Source of the DNA: Octopus vulgaris
Lineage: Eukaryota
Length of the DNA stretch: 64,000 nt
Direction: 5' to 3'
Assembly: GCA_951406725.2 (NCBI GenBank)
Contig: OX597817.1
Location: 12,524,001 to 12,588,000 of the forward strand
In this document: positions 1-64,000 of the stretch, one piece after another
How the letters are laid out: each line of letters begins with the position of its first letter
Position numbering within the stretch: the stretch's first letter is position 1
The notes under the pieces: generated by a model
What the model was told of the DNA's origin: nothing
What the model saw: the letters and a program-made list of their open reading frames with translations, nothing else
Databases searched by the model: none
Made by a program: the position numbers and the translations under genes

Positions 1-235
1 GTTCACCACATCTCAAATCTGTTTCGTCTCCCTCAATGAAATAGTTATGAAAACATGATTATAATAGCTAAGAGACTTACGCATGCCTGATGTACAAATT
101 TATCGAACATAAAGAAAAACACGATCAATATCCTCGTAGACATGGCTGGAGATTCGTTTCGGGATCACATCTAAACATCCATAACTCATCAACATAGTTG
201 CATAGTTAGTACTGAACTTATTGAAGCTGGTAATA

Positions 236-677
236 TTGGTTTCAACTTTTGGCACGAGACCAGCAATTTGGGGGGAGGGGGAAATCGATTACATCGACCC
301 CAGTGATATTTATTTTGTCGACCACAAAAGGATGAAAATCAATGTCGATCTCGGTGGAATTTGAACGCAGAACGTTAAGTCGGATGAAATGCTGCCAAGC
401 ATTTTGTCCGGCGTGCTAACGGTTCTGCCAGCTTGCCGTCCTAATTGAAGTTGGAAAATATTCCTTTCTACTATAGGCACGAGGCCTGAAATTTCGGGTC
501 ATAGAGTAAGTCGATTTACATCAACCCCAGTACTCAACTGGTACTTACTTTATCGACTCCGAATGGATGAAAGGCAAACTCGATCTCGGCTGAATTTGAA
601 CACAGACCATAAAGATGGACGAAATGCCGCTAAGCATTTTGCCCGGCGTGATAACGATTCCGCCAGCTAGCCGCCTT
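236..677 (-). mobile_element. Two adjacent SINE family A copies with different 3' tails
   Basis: Head ggcggcgagctggc(a)gaa..gttcaaattcc (A/B-box-like) and core gtcgactttgcctttcatcctttcggggtcgataaa...gtaccag, resembling the MetaSINE central domain. Confidence 0.8.
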
Positions 678-1399
678 GAAGTTGGTACAATTAGAAACTA
701 ATTCTGTCCTACGTTTCTGATCTTCATACTCTGCTCAGTGGTTAAATTTTAATCAATAGTAAACAGTCTTGTTACAAATATTGCACTTATTTAACATATA
801 TAAAAGTTTTCGGTTAAAATCGTCTGACAGTATCTGAACGAAATATCCGGATTATCTGCAATATCCGAGATGATTGGTCATAAAAGATTTTGAATAGTTT
901 CTTTCTACTTATCGATCGTTTTATCAGCGAGCTATATAAATGGTTACCCTGAACATGGATCAACTTTTACTAATTTTCAAAGAGCTCAGAAGCATTTTAA
1001 ATCATTGATAATCTGCAGCATTAAGCCAAATGGTCGTCACCAAATTTGTTAGCATCTGAAAGATTGATCGTTTTTCACACGAAACTTTAGATGCGTATGT
1101 CGTTCTACTTTCCTGTCTATAGTTTTGAAGACATCATCAAAAGGTACATCTGTCTTTTAAAACGTATTTCTCAACATTCATAGCAGTTGAGAGGAAATGA
1201 CTCGTCCCGGGGGTAGATTCATACTATGCGCTGTGAACATACCTCGTAGCAGCTCACTGACCACATGCTGTCACATACAATAGAACTTACCACACATGTG
1301 CGCGCGCGTCTGTATGTGGATGGATGTATCCAACAATCTATGTACCCATCTAAGAATATTTAGTCTGAATATTTAAATTTCCATTACTTAATTGTCCTT

Positions 1400-1660
1400 T
1401 GTGGAGGCGCGTGGATTAGTGGTAAAGGTGTCAGCACCATGATCGTAAGATTGTGGTTTCGATTCCTGGACCGGGCGACGCGTTGTGTTCTTGAGCAAAA
1501 CACTTCATTTCACGTTGCTCCAGTCCACTCAGCTGGCAAAAATGAGTAACGCTGCGATGGACTGGCGTCCCGTCCAGCTGGGGAACATACGCCATTGAAT
1601 CCGAGGGAATCAGGCCCATGAGCCTGGCTAGGCTTTAAAAGGGCACATTTATTTATTTTT
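1400..1660 (+). mobile_element. tRNA-derived SINE family D
   Basis: tRNA-like head gtggaggcgcgtgg..agtggt...ggtttcgattcc; TSD ttaattgtccttt. Near-identical copies at 19914-20170 and 32697-32958. Confidence 0.88.
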
Positions 1661-2537
1661 TATTAATTGTCCTTTAGATTAGTAGGGGTGAGTGATATAT
1701 GTAGTTGTTTTAATTGTGTGATAGTTTATGAACGTGAGTTCACTCTTTAGGTCAGTCAGACGATATATACTATGATTCAAGGGGAACATGCAAACAACTT
1801 CACAGGTAGGAGAACGTAGACTTATATGTATAGGTCCTTTATGTTCACTCGTTTATACTCCAACAGCATTTTGTCATTGACGCCACTAAACCGAACAATA
1901 TTATCGATAAGGTGTCGAAATTGTGATGATTTTTGGTTGATAACAATTGATGGATGAGCGTCTCCACGTCCTTTGTGTGTGTTTGTTTTTGTTTTCCACA
2001 TGTTCTTTTGTTGTCTTCCTGTGCCACATTCTACACACACACACACACTCTCTCTCTCTTTCTCTCCCTCTTTCTCTCTCTCTCTCACACACAAACATAT
2101 ATTTTTGTACAGCCCATATAACCTCATATTGACCATTATGTTGTTATTTTAATGCAATATTATTGGTATCCTATCATTTATTTACAAGTGTGTGTATTAC
2201 TCTACCAATACATAGACACATTTTTGTATGTATGTATGTATGTATGTATGTATGTATGCATGTATGTATGTATAAATGATGCATATAATCTCTTACACAC
2301 GCGCACGCACGCACACATACACACACGCACACATATATATATTTGTTAGAATGCTTTGGATGCAATACATTTTACCGGATATTTTTGACTTTGTGTCCAA
2401 ATCGACAATCCACCTCTGTAACCATGCCGCTCTATAACCGTTTTATCTAAGCAACATTGTTACAAATATGAGTAATGTACTGTGGTTTGTGCGTATATTA
2501 ATATGGGCATAATTTGAATATTTCTTTTTATTTTCAG

Positions 2538-2690
2538 CAACAAAGCTTAACCCGAGCGACGCAGATTGGGTTGGAGCCTGGTGGCTTGGTTTCGTCATTT
2601 TAGGGATCATGATCATATTCTTCTCACTTCCGTTGTTCATATACCCACGACAGAATCCTTATGAATGCACCAAATCTATCCCACTGAAGG
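2538..2690 (+). CDS. OATP/SLCO transporter, first exon visible in window (ECL3/TM6 signature)
   Basis: ttttcag acceptor and G|gtaaat donor, phase 1/1. Translates TKLNPSDADWVGAWWLGFVILGIMIIFFSLPLFIYPRQ..., matching the OATP signature D-x-RW-[IV]-GAWW-x-G-[FL] except at the R. Upstream exons lie outside the window or were not found. Confidence 0.93.
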
Positions 2691-2797
2691 GTAAATAGTC
2701 TTTACCACTATATAAACTCAACAAGTATGTATACACATATATATGTCTATTGTGCACAAGTACAATATTAGATGAATACTAAAATACACAAATACTG

Positions 2798-2952
<155 letters not shown>

Positions 2953-2957
2953 TAGTA

Positions 2958-3170
2958 AAGGCAGCGAGCTGGCAGAAACGTTAGCACGCTGAGCGAAATG
3001 TTTAGCGGTCTGTCATTACGTTCTGAGGTCAAATTCCACCGAGGTCGACTTTGCCTTTCATCCTTTCGGGGTCGATTAAATAAATACCATTCGATGTAAT
3101 CAACTTAATCCTTTTGTCTGTCCTTGTTTGTCCCCTCTATGTTTAGCCCCTTGTGGGCAATAAAGAAAAT
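2958..3170 (+). mobile_element. SINE family A monomer, tail ...cccctctatgtttagccccttgtgggcaataaagaaa
   Basis: Same head and core as other family A copies. Further monomers at about 5710-5912(-), 7942-8163(-), 25127-25356(-), 29360-29540(+), 36440-36640(+), 37256-37470(+) and 63147-63380(-). Confidence 0.85.
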
Positions 3171-3184
3171 ACATATATATATGT

Positions 3185-3476
3185 TAGTGTTTAGAGTGTT
3201 GTATTCACGATTGCGAAACCGTGGTTTCGATTCCCAGACCAGGCGTTGCATTGTGTTCTTGAACAAAACACTTCGTTTCACATTGCTCTGCGATCATTTT
3301 GTCATCTGATAATATGTGGCATGTTGTGCACCTGTATAGGTAATATCGATTTGATGGTGGTAGTGAGCTTATATGAACACAAACATTTTGATCGCTATAA
3401 ACAAAGCAAACTGTGTGGTAGCTCAGCAAGAAATTGCAGAACCGTCGTACGTAGTCGAACGACGGAAGAGTCCATG
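3185..3476 (+). mobile_element. Diverged SINE with D-like head and a third tail type
   Basis: ggtttcgattcccagacc...ttgtgttcttgaacaaaacactt matches the family D head; the downstream sequence differs. Confidence 0.6.
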
Positions 3477-4077
3477 ATGTGCGTGTGTGTGTAAGGTTTT
3501 TCTGGGTTTTAAGAAGTTATATCAGGAAAAACTGCACTCGTATGTCTGTCAGTGTGTGTGTCTCAATTAAAAGTGTAACAGTATTACATATCCATTACGG
3601 CCAATCTTACCAATCGGTTTGCCATCAGGGGCTCAATGGATTGTTAGGTAACAGTCCATTTATGTAACCCTGAACTTTTCAGAGTTAGCCCTATAGAATG
3701 AAGTATGGCGATTGCGTTCTATTGTTGGAGGTAAACAGACACGTCCGGTTTGTGGTTGCTGTAAAGAAAATGATGAACCGAATCGATCATGGGGTTATAT
3801 ACACGCACGCACGCACGCACACACACACACAAACACACACACAGAAGCAGACGCTTTAATAATGGTTTTTAACAAAAGCACAATAAAAGATGTTAGGAGT
3901 ACAATATCGATTACTTTGACACTTCATATTTTATTGGTACTTACTTTAACAAGGCCGGAAGAATGAAGGGCGAAGTCAAAACCCTACAGGATTTCAATTC
4001 AGAACATAAAGGGACTAAATACTAAATACTGCAGCGCTCTACCGATTCTGCCACCATCCTATATTTATATTAATCAT

Positions 4078-4463
4078 GTGGAGGCGCAATGGCCCAGTGG
4101 TTAGGGCAGCGGACTCGCGGTCATAGGATCGCGGTTTCGATTCCCAAACCGGGCGTTGTGAGTGTTTATTGAGCGAAAACACCTAAAAGTTCCACGACGC
4201 TCCGGCAGGGGATGGTGGTGATCCCTGCTGTACTCTTTCACCACAACTTTCTCTCACTCTTACTTCCTGTTTCTGTTGTACCTGTATTTCAAAGGGCCGG
4301 CCTTGTCACTCTCTGTGTCACGCTGAATATCCCCGAGAACTACGTTAAGGGTACACGTGTCTGTGGAGTGCTCAGCCACTTACACGTTAATTTCACGAGC
4401 AGGCTGTTCCGTTGATTCGGATCAACCGGAACCCTCGTCGTCGTAACCGACGGAGTGCTTCCA
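4078..4463 (+). mobile_element. tRNA-derived SINE family C (full length)
   Basis: Head gtggaggcgcaatggcccagtggttaggg...ggtttcgattccc; TSD atattaatcat. Copies at 18331-18622(-), 20467-20852(-) and 60832-61220(-). Confidence 0.9.
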
Positions 4464-4537
4464 TATTAATCATATCATGAATGCCATTTTATTTGAAGTC
4501 ACATACTCCTTAATTTGGAATCATCCATTAATTAAAA

Positions 4538-4605
<68 letters not shown>

Positions 4606-6175
4606 CGTAATATCCAGAACCTTTTAAAAACTGCAATGTGCTAAAGATAAATATACAACAGTATTTACTCTCTTCCATTTACATTCCGCGTTCAAATCCT
4701 ACTGGGGTTAGTTTTGCTTTTCAATCATACTAAGGTCCTTGAAATAAGAACCAGGCCAGTACTAAGCCCAATTAAATCGTCGTCAACATTCTCATCTCTT
4801 CTAAACTTCCGTGGCACACCGCCAATGTGACCAATCATTATCTTCATTGACAACATCACCAACATCGCCGCCATCTTCATTAATATCATCACTAATATCA
4901 TCATCAATTACCATCATCATCAATTATCATTATCACCTTTAGCACCAGCATCACAACCACCATCATTATCAACACCGTCGTCGTCGGCGCCGCCGCCACC
5001 GCTGCCGATATTTCCAGGAAATAGCTATTTAAAGGAATCGTTTAAACACATTTCCTGTTCTCAATCATATAAACACAGTTGATGTTTAAATTCAAACTCG
5101 CTACTCTGTAAATGAAGTAGAGTGACTTCTGGCTACCCTGTACCCAAGATTCAAATAGCCCACCCCGATCGTACTGAATAATGCCATATCGAATGTTATA
5201 TTTTTGAAATCTGAGCACTCTTACAAAGAACGAAGACCACTCGACTACAATTGATATTTTTTGACAGATAAACATGATACTGAGTTTCTACTAATGCTAA
5301 GAGGAGACTCCTGGTGCGGCATGGTGAACCACATTTCGATTGAAGCTGTTTGGAGAAGAAAAACTTCAGAAGAGTATATTAGTTTATCTGGTTCGAGGAG
5401 GGAGTGTAGGATATAACATTTCGTCACTTTTGTTCTTTGTAAGTACGTGAGGAAATGAAAATGAAAACTAAAGGTGAACGATTGTTTTGCTAAGGTGACG
5501 AATGGTTTAACAAGGTGTACGAGTGTTAGAAGAAACGAGGGGAAGAAAGAGAAAGGTCATAAAGTTGGACAGAAAGGGAGAAGGTAGAATATTTGGTACA
5601 GTACAATTGTTTGAATAACAACCAATAAAGATATAGTGACAAAGGCTAATTAAGGTAGTGAGATGTTTCATAACAATACCTCAAAAACAAACACATATAT
5701 ACAGTTATAATCCTTTCTACTATAGGCACAAGGCCTAAAATTTGCGGGGAGGGTGCTAGTCGATTACATCGATCCCCAGTGTTTCACAGGTACTTAATTT
5801 ATCGACTCCGAAAGGATGATAGGCAAAGCCAATCACAGCGGAATTTGAACTAAGAACGTAGCAACAGGCGAAATACCGCTAAGCATTTAATCCAGCGTGC
5901 TAACAGTTCTGCTTTATATACAGTTATAATGACAGGTTAAAGTATTGTGCGGTGAATAGAGAACAGGACAGCAAGTTTGATAAGCACAATATCTCAATAT
6001 TTCAGTGATTAAGAAACTCGCTTTGTAATCGTGTAGTTTCAGGTTGAGTCCCACTGCGCAACACTTTGGGGAACTGTCTTTTACTATAGATCCGAATCGA
6101 ATAATGCCGTGAGTGAATTTAATAGACAAAAACTGTGTAGGTTTACGGTTTTTTTTTCACTTCAAAATATTAAAG

Positions 6176-6274
<99 letters not shown>

Positions 6275-6309
6275 AATGGGGAACAGATTGAGAGAGAAAG
6301 AGATGAAAG

Positions 6310-6713
6310 GGATATTTTCGGTTTGAACGGCAGTTTTTTCTAGCGGTGTCATATGAAATTGCCACCCATAATTATGACCCTTCAATCTGTTTTAGGGTTA
6401 GGGTTACGGTTAGGGGTGGAGGGAAGGGTATCTTTTTTTTCTTCACAAATGTAAATAAACGCAAACTGTTTCTTAAACGAGGGACATATTCATACGGCAC
6501 AGAATGTTTTTTACCTCAATAGACGTCAGTGATTAGTTGAAATTTCAGAAATTGAAGAAAAAAACAACAAATATCTTACAAACTATAGAATTTTCTCAAT
6601 AAAGCCAAGAGAAAAAGATGTTTTATAAACACATTTTACCAGTACACGAAGTTTAAAATTTTTTAGTTACCTAGAAATTATATTAAAAACTGTCGTTCAA
6701 ACCGAAAAGATTC
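6310..6713. mobile_element. MITE with ~28-bp TIRs and 8-bp TSD (Merlin-like)
   Basis: TIR ggat(a/c)ttttcggtttgaacggcagtttt / aaaactg(t/c)cgttcaaaccgaaaagat(t/c)c; TSD gatgaaag on both sides. Confidence 0.88.
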
Positions 6714-6864
6714 GATGAAAGTGATAAACGAATGCTCGTTAATGGCGTTAATGTCCATGTGCATCAATATTAATTATTTGAACAATTTAAATTATGAAAT
6801 CTGTCAAATTTATTAATGAGTGTTTTTTTTTTCTTTTATTTATTTCCATGCTCTTCGCTTTAAG

Positions 6865-7029
6865 AAAAGTTCAATTCCATTTTTACCCAGTTTCGAAACC
6901 CTGTGCTGATGGGTCTAACTTTGAATACTTGCATAATGGCATTGAACGTATGTGGTTCCGTTGCTTTCATCCCAAAGTATATAGAGACTCAATATAACTG
7001 GCCCACTTGGAAAACCAATTTATGTTTAG
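6865..7029 (+). CDS. OATP/SLCO exon (TM7, PKYIE motif)
   Basis: Translates EKFNSIFTQFRNPVLMGLTLNTCIMALNVCGSVAFIPKYIETQYNWPTWKTNLCLG. G|gtaagt donor; the phase-1 acceptor ctttaag is weak, so the start is less certain. Confidence 0.88.
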
Positions 7030-7327
7030 GTAAGTTCTCCCTCGTGACAAACTTACTACCTTTCTTGTCTATAAATGATATAGAAATGATATAGAAAATA
7101 AATGATATAGAAATGATATAGAAAATTACTCGACGTATTAAAATATTTATCCTAATCCCTATGTACTTTGAATCCAAAACCTGCTTGGAACTATTCTATC
7201 TTTCATCTTTACCGATTGATGAGAATGAATTATTGCTAATAACATAACAAAGATCAATTCAATGAAACATACTTCTTCATTTGTAAAAAAAAATTTTAAA
7301 AGCTTATTTAAGAACCAATATTTATTA

Positions 7328-7831
7328 CCGTAAATCTTCGAGTATAATACGCAGGGGATTTTTAGGGGGCTGTACCTCTGAAAAACCTAAACCTTGTGTA
7401 TCATACGCACCATTTCTCTAACTCGAATCGTGCGTTATTAAGCCAGCAGCACCTAGTCGAGCAAACACTTCAGCGCATGCGTAAAACAATAATGGTGATG
7501 TTCTTAACTGTTATATGGGAATGTAAATATGTTTGCAAGTTGTTTTTGTTACGTGTTATTCTGTGTTCTGAATACTTATATTTTAATAAGTGTTGCTTAC
7601 TGCAAGTTATGGATGATTCTTTTATGACTTCATTGCTTTCAGGCTTAGCTTAATCTATTTTCGCGCCCGACATCACAAAATGCTTATGAATAACATTGCC
7701 GGACAGCAAATAGAGGCTCGGACATTACTTAGAAAATATGTTTCATTTTTAACCTCGTATATAGTACGCACTAGGGATTTTGACCATTAAATTTTGGGGA
7801 AAAAATGCGGATTATACTCGAGGATTTACGG
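7328..7831. mobile_element. Tc1/mariner-type MITE (CCGTA termini)
   Basis: TA|ccgtaaatcttcgagtataatacgca ... tgcggattatactcgaggatttacgg|TA. Confidence 0.88.
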
Positions 7832-8489
7832 TAGTTAAATTCTATTTATTCACTGTAAATGTCATTTCAATTGTAACAATATGCGCGTGTGCGTGTGTGT
7901 GCGTGTGTGTGTGCGTGTGTGTGTGAGAGAGAGTATATATATTTCTTTACTGCCCACAAGGGGCTAAACACAGAGGGGACAAACAAGGACAGACAAACGG
8001 ATTAAGTCGATTACATCGACCCCAGTGCGTAACTGGTACTTATATAATCAACCCCGAAAGGATGAAAGGCAAAGTCGACCTCGGCGGAATTTGAACTCAG
8101 AACGTAACGACAGACGAAATACCGCATTTCGCCCGGCGCGCTAACGTTTCTGCCAGCTCGCCGAGAGAGAGAGTATATAGACTTATAAAGTGGAAGCAAT
8201 CCAAAATTCTACGGCTGGTCGCGTTGTATCTCGACTGTAGAACTACTGTGTCCTCAGTCTAACCGATTCTAGTTATGTAACGTGATGAGTGCAGCACATC
8301 GCTTGAATCGGCATTGCATAATTAGCAACTGTTTCATTAGACTACTGTGGTGATTGATTGTATGTGTAATTGCTTTGAACGTAAGTAATACAGCAACCTT
8401 CATTCAGAATTTAGCTGAAACTCATTATAAATAGACTACTCGAACGGCGTATTAGCTCCAATAAGCTCATTTTCCCTAGGTATATGACA

Positions 8490-8885
8490 TCTTTATATAT
8501 AAAAGTGAAGTTGTGTGAGAGTCTGTCTCCTCCGATTTAGATTCCTAACTACTCCCACATTTTGCGGTGCAGTTTAACCAAAACCAGGTATCTTATAGTC
8601 GTAATTCATATCGAGCCCTTCTGGGTATTAGCGCGCGTCTACGATGAGTCTACGATTTAAAAAAAAAATTTACCATCATTTTTTTCCATTTTAATGCATT
8701 TTTTCGCTATTATATAAGGGAAGTAACTCTCTAAAAATGTCTACGATGAGTCAACCGATTTAAAAATAATTTTACATCATTTTTTTCATTTTAATTTTTT
8801 TGCTATTTTTTGGCTATAACTCTCTAAAAATGCTTATATAGTTATTTCCCTTACAAACCCGAGCAACGCCGGGCGATACTGCTAG
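8490..8885 (+). mobile_element. Non-autonomous Helitron
   Basis: A|TC 5' end, 3' hairpin cccgagcaacgccggg, CTAG|T end, no TSD. Near-identical copy at 35370-35768. Confidence 0.88.
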
Positions 8886-9636
8886 TATTTTATAAGAATA
8901 CTTGGTGATCTAGCAAATTATACATTTGGCGATGCAGAGATGGGCTTAATGAAGTTAATGTTATGGCATGAGCTGTTGCTTGTCAGCCATCAAATGTGGC
9001 CCGTAATCACAAAGTCTCGATCCAAAGACTTTGAAGAGAGAACGTCTATGTGTGTTTCCATTATTTTATTTTTCAAGAGATGAGAAACACCATAGAGTAA
9101 GAAGTTAATCTCCGGAAGAATGGAATATGAACCAGGATGCGATTCCTGGTTGAATCGATTTCAACTTAAGTGATTAAAACGCATTGGGAAATGCATGAAA
9201 GCTACTATTTTCGTTCTCTCATCAAAAATAAAATTGATTACCAATTGAGAATATCTTCAATGAAAAAGGCCAAAGCGACTACGTTTACATTCCGACGATC
9301 TGGGGCTCTGTCAGCCTCGGTAACAGCACTTCAAAGGTTAGTTTTCGGATTAGCAATGAAAATACGAAAGTAATAACTTTTAGTGAGGTGCATCAGCAAC
9401 AAATCTGCCTGGAGAGACATTTTTTCTGAACATCTCTGATTTGTTCACTGTCGTTACGGATGGTAACTCAGAAAGTGATGTCGAGTGAGACACAGCAGTG
9501 ATGTACCTGTTTTCCAATGCCAGAAGCCGGTATGATCCAATTTCAACATCAAGGCATCAAAGATGCACTGCTTCTATACATCTATCATGCTGGTTGTGAC
9601 TTATGGCCTGCAAGATATGGGAAAAAAAAAACAATT

Positions 9637-10054
9637 GGCGCAGGAGTGGCTGTGTGGTAAGTAGCTTGCTAACCAGCCACATGGTTCCGGGTTCAGTCCC
9701 ACTGCGTGGCATCTTGGGCAAGTGTCTTCTGCTATAGCCCCGGGCCGACCAATGCCTTGTGAGTGGATTTGGTAGACGGAAACTGAAAGAAGCCTGTCGT
9801 ATATATGTATATAGATATATATATATGTATGTGTGTGTGTGTTTGTGTGTCTGTGTTTGTCCCCCTAGCATTGCTTGACAACCGATGCTGGTGTGTTTAC
9901 GTCCCCGTCACTTAGCGGTTCGGCAAAAAGAGACCGATAGAATAAGTAGTGGGCTTACAAAGAATAAGTCCCGGGGTCGATTTGCTCGACTAAAGGCGGT
10001 GCTCCAGCATGGCCGCAGTCAAATGACTGAAACAAGTAAAAGATTAAAAGAGTA
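9637..10054 (+). mobile_element. tRNA-derived SINE family B (CORE-like, internal (TA)n/(TG)n)
   Basis: Head ggcgcaggagtggctgtgtggtaag...gggttcagtccc, CORE-like cttgggcaagt, tail (gtaaaaga)n. Copies at about 11318-11766(+), 13571-13949(+), 15129-15471(-), 23455-23852(-), 24121-24883(+), 37615-38070(+), 44050-44457(-), 54905-55283(-), 55685-56137(-) and 59393-59797(-). Confidence 0.9.
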
Positions 10055-10742
10055 AATTTTTTTAATAATTACTTTTTAAAATACTAATTATCATTAATCA
10101 ATCATATAAAGACGGTAGATAATTAGGCTTCTTGCATTATTTCAATTGTTTGATTAGTTCACTTAGTTCCTATTCACTCTCTTTCACTTTGTAGTTGACC
10201 ATTTTATGTGCTTGAATCGAAAGATCATCTAAGAATGGCTGCTGTGAAGAGAAGGAGACAAATCACTGTCATTTCTTTTAAGAGCCTTTCACGGAACGTC
10301 AGATCTGCCCTCCTCTCAAAACACGAAGTTATTTTATGATTTAAAATATATTCATTTCTCCGAATTGCAATAAACAGTTAGAAAATGCATATATCAAAGT
10401 ATTTGAATTGGTTAATGACAAGTTGGATTTGTCAAAGGATTAAGATTTGTTTTGATTTAATCATTTCATTTATTTATGTGTATTTCAATAAGCAAAACCG
10501 GATTAATTTAGTTACGATTTGTTCCTGCAAAACTTGTAAGCTAAACATACTTATCTCCCCTGCATCAAGCAACTTATTTTTTACTCTCTCCTCTCTACTT
10601 CGAAGAGGTGTCAATAGAAATCGGCCTAAACAGAGCGGCGCTATGATCGTTTCTATCGCAGCTCAGGCCTAAAAAGGGATTTGAACTCAATACGAAAATA
10701 ATAACGAAACACTCGTTAGATATATATTGTTTTCGGCGATTG

Positions 10743-11174
10743 GGATCTTTTCGGTTTGAACGGCAGTTTTTTCTAGCGGTGTCATATAAAATTGTCACCC
10801 ATGATTATGACCCTAGTATCGATCTATTGCATTTCAATCTGTTTTAGGGTTAGGGTTAGTTAGGGTTAAGGCTAGGGGTGGGAGGAAGGGCATCTTTTTT
10901 TCTTCACAAATGTAAATAAACCCAATCTGTTTCTTAAACGAGGGACATATTCATACGGCACAGAATGTTTTTTACCTCAATACACGTCAGTGATTGGTTG
11001 AAATTGCAGAAATTGAAGAAAACAACAACAAATATCTTACAAACTATAGAATTTTCTCAATAAAGCCAAGAGAAAAAGATGTTTTATAAACACGTTCTAC
11101 CAGTATACGAAGTTTAAAATTTTTTAGTTGCCTAGAAATTATGTTAAAAACTGCCGTTCAAACCGAAAAGATCC
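10743..11174. mobile_element. Second Merlin-like MITE copy
   Basis: Perfect TIR ggatcttttcggtttgaacggcagtttt; TSD ggcgattg on both sides; highly similar to 6310-6713. Confidence 0.92.
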
Positions 11175-11482
11175 GGCGATTGTTCTAGAGCAATATGAAA
11201 ATTCACGTTCTCATAGCACTACTGAGCACGAGGGAATTTTATGTGAGCGCAGCTTTTTCTCATCTAAGGACTCGCAATTGACATGTCTCCATAGTGGCGG
11301 TTAGAATATTCTACACAGGCGCAGGAGTGGCTGTGTGGTAAGTAGCTTGTATACCAACCACGTGGTTCCGGGTTCAGTCCCACTGCGTGGCACCTTGGGC
11401 AAGTGTTTTCTACTATAGCCTCGGGCTGACCAAAGCCTTGTGAGTGGATTTGGTAGACGGAAACTGAAAGAAGCCCGTCGTA

Positions 11483-11543
<61 letters not shown>

Positions 11544-11861
11544 GCGTGTGTGTGTTTGTGTGTCTGTGTTTGTCCCCCTAGCATTGCTTGACAACCGATG
11601 CTGGTGTGTTTATGTCCCCATTACCTAGCGGTTCGGCAAAGAAACCGATAGAATAAGTACTGGGCTTACAAAAAGAATAAGTCCCGGGGTCGAGTTGCTC
11701 GATTAAAGGCGGTGCTCCAGCATGGCCGCAGTCAAATAACTGAAACAAGTAAAAGAGTAAAAGAGTATCTATAACATGGAACTACTGCCACTTCTGCACG
11801 TCCAAGCACACGGAAGATGTTTTATAATTAGAAGCAGTCACAATTCTCTGACCGCCCCCAC

Positions 11862-11937
<76 letters not shown>

Positions 11938-12492
11938 GGTGTGCGTACGTGTGTGTGTGTTTGTACGTGGGTTATACAAACGCAAATGTAGTTATAACGT
12001 TTTTATTAATAAACATATGTTGTTCAAAATGGCACATCCAAACATGCGGAAGATTGTATATTGATTAGAAGCAGTTACAATTCTCTGACTGCCCCCAACA
12101 TGTGGGCTGCAGCCCTTGTTGAAGCGTAGCTTAATGGTGACTGAAACTTCTCTGAGTTACAGACGGTAGACCTGTCGTTGTCGTGGTCAGGGTATGACAC
12201 ATTTGCAACAATGAAAGACCGTTATTCTTCTGTGGTAGTATTAAGCATAATCAGCCTAGATTCACCAACCCTTTGTCGATGTCCTACAAGAGCAAAGTCA
12301 TTGTCCTTCCCTGATCCTTAATAGACGAAATGATAATTTTAGGCAACTTCATTTTATTTATAAACATTGTTAGCAGTTGCTAAAACAACGGAGAATTTTA
12401 CGGATGAATTAACGTGTGTGTGCATGCGTGTGTGTGTGGGGTATGTATGCGTGTGTTCATATGTGCAAGAACTATGAACTATAAGAACTATA

Positions 12493-12892
12493 AGGCGGCG
12501 AGCTGGCAGAAACGTTAGCACGCCGGGCGAAATGCTTAGCGGTATTTCGTCTGCCTTTACGTTCTGAGTTCAAACTCCGCCGAGGTCGTCTTTGCCTTTC
12601 ATCCTTTCGGGATCGATTACGCACTGGGGTCGATATAATCGACTTAATCCGTTTGTCTATCCTTGTTTGTCCTCTCTGTGTTTAGTTCCTTATGGGTAGT
12701 AAAGAAATAGGTATTTTGTCTGCCGTTGCGTTCTAAGTTCAAATTTTGCTGAGGTCGACTTTGCCTTTCATCCTTTCGGGGTTGATTAAATATGTACCAG
12801 TTACGCACTGGGGTCGATATAATCGACTTAATCCCTTTGTCTGTCGTTGTTTGTCCCCTCTATGTTTAGCCCCTTGTAGGCAATAAAGAAAT
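12493..12892 (+). mobile_element. SINE family A head-to-tail dimer
   Basis: Second unit restarts at gtattt(c/t)gtctg directly after the tail aaagaaatag. Same structure at 25793-26208(+), 26707-27083(-) and 32152-32512(+). Confidence 0.88.
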
Positions 12893-13029
12893 GCATAAAT
12901 TTTAAATGTCCTTGATTGTAGAGTTCATGTAATCATCTGAAGAAAGCACTTATTTTTTATTATGCACTCATTTATCAATTAAAAAATTCCTTAGAAACCG
13001 CCGTAATGATTTGACACCTGTCTTTCAAT

Positions 13030-13088
<59 letters not shown>

Positions 13089-13160
13089 TACACGCACGAG
13101 CGAGCGAAAATCGATACCCGGTCTCTTTGGAAATTTAATAAGAGATTTTTTCTCTTGAAG

Positions 13161-13353
13161 GAACCATTGCTATATTTATGACGACACTCGGCTCAGGTAT
13201 ATGTAGTTCAATAACAACTTACGGGGAAATGGACACAAGGTGCTGTATGAGAATTTCTGTTGCATTGCAATTCCTGGAGATGGTAGTTGTGTGCATGTGT
13301 CTGAACCGGTACTGCGGAGAAGAAACATTTGTTACCACGTACAGAAAGAACAA
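13161..13353 (+). CDS. OATP/SLCO exon (TM8-TM9)
   Basis: ttttttctcttgaag acceptor and AA|gtgagt donor, phase 1 to 2, fitting both neighbours. Open frame GTIAIFMTTLGSGICSSITTYGEMDTRCCMRISVALQFLEMVVVCMCLNRYCGEETFVTTYRKN has two hydrophobic segments and the post-TM9 Cys. Confidence 0.85.
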
Positions 13354-13405
13354 GTGAGTCGAAATACAATTTAATACATTTTACACACGACAACATATAT
13401 ATGTA

Positions 13406-13452
<47 letters not shown>

Positions 13453-13453
13453 A

Positions 13454-13509
<56 letters not shown>

Positions 13510-14511
13510 TGCCACACAGTGGGAGTGAACCCGAAACCATATGGTCGGTAAACAATGTTCTTACCATATAGGCGTAGGAGTGGCTGTGTGGTAAGTAGCT
13601 TGCTTACCAACCACATGGTTTCGGGTTCCGTGGCACCTCGGGCAAGTGTCTTCTACTATAGCCTCGGGCCGACCAAAGCCTTGTGAGTGGATTTGGTAGA
13701 CGGAAACTGAAAGAAGCTCGTCCTATATATGTGTATATATATATGTGTGTGTGTGTGTGTGAGTGTATGTTTGTGTGTCCGTGTTTGTTCCCCAACATCG
13801 CTTGACAACCGATGCTGATGTGTTTACGTCACCGTAACTTAGTACTAGGCTTACAATGAATAAGTCCCGGTGTCGATTTGCTCGACTAAAGGCGGTGCTC
13901 CAGCATGGCCGTAGTCAAATAACTGAAACAAGTAAAAGAGTAAAAGAGTATACAACAATATATACATAACACATATACTGTAGTATATGACACACAGGCA
14001 CACACTCACACGCATGCATTACATACAGGCGTAGTTATTGTGATAAGAAGTTTGTTTCCCACCATATGATTCGGGTTCAGTCGCACTACATAACTAACAT
14101 AAATTGATCTTGGTATAAACGGTTCTGGCCAGCACCTTCCGTCCCTTTTGTGACTTCTATTAATTTTGCCTTTAGGTTCTAATTGCTAATAAACCCACCT
14201 TTTACTTTGTTCTTTACACTTTCACCGTTTGGTAAGTCAGCATACGATTTAAATGGTGTTTCTTATATGTTAGACAGAAGTTCAGCTTAAGGTGTTCTAC
14301 ATCAAAATTCGAAATTGCAATACGGCTATGTCCGATATATAACCAGTGCTGATGTGTTTACGTCTCCGTAACTTAGCGGTTCAGCAAAAGGATTCGATAG
14401 AATATGTAGTAGATATAAAACCAAACGTACTGGGGTCGAGTCATTCGACTGAAATTCTTCAAGTCCCGGCGTGGCCACAGTATAATGACTGAAACAAATA
14501 AAAAACCAGAA

Positions 14512-14596
<85 letters not shown>

Positions 14597-14970
14597 TATA
14601 TACGACAGGCTTCTTTCAGTTTCCGTCTATCAAATCCTTTATAATATATATGTATATATATATATATATAACGGGAAGCTTTATCAAAATAGACAAAAGA
14701 CGAAGGCTGGTGGAAAGCAAACGAACAATTGTATTAGTATGGCGCTCAGGAAATATAAACTTGCCCAAGATGCCACGCAGTGAGACCTGAACCCGGAACC
14801 ATATGGTTGGTTAGCAAGCTACTTACCACAAGTAGCTTGCTAACCAACCATATGGTTCCGGGTTCAGTCCCACTGCGTGGCAACTTGGGCAAGTGTCTTC
14901 TGCTATAGCCCCGGGCCGACCAAAGCCTTGTGAGTGGATTTGATAGACGGAAACTGAAACAAGCCTGACG

Positions 14971-15003
<33 letters not shown>

Positions 15004-15737
15004 TTGTGTCTGTGTGTATGCGTGCGTGTGTGTGTGCGCGCACGCGTTAAGCTGTGTCTGTTTCGTCAGTTCGTGTCACTCTTATCACATTTTCTACTCC
15101 TCTATCTCTAAAAGTACCTCTGCTACTCTTTTACTCTTTCACTTATTTCAGTCATTTGAATATGGCCATGCTGGAGCACCGCCTTTTTTTTTTTAGTCGA
15201 GCAAAACGACCCCAGCACTTATCCTTTGTAAGCCTAGTACTTATTCTATCGGTCCTTTTTGCCGAACCGCTAAGTTACGGGGACGTAAACTCACCAGCAT
15301 CGGTTGTCAAGCGATGTTGGGCGGGGGGGGGGGACACAAACACAGACCCACAAACATATACACAGATACGTCGGCCTGAGGCTATTGTAGAAAACACTTG
15401 CCCAAGGTGCCACGCAATGGGACTGAACCCGGAACCATGTGGTTGGTAAGCAAGCTACTTACCACACAGCCATTGTCGCTCTGTGCCACCGCCACCCTCA
15501 TGATATCTGTTTTCTTTAAACCTACCGACTACCCCACGCCAATCTCTTATCAAACACATCAAGCTTGCATTTCCTGTTAAACCACAACCATGACATTGAA
15601 ACTCAAGTTCAACGCGCAACCTGTTTATTACACCCAATTCTTATCCACCCAGTTCTTCCCTTGTCTCCCCAATTAAATTCCTGCTCCGTTCCACTACCAC
15701 ACATTCCATCCTATTGACACACCCTTCACATACACTC

Positions 15738-15768
<31 letters not shown>

Positions 15769-16111
15769 ACGCAAACACGCGCACACACATGCAAACGCAT
15801 GCATGCACGCATTTTGCATATACACACAGCATACACACACACATACACACACACACATACTCACACACACACACATACACACACACGTACTCATACACAC
15901 ACACACACAAACACACACACGTACATACCACCCTTTTGTGATCATTCAATCGGTAGCCTTTTGCCGAACAGCCATGTTACGGGGACGCAAACACACCAAC
16001 ACCGGTTGTCAAGCCGTGGGTAAGGTAACACACACACACACGTGTATATAAATATATATATATATAGATAGATAGATAGATAGATAGATATATATGTATA
16101 TATATATATAG

Positions 16112-16158
<47 letters not shown>

Positions 16159-16186
16159 TGTATGTATGTATGTATGTATGTATATA

Positions 16187-16407
16187 CGAGTGGAAGTCAA
16201 AAATTATCCGCATTTTTGCCATAACATATCTTTATTATTGTCACAATACTTTTTATGCATGCGTGCTTATAGTTGGTATTATTGTGGTCATGTGATCGGA
16301 GTTTGAGCCTAATCGCTCCATTTTTCTTTCTGACTTTACAATGTAAGCATGGGCGCTCCACTGGCAATGTACATCAAAGAAGAATAAAGTGCAGTGATCG
16401 ATCCGAG
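16187..16407 (+). mobile_element. mariner 5' end fragment
   Basis: TA|cgagtggaagtcaaaaatta terminus. Sequence is the reverse complement of about 17350-17530 and leads into the transposase N-terminus. Confidence 0.7.
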
Positions 16408-17103
16408 CAGTGGCGGCTCGTGTATCGGCACTGCAGAACTGCAGCACCCCCCATTTCCACTCGATATGATCGATAACATTCAATATAATAAGTCCTTTTT
16501 TCTTTAATTCTTTCTTTATACTTGTACATTATATAACCCTTAAGCTTAATGTCAGTTAGCCATCCCTTAGTTTATGAAAAAAATACAAAACTCCTTGTAT
16601 AGAATTATGCACTTCACAGTTCCAGTGACGCGGCGTTTGGCTGTTGTGCGCATGCTCACATGTCCAAGATAGGAAGCTTCACGCTAGGGAGAGACAGCAC
16701 TGTCGTTCATGCGGTGCTGGTGAAAGGTAGTGTTTTTTTTTCACTCCGCGTGTGTTGTGCTTAAAAACGTATTTATATTCTTGAACGTGATAAAGTGTAG
16801 AATTAAATTATAATCTTGCTTCCAACTACAGTGTTGCTGCTAGGATTTGAAAAATAGAGCACATTCCCCGCCCCCCTTATTTTGTGATTTAGGGGGGATT
16901 TTTTAAAAGCAAGGGAGAATTCACGGCGATGTTCAGTGAACAAATTAAACACACTACTCGGCAGTGGCTAAAACACGACCCGATCAAGTTCATGTATAAA
17001 TTTTCTTTTTATATGTTTGTTTCCTTTTACACAATATTAAAACAACGGCTGAAAATATTCTGAAGCAGCACCCCCAACTAATTTTATCTACGAGCCACCA
17101 CTG
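16408..17103. mobile_element. hAT-like non-autonomous DNA transposon
   Basis: TIRs cagtggcggctcgt / acgagccaccactg and subterminal gcagcacccc repeats; the TSD is only partial. Confidence 0.65.
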
Positions 17104-17530
17104 TATCCGGAGGATGGTAATGGTGATCCGGCTCACCATTACTAACTCTCGAGCGTGCTGAATCTTCTCGTCAGTGTTGTGGGGGTTGACGGGCATCCTG
17201 ATTCCTCTTCGTGCGTCACACATGTCCGGCCACTTTTAAACTTCTCGATTCACTCATACGCACTTCTACGCTGTAGTACACTGTCCCCGTATTGTGCTAA
17301 AAGCCTCCGATGAATTTCAGTACCTGACACACCTTTCGACCAGATAAATCGGATCACTACCCTTTATTCTTCTTTGGTGCATATTGCAAGTGGAGCAAAC
17401 AATGTAAAGTCAGAAAGAAAAATGGCGCGATCAGGCTCTATAACTTCGATCACGTGACCACAGTAGCACCAACTATAATCACGCATGCGCAGGAGACAGT
17501 ATGACAATAATAACGATGTGTTATAGCAAA
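17104..17530 (-). pseudogene. mariner transposase N-terminal remnant
   Basis: Minus strand reads APLAICTKEE*RVVIRFIWSKGVSGTEIHRRLLAQYGDSVL...YE*IEKFKSGRT...SGCPST, a typical mariner HTH region with stops. Confidence 0.8.
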
Positions 17531-17917
17531 CATATCTTTATTATTGGCCTGCCCGAGGTTATGGTAGAGGACACTTGCTCAACGTGTCACGGAACCATGT
17601 GGTTGAAGAGCAAATTTTTTACCATACACCCACGCCTGCGTCTATGGTGTGCATAGCCACACCTGGGACGTGGTTCGTTTTCTTTCGCTCTATTCCGTAC
17701 AGGTCAACCCGTTCCAACATTATTGAGTTTTCTACCTTCTCAGATATACGTTCTTGGATTTCATTTACTCAAATTTTACCTACCCGTCCACTGCGCTGCT
17801 TTTTCTATTCATTTGCCCACGCAAAAACAAGTTTGCAGTCTATGCTGGCACCTATCAATTTACACCTGAATTCACACAACCAATGATAAACTGTCGCGCG
17901 CACGCGTGTGTGTGTAC

Positions 17918-17958
<41 letters not shown>

Positions 17959-18939
17959 CCCGTGTGTGTTCATGTATGTACTTATATATATACACACATA
18001 CACACAACACACATACATCCATACGTACATACATACACTCAACACACGTTCACGCACACATACACACATCCATACTCATACATTCACACATATACACATA
18101 CACATACACAATATACACTGGCGTTACGGGATGATTGCGTTCGATAAAGAACAAACAAATAAAACAACTTGACCGCATCTATGCACGAAAATATTAATAT
18201 CTAAACGTACGCAAAACAAAAGTATTTGAAGAGAAATACATTGGGGAATAAAGGATTGTAAATATCGTAAAAGGGTGCGTTCATATCACTAAAGATGTCT
18301 TTGTGAGAGGTTGTGGTAGAATATGAGTTGGTGGAAGCACTCCGTCGGTTACGACGACGAGGGTTCCGGTTGATCCGAATCAACGGAACAGCCTGCTCGT
18401 GAAATTAACGTGTAAGTGGCTGAGCACTCCACAGACACGTGCACCCTTAACGTAGTTCTCGGGGATATTCAGCGTGACACAGAGAGTGATAAGGCCAGCC
18501 CCTTGAAATAAATACAGGTACAACAGAAACAGGAAGTAAGAGTGAGAGAAAGTTGTGGTGAAAGAGTACAGCAGGGATCACCACCATCCCCTGCCGGAGC
18601 CTCGTGGAGCTTTAGGTGTTTTCTTAAACCTTTCAAACCTGCTGTTTCTAACGAGAAAAGATTTTTCATTAGTTGCACTTATCTTTATCTGCAAATCATC
18701 ATATAAACTTTTGGCTTTTTTTCTTTTACAATGTGAAGAGAGAACCAATAATTTATTAATTCTCTCGTTGCATAGTAAGAAGCTCTCCACAATATTGTAA
18801 ATTAACTTGATTCTCATACTTGCATTCAGAGAAAAATGTTGTTTAAGTAAATAAACAGATTGTGTAAATTTATCGCTGCATGTCATAATCAATACCTTTC
18901 CTTTCTTTGTTGTTGCTGCGGTTGCTGTGTCTCAACCAG

Positions 18940-19111
18940 TGACACTATTTTGCGCGTCAAGACAGAAGCAAATGTTCAGAGCTCAATTACAATATATTGC
19001 TTAGAACATGAATGTCCAGATGACGAATACATACCAGTATGTGGTGAAAACGGTATGTCATTCAAATCTCCATGCTCAGCGGGCTGCAGTTACGACGATT
19101 TGAAACAGGAA
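18940..19111 (+). CDS. OATP/SLCO exon (Kazal-like domain, ECL5)
   Basis: caaccag acceptor and GAA|gtaagt donor. Translates ...YCLEHECPDDEYIPVCGENGMSFKSPCSAGC, the OATP PVCG...SPC.AGC motif. Confidence 0.93.
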
Positions 19112-19386
19112 GTAAGTATGTTAATATAATTTGGAACACTATATCGTGAGTCAGTTGCAGAGGATAAGAGCAAAATATATTGAGAAGGCAATAACATAAG
19201 TGTTACAATTGTTACAATAGATGACATAAGGTTAAAGGGTTGGTGATCAGTATCCCTGTTCCATATCCAGATCACTAAAATAGATGCCATAAATAGACAC
19301 TGCTTATCTCTCGAATCCGTGAGGGAGATCTCTCCGTGGTTGTTCGACTTGCTAGTAGTAACAGTTAACTTTCCCTCAGATTATAT

Positions 19387-19700
19387 CTTCTTCTTCTTGC
19401 CTTTTTCAAGCCTAGCAAGGCTCATGGCCCGGTCTCTCGGTTTCTGTGGCGTATGTGTTCCCCACTAGCTGGACGGGACGCCAGTCCATCGCAGCGTTAC
19501 TCAAGAAACAGGAAGAGAGAGTGAGAGAAAGTTGTGGCGAAAGTGTACAGCAGGGGTCACCATCACCCCCTGCCGGAGCCTCGTGGAGCTTTTAGGTGTT
19601 TTCGCTCAATAAACACACACAACGCCCGGTCTAGGAATCGAAACCGCGATCCTGCGACCGCGAATCCGCTGCCCTAACCACTGGGCTATTGCGCCTCCAC
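19387..19700 (-). mobile_element. Chimeric SINE: family C head plus family D tail
   Basis: C head switches to the D tail at gagtaacgctgcgatggactggcgtc; TSD cagattatatct. Second copy at 21627-21943 with TSD ttatcgattgaat. Confidence 0.88.
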
Positions 19701-22612
19701 CAGATTATATCTAATTCATCTTATAAAGATGGAGCACATAGGATAACATAGTCTGAGATACACAGGCCGAAGCATTGACAGGATTGTCACGTCTGGAGTA
19801 CCTTTCATCATAGGTTTGTTTATCCAGAGTTCATTTGGAGCCGAACAACAACTTAATACTGAAAGTTTTATAATCAAAGTTTCAAATTAACATATAGTAT
19901 TTAGTTCAAGAGAGGAGGCGCGTGGTTTAGTGGTTAGGGTGTCAACACCATGATCGTAAGATTGTGGTTTCGATTCCAGGACCGGGTGACGCGTTGTGTT
20001 CTTGAGCAAACCACTTCATTTCACGTTGCTCTAGTCCTCTCAGCTGGCAAAAATGAGTAACGCTGCGATGGACTGGTGTCCCGTCAAGCTGGGGAACACA
20101 TACGCCATAGAAACCGGGAAACCGGGCCCATGAGCCTGGATAGGCTTTAAAAGGGCGCATTTATTTTTTTATTTAGTTCACGACTTCTTATAGTAACGGG
20201 AAATTATAAAACTCAACTCGGTCTTAAGAATAACTCTGTTGCAACTTCTTTGCTCTATGCTGTCGTTGTTAACAACGATTGAAAATGAATTCGAATTCCT
20301 GAAGAATATGTAAAAATGTTACATCAGAGCCGTATTATTCACAAAGGTGCAATGATCGCATCATTTGTTTACAGTTATCAAAAGTACCACCTGTCGTGCG
20401 TTCGCTAGTTTAATCTTGGATGAACATCTTGAACAGTGCAAGAATAATTTTAACCATTTAATTATATGGAAGCACTCCGTCGGTTACGACGACGAGGGTT
20501 CCGGTTGATCCGAATCAACGGAACAGCCTGCTCGTGAAATTAACGTGTAAGTGGCTGAGCACTCCACAGACACGTGCACCCTTAACGTAGTTCTCGAGGA
20601 TATTCAGCGTGACACAGAGAGTGACAAGGCCGGCCCCTTGAAATACAGGTACAAGAGAAACAGGAAGTAAGAGTGGGAGAAAGTTGTGGTGAAAGAGTAC
20701 AGCAGGGATCACCACCATCCCCTGCCGGAGCCGCGTGGAGCTTTTAGGTGTTTTCGCTCAATAAACACTCACAACGCCCGTTCTGGGAATCGAAACCGCG
20801 ATCCTATGACCGCGAGTCCGCTGCCCTAACCACTGGGCCATTGTGCCTCCACCATTTAATTACCGTATTTCTGTTGAAACACACTGCTCTTCTTTCAATT
20901 AATTTTGAAAATAATAAACAATTTAGTAAAATAACATTATTATTATTATTATTATTGAGGTAATGCTTTGAATATAAATTAACATAAGCGCAGGCGTAGG
21001 TGTGTGGTTAGGAAACTCGCTTTGCAACCACATGGTTTCGGGTTCAGTCCTACTGCGCAGCAGTTTGAGCGAGCGTCTTCTACACTAGCACGGGATTGAG
21101 CCATGCCTTATGATTGAATTTCGTAGACAGAAATAATGTGGACACCCATCGAATGTGTGTGTGGGGGGTGCCTTTGATAACCGGTGTTGGTTTGTTTCCT
21201 TAGCTTAAGGGTTCGACAAAAGAGATAGAATAAGTAGCATACTTTGAAGTAAGTGCTGGGGGTAAATTTGTTCGAATAAAACCCTTCAAGATAGCACCCC
21301 ATCATGACCTATAAGATATTAAATTTTAACGAAAGGTTTTAATTTAGGTCACTCTAAAACAAGAGGTTTGTATCTCAGAACCAAGGGCTTAATACACTGA
21401 AATAACTGATATGCTGATGGATTTAAAAGCATGTCAAAGTCTGTAATGATTTCATTCACACTACTACTTTGTTCTGAGTGCTCTTCACATACGAGTAACA
21501 GAATTTGTGCCTTCGTTTCCCATGTCTGTGACAAGAAAGCGAACGCCATTATGCAAGATTTTATGGTGGTTGGATGGTGATGAATTGGCGTCGAAGATTG
21601 CACAATACAACGTTTTATCGATTGAATCTTCTTTCTTTCGCCCTTTTCAAGCCTAGTAAGGCTCATGGGCCAGGTTTCCCGGTTTCTGTGGCGTATGTGC
21701 TCCCCCCCCTAGCTGGACAGGACGCCAGTCCATCGCAGCGTTACTCAAGAAACAGGAAGAGAGAGTGAGAGAAAGTTGGAGCGAAAGAGTACAACAGGGG
21801 TCGCCACCAATCCCTGCCAGAACATCGTGGAGCTTTAGGTGTTTTCGCTCAATAAACACACACAACGCTCGGTCTGGGAACCGAGACCGCGATCCTCCGA
21901 CCGTGAGTCCGTTGCCCTAACCACTGGGCCATTACGCCTCCACTTATCGATTGAATAGCATAAAAAAATTTGTAGACGTAATCATATTTAAATTATTATT
22001 AGATTTTTTCATTCTTTTTCCTACGTGAGGGAGTGTTTGTCCATGACAGGACTACACAGCCACAGCAGGAAATGTATCAGGACATGAAATGTAAAAGCCG
22101 GACTAGACTACTTTATGCGCAACTCCATTGTCTCCCGAGACAAAAAGGATGCCAACAATCATATTTAATATTGTTACCTTAGAAGTCATATCAATGTTCC
22201 GAACAATCAATAATTCGAACAAAATACTTACCAACCAATTTTGTTAACGTAGTTGAGGTTTAAACTATAATTTCATTGCACTCTACAATAACCACACTAC
22301 TTCGAGTTAAGGATATTCTGACAAAAAGATTACTCAAAACAAAATGGTTGAACGATTCTTGAAAGTCGAAAATTAATGTCGAAAATGGTGATAAAAGAAA
22401 TTAAGTCCCAAAACTTTGAGAACCGCCTTTCCCGCTCGAACCAATGCTGCTTTCGATATTCTCTTAATTTCATGGTCGAAATCTATTTTGATTAGACAAA
22501 TCGTAATTCAGTGCAAGGAATCCTAATTAAATAAAATAAAACATACGCTGATGAAATAAACTATACTTTTATAAAGCGAAGCAAAGTTTAATCATGTTGA
22601 CAACGATACTTA

Positions 22613-23000
22613 TCTATATATATAAAGCTGAAATTGTCTGTGTGGTAGGCTTGGTAGCCTTAAACTAACACTATCTCCTCCAAGACCCTGCGGCGCAAGT
22701 TGACCAAAATTGAGAGTATGATAGAAGAAGGCTTGCTCTTCATTCCGTAGAAGAGAAAATTCAAATGGGACCATGTTAACACCAAAAATTATTTACATCA
22801 AAAAGGTGCTTTTTTTCTATGAAAATCCCTATTTTTTACGATTTTTTGACTGCTGTGTCGCCATTTTTCGGTGTATTTCAACCAGAAAAATGTTCACTTA
22901 AAGAGAATAACAAGCTACATAATGCAAAATTTTTACTTTTCAAAAATTCCAATTCTAAAGTGTTGAAACAAACCCGAGCTACGCCGGGCGATACTGCTAG
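22613..23000 (+). mobile_element. Non-autonomous Helitron, second subfamily
   Basis: A|TC...cccgagctacgccgggcgatactgCTAG|T. A reverse-oriented sister copy lies at 31433-31840. Confidence 0.88.
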
Positions 23001-23234
23001 TACACATCTATTAGCTAAAATGTCAACCGAAAATGTTGTACGAATCATTACGTTTCATATAATTTCTCGCTTTTTGAAATGTTCAAACATATACAATCTA
23101 TCTATTAATATCAGCCTGTCTCTTATCGCTCTCTATCTCTCCCTCTCTTTCTCACGCACAAAAATGCACGTACGAATGCATAAACGTAGATAGTTTCTCC
23201 TGAGTTATGTTTTCTATTATTTTGTACAATTCAG

Positions 23235-23392
23235 AAGTATTTCAACTGTACATGTGCAGGAACTAATCAGTTTGCCATCCATGGTAGATGCCTAACCCAC
23301 TGCGATGGTGCCATTTATACGATGGTTTTATTGGCTCTACGTTGCTTTTTAATTGGAGCGATTTTAAGTGCGATGGCGTCCGTGAAAGTTAG
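23235..23392 (+). CDS. OATP/SLCO exon (end of ECL5, TM10)
   Basis: cag/aag NAGNAG acceptor and AG|gtaagt donor. Translates KYFNCTCAGTNQFAIHGRCLTHCDGAIYTMVLLALRCFLIGAILSAMASVKV. Confidence 0.92.
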
Positions 23393-23658
23393 GTAAGTTG
23401 AACATTTGAGCTGGTTTATATATTTTTACATATATTTTTATGTTATATATATATACTCTTTTACTTGTTTCAGTCATTTGACTGCGGCCATGCTGGAGCA
23501 CCGCCTTTAGTCGAGCAAATCGACCCCAGGACTTATTCTTTGTAAGCCTAATACTTATTCTATCGTTTTTTTTTTGCCGAACCGCTAAGTTACGGAGACG
23601 TAAACACACCAGCATCGGTTGTCAAGCGACGTTGGGGGGAACAAACAAAGACACACAA

Positions 23659-23699
<41 letters not shown>

Positions 23700-24299
23700 T
23701 ACGACGGGCTTCTTTCAGTTTCCGTCTACCAAATCCACTCACAAGGCTTTGGTCGGCCCGAGGCTATAGTAGAAGACATTTGCCCAAGGTGCCACTAAAC
23801 CCGGAACCATGTGGTTGGTAAACAAGCTACTTACCACACAGCCACTCCTACGTCTATTTTATATATTTTATTTATATATATATATATATATATTTCTCTT
23901 TAATATTAAAATATTAGGTTCTCACATAAATTCGATCGCTTCCTTTATTTTATGTTTTTATTTGACCTTCTATTGTGAAGTGCCTGAAAAAGGTGAAATC
24001 GATATATATATCACAAAGAACAAAGATTGTGGGAGATAAACAGAGCTACAAAAAAGAAAAGAAAACAACCATAAAACACTGCGATAAATTTTTTTTTTTC
24101 GTGTTAATTTCGTGTTAATAGGCGTAGGAGTGGTTGTGTGGTAAGTAGTTTGCTTACGAACCACATGGTTCCGGGTTCAGTCCCACTGCGTGGCTCCTTG
24201 GGCAAGTGTCTTCTGCTATAAAAGTGTCTTCTACTATCAAAGCCTTGTGAGTGGATTTAGTAGACGGAAACTGAAAGAAGCCTGTCGTATATATGTATA

Positions 24300-24668
24300 T
24301 CTCTCTCTATATAAACGGCAGTTTGTCTGTGCGTGTTTCTGTGTGTCTGTTTGGTTGTACCCTCACCCTGACCACGGCTTTCAACCGATTCTGATGAAAC
24401 TTGACACACGCATAGCCCAATGTCATAATTTAAAACTAACACAGCGAAAATTTTGAAAAGTTCCCCCAGTTCTGAAAAAAATCGATAAATTCGACATGGG
24501 GTCGAGAATCAGAAACACAAACCGCAAACTGTCTAGGGGACGCAACTCCACCTTTTTTAACTAAAAAAAAATTTACCATCATTTTGCTATTTTTTGGCTA
24601 TAACTCTCTAAAAATGCTTTATAGTTATTTCCCTTACAAACCTGAGCAACGCCGGGCGATACTGCTAG
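24300..24668 (+). mobile_element. Non-autonomous Helitron, third subfamily, nested in the (TA)n of a family B SINE
   Basis: A|TC start and CTAG|T end with the shared hairpin; the SINE B sequence resumes directly afterwards. Confidence 0.87.
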
Positions 24669-27481
24669 TATATATATAAATGTGTGTGTCTGTTTGTGTG
24701 TCTGTGTTTGTCCCCCTAGCATTGCCGTAATTTAGCGGTTCGGCAAAATGAGACCGATAGAATAAGTGCTAGGCTTACAAAGAATAAGTCCTGGCGTCGA
24801 TTTGCTCGACTAAAGGCGGTGCTCCAGCATGGCCGTAGTCAAATGACTGAAACAAGTAAACGAGTAAAAGAGCAAAAGAGAGTAATTCAAATATTGGAAA
24901 GGATTAAAATAAATGGGGGAAAACGGATTCGTTATTTATAAAGTTAAAGATGACTGGTGAAGACTTGTTGTTTATATCATATGATTATACACTAAAGTAT
25001 AGTTTAGTTGAGAGATTTGTTTCGCAACTATATAGCTTGAGATACTATTTCACTACATGCTACATTGGACAAATGTCTTCTACTATAGTCATGGATTGAT
25101 CAAATTACCTATGTTGAAGATCATCCTATTTCTTTACTAACCACAAGGGGCTAAACACAGAGGACAAACAAGTGCAGACAAACGGATTAAGTCGATTATA
25201 TCGACCCCAGTGCGCAACTGGTACTTATTTAATCGACCCCGAAAGGATGAAAGGCAAAGTCGACCTCGGCGGAATTTGAACTCAGAACGTAGCGGCAGAC
25301 GAAATACGGCTACGCATTTCGCCCGACGTGCTAACGTTTCTGCCAGCTCCCCACCTTATGTTGAAGATCATCCGAAGGGCTGTTCCTTTTTTTATCGTGC
25401 TAGACTTAATCTGTCACCCAGTTTAACACCACCACTAGTCCTTGGGTGCCTTTAAAAAAGCATTCAGAGCTGGCTTCTGATTAGAAGTTGATTTAGACTC
25501 CTCTTCCCATTAATCTCAGGAGGCCTTGAAAATGGCTGTAACGAAGTCATATAAAGAAAGGAAAATGAAACATCTTAATGTAAAAGAGCGCTCATAAGAA
25601 AAAGAATGGTAATGCGTGAGTTGAACCCCGTATCAGGTGCAATGGCGATTATAGTATGTTTTCTCATCTGACATACCTGCTTCACATTGTCATCGTCAAA
25701 AATGATCTGAACGTATCGAGTGAAAGTCACCAACCTAAGTGTTATATAGTCAAGCATAAGCCCACCCAGGGACGAGGCTTCCTTCTTTTATAAGGCGACG
25801 AGCTGGCAGAAACTTTAGCACGCCGAGCGAAATGCGTAGCCGTATTTGGTCTGCCGCTACGTTCTGAGTTCAAATTCCGCCGAGGTCGACTTTGCCTTTC
25901 ATCCTTTCGGGATCGATAAATTAAGTACCAGTAACGCACTGGGGTCGATGTAATCGACTTAATCCGTTTGTCTGTCCTTGTTTGTCCTCTCTGTGTTTAG
26001 CCCCTTGTGGGTAGTAACGAAATAGGCATTTCGTTTGTCTTTACGTTCTGAGTTCAAATTCTGCCGAGGTCGACTTTGCCTTTCATCCTTTCAGGATCGA
26101 TAAATAAAGTACCAGTTATGCACTAGGGTCGATGTAATCGACTTAATCCCTTTGTCTGTCTTTAGTTGTCCCCTCTATGTTTAGCCCCTTCTGGGCAATA
26201 AAGAAATATATATAGTCAAGCAGATATTTCACGATTTCGAAGTCGAAATTAAACATTCGGGTGAGACAAATGAAGCATGCACTAATAATCAACTAATCTC
26301 AAAATTCGATTTGAGCAACTGTAAAGATATAAATATGAATATTCATGTCCAGCACATTTATCAGAGTTGGCAGTTAAATTGTTCCCTCAGCAACAATATG
26401 TTCGAAGCCCACTGAGTCTCTCCCATATAAAAGCTTTCCGCTTGTGTAAAATATACACACAAAGAGCCAATGGGGATGTCTCTTCGTAGCCATTTGGCCT
26501 GCTAGAAATAGCAGCCAAATATTCTTCAAATTACACCCTACTCTATTTAAAACAGAAATATATAATGTATAATATAGCCATTGATAATATATGCTCTATG
26601 TCCCGTAAAATAATGGAATGATCACAGCTGGAGCGTCTGTGATCATAGGTCAGTTCAAATAGCAATGGTTATCAAATATGAAGATACGGGGATGGCATAA
26701 GGATATATTTCTTTACTACCCACAAGGGGTTAAACACAGAGGGGGCAAACAAGGACAGACAAACGGATTAAGTCGATTATATCAGCCCCAGTACGTAACT
26801 GGTACTTAATTTATCGACCCCGAAAGGATGAAAGGCAAAGCCGACCTCGGCGGAATTTGAACTCAGAACGTAAAGACAGACGAAATACCTATTTCTTTAC
26901 TACCCACAAGAGGCTAAACACAGAGGGGACAAACAAGGACAGACAAAGGGATTAAGTCGATTACATCGACCCCAGTGCGTAACTGGTACTTAATTTGTCG
27001 ACCTCGGCGGAATTTGAACTCAGAACGTAACGGCAGACGAAATACGGCTACGCATTTCGCCCGGCGTGCTAACGTTTCTGCCAAGGATAGCAAGCGGGTG
27101 GAGGTTTGGGGTGCATCAAGAGAAGCGGGATGCTAGAACCACAATGTGTTATATTGCTAGTATTAGACATAATAATGGTAGCATAGCAAGGATTCACAGA
27201 CGAAGTGAGAGAAGCAGAAACTGTTTCGGCATGGAAATGGCAAAGGCATATATGAGAAAAAAATATTAAAGCTGAGAAGAAAAGAGTGAGACATTATAAA
27301 TTCTTTGTAAACGCAGACAGACAGGTAGATAGAGACAGAAAGACAGACAAGTAGACAGGCAGACAGATAGACAGATAGATATGTTTGATAGATTTATTTT
27401 TTAAGATTTCCTTTCTTCCGTTTCTACCATAATCAACAGCATCTTCATCATTGTGATTACCATCTTCATTTCTCTTCACAG

Positions 27482-27546
27482 TTGCATCTCCAAAACAGAC
27501 AGAACGGTAGCAATGTCGATCATGACTCTGTTCTCCAGCCTCTTCG
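27482..27546 (+). CDS. OATP/SLCO 65-nt exon (TM11 start)
   Basis: tctcttcacag acceptor and G|gtaagt donor, phase 2 to 1. Translates (S)CISKTDRTVAMSIMTLFSSLF(G). Confidence 0.9.
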
Positions 27547-27614
27547 GTAAGTAACAGTTTTTTTTTTTCTAAATCACTCATAATCCTTTTAAGACAATAA
27601 TTTTGGTCTTCATA

Positions 27615-27835
27615 CCCTTTCGTTACTGAATTTATTTTGAGGAGTTCTGTGTTTCTTTCAATTACTTTAAATATAACAAAGAATTTCGTGAAATAACTTA
27701 GTTATCATTAAGCTAATGTTAGGAACATAAATTGTGACTGAGGTTTGGTGGAAGATTTTAATTCAAAACTTATGAAAACAAGGCAGTTGTATTACAGAGC
27801 CAGAGCCGGTTTCAGCCGGGTTGGTAACGAAAGGG
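27615..27835. mobile_element. piggyBac-like MITE
   Basis: TIR ccctttcgttac / gtaacgaaaggg; the expected TTAA TSD is decayed. Confidence 0.65.
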
Positions 27836-28528
27836 TGGACCTTTCAGTTCAGTCGAATAGCGACTGCATATCCCAGAACAATCCATTAACTTCAGGATAC
27901 ATCAGTCTGATCGAATAATAATTTCTTTGTATTTCAAACGGCTCCATTTTACTACTGGTGTCGTAGAATCGATAAAAAAGTAATTCGATATTTCCAATCA
28001 GTCGAGTATATTTGTTGAAACGAGGTTACTTCTTTATATTCTGGCAAAGAATAAAGGATTTGATTTTGCCCTGATTATGATTGACATTGAAAGAAGACAC
28101 AAAATGAGTAAAAACAACGACAAAAATATTAATTACTACTATAGCCCAAGGCCGACCAATGCTTTGTGTTTGAATTTAGATGGAAACTGTGTGGAAGCCC
28201 AACATATATATATAGATGTGTGTGTTTCTTTGCCCCCACCACCACCACTTGAAAACCGGTATTGGTTAGTTTACGTCCACGTAACTTAGTAGTTCGGTAA
28301 AAGAAAGTGATAGAATAAGAACCCAGATTTTAAAATAAATACTTGACACGATTTGTTCGACTAAACCCTTCAAGGCGGTATTCACACATGGCCGCAGTCC
28401 AATGGCTGAAACAAGTAAAAGGTGCTGCTGCTGATGATGATGATGATGATGACGTCGACGACGACGATGATAACAATAATGACGATGATGACGATGATGC
28501 ACGAATATGAAATCATTTGCTGCATTTA

Positions 28529-28905
28529 TTACCTCCCCCTTAGCGAAGGCGGAGGTATTGTTTTTAGTCGTATTCGTTTGTTTGTCTGTGGACAAGATAT
28601 CTCAAGAACCGCTGGATGGATTTGGGTGAAACTTTCAGGGATGTTTGGCCTTGTGATTGGCACGAACTGATTAAATTTTGGGATCGATCCGGTACCGGGC
28701 AAGGATTCTAGATTATTTTTCCTTTTTTTTTTTTTTTTTGCTTAGTTTTTGAGAGCTGTCGAGTTCATTTTTAGTATTATCGTTTGTGAGAGCAGACGAG
28801 TTTATTTCAGATATTCTCATTTTTAAAAACTCATCTCTGGCTAACCGTTGAGAGAACGTTGGTGTTGCCTTGGCGGGCGGAAGTTTGCGCTCTCTGAGTG
28901 TTCTT
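28529..28905 (+). mobile_element. Helentron-associated (HINE/DINE-like) element
   Basis: 5' ttacctcc...aaggcggaggt, gtttgtttgtctgt microsatellite, subterminal ccttggcgg and 3' hairpin gcgctc-tct-gagtgt. Confidence 0.65.
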
Positions 28906-29671
28906 ATTTATGTTGTTTTACTTCTGAGCTTATAATTACGCCGGGGTTCAGTTTGTCTTTCAACTCCAATAACCAATAGTATATGTTCTACTAAAAGCAC
29001 TAAATTATGCACAACTAACAGTACTTAATTAGATTCAGTCAATCGATGGTTCCCTGAGATTTATGCAATCGATCTCAGTATCGATTTGTAGCCATATGCC
29101 AAAGTTGGAAATCAATATTAATAATATGTTCCAATAATATCTGAAAACAGACTGATTTCATAGCAATTTTATTAGTCACTGCCGTCAAGTAGCGACTAAA
29201 GCTATCATTATATTCAAAAAGCAGCTGAATATCAATTACTTCATCTCAAACCTAGACCTGTCTATTAACATCTGGTTGCCTTTAAAATTACCAAAAGTCT
29301 GTTAATATGTCAAACTCTCAAAACAGTATTTGGAGTTGGTAACATAATGTTTCAAATTAAGGCCACGAGCTGGCAGAACTGTTAGCACGCCGGACAAAAT
29401 GCTTAGCGGCATTTCATCCGTCTTTACGTTCTGGGTTCAAACTCCACTGAGGTCGACTTTGTCTTTCATCCTTTCCGTGTCGATACCATAAGTACCAGTT
29501 GAGCACTAAAATTGCTGGCCTTCAGCCAAAATTTGAAAGTAATAAAGTGTTTCAAATTGGCTGATCTGACTGGCATTTCGCATATCCTTTGCTTGATCAG
29601 AATATAAAATATTCTAACAGAAAAAAATATACCTGGTTCTACTTACTAATCTTTATGGTAATTCCGAGAAC

Positions 29672-30358
29672 TTTATCGACCCCAAAAGGATGAAACGCAA
29701 AGTCAACCTCAGCGGAATTTGAACTCAGAACGTAAAGACAGACGAAATACCTATTTCTTTACTACCCAGAAGGGGCTAAACACAGAGAGGACAAACAAGG
29801 ACAGACAAACGGATTAAGTCGATTATATTGAACCCAGTGCGTAAGTGGTACTTATTTAATCCGACCCCGAAAGGATGAAAGGCAAAGTCGACCTCGGAGG
29901 AATTTGAACTCAGAACGTAACGGCAGACGAAATACCTATTTCTTTATTACCCACAAGGGTCTAAACATAGAGGAGACAAACATGGACAGACATAGGTACT
30001 AAGTCGATTATATCGACCCCAGTGCTTAACTGGTACTTAATTTATCGACCCCGAAAGGATAAAAGGCAAAGTCGACCTCGGCAGAATTTGAACTCACAAC
30101 GCAAAGATAGACGAAATACCTATTTCTATTTCTTTACTTCCCACAAGGGACTACACACAGAGGGGACAAACAAGGACAGTCAAACGGATTAAGTCGATTA
30201 CATCGACCCCAGTGCGTAAATGGTACTTAATTTATCGACCCCGAAAGGATGAAAGGCAAAGTCGACCTCGGCGGAATTTGAACTCAGAACGTAACGGCAG
30301 ACGAAATACCGCAAAGCATTTCGCCCGGCGTGCTAACCTTTCTGCCAGCTCGCCGCCT
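29672..30358 (-). mobile_element. SINE family A tandem array (~4 units, ~180-bp period)
   Basis: Repeated gaactcagaacgtaa..gacgaaatac|ctatttcttta junction; only one complete head, at the right end. Confidence 0.88.
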
Positions 30359-30373
30359 TTCCAGTAATGCAGA

Positions 30374-30467
30374 ATCGCCTGATGAAATGAATCATATACT
30401 GTACTAATCCTAAGGATACCGACTCTGATGTCAAAATCATGTGATGCGTGGAAACGCGCGTAGCGAT
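30374..30467 (+). ncRNA. Type-I hammerhead ribozyme motif (Penelope-like)
   Basis: atcgc-CTGATGA-...-GAAAC-gcgc-GTA-gcgat. Stem I atcgc/gcgat is perfect, stem III region acgcgcgt is palindromic, stem II atgaatcat/gtgatgcgt is imperfect with a long loop. Confidence 0.65.
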
Positions 30468-30669
30468 GTATTAAATATTTATAAATTCTATCCTAGAATT
30501 ATTGTCATTATCATATTTATCCTACATTATATCGTTATAACCATGATGTAACCCTGAAAGACTGACTTACCAGTCAGTATCATTGGAATGTAGCGGGCAT
30601 AATGAAATAGGAGCTTTATTTGCATATCCCTAACGTTACCATACACGAACTTAAAGGATATATGTGTGG

Positions 30670-30911
<242 letters not shown>

Positions 30912-33209
30912 ACATGCATGCATAATACACACACACACACACATGTACAAGGGAAGCAGCAAGTTATTTCTAGCTGACAAAGAAATCCTAAATAAGATTT
31001 CACCATTCATGTTTACGCATGCGTTCCTAACACGGGTATTTACGTCCACTAGTAAATAAAACATAAACAGGCTGTTTTAAGTTTATATAGGATTTCCCCC
31101 TTTAGCTAAAAATAACTTTCATTTTTCCCCAGCCAAACGTTTGTTTATATCACTATGATTCATTGATGTACTTTAGTTAGTTTCATGTATATAGAGACAT
31201 AATAATAACTTATCGTTTAAGTATATGGCCGGTAATTTCAAGAGGTGTGGATTAATCGGGCAATTTTCGAAGTTCTCGACAATTTACAGGAAAACAAAAT
31301 TATATTTTTTGTTACGTACTTTTTTATTTTCGACAATGTCTTTCATGTGATGGCGATTGCCGAACACATATTCGCACGCGCTAACACGTACGCACACACT
31401 CACACGTACATTTCCAAGAGGTTTATATTGTGCTAGCGGTATAGCCCAGCGTTGCTCAGGTTTGTTTTCTTTTCGACCCTTTAGAATTGGAATTTTTGAA
31501 AAGTAAAAATTTTGCATTATGTAGCTTGTTATTATTCTCTTTAAGTGAACATTTTTCTGGTTGAAATACACCGAAAAATGGCGACACAGCAGTAAAAAGA
31601 AACGTAAAAAATAGGTATTTTCATAGAAAAGAAGCACCTTTTTGATGTAAATAATTTTTGGTGTTAACATGGTCCGATTTGAATGTTCTCTTCTACGGAA
31701 TGAAGAGCAAGCCTTCTTCTATCATACTCTCAATTTTGGTCAACTTGCGCCGCAGGGTCTCGGAGGAGATAGTGTTAGTTGAAGGCTACCAAACCTGCCA
31801 TACACACACACACAGACAACTTCAGCTTTATATATATAGATTAGTAAAATCTATAAAAAGAGTACAGGGAACTTGTGATGAGGAGTGGAAAACCTAACGT
31901 TTCGGACAGTCTCCTTTTCTAGGGAACATTTGAAAGGAGAGAAAAAATGGGAGACAGCAGAGTTTTATATCCTCATATATGATAGGATTTCTCTGTCGTA
32001 CACGACAGGTGAAGGTCCAGAAACGTCTTGCCGAACAAGGGGCACACGTGATTTGCTTTTAGTGATCAATTGTTTGTTTGTCTGTATATTCTCTCACTAC
32101 CACCATCGAGTCGACATTACCTGTACTGATCGACGGTATGCTACACGTCTGAGGCGACGAGCTGGTAGAATCGTTAGCACGCCGGGCGAAATGCTTAGCG
32201 GTATTTCGTCTGCCGCTACGTTCTGAGTTCAAATTCCGCCGAGGTAGACTTTGCCTGTTATCCTTTCGGGGTCGATAAATTAAGTACCAGTTACGCACTG
32301 GGGTCGATATAATCGACTTAATCCGTTTGTCTGTCCTTGTTTGTCCTCTCTGTGTTTAGCCCCTTGTGGGTAATAAAGAAATAGGTATTTCGTCTGCCTT
32401 TACGTTGTGAGCTCAAATTCCGCCGAGGTCGACTTTGCCTTTCATCCTTTCGGTGTCGATAAATTAAGTACCAGTTACGCACTGGGCCCCTTATGGGTAG
32501 TAAGGAAATAGGTATGCTACACATCTGATATCAAAGTGATCGCTGATAAACTGGAAATGCTCAAGAACACAACTCACCGCCCAGTACAGGAATCGAAAAA
32601 AACTATCTTTCCATTGTGAATGCAACGCCTTAAGCATTAGGTTTTCACATATATCAATTACTTCATTAAAATTAACCATTGTCATATCCGGAATTTGTGA
32701 AGGCGCGTAGCTTAGTGGTTAGGGTGTCAGCACTATGATCGCAAGATTGTGGTTTCGATTCCTGGACCGGGCGACGCGTTGTGTTCTTGGGCAAAACAAT
32801 TCATTTCATGTTGCTCCAGTCCACTCAGCTGGCAAAAATGAGTAACGCTGCGATGGGCTGGCGTCCCGTCCAGCTGGACAACACATACGCCATAGAAACC
32901 GGGAAACCGGGCCCATGAGCCTGGATAGGTTTGAAAAGGGCGCATAAATATAAATAAATATCCGGAATTTAGTGAAACCAATCCTAATTCATTTAATTAG
33001 CAAATATACGCGCGCGCGCACACACATACTCAAACAGAAATGTTTCACTAACAAATATCTATAAACACTTAATACAGTGTTTCTCACAAGATGGAGGGTC
33101 ATCGTATCTTCAAGGGAAGGCTGAAAAGAATCTTGCAAACCAAATACAAAAACATCACTGAGCGTGTGTGTGTGTGCACATACATTCACATACACAATAC
33201 ATACACACA

Positions 33210-33284
<75 letters not shown>

Positions 33285-33619
33285 TACATGAACAAATGAA
33301 TTTTCCGTAAACTGCCGAGAACCTCGGGAAACCAACTGGCAAAATGTGACAGTTTCCATACACATGCCAAAAAGTTGTAAGTGGATTAGATCGACCGTTG
33401 CATTTGACTGGTACTTTATTCTATCAAGCCCAAAAGGCTAAAAAGCAAAAACGGCCGCGATGGTATTTGAATATAGAACGTAAAGACCCGGAAAAATGCG
33501 GCTAAGCATTCTGTTCACTCCAAATACCATTATTAGTGAAATTTTTAAAGTTCCTGTTACTCTTTTATCAATAAGAAAACAAAATAGAGTTTACATCCAT
33601 ATAGCTCTCCTATCGCTGC

Positions 33620-34000
33620 CATACTGGTGGACACTCTTAGTAGCAGCCTCCATGGCTCTGGGTTCCACTGCGTCTGTTTTAGAGGAGGTAGGCGCCCTCT
33701 GTGTAACCGCCTCCCTAGCAGGGGGCGTCTCCTCCTCTATATTTTTACCCTCGGCCATCACAGCCTCCCTGGCTGTGGGCTCCACATGAGGAGGTGGACA
33801 CCTTCTGAGTAACCGCCTCCTTAGCGGGGGGTGTCTCCTCCTCTTTGTTGATGGCCTCGGCCTCCACTCTTGTAACAGCCTCCTTGGCTGGGGTGCCGGC
33901 GTTTCTTTTTCATTGGTGGAGGCGGTCCCCCTCTGGGTAACAGCCTCCTTGGCTGACGGCGCCACCTCATCTTTGTTCTCCTCTTTTCTAGCCTTATTTT
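33620..34000 (-). repeat. Degenerate GC-rich minisatellite with coding appearance (AREAVTQR / EEETPP units)
   Basis: Recurrent ca/ccgcctcc(c/t)t(a/g)gc motif at about 33644, 33703, 33761, 33809, 33872 and 33937; the ORF is frameshifted. Confidence 0.55.
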
Positions 34001-36237
34001 GCGGGAATGTACTAATTTAGAAATATGTTCCTTTATATAAGGAATGAATCGAAAGTCCCTAACTTCAACGTCAATCGGAAGCTTCTAGAATGTTCGAGAA
34101 TTTTCTTGAAGGTCGAAGGAGATTACTCTCGTTAAATCCCTTTTTCGTTTTACTTTCCTGTTTGACCACTTTTAAAATGTTTAAAACCATCTTAATTTTA
34201 TTTACCATAGCAATTTCTCTGTCACCCACTTTCAATACTTTCACCCTATGAGAGAAGCTGTAATATGTGTTTATAAATATTCGTTAGAGAAATATTTCTG
34301 TTTGATTATGCGTGCACGCGTGTATAGTCGTGTGTGCACGCGCATATCTGCAAATTAAGTGAATTAGGATTGGTTACACTAAATTCCCAATATGCTTTGT
34401 ATAATTGTAATTTGTATCTAATTCTGATTACCCCAGTCAGTTTTAATGCTATTTAAACAATAATAAAAAACAAACATAGATATAAATAAATAGAAAAAAC
34501 TACAATTGTTGATTTTCTGCTGAATGCTAGATTGTAATATTTTCTTTAACTCTAATTAACCATTATGATATAAAAATTGAAATAGCAAGAGATGTTGCAT
34601 TATTACTTAACTTGCTCAACGTGACTCATTTATACAATAGCAAATTGTTAAAAATTTAGGAGGCCTAAACGGAAGTTACATGATCTAAGTGAGCTGCTAA
34701 GTGACACAAAACCCAAGAGAACTAACTGTAAGGAGTATGTCGTCATTGTTACTTCGGGAAGTATCACAATTCAATGCAATGAAGATTTCAGTTATTTCCT
34801 CATTGCTTATGCGTTTTAAGCAGGCTGCAAACTTTTTCTCTCTTTACAGCCACTTTATGAATATTTTTATCCTTTCCCAACTACATAGTAATTTGGCCTA
34901 TTACTTTATTCTGTTCATGTTTGATGTTATTAGACGTGAATTCATTGTGCTTATTTACCAAAGTTATATAATTCTTGATTTTATATCAGTTGAATATTAG
35001 TTTGTAAGCACTTTTCCATGAACCAATTTTACAATAAGCCATTGACCGAATTCTTACATTAATTGATGAATTTCCTCAACAAGCCAAATTTTCTCTAATT
35101 TACATTCCTGACTCTGAGAAAAACTTGAATTAGGAAGCTACGTAAAACAAAACGCTTCTTGGTTTGGTAGTACAGCTGTTAGATTTCCCTTTAAACATTG
35201 TTCCAGGTTTTATATTTCTTAAGATTATTGCACATCAAATGAGCACTCTTCTGTTTCCCTTATGACAACAAGGAAGCCTTTATATAGTTGTTCGATCTGC
35301 AAGTACTCTCAGCTAAATCACCCTCAGGTGCATTCCAGTGTATTAAAACGAATAGAGCACAGTGGATAATCTTTATATATAAAAGTGAAGTTGTGTGTCT
35401 GTCTCCTACGATTTAGATACCTAACTACTCCCACATTTTTCGGTGCAGTTTAGCCAAAAGCGGGTATCTTATAGTCGTGATTCATATCGAGCCCTTCTGG
35501 GTATTAGCGCGCGTCTACGATGAGTCTACGATTTTAAAAAAATTTACCATAATTTTTTTCCATTTTAATGCATTTTTTTCGCTATTATATAAGGGAAGTA
35601 ACTCTCTAAAAATGTCTACGATGAGTCGACGATTTAAAAAAAAATTTACCATCATTTTTTTTTCCATTTTCCATGCATTTTTTTGCTATTTTTTGGCTAT
35701 AGCTCTCTAATAATGCTTATATAGTTATTTCATTTACAAACCCGAGCAACGCCGGGCGATACTGCTAGTGTGTTCTAAATAAATAAGATAGGCTGTCGGA
35801 ACGATTTAATCGTTTATGTCTCATCTAAGGCTACACAGAAAACTAATCACTACTTGATGATCTTATCACATACGAAATACATGGAACAGCAAAATTGAGA
35901 TAGCATTCTCAGACTGCCATATTGCATAACAATATAACCAGACTACTCCCTGAAACGTCACACAATCAATCATTGCATGAAAAGACATGCCGAAAGCTGA
36001 GACCAGACAAGAGTATGATATGTTAGTTATTCTGGGCTTCTAATGAATATCTCTGAGTGTTCAATCGACTATCTCTGTATCAGATCAAAATGAGCTGGCT
36101 TTAATACCAACGACCACAATATCTTAATTATCCCTTTTACAGTTGCAACTGTAACTGCAAGGTCCATGATCTTATTTTTGTAGAGTTGAGTAAAATGATG
36201 CTGGTTTTTAATAACTTGTTTGATTGCTTTAAATATA

Positions 36238-36239
<2 letters not shown>

Positions 36240-36275
<36 letters not shown>

Positions 36276-36384
36276 ATTATTATTATTATTATTGTTATTG
36301 TTATTATTATTATTATTGTTATTGTTATCATTATTATTATTGTTATTGTTATTGTTATTGTTATTATTATTGTTATTGTTATTG

Positions 36385-36438
<54 letters not shown>
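36240..36438. repeat. (ATT/GTT)n microsatellite
   Basis: Direct inspection. Confidence 0.95.
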
Positions 36439-36439
<1 letters not shown>

Positions 36440-36634
36440 GCGGCGAGCTGGCAGAATCGTCAGCTTAGCGGCATTTCGTCTGTTTTTACATTCTGAGTTC
36501 GAATTCTGCTGAGGTCGACTTTACCTTTCAACCTTTCGGGATCGATAAATTAAGTACGAGTGAAATACTAGAGTCGATGTAATTAATTAGTCCCCTCCTC
36601 CAAAATTTCATGCCTTGTGCCTTTGGTAGAAAGG

Positions 36635-36682
<48 letters not shown>

Positions 36683-37162
36683 GAGTGAGAGAGCAGTGCA
36701 TGCCATCAAAGTGACACTGGGGTAAAATATACGAAACCCAGTATACTCATCATGACTGCCCGTCTGATAAGGGTACACTAGGCACATGCATCACAACCAT
36801 ATGTGCACGACATGGTTATCTCATATCAAGATAAACAGCACATGACCTTGCAGGTGGGGCCCAGTTAGAATTTTCTTCAGGTCGAGTAACCCATCCCACT
36901 CGAAAGGTCCCTGAATAAGGGTTGTTTAAGGATGTTGAACGAAACACCCATGTTTCCAGAGGTGAATTATTAAAACCCCAAAGAACCCCTCTCAACACAC
37001 GGCTATGATGCTCCCCCACTACTTCTGCTCGTGATCAGAGATGCACATATCGTCAGCCACTAAGGGACATGGTCAACTGGTTATGGTCAAATAACTGAAA
37101 AGCAAATCTGTGGTATTGAGCAAATATTTGCTGTAGCCCATCTTTTATACCAAGACAAAACA
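36683..37162 (-). mobile_element. Non-coding insertion within an (ATT)n tract (possibly the 3' UTR of an AAT-targeting LINE)
   Basis: About 480 bp of unique sequence flanked on both sides by (att)n; family assignment is inferred only. Confidence 0.45.
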
Positions 37163-37218
<56 letters not shown>

Positions 37219-37771
37219 CATTATTATTATTATTTATTATTATTATAATTATTTAGGTGGTGAGCTGGCAGAATCGTTAACACACTGGGCAAAGTGCTTA
37301 GCGGCATTTCGTCCGTCTTTACGTTCTGAGTTCAAATTCCCCCGAGGTCAACTTTGCCTTTCATCCTTTCGGGGTCGATAAATTAAGTACCAGTTACGCA
37401 CTGGGGTTGATGTAATCGACTAGTCCCCTCCCAAAAAATTCCAGGCATCGTGCCATTAGTAGAAAGGATTATTGTTGTTGTTGTTGTTGTTAGCACTTTT
37501 ACATCATTCAAGACTGGATTTTTGGATTTGCGTGTGCCATACTCCGAGTAAACATATTCTGTTACTTTCCTCTTTCACTCCATTTATCCACATTTAGGCT
37601 ATGCTTAATAATATAAGGTGTAGCTGTGTCGTAAGAAATTTGCTTCCCATGCACGTGGTTCCGGGTTCAGTTCCACTACGTGACACCGCGTGCAAGAATC
37701 TTCTACCATAGTCTCGGGCTGATTAAGGCTTGGTAAGTGGATGTAGTAGACGGAAACAAAAAGAAGCCCAT

Positions 37772-37853
<82 letters not shown>

Positions 37854-38469
37854 TACGTGTGTGTGTGTATGCTTTTGTGCTTTGTTTGTCCCGTACTACC
37901 GCTTGGCAACCGGTGCTGGTGTGTTAACGTCCCCTGAACTTAGCGGTTCAGCAAAATAGTTCAATAGATTAAGTAACAGGCTTTAAAATATCGGGATCGA
38001 TTTGTACTACTAAATATCTTCCATGCGGTGCCCCAGCATGGTTGCAGTCTAATGTCTAAAAAAAATAAAAAAGCTAAAATAAAATAAAATAAAAACAAGT
38101 ATTTTTTTATCAGAATATAAATATTTCAAGTGATCAGCCACAATAAAATAATGATATGGATCAATGAAGGAGTCTATATGATCGCTATGTTAGAAATAGC
38201 AGCCAAATTTCCTGAAATTACATATCACATTACATTCATTGAGTAATGTCGTCTGCTGTTTGAAAGAACCAGACGTAGCTGGAATGCGTTCCACTATTTC
38301 CTTATACATAACAGTTAAAATTCATCTTAAACTAATTCGTAACAGTCTCATTTTCTATTTTTTAGTTATGTGGTGAGTTATTAAATATTACGTAACATCA
38401 ACAACTATGCCTACTTTCCACAGCCTCAGACTTCTAGCCGAGAGTGGATCCCGCGGAACAGCTAAAGTT

Positions 38470-38890
38470 CACAAATCACATCATACCAACAACTCTCCAC
38501 TCAGGATATAGCGATCTTCTCAAATTCCACAGAGCAAGTGATCAGGTGGCAACTGATTGGGCCCTGGGAAGGACATATGGGGGGGGGTCATGAGAGGAAG
38601 CTTGCCGAATACCAGGAGCTGGTGAAGCAAGGAAGAAACCAGGGCTGGCAGGAACGTTGTGAGATAACTGAAGTGGGCTGCCAGCGGTTTGTGGGGCGTT
38701 CATTCTGTGAAGCTCTGACTAAGCTTGGGAGTAGTACTACTGCAGCAAAGAAGGCCATAAATTTCATCACTGAAATTGCAGAAAAGGCTTTGGACAAAGA
38801 GGACAGACCGATGGTTCGCTGTTAATGGGGTGCAAGATAAGTCAACAGGGCAAGAGGGTCTGATGCTAAATGACTTGAAACCGCCTGAAA
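38470..38890 (+). pseudogene. RLE-type non-LTR retrotransposon 3' remnant (Hero/NeSL-like)
   Basis: DIAIFSNSTEQVIRWQLIGPWE...HERKLAEYQELV...GW..CE.TEVGCQRFVG matches the PD..E-LTVPWE..K..KY..L..GW..EVGCRGF restriction-like endonuclease pattern. Confidence 0.78.
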
Positions 38891-40389
38891 CCACAGAAAC
38901 ATGATGGAGGTCAGAGTATACGTGAGATGTATCTTGGAATTAATTATTGATTGTTTAAAAGTTGGTACAAGCATAGATATTGTTACAGGAATGATATAAT
39001 TGATTGCTAATGTTTATTTTAATGACATTTGGGTAATGAAAACAAAATAGCACAATTATTAACCCATCTTACATATATTTCTCAGAAGTAAAATTCTTAT
39101 GGACTGTTCTGGACATTTTTTTTTATAGAAATATACTATGAAAGTTACTTTATAAATGTATATTTTTTCCTATTTAAACTATTTGTGATTTTAACCTACT
39201 TCTGTCTGTGAGGTTGGCCAACTTTTACAAACTGCCTTTTGCGCTGTTTCTATTTTCCCCTACACGTTGACTCTATTTCCTGTAAACCTTATGGTGGCAG
39301 TCAGAGAATTTGTTACTTGAAATTTAATGCCGAAGCAACAAACACAAAACACGCACTTTTTAGAGAGTGTATGAAATGAACAGGATGGAGAAGGAAAACC
39401 TTTAACAGAGACATGACCTGACAGCCACATCAAGTTGTCTTACATGTCATCAAATAATTTGCAGATGTTCTGTTTATGTCTTAAGTAAAAGTACACATTT
39501 CTCATCGTCGAAAAAACAAGACGGATTTCTCATGTGAAAAGTTCAACCTTTAATAACTGGATTCAATTTGCAAAGAAGTAAATGATAAAGCCAAAGTTCT
39601 TAACTATACTTAGCTCACCTACCTTCATTAACCACCCTTTCATCAACTGAACATTAACCTCGTTCCGACCTCCACCCCACCCTCGCTCAAATTCTATTTC
39701 CTCTCTGGTTTGACATCCTCTCGATAATAACATGTGCGTGGTTATATGGTCTCCAGATTTGCTAAAAATAAGAGCCACATATCCTTCAAATTATATCTAG
39801 GGATTGTCACGGCTGGAATGCTTTTAGTCATGGGTCTACTCGATCAAGTCTGACCAGTGACTAAAAAAAACCATAGCCCTTACCCTCTCTTTTTTTTTCC
39901 TTTTTATTTCGGAGTGAAAACTTTACTGCTCACTTTAACACTACCATCAACGGATTTCTTCCTCAGAGTTTATTTTGTTCAAAGCGTTTTTACCCGACGT
40001 CGCGTTTTTCTACAAACGTTGATGAAGCCAATGTTTAGGCCATTGACTACATTGATCCCGTGAACTTGAAGTACTTTTCCAGACAAACTTTTAAAAAATA
40101 ATTGTCACAGCGTTACAAATGTAACGTGGGAATTAAATATAACGGAATTGATGGTATCAATCCCAGAGAGCTGCAAGTTAAAAATTACGATGTTTGAACT
40201 CAAAGAAGTATAGCTAAATATTTTCAAGCATTTCAATCCAATACCCTAGTATTATGTCACTTCAACACCATAATTTAATAACGAAGATTATCTAATACTA
40301 GCGGGATACGTGAATATTTCACGGAATTAATGGTAAACCTATTGGGTAATTTCTGAAAACTTTATCCAAAAAACTTGATGTAATCAATG

Positions 40390-40458
<69 letters not shown>

Positions 40459-40461
<3 letters not shown>

Positions 40462-41673
40462 GAGAAACTCTCAAAATACAAAGACCTGGAAATAGAGGTA
40501 ACTAGAATGTGGAATCTGAAAACAGAAACAATTCCTATCATAGTAGGTGCATTAGGCATGATAAAAAAATATTCAGACAAATACATAACAAAAACACCAG
40601 GACTTACAAACACATATAACATACAGAAAATTGCACTACTAGGCACTGCACACATCCTACGCAGAACACTTTCCATACAATAACCATCAGAGCATCACAA
40701 CAAATCACAGCACATACCCAAGGCACACAGAGCTGCGCTCGGTAGTGAAGTGAAAGCACGCTATAAAAATAAAACTACTGAATAATAATAATAATAATAC
40801 AGCAAAATGTGGAACCTGAAGACTAAAACAATACCTGTTGTCATAGGTGCCCTGGGAATGATAGCAAAAGGGGCTGATTGCTACCTAACTCAGATACCAG
40901 GAAACCCAAAAATGGCAGAAATTCAAAAGATAGTGCTCGTGGGAACTGCTCATATCCTACGCAAAATACTTTCTATGTAATCTCAAGGTTTAAAACAAAA
41001 TACAAAGACCTGGAAATAGAGGTAACTAGAATGTGGAATCTGAAAACAGAAACAATTCCTATCATAGTAGGTGCATTAGGCATGATAAAAAAATATTCAG
41101 ACAAATACATAACAAAACACCAGGACTTACAAACACATATAACATACAGAAAATTGCACTACTAGGCACTGCACACATCCTACGCAGAACACTTTCCATA
41201 CAATAACCATCAGAGCATCACAACAAATCACAGCACATACCCAAGGCACACAGAGCTGCGCTCGGTAGTGAAGTGAAAGCACGCTATAAAAATAAAACTA
41301 CTGAATAATAATAATAATAATACAGCAAAATGTGGAACCTGAAGACTAAAACAATACCTGTTGTCATAGGTGCCCTGGGAATGATAGCAAAAGGGGCTGA
41401 TTGCTACCTAACTCAGATACCAGGAAACCCAAAAATGGCAGAAATTCAAAAGATAGTGCTCGTGGGAACTGCTCATATCCTACGCAATTCTATGTAATCT
41501 CAAGGTTTAAAACAAACATTTTTTTTTAGACATCCACTCGTACAACACAAAAAAACAACCAAATATATGGCACACTAGGCATAACAACAACGTGAACTTC
41601 CAACCTGTTGTCTCTTGAGGTCTCTGGGTGAGACTTGGAGCCAACTTGTACAAATATAAAGCAAAAGTCAAAC

Positions 41674-41703
<30 letters not shown>
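40459..41703 (+). mobile_element. Cluster of 5'-truncated R4/Dong-like LINE ends in (AAT)n, partly tandem-duplicated
   Basis: Two RLE C-termini: EKLSKYKDLEIEVTRMWNLKTETIPIIVGALG...QKIALLGTAHILRR and KMWNLKTKTIPVVIGALG...QKIVLVGTAHILRK, each bounded by (aat)n. About 40473-40995 is repeated at about 40996-41515. Confidence 0.85.
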
Positions 41704-41704
<1 letters not shown>

Positions 41705-42702
41705 CAAAGAATTGGAGCCGTATAATTCTTCTTGCTTCGCCAAGGTGTTGGGCAAGTTTAAAATGATTTAATGTATCCAAATATGGTAATTTGTCTGTTC
41801 CCTTTTCAATCTTCATGGACACTACTAACCCCTATGAGAAACACTGAATTAGGCAAAACGGGAGGGTCAAGAGGTCACTATTGTTGAGCTGTGTTTAGAG
41901 CATCGATTGGCCTTAATCCGATCCTATGTGCAGTACACTTAATTATACACATTTCATTTTCTCTTTATTTAATATTGTCTAGCTTACTTAGATATAAGAT
42001 TTAGACAATATGCACCCCCAACCTCATTTTAGATTTTCATTTTGTATTAGTTACTGATTATTAACTAGCTTAATTGCCAATAAACTGGAAAATTAACCCG
42101 GCTATCCGGAATATTGAAATATTAGCAGTTTGTGCATCATAGAGTATTGTTGAATACTCGTCTTGAAACAGAATCTCTTGTAGACGTATAATGTTAAAAA
42201 AACACCGAAATATATCAGTAGCAGACAAAAATCGTCCAGTAGCGGTCACCATTTATAAGAGAAACTATCTCAAGACAAATACTGCAGTATTCTAGGCTGT
42301 CAGCACTGTATATACTTTAAGTATGATACATAGATTGATATTTTGAACTTATATTGTTTCTGTCGCTCATAGCGAATTAAAATATTGCCTTCTGAAAATA
42401 TTAGCTGAGATAAACTAGTGCCCTATCCTGTAGAAGGGGTTTATCTTTCACAATCGAGTGCCCTATCGTGTGAAATGAGTTTAACTTTCATCAAATCATT
42501 GCAATGAAACCAGAACAATTAAAGCACATACCCTTACGGAACTGTAAGGATTTTTTGAAGACATATTTCACACTTACAAAGATGACTATTTAAGAAAAAT
42601 AATAGTTTTGTACCACTTTCTCATAGTACTTTTCCTACTGGAGGTATTTTGTTTTAAAGATTCTTATTTTCATATTTCCATATTTTCTTTTTTTTTTTTC
42701 AG

Positions 42703-42944
42703 GATTCTTACCTTCTCCGTTTCTCTTCGCATATCTTGTGGACAGTACCTGTATCCAATGGAATCGTCAACACTGTGGAGAAAAAGGTTCTTGTTATTTA
42801 TATAACTTACAGGAATTCCATGTAAAATATTTTTCACTTCAAAGTGTTTTAAGCATGTTGTGCTTCATATTTTTATTAGTTGCTGCCTGTTTTGGACTAA
42901 ACTCAGAGAAATATTTACCGAAAGAAACAAAAATAACAGATTAA
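42703..42944 (+). CDS. OATP/SLCO last coding exon (TM11 end, ECL6, TM12, stop)
   Basis: Long polypyrimidine tract plus cag. Translates GFLPSPFLFAYLVDSTCIQWNRQHCGEKGSCYLYNLQEFHVKYFSL...ITD*, the OATP P.P..F...D.TC..W...CG..GSC..Y motif. Confidence 0.94.
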
Positions 42945-43200
42945 TATACCGATGTTGTTGATGACTTTTACCAAAATTAGAGCACTAATGTGAGACGTTT
43001 TATTTTGTCCTTATCTAGCTTACTTACATAGAAAATTAAAACAATATGCCCTCCGGTTTTAGATTATCATTTTGTATCAGTTACCGATTATTAACTAGGC
43101 TAATCGCAACTAAAATGGAAAATTAAGATGATTTTTTTCAACAAAGAAACCAACAAAGTCAACAAGGTCTCTCAGCATATTGCTCACCAAAGATTAATTA

Positions 43201-43392
43201 CTTTATTTTCCGGCATACAAGTCGAATTTTACATACCAAAATTTACTACCAAAAACGATAAGTTGACTTATAAACCAAGACGACTTTGAGGAACAAAAAT
43301 TCCATGTGAAATACTGCCGGACTTAACAGATAGTGACGATGATTGAATGTTTACACAATATACTACGTCGACTTGTACGCCGGCAAATACGG
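43201..43392. mobile_element. Old Tc1/mariner-type MITE in the presumed SLCO 3' UTR
   Basis: Imperfect TIR ctttattttccggcatacaagtcga / tcgacttgtacgccggcaaatacgg. Confidence 0.65.
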
Positions 43393-43475
43393 TTTTAGTA
43401 TGGAAAGTTGAAACGAAAAATTTCTCCTTTCCATTAACTTAATTTACACTCCAATTTATTTTGCTGTATATCCAA

Positions 43476-43545
43476 AATAAAATGAATTTAATTTTTATTC
43501 ATCAAAAATGATTTGAAACGATTAACAAAATAAAAATAAAATAAA
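43476..43545 (+). terminator. Candidate polyadenylation signals of the SLCO transcript
   Basis: AATAAA at 43476 and further AATAAA copies near 43529-43545, about 530-600 nt after the stop. The region is A-rich, so specificity is low. Confidence 0.35.
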
Positions 43546-44260
43546 AAAAACAATGTACAATTAAATCTCAGAATGAGATTGAAACAGTAATCGCTCGATA
43601 ATGTAAAGTATAGAAGCCATCTTATCATGACTAACCACATTGGGGAGGGGGTGTTACTGTAGCTTTATAGCCCCAAGAGATCGTCGTCTCTCTAGCTGGC
43701 TTTAGACACAATATCAGTGCCCTTGGAGTATTTGCAAAGGGAGGCCATCCCTTCCTCGCAAGCCTGGACTAAAAAAACAATGATAATTGCAATAATCAGT
43801 TTTTTCATTGGCAAAAGGCCACAAATTGAAGAGGAAGAATGGTCGAATAAATCGACCGGGGTACTTCAATTTATAGAGCCCGGAAGCATGAACAGCGAGG
43901 ATGACCTTGGGGAAAATTGAATTCAGAACGTAAAGTTGTAACTAAATAACACAAGGTATTTTGACTGACCCTTTAAAGATGCTACCAATCCACCTATCTC
44001 CCTGATTTCAGATGTAAGTCGACTTGGCTGGGTACTTTATTACTCATTACTCTCTTTTTACTCTTTTACTTGTTTCAGTCATTTGACTGCGGCCATGCTG
44101 GAGCACCGCCTTTAGTCGAGCAAATCGACCCCGAGACTTATTCTTTTGTAAGCCCAGTACTTATTCTATCGTTCTCTTTTGCCGAACCGCTAAGTGACGG
44201 GGACGTAAACACACCAGCATCGATTGTCAAGTAATGCTAGGGGCACAAACACACACACAC

Positions 44261-44297
<37 letters not shown>

Positions 44298-45127
44298 CAT
44301 ATATACGACAGGCTTCTTTCAGTTTCCGTCTACCAATTCCACTCACAAGGCATTGGTCGGCCCGGGGCTATAGCAGAAGACACTTGCCCAAGATGCCACG
44401 CAGTGGGACTGAACCCGGAACCATGTGGTTGGTAAGCAAGCTACTTACCACACAGCCAAATTTAGTGATCCCGGGGGAATTGAATGGTAAAGTTGACATT
44501 GGTATTACTGGAAGACAGAACGTAAAGGATCGTAACTGAATATCGCAAAACATTTTTTTCCGACGATCTAACAATTCTACCAATCTACAAAAGCCTAATT
44601 AGGTCAGTAATTGTAACAATAAGCTTTATGATTGGTGATTGTAATTCATCTCTTAATCATCTCCAATATAGAATTTTCTAGACGATGAAATAAACGAAGA
44701 ACGACTTCGACGATGGTAGTGGTGGTGGTGATGGTGGTGGTGAAATTTTGCTTAGGCACTGACCAACTATACTCATGGAGCAAATATTCTGCCATAGTAG
44801 TAAATATGCTGCACTCTTTTCTTGATATATATAGTCAGTCGACATACCGGATAGTTACTAATTTCCGGTTGCAGCTATCCTTGCCTTGGAGTTAAGTGTA
44901 CGGAACAATTTACTTGATTAAATGATTAGATGCACCAGGAAACTACTACTAAATACGAAAGACTGGCTGCAACCTTGAAGTTAATGTTGGCAAATTGCAT
45001 ATAGGAAAAACTGCGGAAGATTACTTACTGACAATGACAGAGAGAAGTTTTATCCGATATGGAATTACATAAGTATATTAGTAAAACATTAAGGGAATTT
45101 TCTGCGTGAAGCGAGAGAGATTGGGGA

Positions 45128-45171
<44 letters not shown>

Positions 45172-46077
45172 GTATGTAGGTAGGTAGGTAGGTATGTATG
45201 TATGTATGTATGTATGCACGTATATATACAGATAAATAAAGAGAGAGGGAGAGAGAGAGAGGTGAAGCTGATGAACTCACGATATATATATATATATATA
45301 TAAATAAATTAAAAGGGGGGGCTTAGTAGCAATGAGAACCTAAAGGCGAAATTAATTTTGCCTATATATGTATATATATCCAAGAACCCAAGCTCGGGAT
45401 CAAACAAGTGATTCGGTTGTAACATTTTTTTATGAGATGAATTACATAATTTCTATAGGTGCTTCACTAGCGTGTACCAGTATTCTGTACGGGTAATTGT
45501 TAAAATACATAGACACTCTACAGGTCGCGAGTTACAGAACTACGCCCCAATACTACTAACATCTATTTGAACTATATCCGATATTAAGATTATAACTTCC
45601 TGAAATAATATTCCAACTAAATATTATTAAATCATCAGTGAAGTTAAACCAGACTCCATTTGTTGACAATCCTTATACAAACATACATACATACATACAT
45701 ACATACATACATACATACATACATACATACATACATACATAGTGCAATTTAAACTGGGATTGCATGAATACTATCCAATACTTACAACTATAAATATTAC
45801 TAAATCATCAATGAATTTAAATTAGACTCCACCTATTGACAATCCTTATACAAATATACATACATACATACATACATACATACATACATACAAACATACA
45901 CACATACATACATGCATACATACATGCATACCTACATACATACGTACAGGCATGGATGCATGCATACATACATACATACATACATACATACATACATACA
46001 TACATACATACATACATACATACATACATACATACATACATACATACATACGTACATACATATATACATGCATACAT

Positions 46078-46735
46078 GATGGCTGCCCCCTCGTTATCGA
46101 GTATGGCCATTGCACGAAGCTTAACTGTTATTGGTGCTGTGATCGAATGTGACTTTTATTTGCTTTTTAAGGCTACAGCCAGCCATTCAGTTGAGACTCA
46201 CAGCATCATCAACAATCATGAACAACGTTGTTATCGTGCAATGCCTGTGCAAGAATATTTTTTTAAAGTGAGGAAAGGCTGTGCACTGAGTCAATACCAC
46301 TCACTAAGTAACAGCAGCCATAATCCGAAAAGAAGAACAAGTCAACATCATCGGTAACTACTGAGCCGCAGGTCTTATGTCGGAGTTATCCCAGTTACCT
46401 GAGTTAACTTCTCATAGAAGGATGCCCTAACAAAGGCTAGGAGTCCTTCACTCCCAAATGTTTAACCGCGCGATCGGGTATTCAGTCCGGTTATTTCTAT
46501 GTCCCCGCGCATGATACAGCCTTAAGCCTTAAGAGAAAAAAAATACACATTTAACGGATGACCGTTGACTCTCAAGAGTTCCTCCGCCCTTTGACGGGTT
46601 TTGTTTTTCATCCCGCAGGGTGTCCAATAATCACCTTCCTCACCAAGCAAGCTTGGTGGGGTTGCCGGTTTAGTCGCCGACGGCCCGAGCATGCAACAGG
46701 TTGTACTGGATTACATGTTACCAGTAGCACCTGTA
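46078..46735 (-). mobile_element. Putative non-autonomous RTE-derived element inserted in (CATA)n
   Basis: The minus-strand 5' part (ggcgactaaaccgg...gtcaaagggcggaggaac) and 3' end (tcgataacgagggggcagccatc + (atgt)n) resemble RTE UTRs from memory; no ORF. Confidence 0.5.
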
Positions 46736-47661
46736 GCACTCGGAAGTATGTACATACATACACACATAGTGTGACTTAAATTGGAATTGGATGACATAGT
46801 TAATACGTATACTTAAGATATTTTATGAACAAATTATCCTGTTTGTATTTCTCTCTTTCTCTTTCTATCTCTCTCCTCTATATATACTTAAATGTGTGTG
46901 TGTGTGTGCGTGTGTGTGAATGTGTGCGTATGCATGTACGTATGTGTGTCGGTATGTGAGAGTAGGGATGTGCATGTAATGACTGTGTGTGCATGAATGT
47001 GTATGTAAGTATGTGTGTGCATGTGTGTAGTGAAATTTTGAAAGCTTGGTCAGACGGAGAAGAAAAAGAAAAGTAAAGGAATACTTTCCTGTCCTTCTTT
47101 CTGCCTTCCTGTCTTTCTTTCATTTTTCCCGTTTTCTTCCTCTAACCAAGCCTCCAAAAATTCGCCACATACGCATACGTTCACACAAGCATGCACAGAG
47201 AAAGAGAGAAAGAGATACTTTCTGAACAATAGCTTAAACAAAATTGATATTTTGAATTGTCATTAACTTTAACGACTGTGTAGCAACTGATCATAAGAAT
47301 AAAATACAAATTCTACCATCCCAGAAAAAAACCCTTTTCTCTCTTACTTTCTGTCTTTTTTTTCTCTTTCGCTCTTTCTTTGCTACCCTTCTTTCTGTCT
47401 TCCTGTCTTTCTTTCTGCTTTTCTCTCTTTCTCCCATTTTTTCTTTTTTTCTTCTCTCTCCAACCAAACTTCCAAAAATTAACCATACACATACTTACAC
47501 ACACGTGGATGCACATACATACATACATACATACATACATACATACATACACACATGGATGCACATATATATAGATAGACAGATTACAAAAGGAACATTC
47601 TTTTCCTCATTCAACTCCTATTCTTCAGCCCGCACGCACAGACACACTCACACACACACAC

Positions 47662-48696
47662 CGTGGGGGTACGGGGTAGAGATAATTTTTATGGTGAATC
47701 AAAAGATTACGAAGGTATACCAGAAACATTGGAGCTACCCAATGAGGACAAACTAGATGCAATGTTAGAGGGGAGACCTCCGATGTGTCACAAGTATGAT
47801 GAGAAGGGGCACATTAGAAGAAGGTGTCCACAAAAACGATGGAAACCACAGAAATAGAAATACAAGAAGGCGTAATGGAAGTGGAGTGGAGGACTCAGGA
47901 AGTGGAACAGAACACAGTTTATGGAGGCCAAAACAAGGAAGAGAGAGAGGGGAGGAGTTCACCACCTAAAAGGGACCAACAACAGAAGAAACATGAAGTA
48001 CAGGAGGAAGTGGACCAAACAACAACGACAAGTAGAAGCAGTACGCACTTGGGGTCACCGAAGAAAAATGCCACAAGCAGAAGAGCAACACCAAGCAAAC
48101 ATACAGACTTACAATCACACAAACATACAGATTCACAGACACAAAAACACACAGACATACTGACTCATAGAAATATAGACAGACAGACACATGATAACAC
48201 AGAGTTACGGAAACATAAAAGCATAGATACACAGACACAACACACAGACACACAAGACGTACACAGAAACAAACGTTTTTAGTGACATATCATACGACCC
48301 AAAAACTGGAGAGGAAAATAACGAAAATGAAAGGGATTATTAGGGTGAATCTTTCAGAGGGATATGATAGGGATATAAGATGTATTCTGATGGAGGAAGG
48401 AAAATATAGAACTCTGAAAGAAGCTTTTCTTTCAGATGTAAATCTACTGAAGCCCGAGGTGAGTATTGAACCCAGCGCCCTAGTGGTGAATGACATAAAA
48501 TGGGAAGAACTGTTAAAGACTCTTTGTTTGAAATAATTGAAACCATGTAATCATCCCGGAGCGGGGCCGGGGTGACGATTTCACCTTCATTTCACCTTCA
48601 TTGTAAAATTTCATTTTATTCATTTTTCATGTATTAATTGTCCCCGCATGTATGTTTGTCCCCTCTATGTCAGCCCCTTGTGGGCAATAAAAAAAT
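47662..48696 (+). mobile_element. Decayed ORF1-only Tx1/L1-like element (HAL1-like) with 3' tail
   Basis: WGYGVEIIF...IPETLEL...LEGRPPMCHKYDEKGHIRRRC is a degenerate zinc knuckle similar to the adjacent LINE ORF1. It is followed by a ~150-nt UTR ending aataaaaaaa with no ORF2 in between. Confidence 0.65.
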
Positions 48697-51600
48697 CCCC
48701 TTATTCTTACTGCAAGTCTCTTGTCGTTTGAACGTTTTGCCAGTGTTTCCTGTGTCATTTGTTGAATTGTATTGTTGTGGTGAGATGAGGTTGTTTTGCG
48801 GTTGTTTTTGTTTAAAAAACTGTTTATTGCTTCGTTGAAGCAGATTGTTTTCAATTCCACCCTGTGGGGGAATTATTATTGAACTGTAAGTCTTTGAGCT
48901 AATTCTGTGGGGCGTAAGCCCAAATTCTTCTGTGTTTGGCAATTTGCCGTAAATTGTGTAAAAACAACATCATGGAGTCACCATTGAGTTCAGTGGAGTC
49001 GCCGGGTCGACTAATTATTGATATGCCTGTTTTTGTAACAGGTGAAGAGAAAAAAATCACCGGCGGTGACGCCAAAAAAGTTAAACTTTGCCGAGGCAGC
49101 ATGAAAGGAGAGAAACATTAACACGGAGAAAAGTAACTTTAAAAAGTTTATGTCTATATTAAAAAAGGAGGGGACGGAAATACAAGTAGCTCCTCCAACA
49201 GAAACAACCGAGCAAGCAAATAGAAAAAGAATTATCTACAAAACTTACAACGTCGAGAAGAAACGAATAGATAAAACTGAGGAAAATTTTATTGAAAAAT
49301 GCCTCAAGCCGATATGGTCGGATATAACATACATGACTAGAGGCAAACGATTTGGAACGGTCGAGGTGAGGTTTATATCAGAGGAGGTGGCCAAGCGGCA
49401 CTCTTCAGAAACTTTGAGAACCGAGGAGGTGGTTATTCTTCCCATATATATGGGAAGAAGAACATCGAAAATAAAAATTACTAATATTCCTCCGGGAGTA
49501 GATGCTGCTTGGCTATTGGCGGCGATAATAATGGACCATTTTCCAGGCCACAGTAGTGGAGGAAGTGAATTGGAGGGGACAATTCGAAAACAGGTATATC
49601 AATAATTAGTCAACCCGGCGACTCCACTGAACTCAATGGTGACTCCATGATGCTGTTTTTACACAATTTACGGCAAATGCTTGAACATGTTAATTCAAGC
49701 AGAAGTCTCCACGCTGGAAGAAATTCCAGAAATAATAAACATCGGAGAGGAGAGGCTTATTGTCTTCGTGGAATGCAGGAAGCCTAAATGCTTTAACTGC
49801 GGGTTAAAGGGCCATATAAGTTCCGAATGCAAACCCGCAAAAAAGGGCAGGAAGAAAAGGTAAGAGAAGAAACAACAGTGGAAGCATCACCTACATCAGC
49901 AGAGATGACACCAACACCATCAAAACAAGAGGAAGATAGCGACGATAAAGAAAAAGAGAAGGGGTGGTCGACTGTTTTTAAAAAAAAGAAGAAGAAAGGA
50001 AACACAGACTGCCCTTACCAAACTGAAAAACAAAAGGATAAAAACGAAAAAGAAAAAGATGGTGCCCCAGCATGGCCACAGCTCATTAGCTGAAACTGGA
50101 AAAATCAAAATCAAAAAAATATGGCCTTTAAGGTATCGAACAACAGACTGATTAACCGTTAGGCAGCTAATTCATCTACCAAACTGGTAGAAAAAACTTC
50201 ATCAAAAGACTTTCTTATTTACAGGATAGGCCGGAAGGATTACAGACGGATTAAGTCTGAATTTTTTCATGACGTGGGTCCTCTTAGGATGGTCTATTCT
50301 ACATACATTTACAAGGGTCTATGTAAAAAGAAAACCCACGAGCCCGAGAGAAAGAAAAAGAGGAGGAAGGTGAATCCTCCTCGAACCACTGACGCGGGGT
50401 AAGTCATGTTTAGCATTCATGAAGGTTGTATAAATGTGCGTGGCTTGGTGTCAAGCTGGAAGCAAGGTCGCTTCCTTAATGAGATCAGGTCACGTAATTT
50501 GGATGTTATTGTTGCTACAGAAACCCGGTTAAGAGGGCCAAGAGATCTGTCCCCCCTGTTGGATGGTTACGAGCTGTCCTTTTAGCGGAATCAGGGTATT
50601 GGTCCTATTTAAAAGAAACCGGTCAATGACTTGACGTTCAGTCGTGGTAAGATTATCAGACTTGTTGCAATTTATGCACTCACGACAACTGGGCAAAGTG
50701 ATTATTTTCGGAATCTGGAGAAGTTTCTTGGTACATCACATTCTTTAGTTGTGCTAGGAGACTATAACACAATCTGCGACGCACGCATAGACTATGTTGG
50801 CTCGTGTACAGATAGAAAAGTTAATCCTTGCTTCCAGGAACTGCTAAGCCGCTTTGAGCTGGTTGGAATTTCCGAATGCTCCATTGTGGACATGGTTAAG
50901 CAGCGACGGTTCTTCCAGGTCGTACTTAGAGTGTTAATTAGAAAAGCAGATAGAAATATAGCTAAGTGTCCACAGTTTCACTCGGTCAGCTACAGTGATC
51001 ATAAAATGGTCACCTGTAAGCTTGACATAGATAAGCTATATAATAGAGATCCCGGCAACTAGAAATTTAATAGGTTCCTTTAGGCGATTAAGGCGTACAG
51101 AGACCGGATTAAGTTGTTGATTCAGAGGGCATTACCGATTCCATTATTAATAATAAATGGTGGTATGCCCTCAAGCGAGCCATTAAATTTGAGTCTATTA
51201 GACATAGCATAGGTTTAGTGGCTAGAGAGGCTAGGAGGGAATCAGCTTTAGTTAAGGACTTAGAGCAAGCCATGTTAACTGGCTCTGCGGCTCAGGTGAA
51301 GGCCAAGAGACTGGCGTTAAACCAGCACCACGAAGCCAAACAAATGGGTTGCATTGTCAGGGATGGGCTTCATGCAGTGGATTGTGAGGAATTCAAGGCC
51401 TCGGGATGGGTCCGAGTGGTGGAAGCTCTAGGTGGTGATAATGTCACAATCCGATCTTTGACGAACCAATGAGGTAGGTTGATAGACGAACCCGAGGTGA
51501 TGTGTGAGGCTTTCAGGAGCACTTCACCCAGCTTTTCGTAGGGAGCGGCGGACCGGATAGTAGGAGGGACTTAACGGGCTTCCTCGCCGGGCTGCCGCGT

Positions 51601-52388
51601 CTCTCGGGGCGGGACGCGGAGTGCTGTGAAGGGCTGATCACGCCGAGGAGGTAATTGAGGCTATGGCAGACTGCGGCGCGGGTAAGGCGCCAGGACTGGA
51701 TGGTCTACCCTATGAGTTGTATAAGAGTATGCCAGATTTTTTCGGGCACCTGCAGGCGAATGTCTACGCGAACTGGCAGCAGAACGAGTTTATTTCCAGA
51801 TCTGTGCGCCGGGGAGTGATGACGCTTGTCAGAAAACTACCGGACAAGAGGGATTCCGTTGATAATCTTCAGCCCATCACTCTGCTAAACGCAGAGTTAA
51901 AGATTTTGGCCAAAGGATTGTCGAAAAGATTGGTGCGTGTCGCGGATGGTTTGATCGGGGAGGCACAGACATATGCCGTTCCCAGCAGAACCGTCCAGAA
52001 TAATCTCCATCTTATACGGTACACTTTAGAGGGATTTAATAGTGATTCTGGCAAGGGTGGGACACTGGTCCATTTAGACCAATCAAAGGCTTTTGATAGG
52101 GCTAACCATCGGTACCTGGTGTCCGTTCAGGCGCAGTTCGGCCTGGGTCATGACTTCCTCAGGTACATCATTCAGATTCATGACAACGTCGACTCGGTAA
52201 TTCGGGTGAACGCTTTCTTATCGAAGCTTTTCAACATCAAACGCTCGGTTCGTCAAGGGTATCCGCTCTCCCCGCTTTTGTATGTAATGGCTCTTGAGCC
52301 ATTACTGCGAAAATTGAGCGGCATCCCGAGACAGCCAGGTTGTGGAAAGTCAGTTTCAGCTTACGCGGATGACATCACCATCATCTAA
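48697..52388 (+). mobile_element. Decayed Tx1/L1-clade LINE (5' UTR, ORF1, APE and RT; 3' truncated)
   Basis: ORF1 from ATG 48972 with CFNCGLKGHISSEC knuckle. ORF2 from about 50406 with INVRGL, VVLGDYN and SDH (APE), then KAPGLDG, PITLLNAELKILAK, LDQSKAFDR, VRQGYPLSPLLY and SAYADD (RT). Many stops and frameshifts. Confidence 0.92.
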
Positions 52389-52998
52389 CCGAAATGGATC
52401 ACCTACAAAGGTTCTCTATAAAAATGTCAAGCACCGAAGACAGTGGGTAGGGAAAGGAGAAACACCGGCAACCTAGGCTAAAGAAGTTCTTCACCCACGT
52501 AAGGTGTTGTTATCTGTTTGATGGGATATGAAAGGTTTAGTCTACTTTGAACTTTTAAACCCAAACCAAATGATAACATCTTCAAACCAAATATGGTTTG
52601 AAGACGAAAGGTGTTTTTCCATCAGGATAATCCTCAACCACATACAGTGAGTATGACATTCTAAAGGCTGGAGCAGTTTGAATGGGAAACGATGCCCCAT
52701 CCACCATATTCGCCGGACATTGCCCCATCTGATTATCATTTATTCTGCAGTCTTCAAAATCATTTGGACGGAAAAAATATGAATTGTGTAGGCGAGGTCA
52801 GAACAGTACTGGATGAGTATGTTCCGTCACGGACAAGTAAATTTTGGAAGAGGGACCTTGCAAGTCTACCAGACAGGTGGAAGAACATTGTAGGAAATGA
52901 AGGAGAATATATTTTAGATTAAAAAAGAACTTTGTTTATCTTAATTTTGAAAAATAAAAGAAGTGTAAAAAAAACTCATTATTTATGGGATGACCCAA
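52389..52998 (+). pseudogene. mariner (DD34D) transposase C-terminal remnant plus right TIR
   Basis: LHPRKVLLSV*WDMKGLVYFELL, FHQDNP.PH and HPPYSPDIAPSDYHLF; terminus ttatttatgggatgacccaa|TA. Confidence 0.9.
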
Positions 52999-53182
52999 TA
53001 TTTGTCTTGTTTGTTTGCTGATGTCGGTCGATGAGACACAAGTTAATTATAATATAGTGAGAATTCTGCAGTCTGTTTTACATAAAACATGCACAGACGT
53101 GAGAATGCCAAGGGTTAACCAGCAAAATCTTTAACGTTTAATATCGATTTCTAACACTGACAAAAGTTAGCATTTGAATGAC

Positions 53183-53401
53183 AATATTTATCCCCACTTA
53201 AATGTGGGTGTTCTGTTAGAATTTTACTGCAGTAGATATCATGAGAAAAACTCTCATATTAGCTTTCGGTACAAAATGCATTCTTGTTTAAAACAAGAGT
53301 ACATTTTGCCCCAAAATCCAAAGTGAAAGTTTTTCTCGTGGTAACCACCGCAGTATAGTTTGTTCTAACAGAACACCCACGTTTAAGTGAGAATAAATAT
53401 T
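53183..53401. mobile_element. Small MITE / inverted repeat
   Basis: About 39-bp imperfect IR aatatttatccccacttaaatgtgggtgttctgttagaa / ttctaacagaacacccacgtttaagtgagaataaatatt. Confidence 0.7.
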
Positions 53402-54382
53402 ACCTCTCGGTATTAATAGTTTCTTCGTTGCTAATATACTCAACTGAATTGACTTCAGTACTTGACTGGCACTTTAGGTTACCAACCACGGAATAATGAA
53501 AGGCAAAGGTGATCTAGGCAGGATTTTAACTCAAAACTTAATGAATTCGATGCTTTGACCATTATGCTGATCAAGTATCCTTTCCATTTTGTTTGCTGTT
53601 CTAGATTCCGCCAATACCCCCACCACTCAATATTGATTAAGAAACCTCATTCATTTTCTATCAAATATGAATAAATCTTTTCGTGGCATTGTTCTAGTTG
53701 TTATCTCTAACTTTTTACACATGACAGCATCCTCTTCTAGTCGTCTTCCCAGTGACAGAGCTTATCTCTTTCTGTTTCGATATGGTAGAATACCTGCAGT
53801 AACACTTTAGCAGCCTGAAAGGTGCTAATCTGTGATTTCTATACTATTTTACCTCGTGAGACAATCGTATCAATCATTTTCATTGGCTCATTGGTTTATA
53901 TTAATAGTTTGTTTTTTTTGCAAGTAAGAACACCAACAAATTCAACCCAACTTCTTTACATAAAGATATTTTATTTTCATCATGTCTGTTCAGCTTATCT
54001 GAAACTTAGCGGTTGTAACGCTTAATATTTGTTACTTTTTATGTAAAGATAACAGTAACTATCTAACATTTGTAGACTTTCTGAGAGTAGTGAGGTTGAC
54101 TCAGATTGATTGATGTATTAGGAAAATATGAACAGCGTTATAATTCTAGATAAGGACTGAGAAAAGTGTTGCGTGCAGAAGTGTGGGATGGCGAAGCACA
54201 GCAGGAATGAAGTAGAGGTTGATGCATCGGTTAGAATTTAAAGAAAGAGATACGCAGCCAGCTACTTCAGGAGACCAGAAAGTGCTATTATACATGATAC
54301 AGAAGGACGAAGCAAAACATCGACGTTGAATGTGTGTTGGTGAGAATATATTTAAGGATCAGTCGGCGAGATTTTCTTAAAA

Positions 54383-54852
<470 letters not shown>

Positions 54853-55911
54853 ACATGAAAGGCATTCGACAATGAATTATACTGCATTGATTACTGCTTT
54901 ACTGTTTACTGTTTTAATTGTTTCAGTCATTTGACTGTGGCAATGCTGGAGCACCGCCTTTTAGTCGAGTAAATCGACCCCCATGACTTATTCTTTGTAA
55001 GCCTAGTACTTATTCTATCGGTCTCTTTTGCCGAACCGCTAAGTTATGGGGACGTAAACACACCAGCATCGGTTGTCAAGCAATGCTAGGGGGACAAACA
55101 CAGACACACAAACACACACACACACACATATATGCATATTTACGACGGGCTTCTTTCAGTTTCCGTCTACCAGATCCACTCACAAGCCCTTAGTCGGGCT
55201 GTAGCTATAGTAGAAGACACTTGCCCAAGGTGCCACGCAGTGGGACTGAACCCGGAACCATGTGGCTGGTTAGCAAGCTACTTACTACAAAGCCACTCCT
55301 ACGCGTTTGTTTATTAATTTATTCATCCATCCATCCGTCCACCTTTTCATTCAAACAGGTTTAATAACTCCTATAATTCAATGCAGCTGCAAAGTAAAGT
55401 ATTCAATTGAAACCATGTTGTTGCAAACATTGATTTTTGAACAATATCAAATAACGAATAGAAATTACAATCGGGAAAAGAAGAAATTTATGATAGAAAA
55501 TTCTGAATACAATCATTTTCTTATCAGGTTTTCTGATATTATCGTGTTTTTCTTTTGTGTATTTTAGTTTTTAGTAACTGAGTGAAGGATTACGTTCTCT
55601 TGTTTTCCAATGCATTCTATGAAAATAAGCTACAATCAGTCGCCACTCGGAAGAGAGAATGGATTTGTAAATGTAACATGATATTCTTTTACTCTTTTAC
55701 TCTTTTACTTGTTTCAGTCATTTGACTGCGGCCATGCTGGAGCACCGCCTTTAATCGAGCAACTCGACCCCGGAACTTATTCTTTTGTAAGTCCAGTTCT
55801 TATTCTATCGGTCTCTTTTTGCCGAACCGCTAAGTGACAGGGACGTAAACACACCAGCATCGGTTGTCAAGCAATGCTAGGGGGACAAACACAGACACAC
55901 AAACACACACA

Positions 55912-55971
<60 letters not shown>

Positions 55972-57436
55972 TACGACGAGCTTCTTTCAGTTTCCGTCTA
56001 CCAAATCCACTCACAAGGCATTGGTCGGCCCGGGGCTATGGCAGAAGACACTTGCCCAAGATGCCACGCAGTGGGACTGAACCCGGAACCATGTGGTTGG
56101 TTAGCAAGCTACTTACCACACAGCCACTCCTGCGCCTATATATATAATTTTAATTCTATATATAATTCTAATTAATTGTAATTCAGGGATTGTTTCCCCT
56201 GCCATTTTAAATCAGAACTAGTAATTTAGATGATGATTTTTTACTCATCATGACGGATGTAATTTGTAACTAATTACAATTCTTGATTCAAATGTATTAT
56301 AGCCCACTTTACTATTGGTTCATGCTCAAGGCATCCATAGATATTTTCTAGATATTTTTACTATATTAAAAACGATGTTTACTAGCTGCGCCTCTAAGTC
56401 ATTTCGTTTCTCATCATTTCATATCTCGCTTACTTCAAGTTAAAGATATCTCACAAAAAATGTGCTGCGAATCTACGACCCAAATTTTCCTAGACATGTT
56501 AATAGGCTTGAAAAATGTGCTGTGAATCAGTAGAGCTTCTATTACTGAAAAGTGACTTCGAAAAGTTACTAGAGAGAATTATGAGTCTGACTTGTTTGTA
56601 CTACTGCCGGATAGTTGATTTCAACAAAATTCTTCTGGACAATTTGTACTAAATTTGGAACTGTTTGTTCCAATTTCAGGGTGTTATATGATATTTTCTA
56701 TTTTTATAATGTCAGTCACACTTTGCGTATGTGGAAAGGGATGGGGGGGCAAGCAAGTTTCGTACACATTGTTTTCTTGTGCCGTTTCTAGATCAACGTA
56801 TCTATCATATTTCGTGTCTCGTGTTTGTGTGTGTGCGTGCGTGAGTGTATGTGTATGTTCTATCTGTTTCGCAAAATTAGAGTGAATTATTTATAATGAA
56901 TATTAATGCTACTTTGAAAATGTTGCTTCAGCTTATAATTTTCAACCTTTTTCAAGACATTCTGTATCTGTTCATCTGTTCAATAGTACCCAGATTATTC
57001 AAAGAAAACAGTAAATATTCTATTTCTATTTGCTTCAACGTATTTATGATTCATAGAGGTTTTTCTGCTTTAGCAATTATAAAATCTTATAACAATTCTG
57101 CTTGTCATTACGTTACTTAGCCTGTCAGTGACGTTTTCACAAGATTAGAGAAAAAGAAGGCGGAAGAAAAGAAGGAAGAAGAAAAGAGGAAGAAAGAAAA
57201 GAAGACAAGGCGAAGAGTGGGGCAGAAAGAGAGAGAAAGACAAAGAGGGAGAGAGAAAAGACGGAGAGAGAAGCGTCCATGGCATGTAGTAGGGGTAACG
57301 TAATATTTATTACGTGGTTAAACAAATTAGTTGAAGGTAGTGATATAGACGAGAGTTAGGAATATAATTCTAGCAGATGGGTGATGTTCTGATATTATAT
57401 TATTCTTGTTATTTATCATCATCATCATCATCATCA

Positions 57437-57496
<60 letters not shown>

Positions 57497-57497
<1 letters not shown>

Positions 57498-57932
57498 GAT
57501 GCTCTCTTGGGGCTACAAGCTACAGTAACATCCAGCCTTAGCGGTTAGCCATATTTAAGCGGCAAAAATACTTCACATTGTCGTGCAGCTACTGTTTATA
57601 CCTCGTTCGGAGATTTGTTATTGTTTGTTTACACTTTTTCGAGATCAGTGACTTTTCGTCACTGGAAAAAGAATATATGTATTTGAATTGGGACCCCTTT
57701 GCATGGAAGACCGGTGATTGTCGTGCGCTGACGACGAGTAAATACCCAGAAACCCGAGTCCGTGCGTATCACGTCAGGTCGACGATGGGATGGATAGCTT
57801 CCCTTTGCAAATACTGATAGGGCACAGAAAGTGTGTCAATAGCCAGCTGGAGATGTTCTCCTGAGGCAACAAGCTACTGTAGCATCCACCCTTAGTGGTT
57901 AGCCACATTTAAGTGGCAAAAATACTTCATAT
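57497..57932 (+). mobile_element. Retrozyme/Penelope-like unit with ~82-bp terminal direct repeats (354-bp period)
   Basis: 57497-57578 is similar to 57851-57932, and a hammerhead motif lies between them. Confidence 0.65.
57722..57766 (+). ncRNA. Minimal type-I hammerhead ribozyme motif
   Basis: cgtgcg-CTGACGA-cgagtaaataccca-GAAAC-ccga-GTC-cgtgcg: complete core, GUC site and 6-bp stem I (two G-U pairs); stem II has mismatches. Confidence 0.75.
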
Positions 57933-58290
57933 ATACTTATTCTTTTTCTTATTCTTCTATTTGAAGGTGATGCTGGAGCATCACCGTGAAGGGTTTAGTC
58001 GAACAAATCGATCCCAATATTTATTTTCTTCTTTTTCAAAGCTGGTGCGTATTCTAAATCACGCTAACTTGCAGGGACGTAAACAAGCCAACACTGGTTG
58101 CTAAGCAGTGGTAGGCTACACACACACGACGGGCTTCTTCCAGTTTCTGTCCACAAAATCCACACACAAAGCTTTGGTTAGCTCGAGACTGTTGCATAAG
58201 ACACTTGTCAAAGGTGTCATGGAGTGGGACTGAACAGGGAAGCATGTGGTTGAAAAGCTTACTTCTTACCACATAGCCTCACCTGCGCCA

Positions 58291-58322
<32 letters not shown>

Positions 58323-58326
<4 letters not shown>

Positions 58327-58640
58327 CGCGTAGCTTATTGGTTAGGGTATTCGGCTCATGATCGTAAAGTCGTTAGTTCTATTCCCGGCGACGCGTTGTG
58401 TTCTTGAGCAAGACACTTTATTTCACGTTCCTCCAGTGCACTCAGCTGACAAAAATGAGTAGTACTTGTATTTTTCAAAGGACCAGCCTCGTCATTTTCT
58501 ATATTATGCTGGATCCCACTGAGGTCTATATTAGGAGTATGCATGTTTGTGGAGTGCTCAACCACATTAATTTCACGAGCAGGCCGTTCCGTTGGTAAGA
58601 TTAGCTGGAGCATTCATCGTCGCAACTGATGGAGTGTCAG
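58323..58640 (+). mobile_element. Old chimeric SINE: family D head plus family C tail
   Basis: D head up to aaaatgagta, then gtacttgtatttttcaaagg...ggagtgctca...ttcacgagcagg of family C. Confidence 0.75.
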
Positions 58641-59086
58641 TATTTATGTATGAGTGTGTGTTGCAGTGGTTATGCTCGATTTTGTCCCCCACTGCCACTT
58701 AACAACCGCTGTTGGTTTGTTTAGATCCTTGTAAATCAGCGGCTAGCCAAAAGAGAGACCGATAGGTACAAGACTTAAAATACGAGTGCTGAGGTCGATT
58801 TGTTCGACTAAAACCCTTCTAGGGGTTTTCCCAGCATGACCGTAGTCCATCGATTGAACCAATTAAAACAAAAAAGATACAGAATATGAAATTTTCGAAC
58901 AATGTGTCGCATGAAATTCTGTAATATGAGTTCCCCTGAACACGGATCTGGACGGCAGAAGACGGAATTAATTAAAATGGCACCAAATATATTAACTTAT
59001 ATGTTTTTTATAAACACTTGAGAGTTCACTTTTACCGACGCACATGACCCTGCTAACCCTTTCTTTTACTCTCAGAAGCTACGTGC

Positions 59087-59126
<40 letters not shown>

Positions 59127-59857
59127 TTCTGCAAGCGCGCCTGTATGAGTGTATGTGTATGTGCATGCGCGTATGCGAAAATCTGTGTAGTCGGATGTAA
59201 GGTATATGCAACACACACACACACACATGTTTATATATAGGCATATATATATATATATATATATATATAAGTACGAGTTTACGTACTTATGTTTGTGTGT
59301 ACACATATAAGCGAATGTGAGCGTATAAGTGCATCAGAGCCGGATTAAGACGTGTAAAGGAAATTAAAAGATTTTGGTGCCTCTATACATCCTCTTTACT
59401 CTTTTACTCTTTTACTTGTTTCAGTCATTTGACTGCGGCCATGCTGGAGCACCGCCTTTAGTCGAGCAAATCGACCCCGGGGCTTATTCTTTTTGTAAGC
59501 CCAGTACTTATTCTATCGGTCTCTTTTGCCGAACCGCTAAGTGACGGGGACGTAAACACACCAGCATCGGTTGTCAAGCAATGCTTGGCGGACAAACACA
59601 GACACACAAACACACACATGCATATATATATATACGACAGGCTTCTTTCAGTTTCCGTCTACCATATCCACTCACAAGGCATTGGTCGGCCCGGGGCTAT
59701 AGCAGAAGACACTTGCCCAAGATGCCACGCAGTGGGACTGAAACCGGAACCATGTGGTTGGTTAGCAAGCTACTTACCACACAGCCACTCCTGCGCCTAT
59801 ATATTACATATATATGTAATTTAAAATACAAACAATAACAACCTTAAAATAAGTTCA

Positions 59858-60294
59858 TTATTTACATTATTTACAATTGACGGATATTTGTCCCAATCTT
59901 GTTTGTTGTTAACATAACTTTTCGGCTATTATACCCTCCAGCCTTCATCAGGTGTCTTGGGGAAATTTCAAACCTGGGTTCTCTTTCCTCGGGTATTTTT
60001 CGATGCCCGTGGGCATATTGCGTAGTAATTAAGAGCGCGGGCTACTAACCCCAAGATTCCGAGTTCGATTCTAGGCAGTGACCTGAATAATAATAATAAT
60101 AATAACAACAACAACAACAACATCGAAAAATACTTTAGGAACGAGAACCCAGGTTCGAGATTTCCCCAAGACACCTGATGACGGCTGGAGGGTATATCAG
60201 CTGAAATGTTGTGTTGACAACAAACAAGATGAGAACAAATATCCGTCAAATGTAAATAATGTAAATAATTCCTCATCTCTTGAATATAGAACTG
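59858..60294 (+). mobile_element. tRNA-head plus hammerhead-tail element with upstream inverted arm
   Basis: tRNA-like head 60011-60085 (tgcgtagt A-box-like, gagttcgattc B box), then (aat/aac)n and a tail 60121-60294. 59858-60005 is the reverse complement of 60121-60269. Confidence 0.75.
60170..60215 (+). ncRNA. Minimal type-I hammerhead ribozyme motif
   Basis: gacac-CTGATGA-c-ggctg-gagggtatat-cagct-GAAA-tGTT-gtgtt, with stems I and II pairing. An inverted sister motif lies at 59911-59956(-). Confidence 0.65.
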
Positions 60295-61953
60295 CATAAA
60301 ATAAGTCTTTAATTTTCAAAATAAAGCAAAACTAATAATAAGATGGAAAATTATTTTTATTTTTATATACTTCCACTTTATTTGCATTTGATAAGTTTTC
60401 TCCCACTTTTACTCGCAAAGTTTTTGAACAGACCCTCACCATGAACACTTCGAAATTATATTTCCGATCATATAAACCGCTTCGAATATTATTTTATCGA
60501 GTTTAAAGGGATTTCTTTTGTGCTGTAGACCATTTACAATTTCTGCGGTGTCCCCTAAGCACGTACTTATTTTGCTTAAAGGTTAATCCAGCACTGAGTT
60601 GCATATATGTGAGTGTAAAAAGAAGCACGTATATGTATGGATGGATTTAGCATTTAGTTGGGAGATAATAAAAGGACAGCACAGAGTTACAAAAATGTGA
60701 CGTACTTAGACAAGCCAACACTCGCGAATAAGCTACAAGCAAACTCGACTCCTAAGCACGCGCGTATACATATCCCCATCCATAAATCGTACGTGCGAAC
60801 GTATGCCAATACACAATTCATCGAGGTACATATGGAAGCACTCCGTCGGTTACGACGATGAGCACTCCGTCGGTTACGACGAATCAACGGAACAGACTGC
60901 TCGTGAAATTAACGTGTAAGTGGCTGAGCACGCCACAGACACGTGCACCCTTAACGTAGTTCTCGGGGATAATCAGCGTGACACAGAGAGTGACAAGGTC
61001 GGCCCCTTGAAATACATGTACAACAGAAACAGGAAGTAAGAGTGAGAGAAAGTTGTGGTGAAAGAGTACAGCAGGGATCACCACCATCCCCTGCCGGAGC
61101 CTCGTGGAGCTTTAGGTGTTTTCGCTCAATAAACACTCACAACGCCCGGTCTGGGAATCGAAACCGCGATTCTATGACCGCGAGCCCGCTGCCCTAACCA
61201 CTGGGTCATTGCGCCTCCACTCGAGGTACATATACAGACTGAAACAAAACAAAAAGAAATTGAAACCCCAATGAAACACACATACACCCACACACTAGTA
61301 ATCACACAATCTCTCTATCACACAGATTCCAAAAAGTTTAAATCTACTCGCAAAACACACTACAGCCATTATAGATACATCATCTAAGATCTGTAGCAAA
61401 GGGAACACGTCGTTGATGTCGTCTTGGGGGGAAAACGAATGAACTCTAACACACTAATAAACAGATATGGTTGATTAGACGATTGTTCAAGCACTCGGTT
61501 AGTTAACTCATTAATTAGTTCAATTAACAGTTAAAAATAACGAAGAAGAAAATAGAATCAATGCGTAAGACTTAGTTAACAGAATGGCCTTCTCAAGACA
61601 CAGCAACATCTGTTTCAGCTCACGATTTCACATCAAGAATGTTGCAAAATAAATACGAAGACGAAATATATACGTTACATACTCACATATATACTAGCAT
61701 TCACACACACACACAACCATATATGTGAATATATATACGTGTGCGCGTGTGTGTGAGCATATATATGTGTGTGTACGTGTGTGTGTTGTATGTGTGAGTG
61801 TGTACATATATATGTATGTGTGTGTGTGCGTGCATGTCTATACATTCATGATATATATATGCATATTTATGTATGAATGTACATATGTATGTATGCATGC
61901 ATGTATGTATGCATGTATGTATGTATGTATGTATGTATTATGTATGTACGCAC

Positions 61954-61984
<31 letters not shown>

Positions 61985-64000
61985 TGTATGTATGTATGTA
62001 TGTGTGTCAATGTCTGCATGTGTGTGCTAATTCAGTTTGTAAACTGGGACTTCAGCTAGACTCTTTATTTTACTGAGAAACAAAGAACGTTGATTGACCC
62101 AATTTTGTGAAAATAACAACATACGTGACACAACCCACTCCTATTCACAAATGACATCACCCCTTCTGTCTTCTTAACTGTCCACACATGCAACTTTCTA
62201 TACACAACCTATTTATTTGATTAGAAACCTTGAAAACGTTTTCCAGTTTAGTTTTTTTTTTGAAAAGCTCGATGACACAGTCGTTGCATATGTCAAAGTA
62301 ACAGCCACAATTTAAAAGCACTTCTTCTTTACATATGAACAACTCAAAACTGAAAACTGCTACTAGTGGTAGGCCAGAGAAGATAGATAGTGTCCATTGG
62401 TCAGAGATAGTACAAACCTATTCGGTTTTGCGAAGTTTTTGATAGTTCCTGCATAGAGAAGCAGCTGTGAATTGGGACCTCTAACGAATCATCAACTAAT
62501 CCACTGCTCAGCATAATGTTACCGATTGAAAACGCTTGTATTAGTGAATGCCTGTTGAAACCTCATCCAGCCGGCGCCAGCCCGACAACCAGGGCGCTCG
62601 GCCGACGGTGCTGCACGCTTTGCGGCTCTACGATCGACAAGATGTCCTCATCTTTGTTGTTAGCACGTTTCGGCTGGTGTAGCCTCCAGTCGTCATGTTC
62701 ATATGATAGTGAATGGATGATAACAAAGTTTCGCGCTTTGGCGACCACTGTATATTCAATGTCACATCCAAACGGGCAAGACTATGTATAAAGGCGATGA
62801 GTAGACAAAACGAACACTGACAATAATACATTTGGATGAACGGGGGAAGCTTTTTTTGGAAGGGAGGCTGAGGAAGGACCCTAACTTTTTCGCGAAAAGT
62901 TTTCAAATTATCTGAAAACTCAAAAGATCGCAGAACAAATTGATAATGTTAACTGATATTAAAAACAAGTTAAAATGTAATACTAATAGATCGAAAATAT
63001 TGTATAAATGTTCGATCATTAAATAGTAACAGTTGATGACATTTTTATACTCATTAATCATTGTCCAATAAAAAATGAATTCGAAAGAGGAGTTGAATGC
63101 AGAAGGGTTTTTTTTCTTCTTAAAACCGAATGTTGATAATCTTAATACCTATTTCTTTATTACCCACAAGGGGCTAAACACAGAGGGGACAAACAAGGAC
63201 AGACATAGGTATCAAGTCGATTACATCGACCCCAGTGCGTAACTTGTACCTAATTTATCGACCCCGAAAGGATGAAAGGCAAAGTCGACCTCGGCGGAAT
63301 TTGAACTCACAACGTAACGCAGACGAAATACCGCTAAGCATTTCGCCCGGCATGCTAACGGTTCTGCCAGCTCGCCGCCTTATAATCTTAATACCATTTC
63401 GCAGAGTAGCATTTATATCGAACCCTTCGATACATAGAGCCAAATTTTTTCCTTGTTTTGTGTTGATAACTCTTTATTTAATTTAGTTTAGTTCAGCTTA
63501 GTTTAGTCTAGTTTAGTTTAGGTACTAAAATAATCCTCAAAAGAATATGAAGTTTCTGGAACCACGGGTAAAACTTTAACTACAGTTCTAACGATGTAGC
63601 GAATATCACAAAAATTAATCACAACAATTGTTCAACAGTTCCTTGGACAAGGTCGTGAATATTTTGGCTCTGATTTGTATTGTGTGGGTGGACCCAAATG
63701 CAGCTCTATTTTAAAATGATGGCAAGATTATCAACACATTCACCTCCAAGAAAAAAAAGACCTTGTCTATTCTCGTGTCTTGTTTTTTTCATCTCAAATT
63801 TCTGCCCGAAAACTTGAACATTGCCCAAAATAGAGAGGTGCATTTCCCAGCCCACTACGTTGTGCGCCGATGGTAGAACAATGACGTGAAATATAAGAAA
63901 AAATAAGAGACAATGTAAATAAGAAGCATAAAGTAGAACAAGTTTGACTGGTACAGAAAGAATGGAAATTGTATCCTTATTTGTTTACAACCAGCAGGCA

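What the first reader, a model, noticed from the sequence alone, without database searches (positions are those of the whole stretch)
47662..48696. ORF1-only Tx1-like element whose 3' end matches the tail of SINE family A
Seen: after a decayed zinc-knuckle ORF1 and short UTR, the element ends tgtttgtcccctctatgtcagccccttgtgggcaataaa (48653-48691). This is nearly identical to the terminal SINE A tail tgtttgtcccctctatgtttagccccttgtgggcaataaag (e.g. 3125-3165), while sequence further upstream differs. Known: SINEs borrow the 3' end of their partner LINE; ORF1-only HAL1 elements exist; Tx1-tailed SINEs are rarely reported. Inference: a three-member system of Tx1 LINE, half-LINE and SINE sharing one RT-recognition tail.
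Basis: partly seen in the sequence, partly recalled or inferred. Interest (0 to 1): 0.75.

Follow-up and report, generated by a model that had tools for sequence, protein, structure and literature searches.

The report
Octopus half-LINE sharing a SINE tail
In octopus DNA, a broken jumping gene that lacks its own copying enzyme ends in the same 45-base tag as an abundant short repeat, which suggests, from a single copy, that both are copied by an enzyme from the Tx1 group of retrotransposons, a partnership not found in the papers searched.

Summary
Observation confirmed. The window is octopus DNA. 47662-48536 is a 5'-truncated, decayed L1/Tx1-type ORF1 matching residues 187-403 of a 404-aa O. 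bimaculoides ORF1, so it keeps its natural C-terminus. It is followed by a 115-nt T-rich UTR with no ORF2 trace and a 45-nt tail matching SINE A (E 7.7e-9). New support: SINE A's tail is a swappable 64-nt module, because the same SINE core carries three different tails here, and the match lies wholly inside it. None of 14 SINE A tails is a lone fragment. The oldest SINE copies carry the element's tail variant. No target-site duplication flanks the 45-mer. The two decisive points could not be tested, since no octopus genome was available: whether autonomous LINEs end in this tail, and whether ORF1-only copies form a family. Best reading (0.55): a Tx1-derived half-LINE and a tRNA-type SINE sharing a LINE-derived tail. 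Rivals: a one-off ORF2 loss, or an old truncated SINE. New variant of a known kind; interest 0.5.

The parts
47662..48536 (+). 5'-truncated, frameshifted L1/Tx1-type ORF1 (C-terminal half), ending at its natural C-terminus; stop TAA 48534-48536
   Evidence: tblastn to P0005 residues 187-403 of 404, 41-59% identity per segment; relatives P0005 and P0014 end at the same motif
47786..47827 (+). decayed CCHC zinc knuckle (second Cys replaced)
   Evidence: aligns to the knuckle of the neighbouring ORF1, E 2e-8 pairwise, which is Pfam zf-CCHC E 1e-5
48537..48651 (+). 115-nt 3' UTR-like segment, T-rich, with a 9-bp GC hairpin at 48551-48575; no detectable ORF2 remnant
   Evidence: 47% T over 48576-48652; no similarity to the neighbour's ORF1-end/ORF2-start (912 of 1000 shuffles as high); hairpin z -1.18, not significant
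48652..48696 (+). 45-nt tail shared with SINE A: 4-bp hairpin 48673-48685, AATAAA 48686-48691, short A-run
   Evidence: hairpin predicted by RNAalifold with no two-sided changes
48697..48971 (+). putative 5' UTR of the adjoining LINE (GT-rich, single copy in window)
   Evidence: position before ATG 48972; composition; no other window match; boundary is inferred
48972..50402 (+). neighbouring LINE ORF1 (decayed, full length, CCHC knuckle), a different subfamily from the focal ORF1
   Evidence: 52-55% to Octopus sinensis / O. vulgaris proteins P0001, P0002; groups with them at 99/98 support
49587..49678 (-). inverted 92-nt copy of 48942-49033 inserted inside the neighbour's ORF1
   Evidence: 97% complementary
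50406..52385 (+). neighbouring LINE ORF2: endonuclease and reverse transcriptase, broken, 3' part lost
   Evidence: Pfam RVT_1 E 8.8e-19; Exo_endo_phos E 0.039, below cut-off; best solved relatives L1 ORF2p 68 bits vs R2 58 bits
52386..53001 (+). mariner-like transposase fragment that replaces the LINE's 3' end
   Evidence: ORF 52665-52922; label rests on a recalled mariner motif; Pfam gave 0 families
2958..3169 (+). SINE A copy, closest tail variant to the focal element
12492..12892 (+). SINE A head + two body-tail units; the downstream unit has the focal-like tail
25792..26207 (+). SINE A head + two body-tail units; the downstream unit has the focal-like tail
29672..30360 (-). SINE A head + three body-tail units + a partial fourth
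63151..63381 (-). SINE A monomer with a 14-bp target-site duplication beginning GGTAT

Best explanation
The focal element is a 5'-truncated retrocopy of a non-autonomous, ORF1-only derivative (half-LINE) of an octopus Tx1-group LINE. Its parent RNA would be made from the LINE's own 5' promoter and encode only the RNA-binding ORF1 protein. It would be reverse-transcribed in trans by ORF2p of an autonomous family that recognises the 3' tail (short hairpin, AATAAA, A-run). SINE A, a tRNA-type SINE, picked up the same LINE 3' end as a 64-nt module and uses the same enzyme. This copy went in directly on the 5' end of a full-length Tx1-like LINE, either by an end-to-end template jump in one reaction or because both favour the same site. 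Shown: the anatomy, the shared tail, the modular SINE tail and the adjacency. Inferred: a multi-copy ORF1-only family, the same tail on autonomous LINEs, and recognition of the tail by the RT.
For: (1) ORF1 runs to its natural end and is followed by a UTR-like segment and the tail, with no ORF2 trace; both joins fall at the ORF2 boundaries, as in ORF1-only LINEs. (2) The SINE core-end motif occurs 28 times in the window: 13 with tail A, 3 with a tail ending in an (ATT)-type repeat, 8 with a third tail, 4 other. Tail A is therefore an exchangeable 64-nt module, and the match covers its last 45 nt and none of the core. (3) 0 of 14 SINE A tails are lone fragments; all are joined to the body. (4) No duplication flanks the 45-mer (longest exact match 6 nt; 105 of 1000 random pairs reach 7 or more), while 4 of 9 SINE A loci have clear 14-17 bp duplications. 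(5) The 4 SINE units sharing the focal's variant are the most mutually diverged, 12.8% vs 7.3%; 11 of 1001 quartets reach that. This fits the focal-like tail, with intact AATAAA, being ancestral; the site was chosen after seeing the data. (6) The only two Tx1-like sequences found in 64 kb touch head-to-tail on one strand; by hand estimate, under 1% by chance. (7) SINE A shows site preference and serial stacking: 7 of 7 internal junctions restart at one internal GGTAT-type site, and 2 of 8 outer ends begin GGTAT (background 0.00075 per base). This resembles Tx1-mobilised SINEU-3 (PMC4494074, passages).
Against: Only one ORF1-only copy was seen. No autonomous LINE 3' end with this tail was seen: the neighbour's is lost, and both scans of bacterial/archaeal genomes were empty. 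The focal differs from all 14 SINE tails at 3 otherwise invariant columns, against a mean of 0.86 private changes per SINE copy; that is compatible with it being an ordinary old SINE copy (Poisson p 0.056, or 0.21 if two adjacent changes are one event). The focal ORF1 does not group with the neighbour's, so the neighbour is not its direct parent. The whole element has no duplication either (longest exact match 7 nt), and its 3' flank does not begin GGTAT, so a shared target is not shown. The tail hairpin shows no covariation above shuffles (301 of 500 as high), and fold z-scores are weak. L1-clade LINEs rarely donate SINE tails (3 SINEs among over 800 LINEs, PMC3747384), which lowers the prior.
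Confidence: 0.55

Rival explanations
1. The tail is native to a Tx1 LINE and SINE A borrowed it, but the ORF1-only shape is a one-off: ORF2 was lost at this locus by deletion, or by a template switch during this single insertion. There is no half-LINE family.
For: Single copy in the window. The locus was rearranged in other ways: an inverted 92-nt copy inside the neighbour's ORF1 and loss of the neighbour's 3' end.
Against: A random deletion would have to remove all of ORF2 while sparing the ORF1 stop and the UTR; no ORF2 remnant was detected. ORF1-only families have arisen repeatedly in the L1, Jockey and CR1 clades (PMC5786205; PMC5753468).
Confidence: 0.22
2. The 45-mer is SINE-derived: an old, heavily 5'-truncated SINE A insertion, or a chimera in which the RT started on SINE RNA and switched to a LINE RNA just past ORF1. 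Tx1 LINEs end differently.
For: The focal matches the older SINE variant at all its polymorphic sites, and its divergence is within the range of SINE copies. The T after the A-run matches the SINE terminus. Similarity stops sharply at 48652-48653.
Against: 0 of 14 other tails are lone; there is no duplication around it; it lies in sense orientation 115 nt after the ORF1 stop, behind a T-rich UTR-like stretch, and inside the exchangeable module.
Confidence: 0.15
3. An ORF1-only family exists, but it and SINE A both took the tail from a LINE of another clade, so the enzyme is not Tx1.
For: Tails are exchanged freely among SINEs here and in bivalves, whose partners are CR1, CR1-Zenon, L2 and Nimb (PMC11481361, passages).
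Against: The two other LINE types with visible 3' ends in the window (Dong/R4-like and Hero/NeSL-like, labels recalled) end differently, and the tail profile finds no further hit. AATAAA plus an A-run and 14-17 bp duplications fit the L1 group (general knowledge).
Confidence: 0.08

Closest known systems
HAL1 (half-L1), HeT-A, Ag-Sponge: ORF1-only non-autonomous LINEs (PMC5786205 and PMC5753468, passages)
   Same: ORF1 kept to its end, ORF2 absent, LINE-like 3' end
   Different: Those come from the L1, Jockey and CR1 clades; this ORF1 has a CCHC knuckle and a Tx1-type layout. Family status is unproven here (one truncated copy).
SINEU and Tx1-Mar of crocodilians (PMC4494074; part 1 of 5 and passages)
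   Same: A SINE inferred to be moved by Tx1, with target preference, tandem stacking and a roughly 15-bp duplication
   Different: SINEU has snRNA heads, and no LINE sharing its 3' end was found; the link rests on shared targets. Here the link would be a shared tail, and the head is tRNA-like.
SINE/LINE tail pairs (58 in PMC3747384, Table 1; seven partnerships in bivalves, PMC11481361)
   Same: A short shared 3' module with a small hairpin, exchanged among SINE cores
   Different: No partner in the table rows seen is named Tx1; L1-clade pairs listed are plant and algal; bivalve partners are CR1, CR1-Zenon, L2 and Nimb.
Octopus tRNA-Deu / tRNA-Core SINEs and L1-Tx1 LINEs (PMC8967140, passages; PMC13282606, parts 1-2 of 3)
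   Same: Both classes are abundant in octopus; 13 recently active L1-Tx1 families are reported in O. vulgaris
   Different: In the text seen, these papers give class counts only; no partner LINE or half-LINE is described.

Membership tests
Tx1 clade LINE (focal element / neighbour) | RT groups with Tx1 in an RT phylogeny | not testable with these tools
   No Tx1 reference RTs were available; the RT is closest to L1 ORF2p among solved structures, 68 vs 58 bits for R2; the Atlas gave only generic RVT_1 clusters
Tx1 clade LINE (focal element / neighbour) | Two ORFs, ORF2 with APE endonuclease before RT (neighbour) | tested here: met
   RVT_1 E 8.8e-19; Exo_endo_phos only E 0.039, below cut-off, plus recalled APE motifs in the translation
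Tx1 clade LINE (focal element / neighbour) | ORF1 of RRM + CCHC type in an animal (PMC5203782 calls such ORF1s consistent with Tx1) | tested here: inconclusive
   CCHC met (zf-CCHC E 1e-5 in the neighbour; homologous decayed knuckle in the focal); RRM only hinted: model pLDDT 47, best fold hit E 6e-3, none at E 0.001 or better, top hits mostly RRM proteins
Tx1 clade LINE (focal element / neighbour) | Target preference (common, not universal) | tested here: inconclusive
   Two elements stacked at one site; no duplication or target motif recovered
ORF1-only non-autonomous LINE (HAL1-type) | ORF1 present to its natural stop and ORF2 absent | tested here: met
ORF1-only non-autonomous LINE (HAL1-type) | Multiple dispersed copies with the same ORF1-3' junction | not testable with these tools
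   1 copy in 64 kb; no octopus genome available
ORF1-only non-autonomous LINE (HAL1-type) | Retrotransposition marks (5' truncation, A-tail, target-site duplication) | tested here: inconclusive
   5' truncation and AATAAA + A-run present; duplication not found
SINE/LINE shared-tail pair | SINE 3' module homologous to a LINE-type 3' end | tested here: met
   E 7.7e-9, confined to the 64-nt module, but to an ORF1-only element
SINE/LINE shared-tail pair | Same tail on an autonomous RT-encoding LINE | not testable with these tools
   The neighbour's 3' end is lost; scans of bacterial/archaeal genomes empty
SINE/LINE shared-tail pair | Conserved stem-loop with compensatory changes | tested here: inconclusive
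   4-bp hairpin, 93% of 60 cells paired, 0 two-sided changes, not above shuffles
tRNA-Deu/Nin SINE (SINE A) | tRNA-derived head with A and B boxes | tested here: inconclusive
   Box-like motifs seen by eye against a recalled consensus; ARAGORN found 0 genes and Rfam no tRNA match
tRNA-Deu/Nin SINE (SINE A) | Deu/Nin central domain | not testable with these tools
   The label is recalled; motif searches in the supplements of three papers found no sequence to compare

The most novel reading that the evidence does not exclude
Octopus has a three-tier Tx1 system: autonomous Tx1 LINEs, an ORF1-only half-LINE family and a very abundant tRNA-type SINE, all recognised through one 45-64-nt tail. The SINE also inherits a GGTAT site preference that makes it stack into its own copies. 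This would be a tail-recognising ('stringent') SINE/LINE pair for an animal L1-group element and a Tx1-derived half-LINE, neither of which was found in the 10 literature searches made.
Probability: 0.4. Interest if true: 0.72.

Novelty: new variant of a known kind. Interest (0 to 1): 0.5.

Why it matters
SINEs make up about 11.6% of the O. vulgaris genome (PMC13282606), yet the papers seen name no enzyme donor for them. If this tail is a Tx1 3' end, it names the donor for one dense family (14 tails in 64 kb here). It would also give an animal test case for an open question: whether L1-group reverse transcriptases ancestrally recognised a specific RNA tail or only poly(A) (posed in PMC3747384). 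And it would add Tx1 to the clades that produce ORF1-only parasites. If the 45-mer is only an old SINE fragment, the locus is ordinary repeat debris.

Tried and rejected
Search for other copies or partners outside the window: the tail pattern in bacterial/archaeal genomes gave 0; the RT query gave 58 pattern hits and 0 confirmed. Neither bears on octopus. The viral and metagenome collections stayed unchecked, and no octopus genome, Repbase or Dfam was available. Protein search with the focal C-terminal piece: 0 of 141 candidates; Atlas: no usable hit; pairwise similarity of that piece to the neighbour's subfamily was not significant; its homology is shown only through P0005 and P0014. Cluster sizes and names for most ORF1 relatives stayed unknown. 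The idea that the 115-nt segment holds the first codons of ORF2 (a 'CIN' triplet in one frame) is not supported: there is no in-frame ATG before it, and the alignment is at shuffle level; it is not fully excluded, as the parent family's ORF2 start is unknown. Extending the SINE homology leftward was not significant, although both sequences have TAAT 18-19 nt upstream, at the module boundary. A degenerate duplication around the whole element is at chance level. Rfam found only low-scoring hits, mostly miRNA and snoRNA models on simple repeats, all 109 below gathering score. The ORF1 structure model was too poor to rely on. Literature: 10 searches found no Tx1-tailed SINE or Tx1 half-LINE; the library lacks most subscription papers, and the 2015 octopus genome paper was not held. 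Ohshima and Okada 1994 and Bao and Jurka 2010 were seen only as citations. Supplements that may bear on this could not be seen: the O. vulgaris transcript FASTA of PMC9115989 was unreadable and 4 of its 8 files were not searched; the Zenodo repeat library of PMC13282606 was out of reach and its supplement was listed but not read; one file each of PMC4758252 and PMC4824008 was not searched.

Full report
Setting. The window is repeat-rich animal DNA. Protein hits name Octopus sinensis, O. vulgaris and O. bimaculoides, so it is octopus; the species was not determined. Exons of an OATP/SLCO transporter gene lie on the + strand at 18851-19126 and 42627-42941; the finding lies about 4.7 kb past the latter.

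The observation. It matches SINE copy 3125-3168 at 41 of 44 columns, E 1.5e-12, and 13 further SINE tails. A profile of the last 111 nt of 14 SINE A ends, built without the focal sequence, hits 48652-48696 at E 7.7e-9 over positions 65-110 only. Extension to the left is at shuffle level. The match is real, about 45 nt, and ends sharply.

The ORF. A search of 1.84 billion proteins with the knuckle region gave 20 hits at E 0.001 or better. I read 15 of them; two were unrelated RNA-binding zinc-knuckle proteins and were left out of later work, and five others were not used. The best full-length relative, P0005, is UniRef A0A0L8HJ83 from O. bimaculoides. The focal DNA matches its residues 187-403 of 404 in four segments that change frame, at 41-59% identity. 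So the element is cut at the 5' side, in mid-ORF1, next to a (CA)n tract, and keeps the natural C-terminus; P0005 and P0014 stop at the same motif. After the stop at 48534-48536 come 115 nt with a GC hairpin and a T-rich stretch, then the tail, AATAAA and a short A-run. No ORF2 similarity was found in the 115 nt (912 of 1000 shuffles as high against the neighbour's ORF2 start).

The neighbour, not in the finding. From 48697 a second element follows on the same strand: about 275 nt of putative 5' UTR, a decayed full-length ORF1 (48972-50402; zf-CCHC E 1e-5), a 3-nt spacer and ORF2 with endonuclease and RT (RVT_1 E 8.8e-19). Its RT is closest to L1 ORF2p among solved structures. With an RRM/CCHC-type ORF1 in an animal this points to Tx1 (PMC5203782, passages), but no RT tree could be made, and the RRM is only hinted by a poor model. 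The LINE breaks off at 52385 at a mariner-like fragment (label recalled), so its 3' end, the decisive piece, is gone. Its ORF1 groups with P0001/P0002 (99/98), while the focal groups loosely with P0004/P0005/P0009 (82/82) in a 57-column tree of 15 rows: different subfamilies. These two are the only Tx1-like sequences found in the window. Head-to-tail contact suggests linked insertion, by template jump or by a shared site; this is inference.

Is the 45-mer a LINE end or a SINE fragment? Four results favour a LINE end. First, the motif that closes the SINE core occurs 28 times and is followed by three different tails (13, 3 and 8 copies; 4 other), so tail A is an exchangeable 64-nt module, and the match lies wholly within it. 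Second, all 14 SINE A tails are joined to the body; none is lone (a 15th, at 32486-32509, is joined through an internal deletion). Third, 4 of 9 SINE A loci have clear 14-17 bp duplications, while the 45-mer has none. Fourth, the four SINE units that share the focal's variant are the most diverged from one another (12.8% vs 7.3%, 11 of 1001 quartets), as expected if the LINE-like state is ancestral; this site was picked after looking, and an old SINE insertion predicts the same. Against: the focal's three private differences are not clearly more than SINE copies carry (p 0.056-0.21); the whole element also lacks a duplication; and the 4-bp terminal hairpin, though predicted independently, shows no covariation.

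SINE A behaviour. SINE A forms arrays of one head and several body-tail units. All 7 internal junctions restart at the same internal GGTAT-type site, and 2 of 8 outer ends begin GGTAT with that word present in both copies of the duplication. Units within an array differ in tail variant, which fits serial insertion better than local duplication. The preference could come from the endonuclease or from pairing of the RNA end with the target; this was not resolved. Tx1-mobilised SINEU-3 behaves alike (PMC4494074). The focal's own 3' flank is not GGTAT.

Mechanism. Most likely (0.55): an ORF1-only Tx1 derivative and SINE A both carry a LINE-derived tail and are copied in trans by a Tx1 ORF2p through target-primed reverse transcription. 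Rivals: tail native but ORF2 lost once at this locus (0.22); an old truncated SINE or SINE-primed chimera (0.15); tail from another LINE clade (0.08). Taken together, the tail is a Tx1-type LINE end at about 0.75.

Comparison with what is known. ORF1-only LINEs are described for L1 (HAL1), Jockey (HeT-A) and CR1 (Ag-Sponge) (PMC5786205, passages; PMC5753468, passages). A 2013 list of 58 SINE/LINE pairs names no Tx1 partner in the rows seen and notes only 3 L1-tailed SINEs among over 800 L1-clade LINEs (PMC3747384, parts 1 and 8 of 8 and passages). For SINEU no LINE with a shared 3' end was found (PMC4494074, part 1 of 5 and passages). Bivalve partners are CR1, CR1-Zenon, L2 and Nimb (PMC11481361, passages). 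Octopus papers report tRNA-Deu/Core SINEs and L1-Tx1 LINEs as classes only in the text seen (PMC8967140, passages; PMC13282606, parts 1-2 of 3). PMC4758252, PMC5804259, PMC4824008, PMC9115989 and PMC10294476 were seen as passages and added no partner for an octopus SINE. Ten searches found no Tx1-tailed SINE or Tx1 half-LINE, but Repbase, Dfam and most subscription papers were out of reach, so an existing database entry is possible. The element works like a HAL1-type parasite; membership is not filed, as multi-copy status is untested.

Verdict. Observation confirmed; interpretation partly supported, and somewhat strengthened by the modular-tail result; the two decisive tests need an octopus assembly. 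New variant of a known kind, interest 0.5; the full three-member reading has probability 0.4 and would deserve about 0.72.

Noticed in passing
window 12492-12892, 25792-26207, 26707-27083, 29672-30360, 32152-32510: SINE A arrays of one head plus 2-4 body-tail units; 7 of 7 junctions restart at the same internal GGTAT-type site, and 2 of 8 outer duplications start GGTAT: apparent self-targeting.
   Followed up: partly
window 283(-), 5758(-), 37421(+); 9991(+), 13887(+), 15195(-), 23509(-), 24811(+), 44114(-), 54963(-), 59460(-): The same SINE core end is joined to two other tails, one ending in an (ATT)-type repeat and one belonging to a second abundant SINE family: tail swapping among at least three modules. 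Their partner LINEs were not identified.
   Followed up: partly
window 48697-52385: Full-layout Tx1-like LINE (ORF1, 3-nt spacer, ORF2 with endonuclease and RT), decayed, directly after the focal element; 3' end lost at a mariner-like fragment.
   Followed up: yes
window 49587-49678: Inverted 92-nt copy of the same LINE's ORF1 start region (48942-49033, 97%) sitting inside ORF1; possibly a templated insertion.
   Followed up: partly
window 40362-41420: Dong/R4-like 3' fragments (label recalled) repeated in tandem, each ending in (TAA)n and running straight into the next unit.
   Followed up: no
window 38466-38900: C-terminal piece of a restriction-like-endonuclease LINE (Hero/NeSL-like, label recalled; Pfam 0 families).
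   Followed up: no
window 33591-34016 (-): 141-aa low-complexity frame with repeated 'EAVT' motifs, no Pfam family, next to a diverged SINE A-like fragment; origin unexplained.
   Followed up: no
window 45600-47600: Degenerate repeated units with (CATA)n tracts and CT-rich blocks upstream of the focal element; element type not identified.
   Followed up: no
window 18851-19126 and 42627-42941 (+): Exons of an OATP/SLCO transporter gene (Kazal_2 E 1.5e-7, OATP E 2.4e-11).
   Followed up: partly
window 53183-53401: Palindromic segment of about 220 nt (78% self-complementary), probably a MITE.
   Followed up: no
P0002, P0019: ORF1-derived sequence sits inside gene models: P0002 is named 'EPM2A-interacting 1-like', and P0019 appears to carry an ORF1 fragment within an RGS-like protein (label recalled); likely annotation artefacts.
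   Followed up: no

Follow-up and report, generated by a model that had tools for sequence, protein, structure and literature searches.

A Penelope-like retrotransposon family in octopus whose terminal repeat opens with a tRNA-derived, promoter-like segment

The 64,000-nucleotide stretch of Octopus vulgaris DNA analysed here (hereafter the window; contig OX597817.1, positions 12,524,001 to 12,588,000) contains the truncated, inverted end of a common protein-coding Penelope-type element. On balance, we interpret this locus as one Penelope-like retrotransposon insertion made of two head-to-head copies of the terminal repeat, in which the repeat starts with a tRNA-derived segment that likely acts as an internal (Pol III-type) promoter. 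That the repeat is the pseudo-LTR of a coding element is nearly certain, and the copy in the window is a real, decayed member of an abundant Penelope-like family. Its ribozyme and its inversion are ordinary. The unusual feature is a promoter-like head, derived from a tRNA, lying where the RNA apparently starts.

Every part of the locus, namely a head, an AAT/AAC linker, a 174-nt tail and an inverted arm, was confirmed in the window. The unit is enclosed by a 10-bp direct repeat, absent from the initial annotation, whose left copy (59845–59854) is identical to its right copy (60297–60306); we take these to be target-site duplications (TSDs). Next to the left copy lies the inverted arm (59857–60005, minus strand), which corresponds to tail bases 1–149 and so to a short 3' end. 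A small palindrome (60003–60016), of a junction type seen in many copies, spans the point of inversion and overlaps the start of the tRNA-derived head. The head itself (60011–60082, plus strand) forms the 5' end of the pseudo-LTR, with an A box at 60018–60028 and a B box at 60063–60071, and is followed on the same strand by an (AAT)n(AAC)n linker (60086–60120) that varies in length and in other copies is often broken by insertions. The tail (60121–60294) runs to the long 3' end and comprises the end of the 5' UTR and the first ~51 codons of the Penelope ORF, with ACG at the position of the start codon (60141–60143) in this copy. The initial annotation had read a ~175-nt tail with a hammerhead and, upstream of the head, a ~148-bp inverted copy with its own CTGATGA/GAAA core; both are there, and the two arms (59857–60005 and 60121–60269, 149 nt each) are 89% complementary. 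It was also right that the base after GAAA is T in one local arm and A in the other and that both arms are decayed, the core in the inverted arm starting at 59951.

Other repeats lie nearby. Sequences resembling tRNA-derived SINEs flank the locus at 59405–59790 and 60850–61200, with parts inverted at 58563–58812. At 62643–62696 (minus strand) a degenerate hammerhead/tail fragment (75%) is joined to an unrelated GC-rich repeat that recurs elsewhere in the genome; we considered it as a sister family and rejected it as a family fragment beside an unrelated repeat. Further away, at 49105–52388 (plus strand), is a decayed LINE with ORF1-like, endonuclease-like and RT frames (RVT_1, E 8.8e-19), which we take to be L1/Tx1-like.

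The tail contains a minimal type-I hammerhead inside the ORF (60170–60215, plus strand), identified from its sequence, from column counts across the family and from relatives. It reads GACAC-CTGATGA-N-stem II-GAAA-N-GTT-GTGTT, with stem I at 60170–60174/60211–60215, the CTGATGA core at 60175–60181 followed by one extra base, stem II at 60183–60187/60198–60202, GAAA at 60203–60206 and a predicted cut after 60210. The motif matches the minimal hammerhead described in PMC4209133, where opposite-strand pairs are described as well. Across 163 family copies that were not picked by the motif, GAAA is followed by C in 82% and by T, at a CpG site, in 11%, and the family motif includes the core, the extra base after A9, a G-C closing pair and a palindromic ACGU. 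The lone subfamily variant within the core sits at the free N7 position; the column counts show that the family keeps CUGANGA/GAAAC, in line with the ribozyme proposed in the initial annotation. The same architecture was found in 20 of 40 related loci, these being the members of a set of 80 from metagenome contigs that had at least 300 nt after the ORF end (the other 40 were dropped). Rfam hammerhead models, applied at gathering thresholds to the window and in E-value mode to 59500–60600 and to a better-preserved locus (L036), gave no match; energy folding of a natural copy as monomer and dimer did not give the active fold, and RNA-seq reads showed no peak of ends at the predicted cut site. 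Judged by its sequence, the hammerhead is a minimal ribozyme of the usual Penelope kind, expected to cleave only when dimeric or when a protein assists. In vitro, the Poseidon element inserts without hammerhead cleavage, and cleavage required protein (PMC11167929); by analogy, cleavage is probably dispensable for insertion here too.

What links this repeat to a coding element is its position in other copies. GIY-YIG-like codons stand directly upstream of the head at some loci, walking further upstream gave RT, thumb and endonuclease sequence, and with an endonuclease query the head lay directly 3' of GIY-YIG sequence in 24 of 30 loci. Single natural copies are ordered RT-EN-stop-UTR-head-tail. 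The head-linker-tail unit also precedes and overlaps the start of the RT + GIY-YIG ORF: near-unit-length copies carry the tail at their 5' end too, in frame into the ORF, and in two copies (L151 and the internally deleted L047) the 5' repeat begins at the head itself. Parts of the direct 5' repeat were seen at ten loci (L151–L155, L260, L268, L272, L281 and L286), where the pseudo-LTRs are partial tandems containing the ORF start. The unit therefore runs head, linker, ATG, hammerhead, RT, GIY-YIG, stop, short UTR, head, over about 2.8 kb, and the N-terminus of the ORF is encoded by the tail. Since head, linker and tail both follow the stop and lie over the start of a Penelope ORF, we identify them as the pseudo-LTR of an autonomous Penelope-like element. 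One locus (L152), in which endonuclease sequence is joined upstream of the 5' tail, counts against our overall reading, in which the repeat starts with a promoter-like head.

The protein confirms the affiliation. In a column-majority sequence, which we used as a yardstick, the frame stays open for 836 codons and includes the hammerhead, near codon 12 of the aligned part. The family protein gave an RVT_1 match (E 2.4e-10), its RT and C-terminal region align at full length to proteins of Penelope-like elements (PLEs), and it is 37% identical over 569 aa to a PLE protein of Anolis carolinensis, probably the Poseidon of PMC11167929. It is 55% identical to an unnamed 847-aa PLE protein that also shares the N-terminal peptide coded by the hammerhead (12 of 17 residues; P0001 residues 18–34), so that the overlap of ribozyme and ORF is conserved at 55% protein identity. 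The GIY-YIG label comes from sequence motifs and from PF01541 in neighbours; a Pfam search of family fragments gave no direct GIY-YIG match, and by eye the RT-EN linker has no extra Cys motif; an added Zn finger there would be a reason to doubt placement in the Penelope/Poseidon clade as against Neptune and Nematis. Copies differ from the yardstick by 4.5–7.9%, and among those examined none was intact or young and none had an intact ORF. An autonomous Penelope with RT and GIY-YIG that shares the tail, for which the initial annotation had suggested looking, is present in the same genome, and the RVT_1 match and the PLE alignments make the partner RT that of a Penelope rather than a LINE, as had been proposed. 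When the genome was searched twice by protein for a sister PLE family, as an in-genome control, one search returned 30 loci that all belonged to the family described here, and the top-ranking matches of the other lay largely at the same places; no relative was found in viral contigs.

The family is large. In the genome (2.8 Gb, 227 contigs), a 36-nt hammerhead core has 1,827 exact matches (reversed control, 0), and exact 20-mers from the head and from the UTR just upstream of it have 4,372 and 963. Calibrated on copies found by their coding sequence (7/104, 22/80 and 30/82 exact), these counts give very rough totals, for copies about 5% decayed, of 27,000 hammerhead arms, 16,000 heads and 2,600 upstream UTRs. 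Head and tail, which the initial annotation had treated as one unit, are linked at 27 of 29 loci found through the head, at 20 of 29 found through the tail (same strand) and at 24 of 30 in which the head was found by pattern; three of the remaining six pattern-found heads show a tail start or a linker visibly broken by another insertion. LINE sequence often interrupts the linker (L194, L204, L209, L212, L223, L043, L010, L455 and L478), with zf-RVT matches in the insertions of L194 and L223, which lengthens the apparent linker and parts head from tail. These LINEs are presumably R4/Dong, targeting TAA repeats. Twenty sequencing runs under six organism labels contain parts of one copy of the family (0.23–0.64 of its words). 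On the minus strand at G000:C2:2734389-2735213, four tail matches stand in tandem about 220 nt apart, possibly a retrozyme-like array of the family repeat.

The ends of the copies record how they were inserted. Among 408 units, the 3' ends are bimodal: 177 fall at tail position 136–155 and 187 at 167 or more, with 10 in between and 34 shorter, so that the two ends are about 30 nt apart. An inverted arm is present at 58 of 90 loci taken in genome order, and 51 of the 53 classifiable pairs combine one long and one short end (the other five pairs, each with an unclassifiable end, were left out). TSDs of 8 nt or more surround 55 of 97 inverted pairs, against about 1 in permutations, which indicates that each pair is one insertion. 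Rare non-CpG variants are common to both arms in 42 cases, against 9.8 expected (maximum 21), pointing to one template or to later conversion. Hammerhead, inversion, paired 3' ends and TSDs are already known Penelope traits: the inverted pLTR, the tail, junction palindromes and TSDs are described in PMC3846280 and PMC8557442. With Poseidon in vitro, both strands are cut at ATT, RT starts at two internal sites that define a 30–40-nt tail, and the template must include the first 172 nt of the ORF (PMC11167929).

By extension from the Poseidon reactions (PMC11167929), we propose that the protein makes a nick in each strand of AT-rich DNA, some 12 nt from one another, and that RT is primed at two internal sites of the RNA, tail ~143–149 and ~174, one per DNA end. 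The RNA itself would start at about −7 to +1 of the head. From an RT start within the 5' repeat, nothing but the tail, linker and head would be copied before the enzyme runs off the end of the RNA, which would leave the abundant SINE-like copies of ~270–300 nt, while a start in the 3' repeat would copy coding sequence until the enzyme falls off, leaving coding copies of declining length. The two cDNAs would be joined head to head, often via a small palindrome. With internal RT starts the RNA would need no defined 3' end, and a ragged one would be harmless. Starts in the 5' repeat would also explain the six-fold excess of heads without a separate SINE, which fits the absence of short-only lineages.

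The initial annotation had called the head tRNA-like, and its A and B boxes at tRNA spacing bear out a tRNA origin. With the A box beginning at base 8 and the B box at base 53, the head retains the geometry of a tRNA, and in an alignment free of internal gaps 43 of its 72 bases agree with a host tRNA-Arg(TCG), against 28.4 ± 1.7 (maximum 34) for 300 shuffles, in a comparison with only 25 distinct host tRNAs. In a weight matrix for the two boxes, the window copy, with three changes in its A box, scores 13.8 bits, the best family copies reach 25.8, seven of 18 family copies score at least 19, and host tRNAs lie at 24–36. The stems of the head are decayed and no longer form the cloverleaf of a tRNA gene; ARAGORN found no tRNA in the window (0 genes), and neither the window nor the heads of L036 matched RF00005. 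An Rfam match to MIR2606 was rejected, as it merely reflects the inverted repeat. In the 40 related loci, A/B-box pairs reach at most 11.4 bits; for shuffled sequences the 95th percentile is 12.4 and the maximum 19.9. The tRNA head is thus the unusual part of the element, absent from these loci of other organisms. At one octopus locus (L192, oriented position ~1403), another SINE-like head switches into the family head at a look-alike position, a single case and a possible template switch.

The 5' ends of copies pile up at the start of the head. We scored 54 copies, having dropped 36 of the 90 loci for want of a scorable same-strand head, several of them owing to LINEs in the linker. Of these, 39 reach +5, and 29 of the 39 stop at −19 to +5; of the 10 that run past this point, only two end within the following 130 nt. 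The pile-up is significant relative to the preceding 25 nt (Fisher p 1.3e-6), and in a second, partly overlapping set 22 of 23 5' ends lie at the head start. Most ends at −12 to −17 are palindromic junctions, which carry the alignment too far. We consider it likely that the element RNA starts at the head. The pile-up is stronger in copies with an adjacent inversion (22 of 25) than in those without (7 of 14), so fold-back at the palindrome may contribute.

Pol III transcripts end at four or more T. The sense strand of the element has no TTTT in 2,621 columns, against 31 runs of four A (P 0.058, 0.029 and 0.0034 under three nulls, the first not significant), a test made on one master sequence, in which GGGG is absent too (1.0 expected). 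In related PLEs TTTT is not avoided (45 ORF stretches, with 380 runs where 322 would be expected; two of 43 as low as 0.25), nor is it overall in 11 other retro-ORF stretches of the same genome (27 against 24.3); stretches of R4/Dong-like LINEs are mildly depleted (8 against 13.5). A Pol III promoter would account both for a start 8–15 nt before the A box and for the missing TTTT, and we lean towards the view that the start at the head is driven by Pol III. Only tentatively do we extend this to the whole coding RNA. Autonomous elements are argued to need Pol II (PMC10886601), and an uncapped 2.8-kb Pol III RNA must still be translated; both points count against a Pol III transcript of full length. 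The scenario in which an autonomous coding Penelope captured a tRNA promoter, came to be transcribed by Pol III end to end and purged TTTT terminators from its 2.5-kb ORF is, accordingly, a possibility that we put forward with reserve. One transcript would then act as mRNA and also, as a template, give rise to tens of thousands of SINE-like copies, uniting LINE and SINE in one molecule.

The head could instead be a passenger: either an old tRNA-SINE or a retrocopied tRNA, tailed with AAT, came to lie in the UTR of an element with an ordinary internal Pol II promoter, and 5' ends gather at the repeat start or at the fold-back palindrome. PLE promoters have been located in the pLTR (PMC6765202), and rotifer PLEs have Pol II-type motifs as well as palindromes at the 5' end of the repeat without any tRNA (PMC3846280); the weaker pile-up without inversion would fit as well, and intact boxes with decayed stems are expected of any SINE head. 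RNA-seq also showed no start peak. In three raw runs under a related organism label, the strands were near-equal, with no spot where many molecules begin or end, and reads on L085 followed the genomic copy profile (depth changes in a step where the head starts, and loose ends occur at either 3' end), with no start of their own; standard libraries of this kind would miss short RNAs. No RNA record was listed as containing the L188 stretch. However, the pile-up lies within a few bases of tRNA base 1, non-inverted and unit-length copies included, and TTTT is avoided in the octopus family and not in related PLEs. We therefore regard a passenger head as rather unlikely.

Less probable still is the reading in which the short copies form a genuine SINE-like family of their own, non-autonomous, whose solo repeats Pol III transcribes and which the Penelope protein mobilises in trans, with the coding element on another promoter. 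Heads do outnumber upstream UTRs about six-fold (by the rough calibration above), head-tail tandems exist (L247), the sharing of rare variants between arms could point to numerous source loci, and schistosomes offer a precedent in their Pol III/hammerhead SINE-like repeats (PMC6765202). Nevertheless, no variant sets the short copies apart: variant sharing among short copies exceeds that between short and long ones by 0.011, with a permutation SD of 0.019 (100 short, 56 long), and both subfamily alleles are present in both classes. Two variants enriched in long copies may reflect a query drawn from that subfamily. Furthermore, the anole template needed 172 nt of ORF (PMC11167929) and solo copies end at ORF base ~154, so they may lack required sequence. 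The separate SINE family borrowing a Penelope RT that the initial annotation had put forward is thus not supported, as the same unit is the terminal repeat of the coding element and no short-only lineage was seen.

With EN+ elements of Penelope/Poseidon type, such as Poseidon of Anolis carolinensis (PMC11167929) and, in Adineta vaga, Pen2/Pen3 (PMC3846280), the octopus family shares a single ORF with RT plus GIY-YIG at its C-terminus, a pLTR that includes the ORF start, a hammerhead at that start, an optional ~30-nt tail, an inverted 5'-truncated copy, a palindromic junction, TSDs of 8–15 bp and AT-rich targets. Unlike them, its pLTR opens with a tRNA-derived A/B-box segment and an AAT linker, and its sense strand lacks TTTT, traits absent from the passages on those elements as well as from the 40 loci and 45 ORF stretches of relatives. 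TRIMp3 elements (Cassandra, Helenus and Ajax) likewise have a Pol III promoter derived from a small RNA inside the terminal repeat, proposed to stem from a SINE insertion, but they are non-coding LTR elements of 311–1,263 bp, whereas the octopus repeat belongs to a coding Penelope of about 2.8 kb (PMC10886601). Schistosome Sm-alpha/Sj-alpha repeats also place a Pol III-type promoter before a hammerhead in a short repeat; they are tandem and non-coding, with hammerheads that cleave in vitro (PMC6765202), in contrast to the minimal PLE hammerhead in coding frame and the mostly single or head-to-head copies found here. Animal non-LTR retrozymes are, similarly, short hammerhead units from PLE pLTRs, arranged, unlike the octopus family, in tandem arrays (bioRxiv 10.64898/2026.07.22.740005); the main text of that report has no occurrence of tRNA, promoter or octopus. 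The parts of PMC13282606 in which Penelope families are counted have no occurrence of ribozyme or hammerhead, and neither a Penelope with a tRNA-derived pLTR nor this octopus family is described in the sections covered of the literature searched (including PMC8967140 and PMC3531059). The family sequence may well be deposited in Repbase or Dfam under a SINE or Penelope label. TRNA-derived SINEs of octopus were reportedly described by Ohshima and Okada in 1994.

Pol III promoters in mobile elements have been described for short non-coding elements, whose autonomous partners are said to require Pol II (PMC10886601). A coding retrotransposon on a tRNA promoter, if real, would run counter to that rule, and one would have to ask how RNA without a cap is translated. 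Such an element would further provide a route from Penelope elements to SINE-like repeats that needs no separate SINE, and automatic annotation probably labels the short copies as SINEs. Should Pol III play no part, the family still maps Penelope insertion in vivo, with two RT starts, one per DNA end, TSDs of about 12 bp and arms that come from one template.
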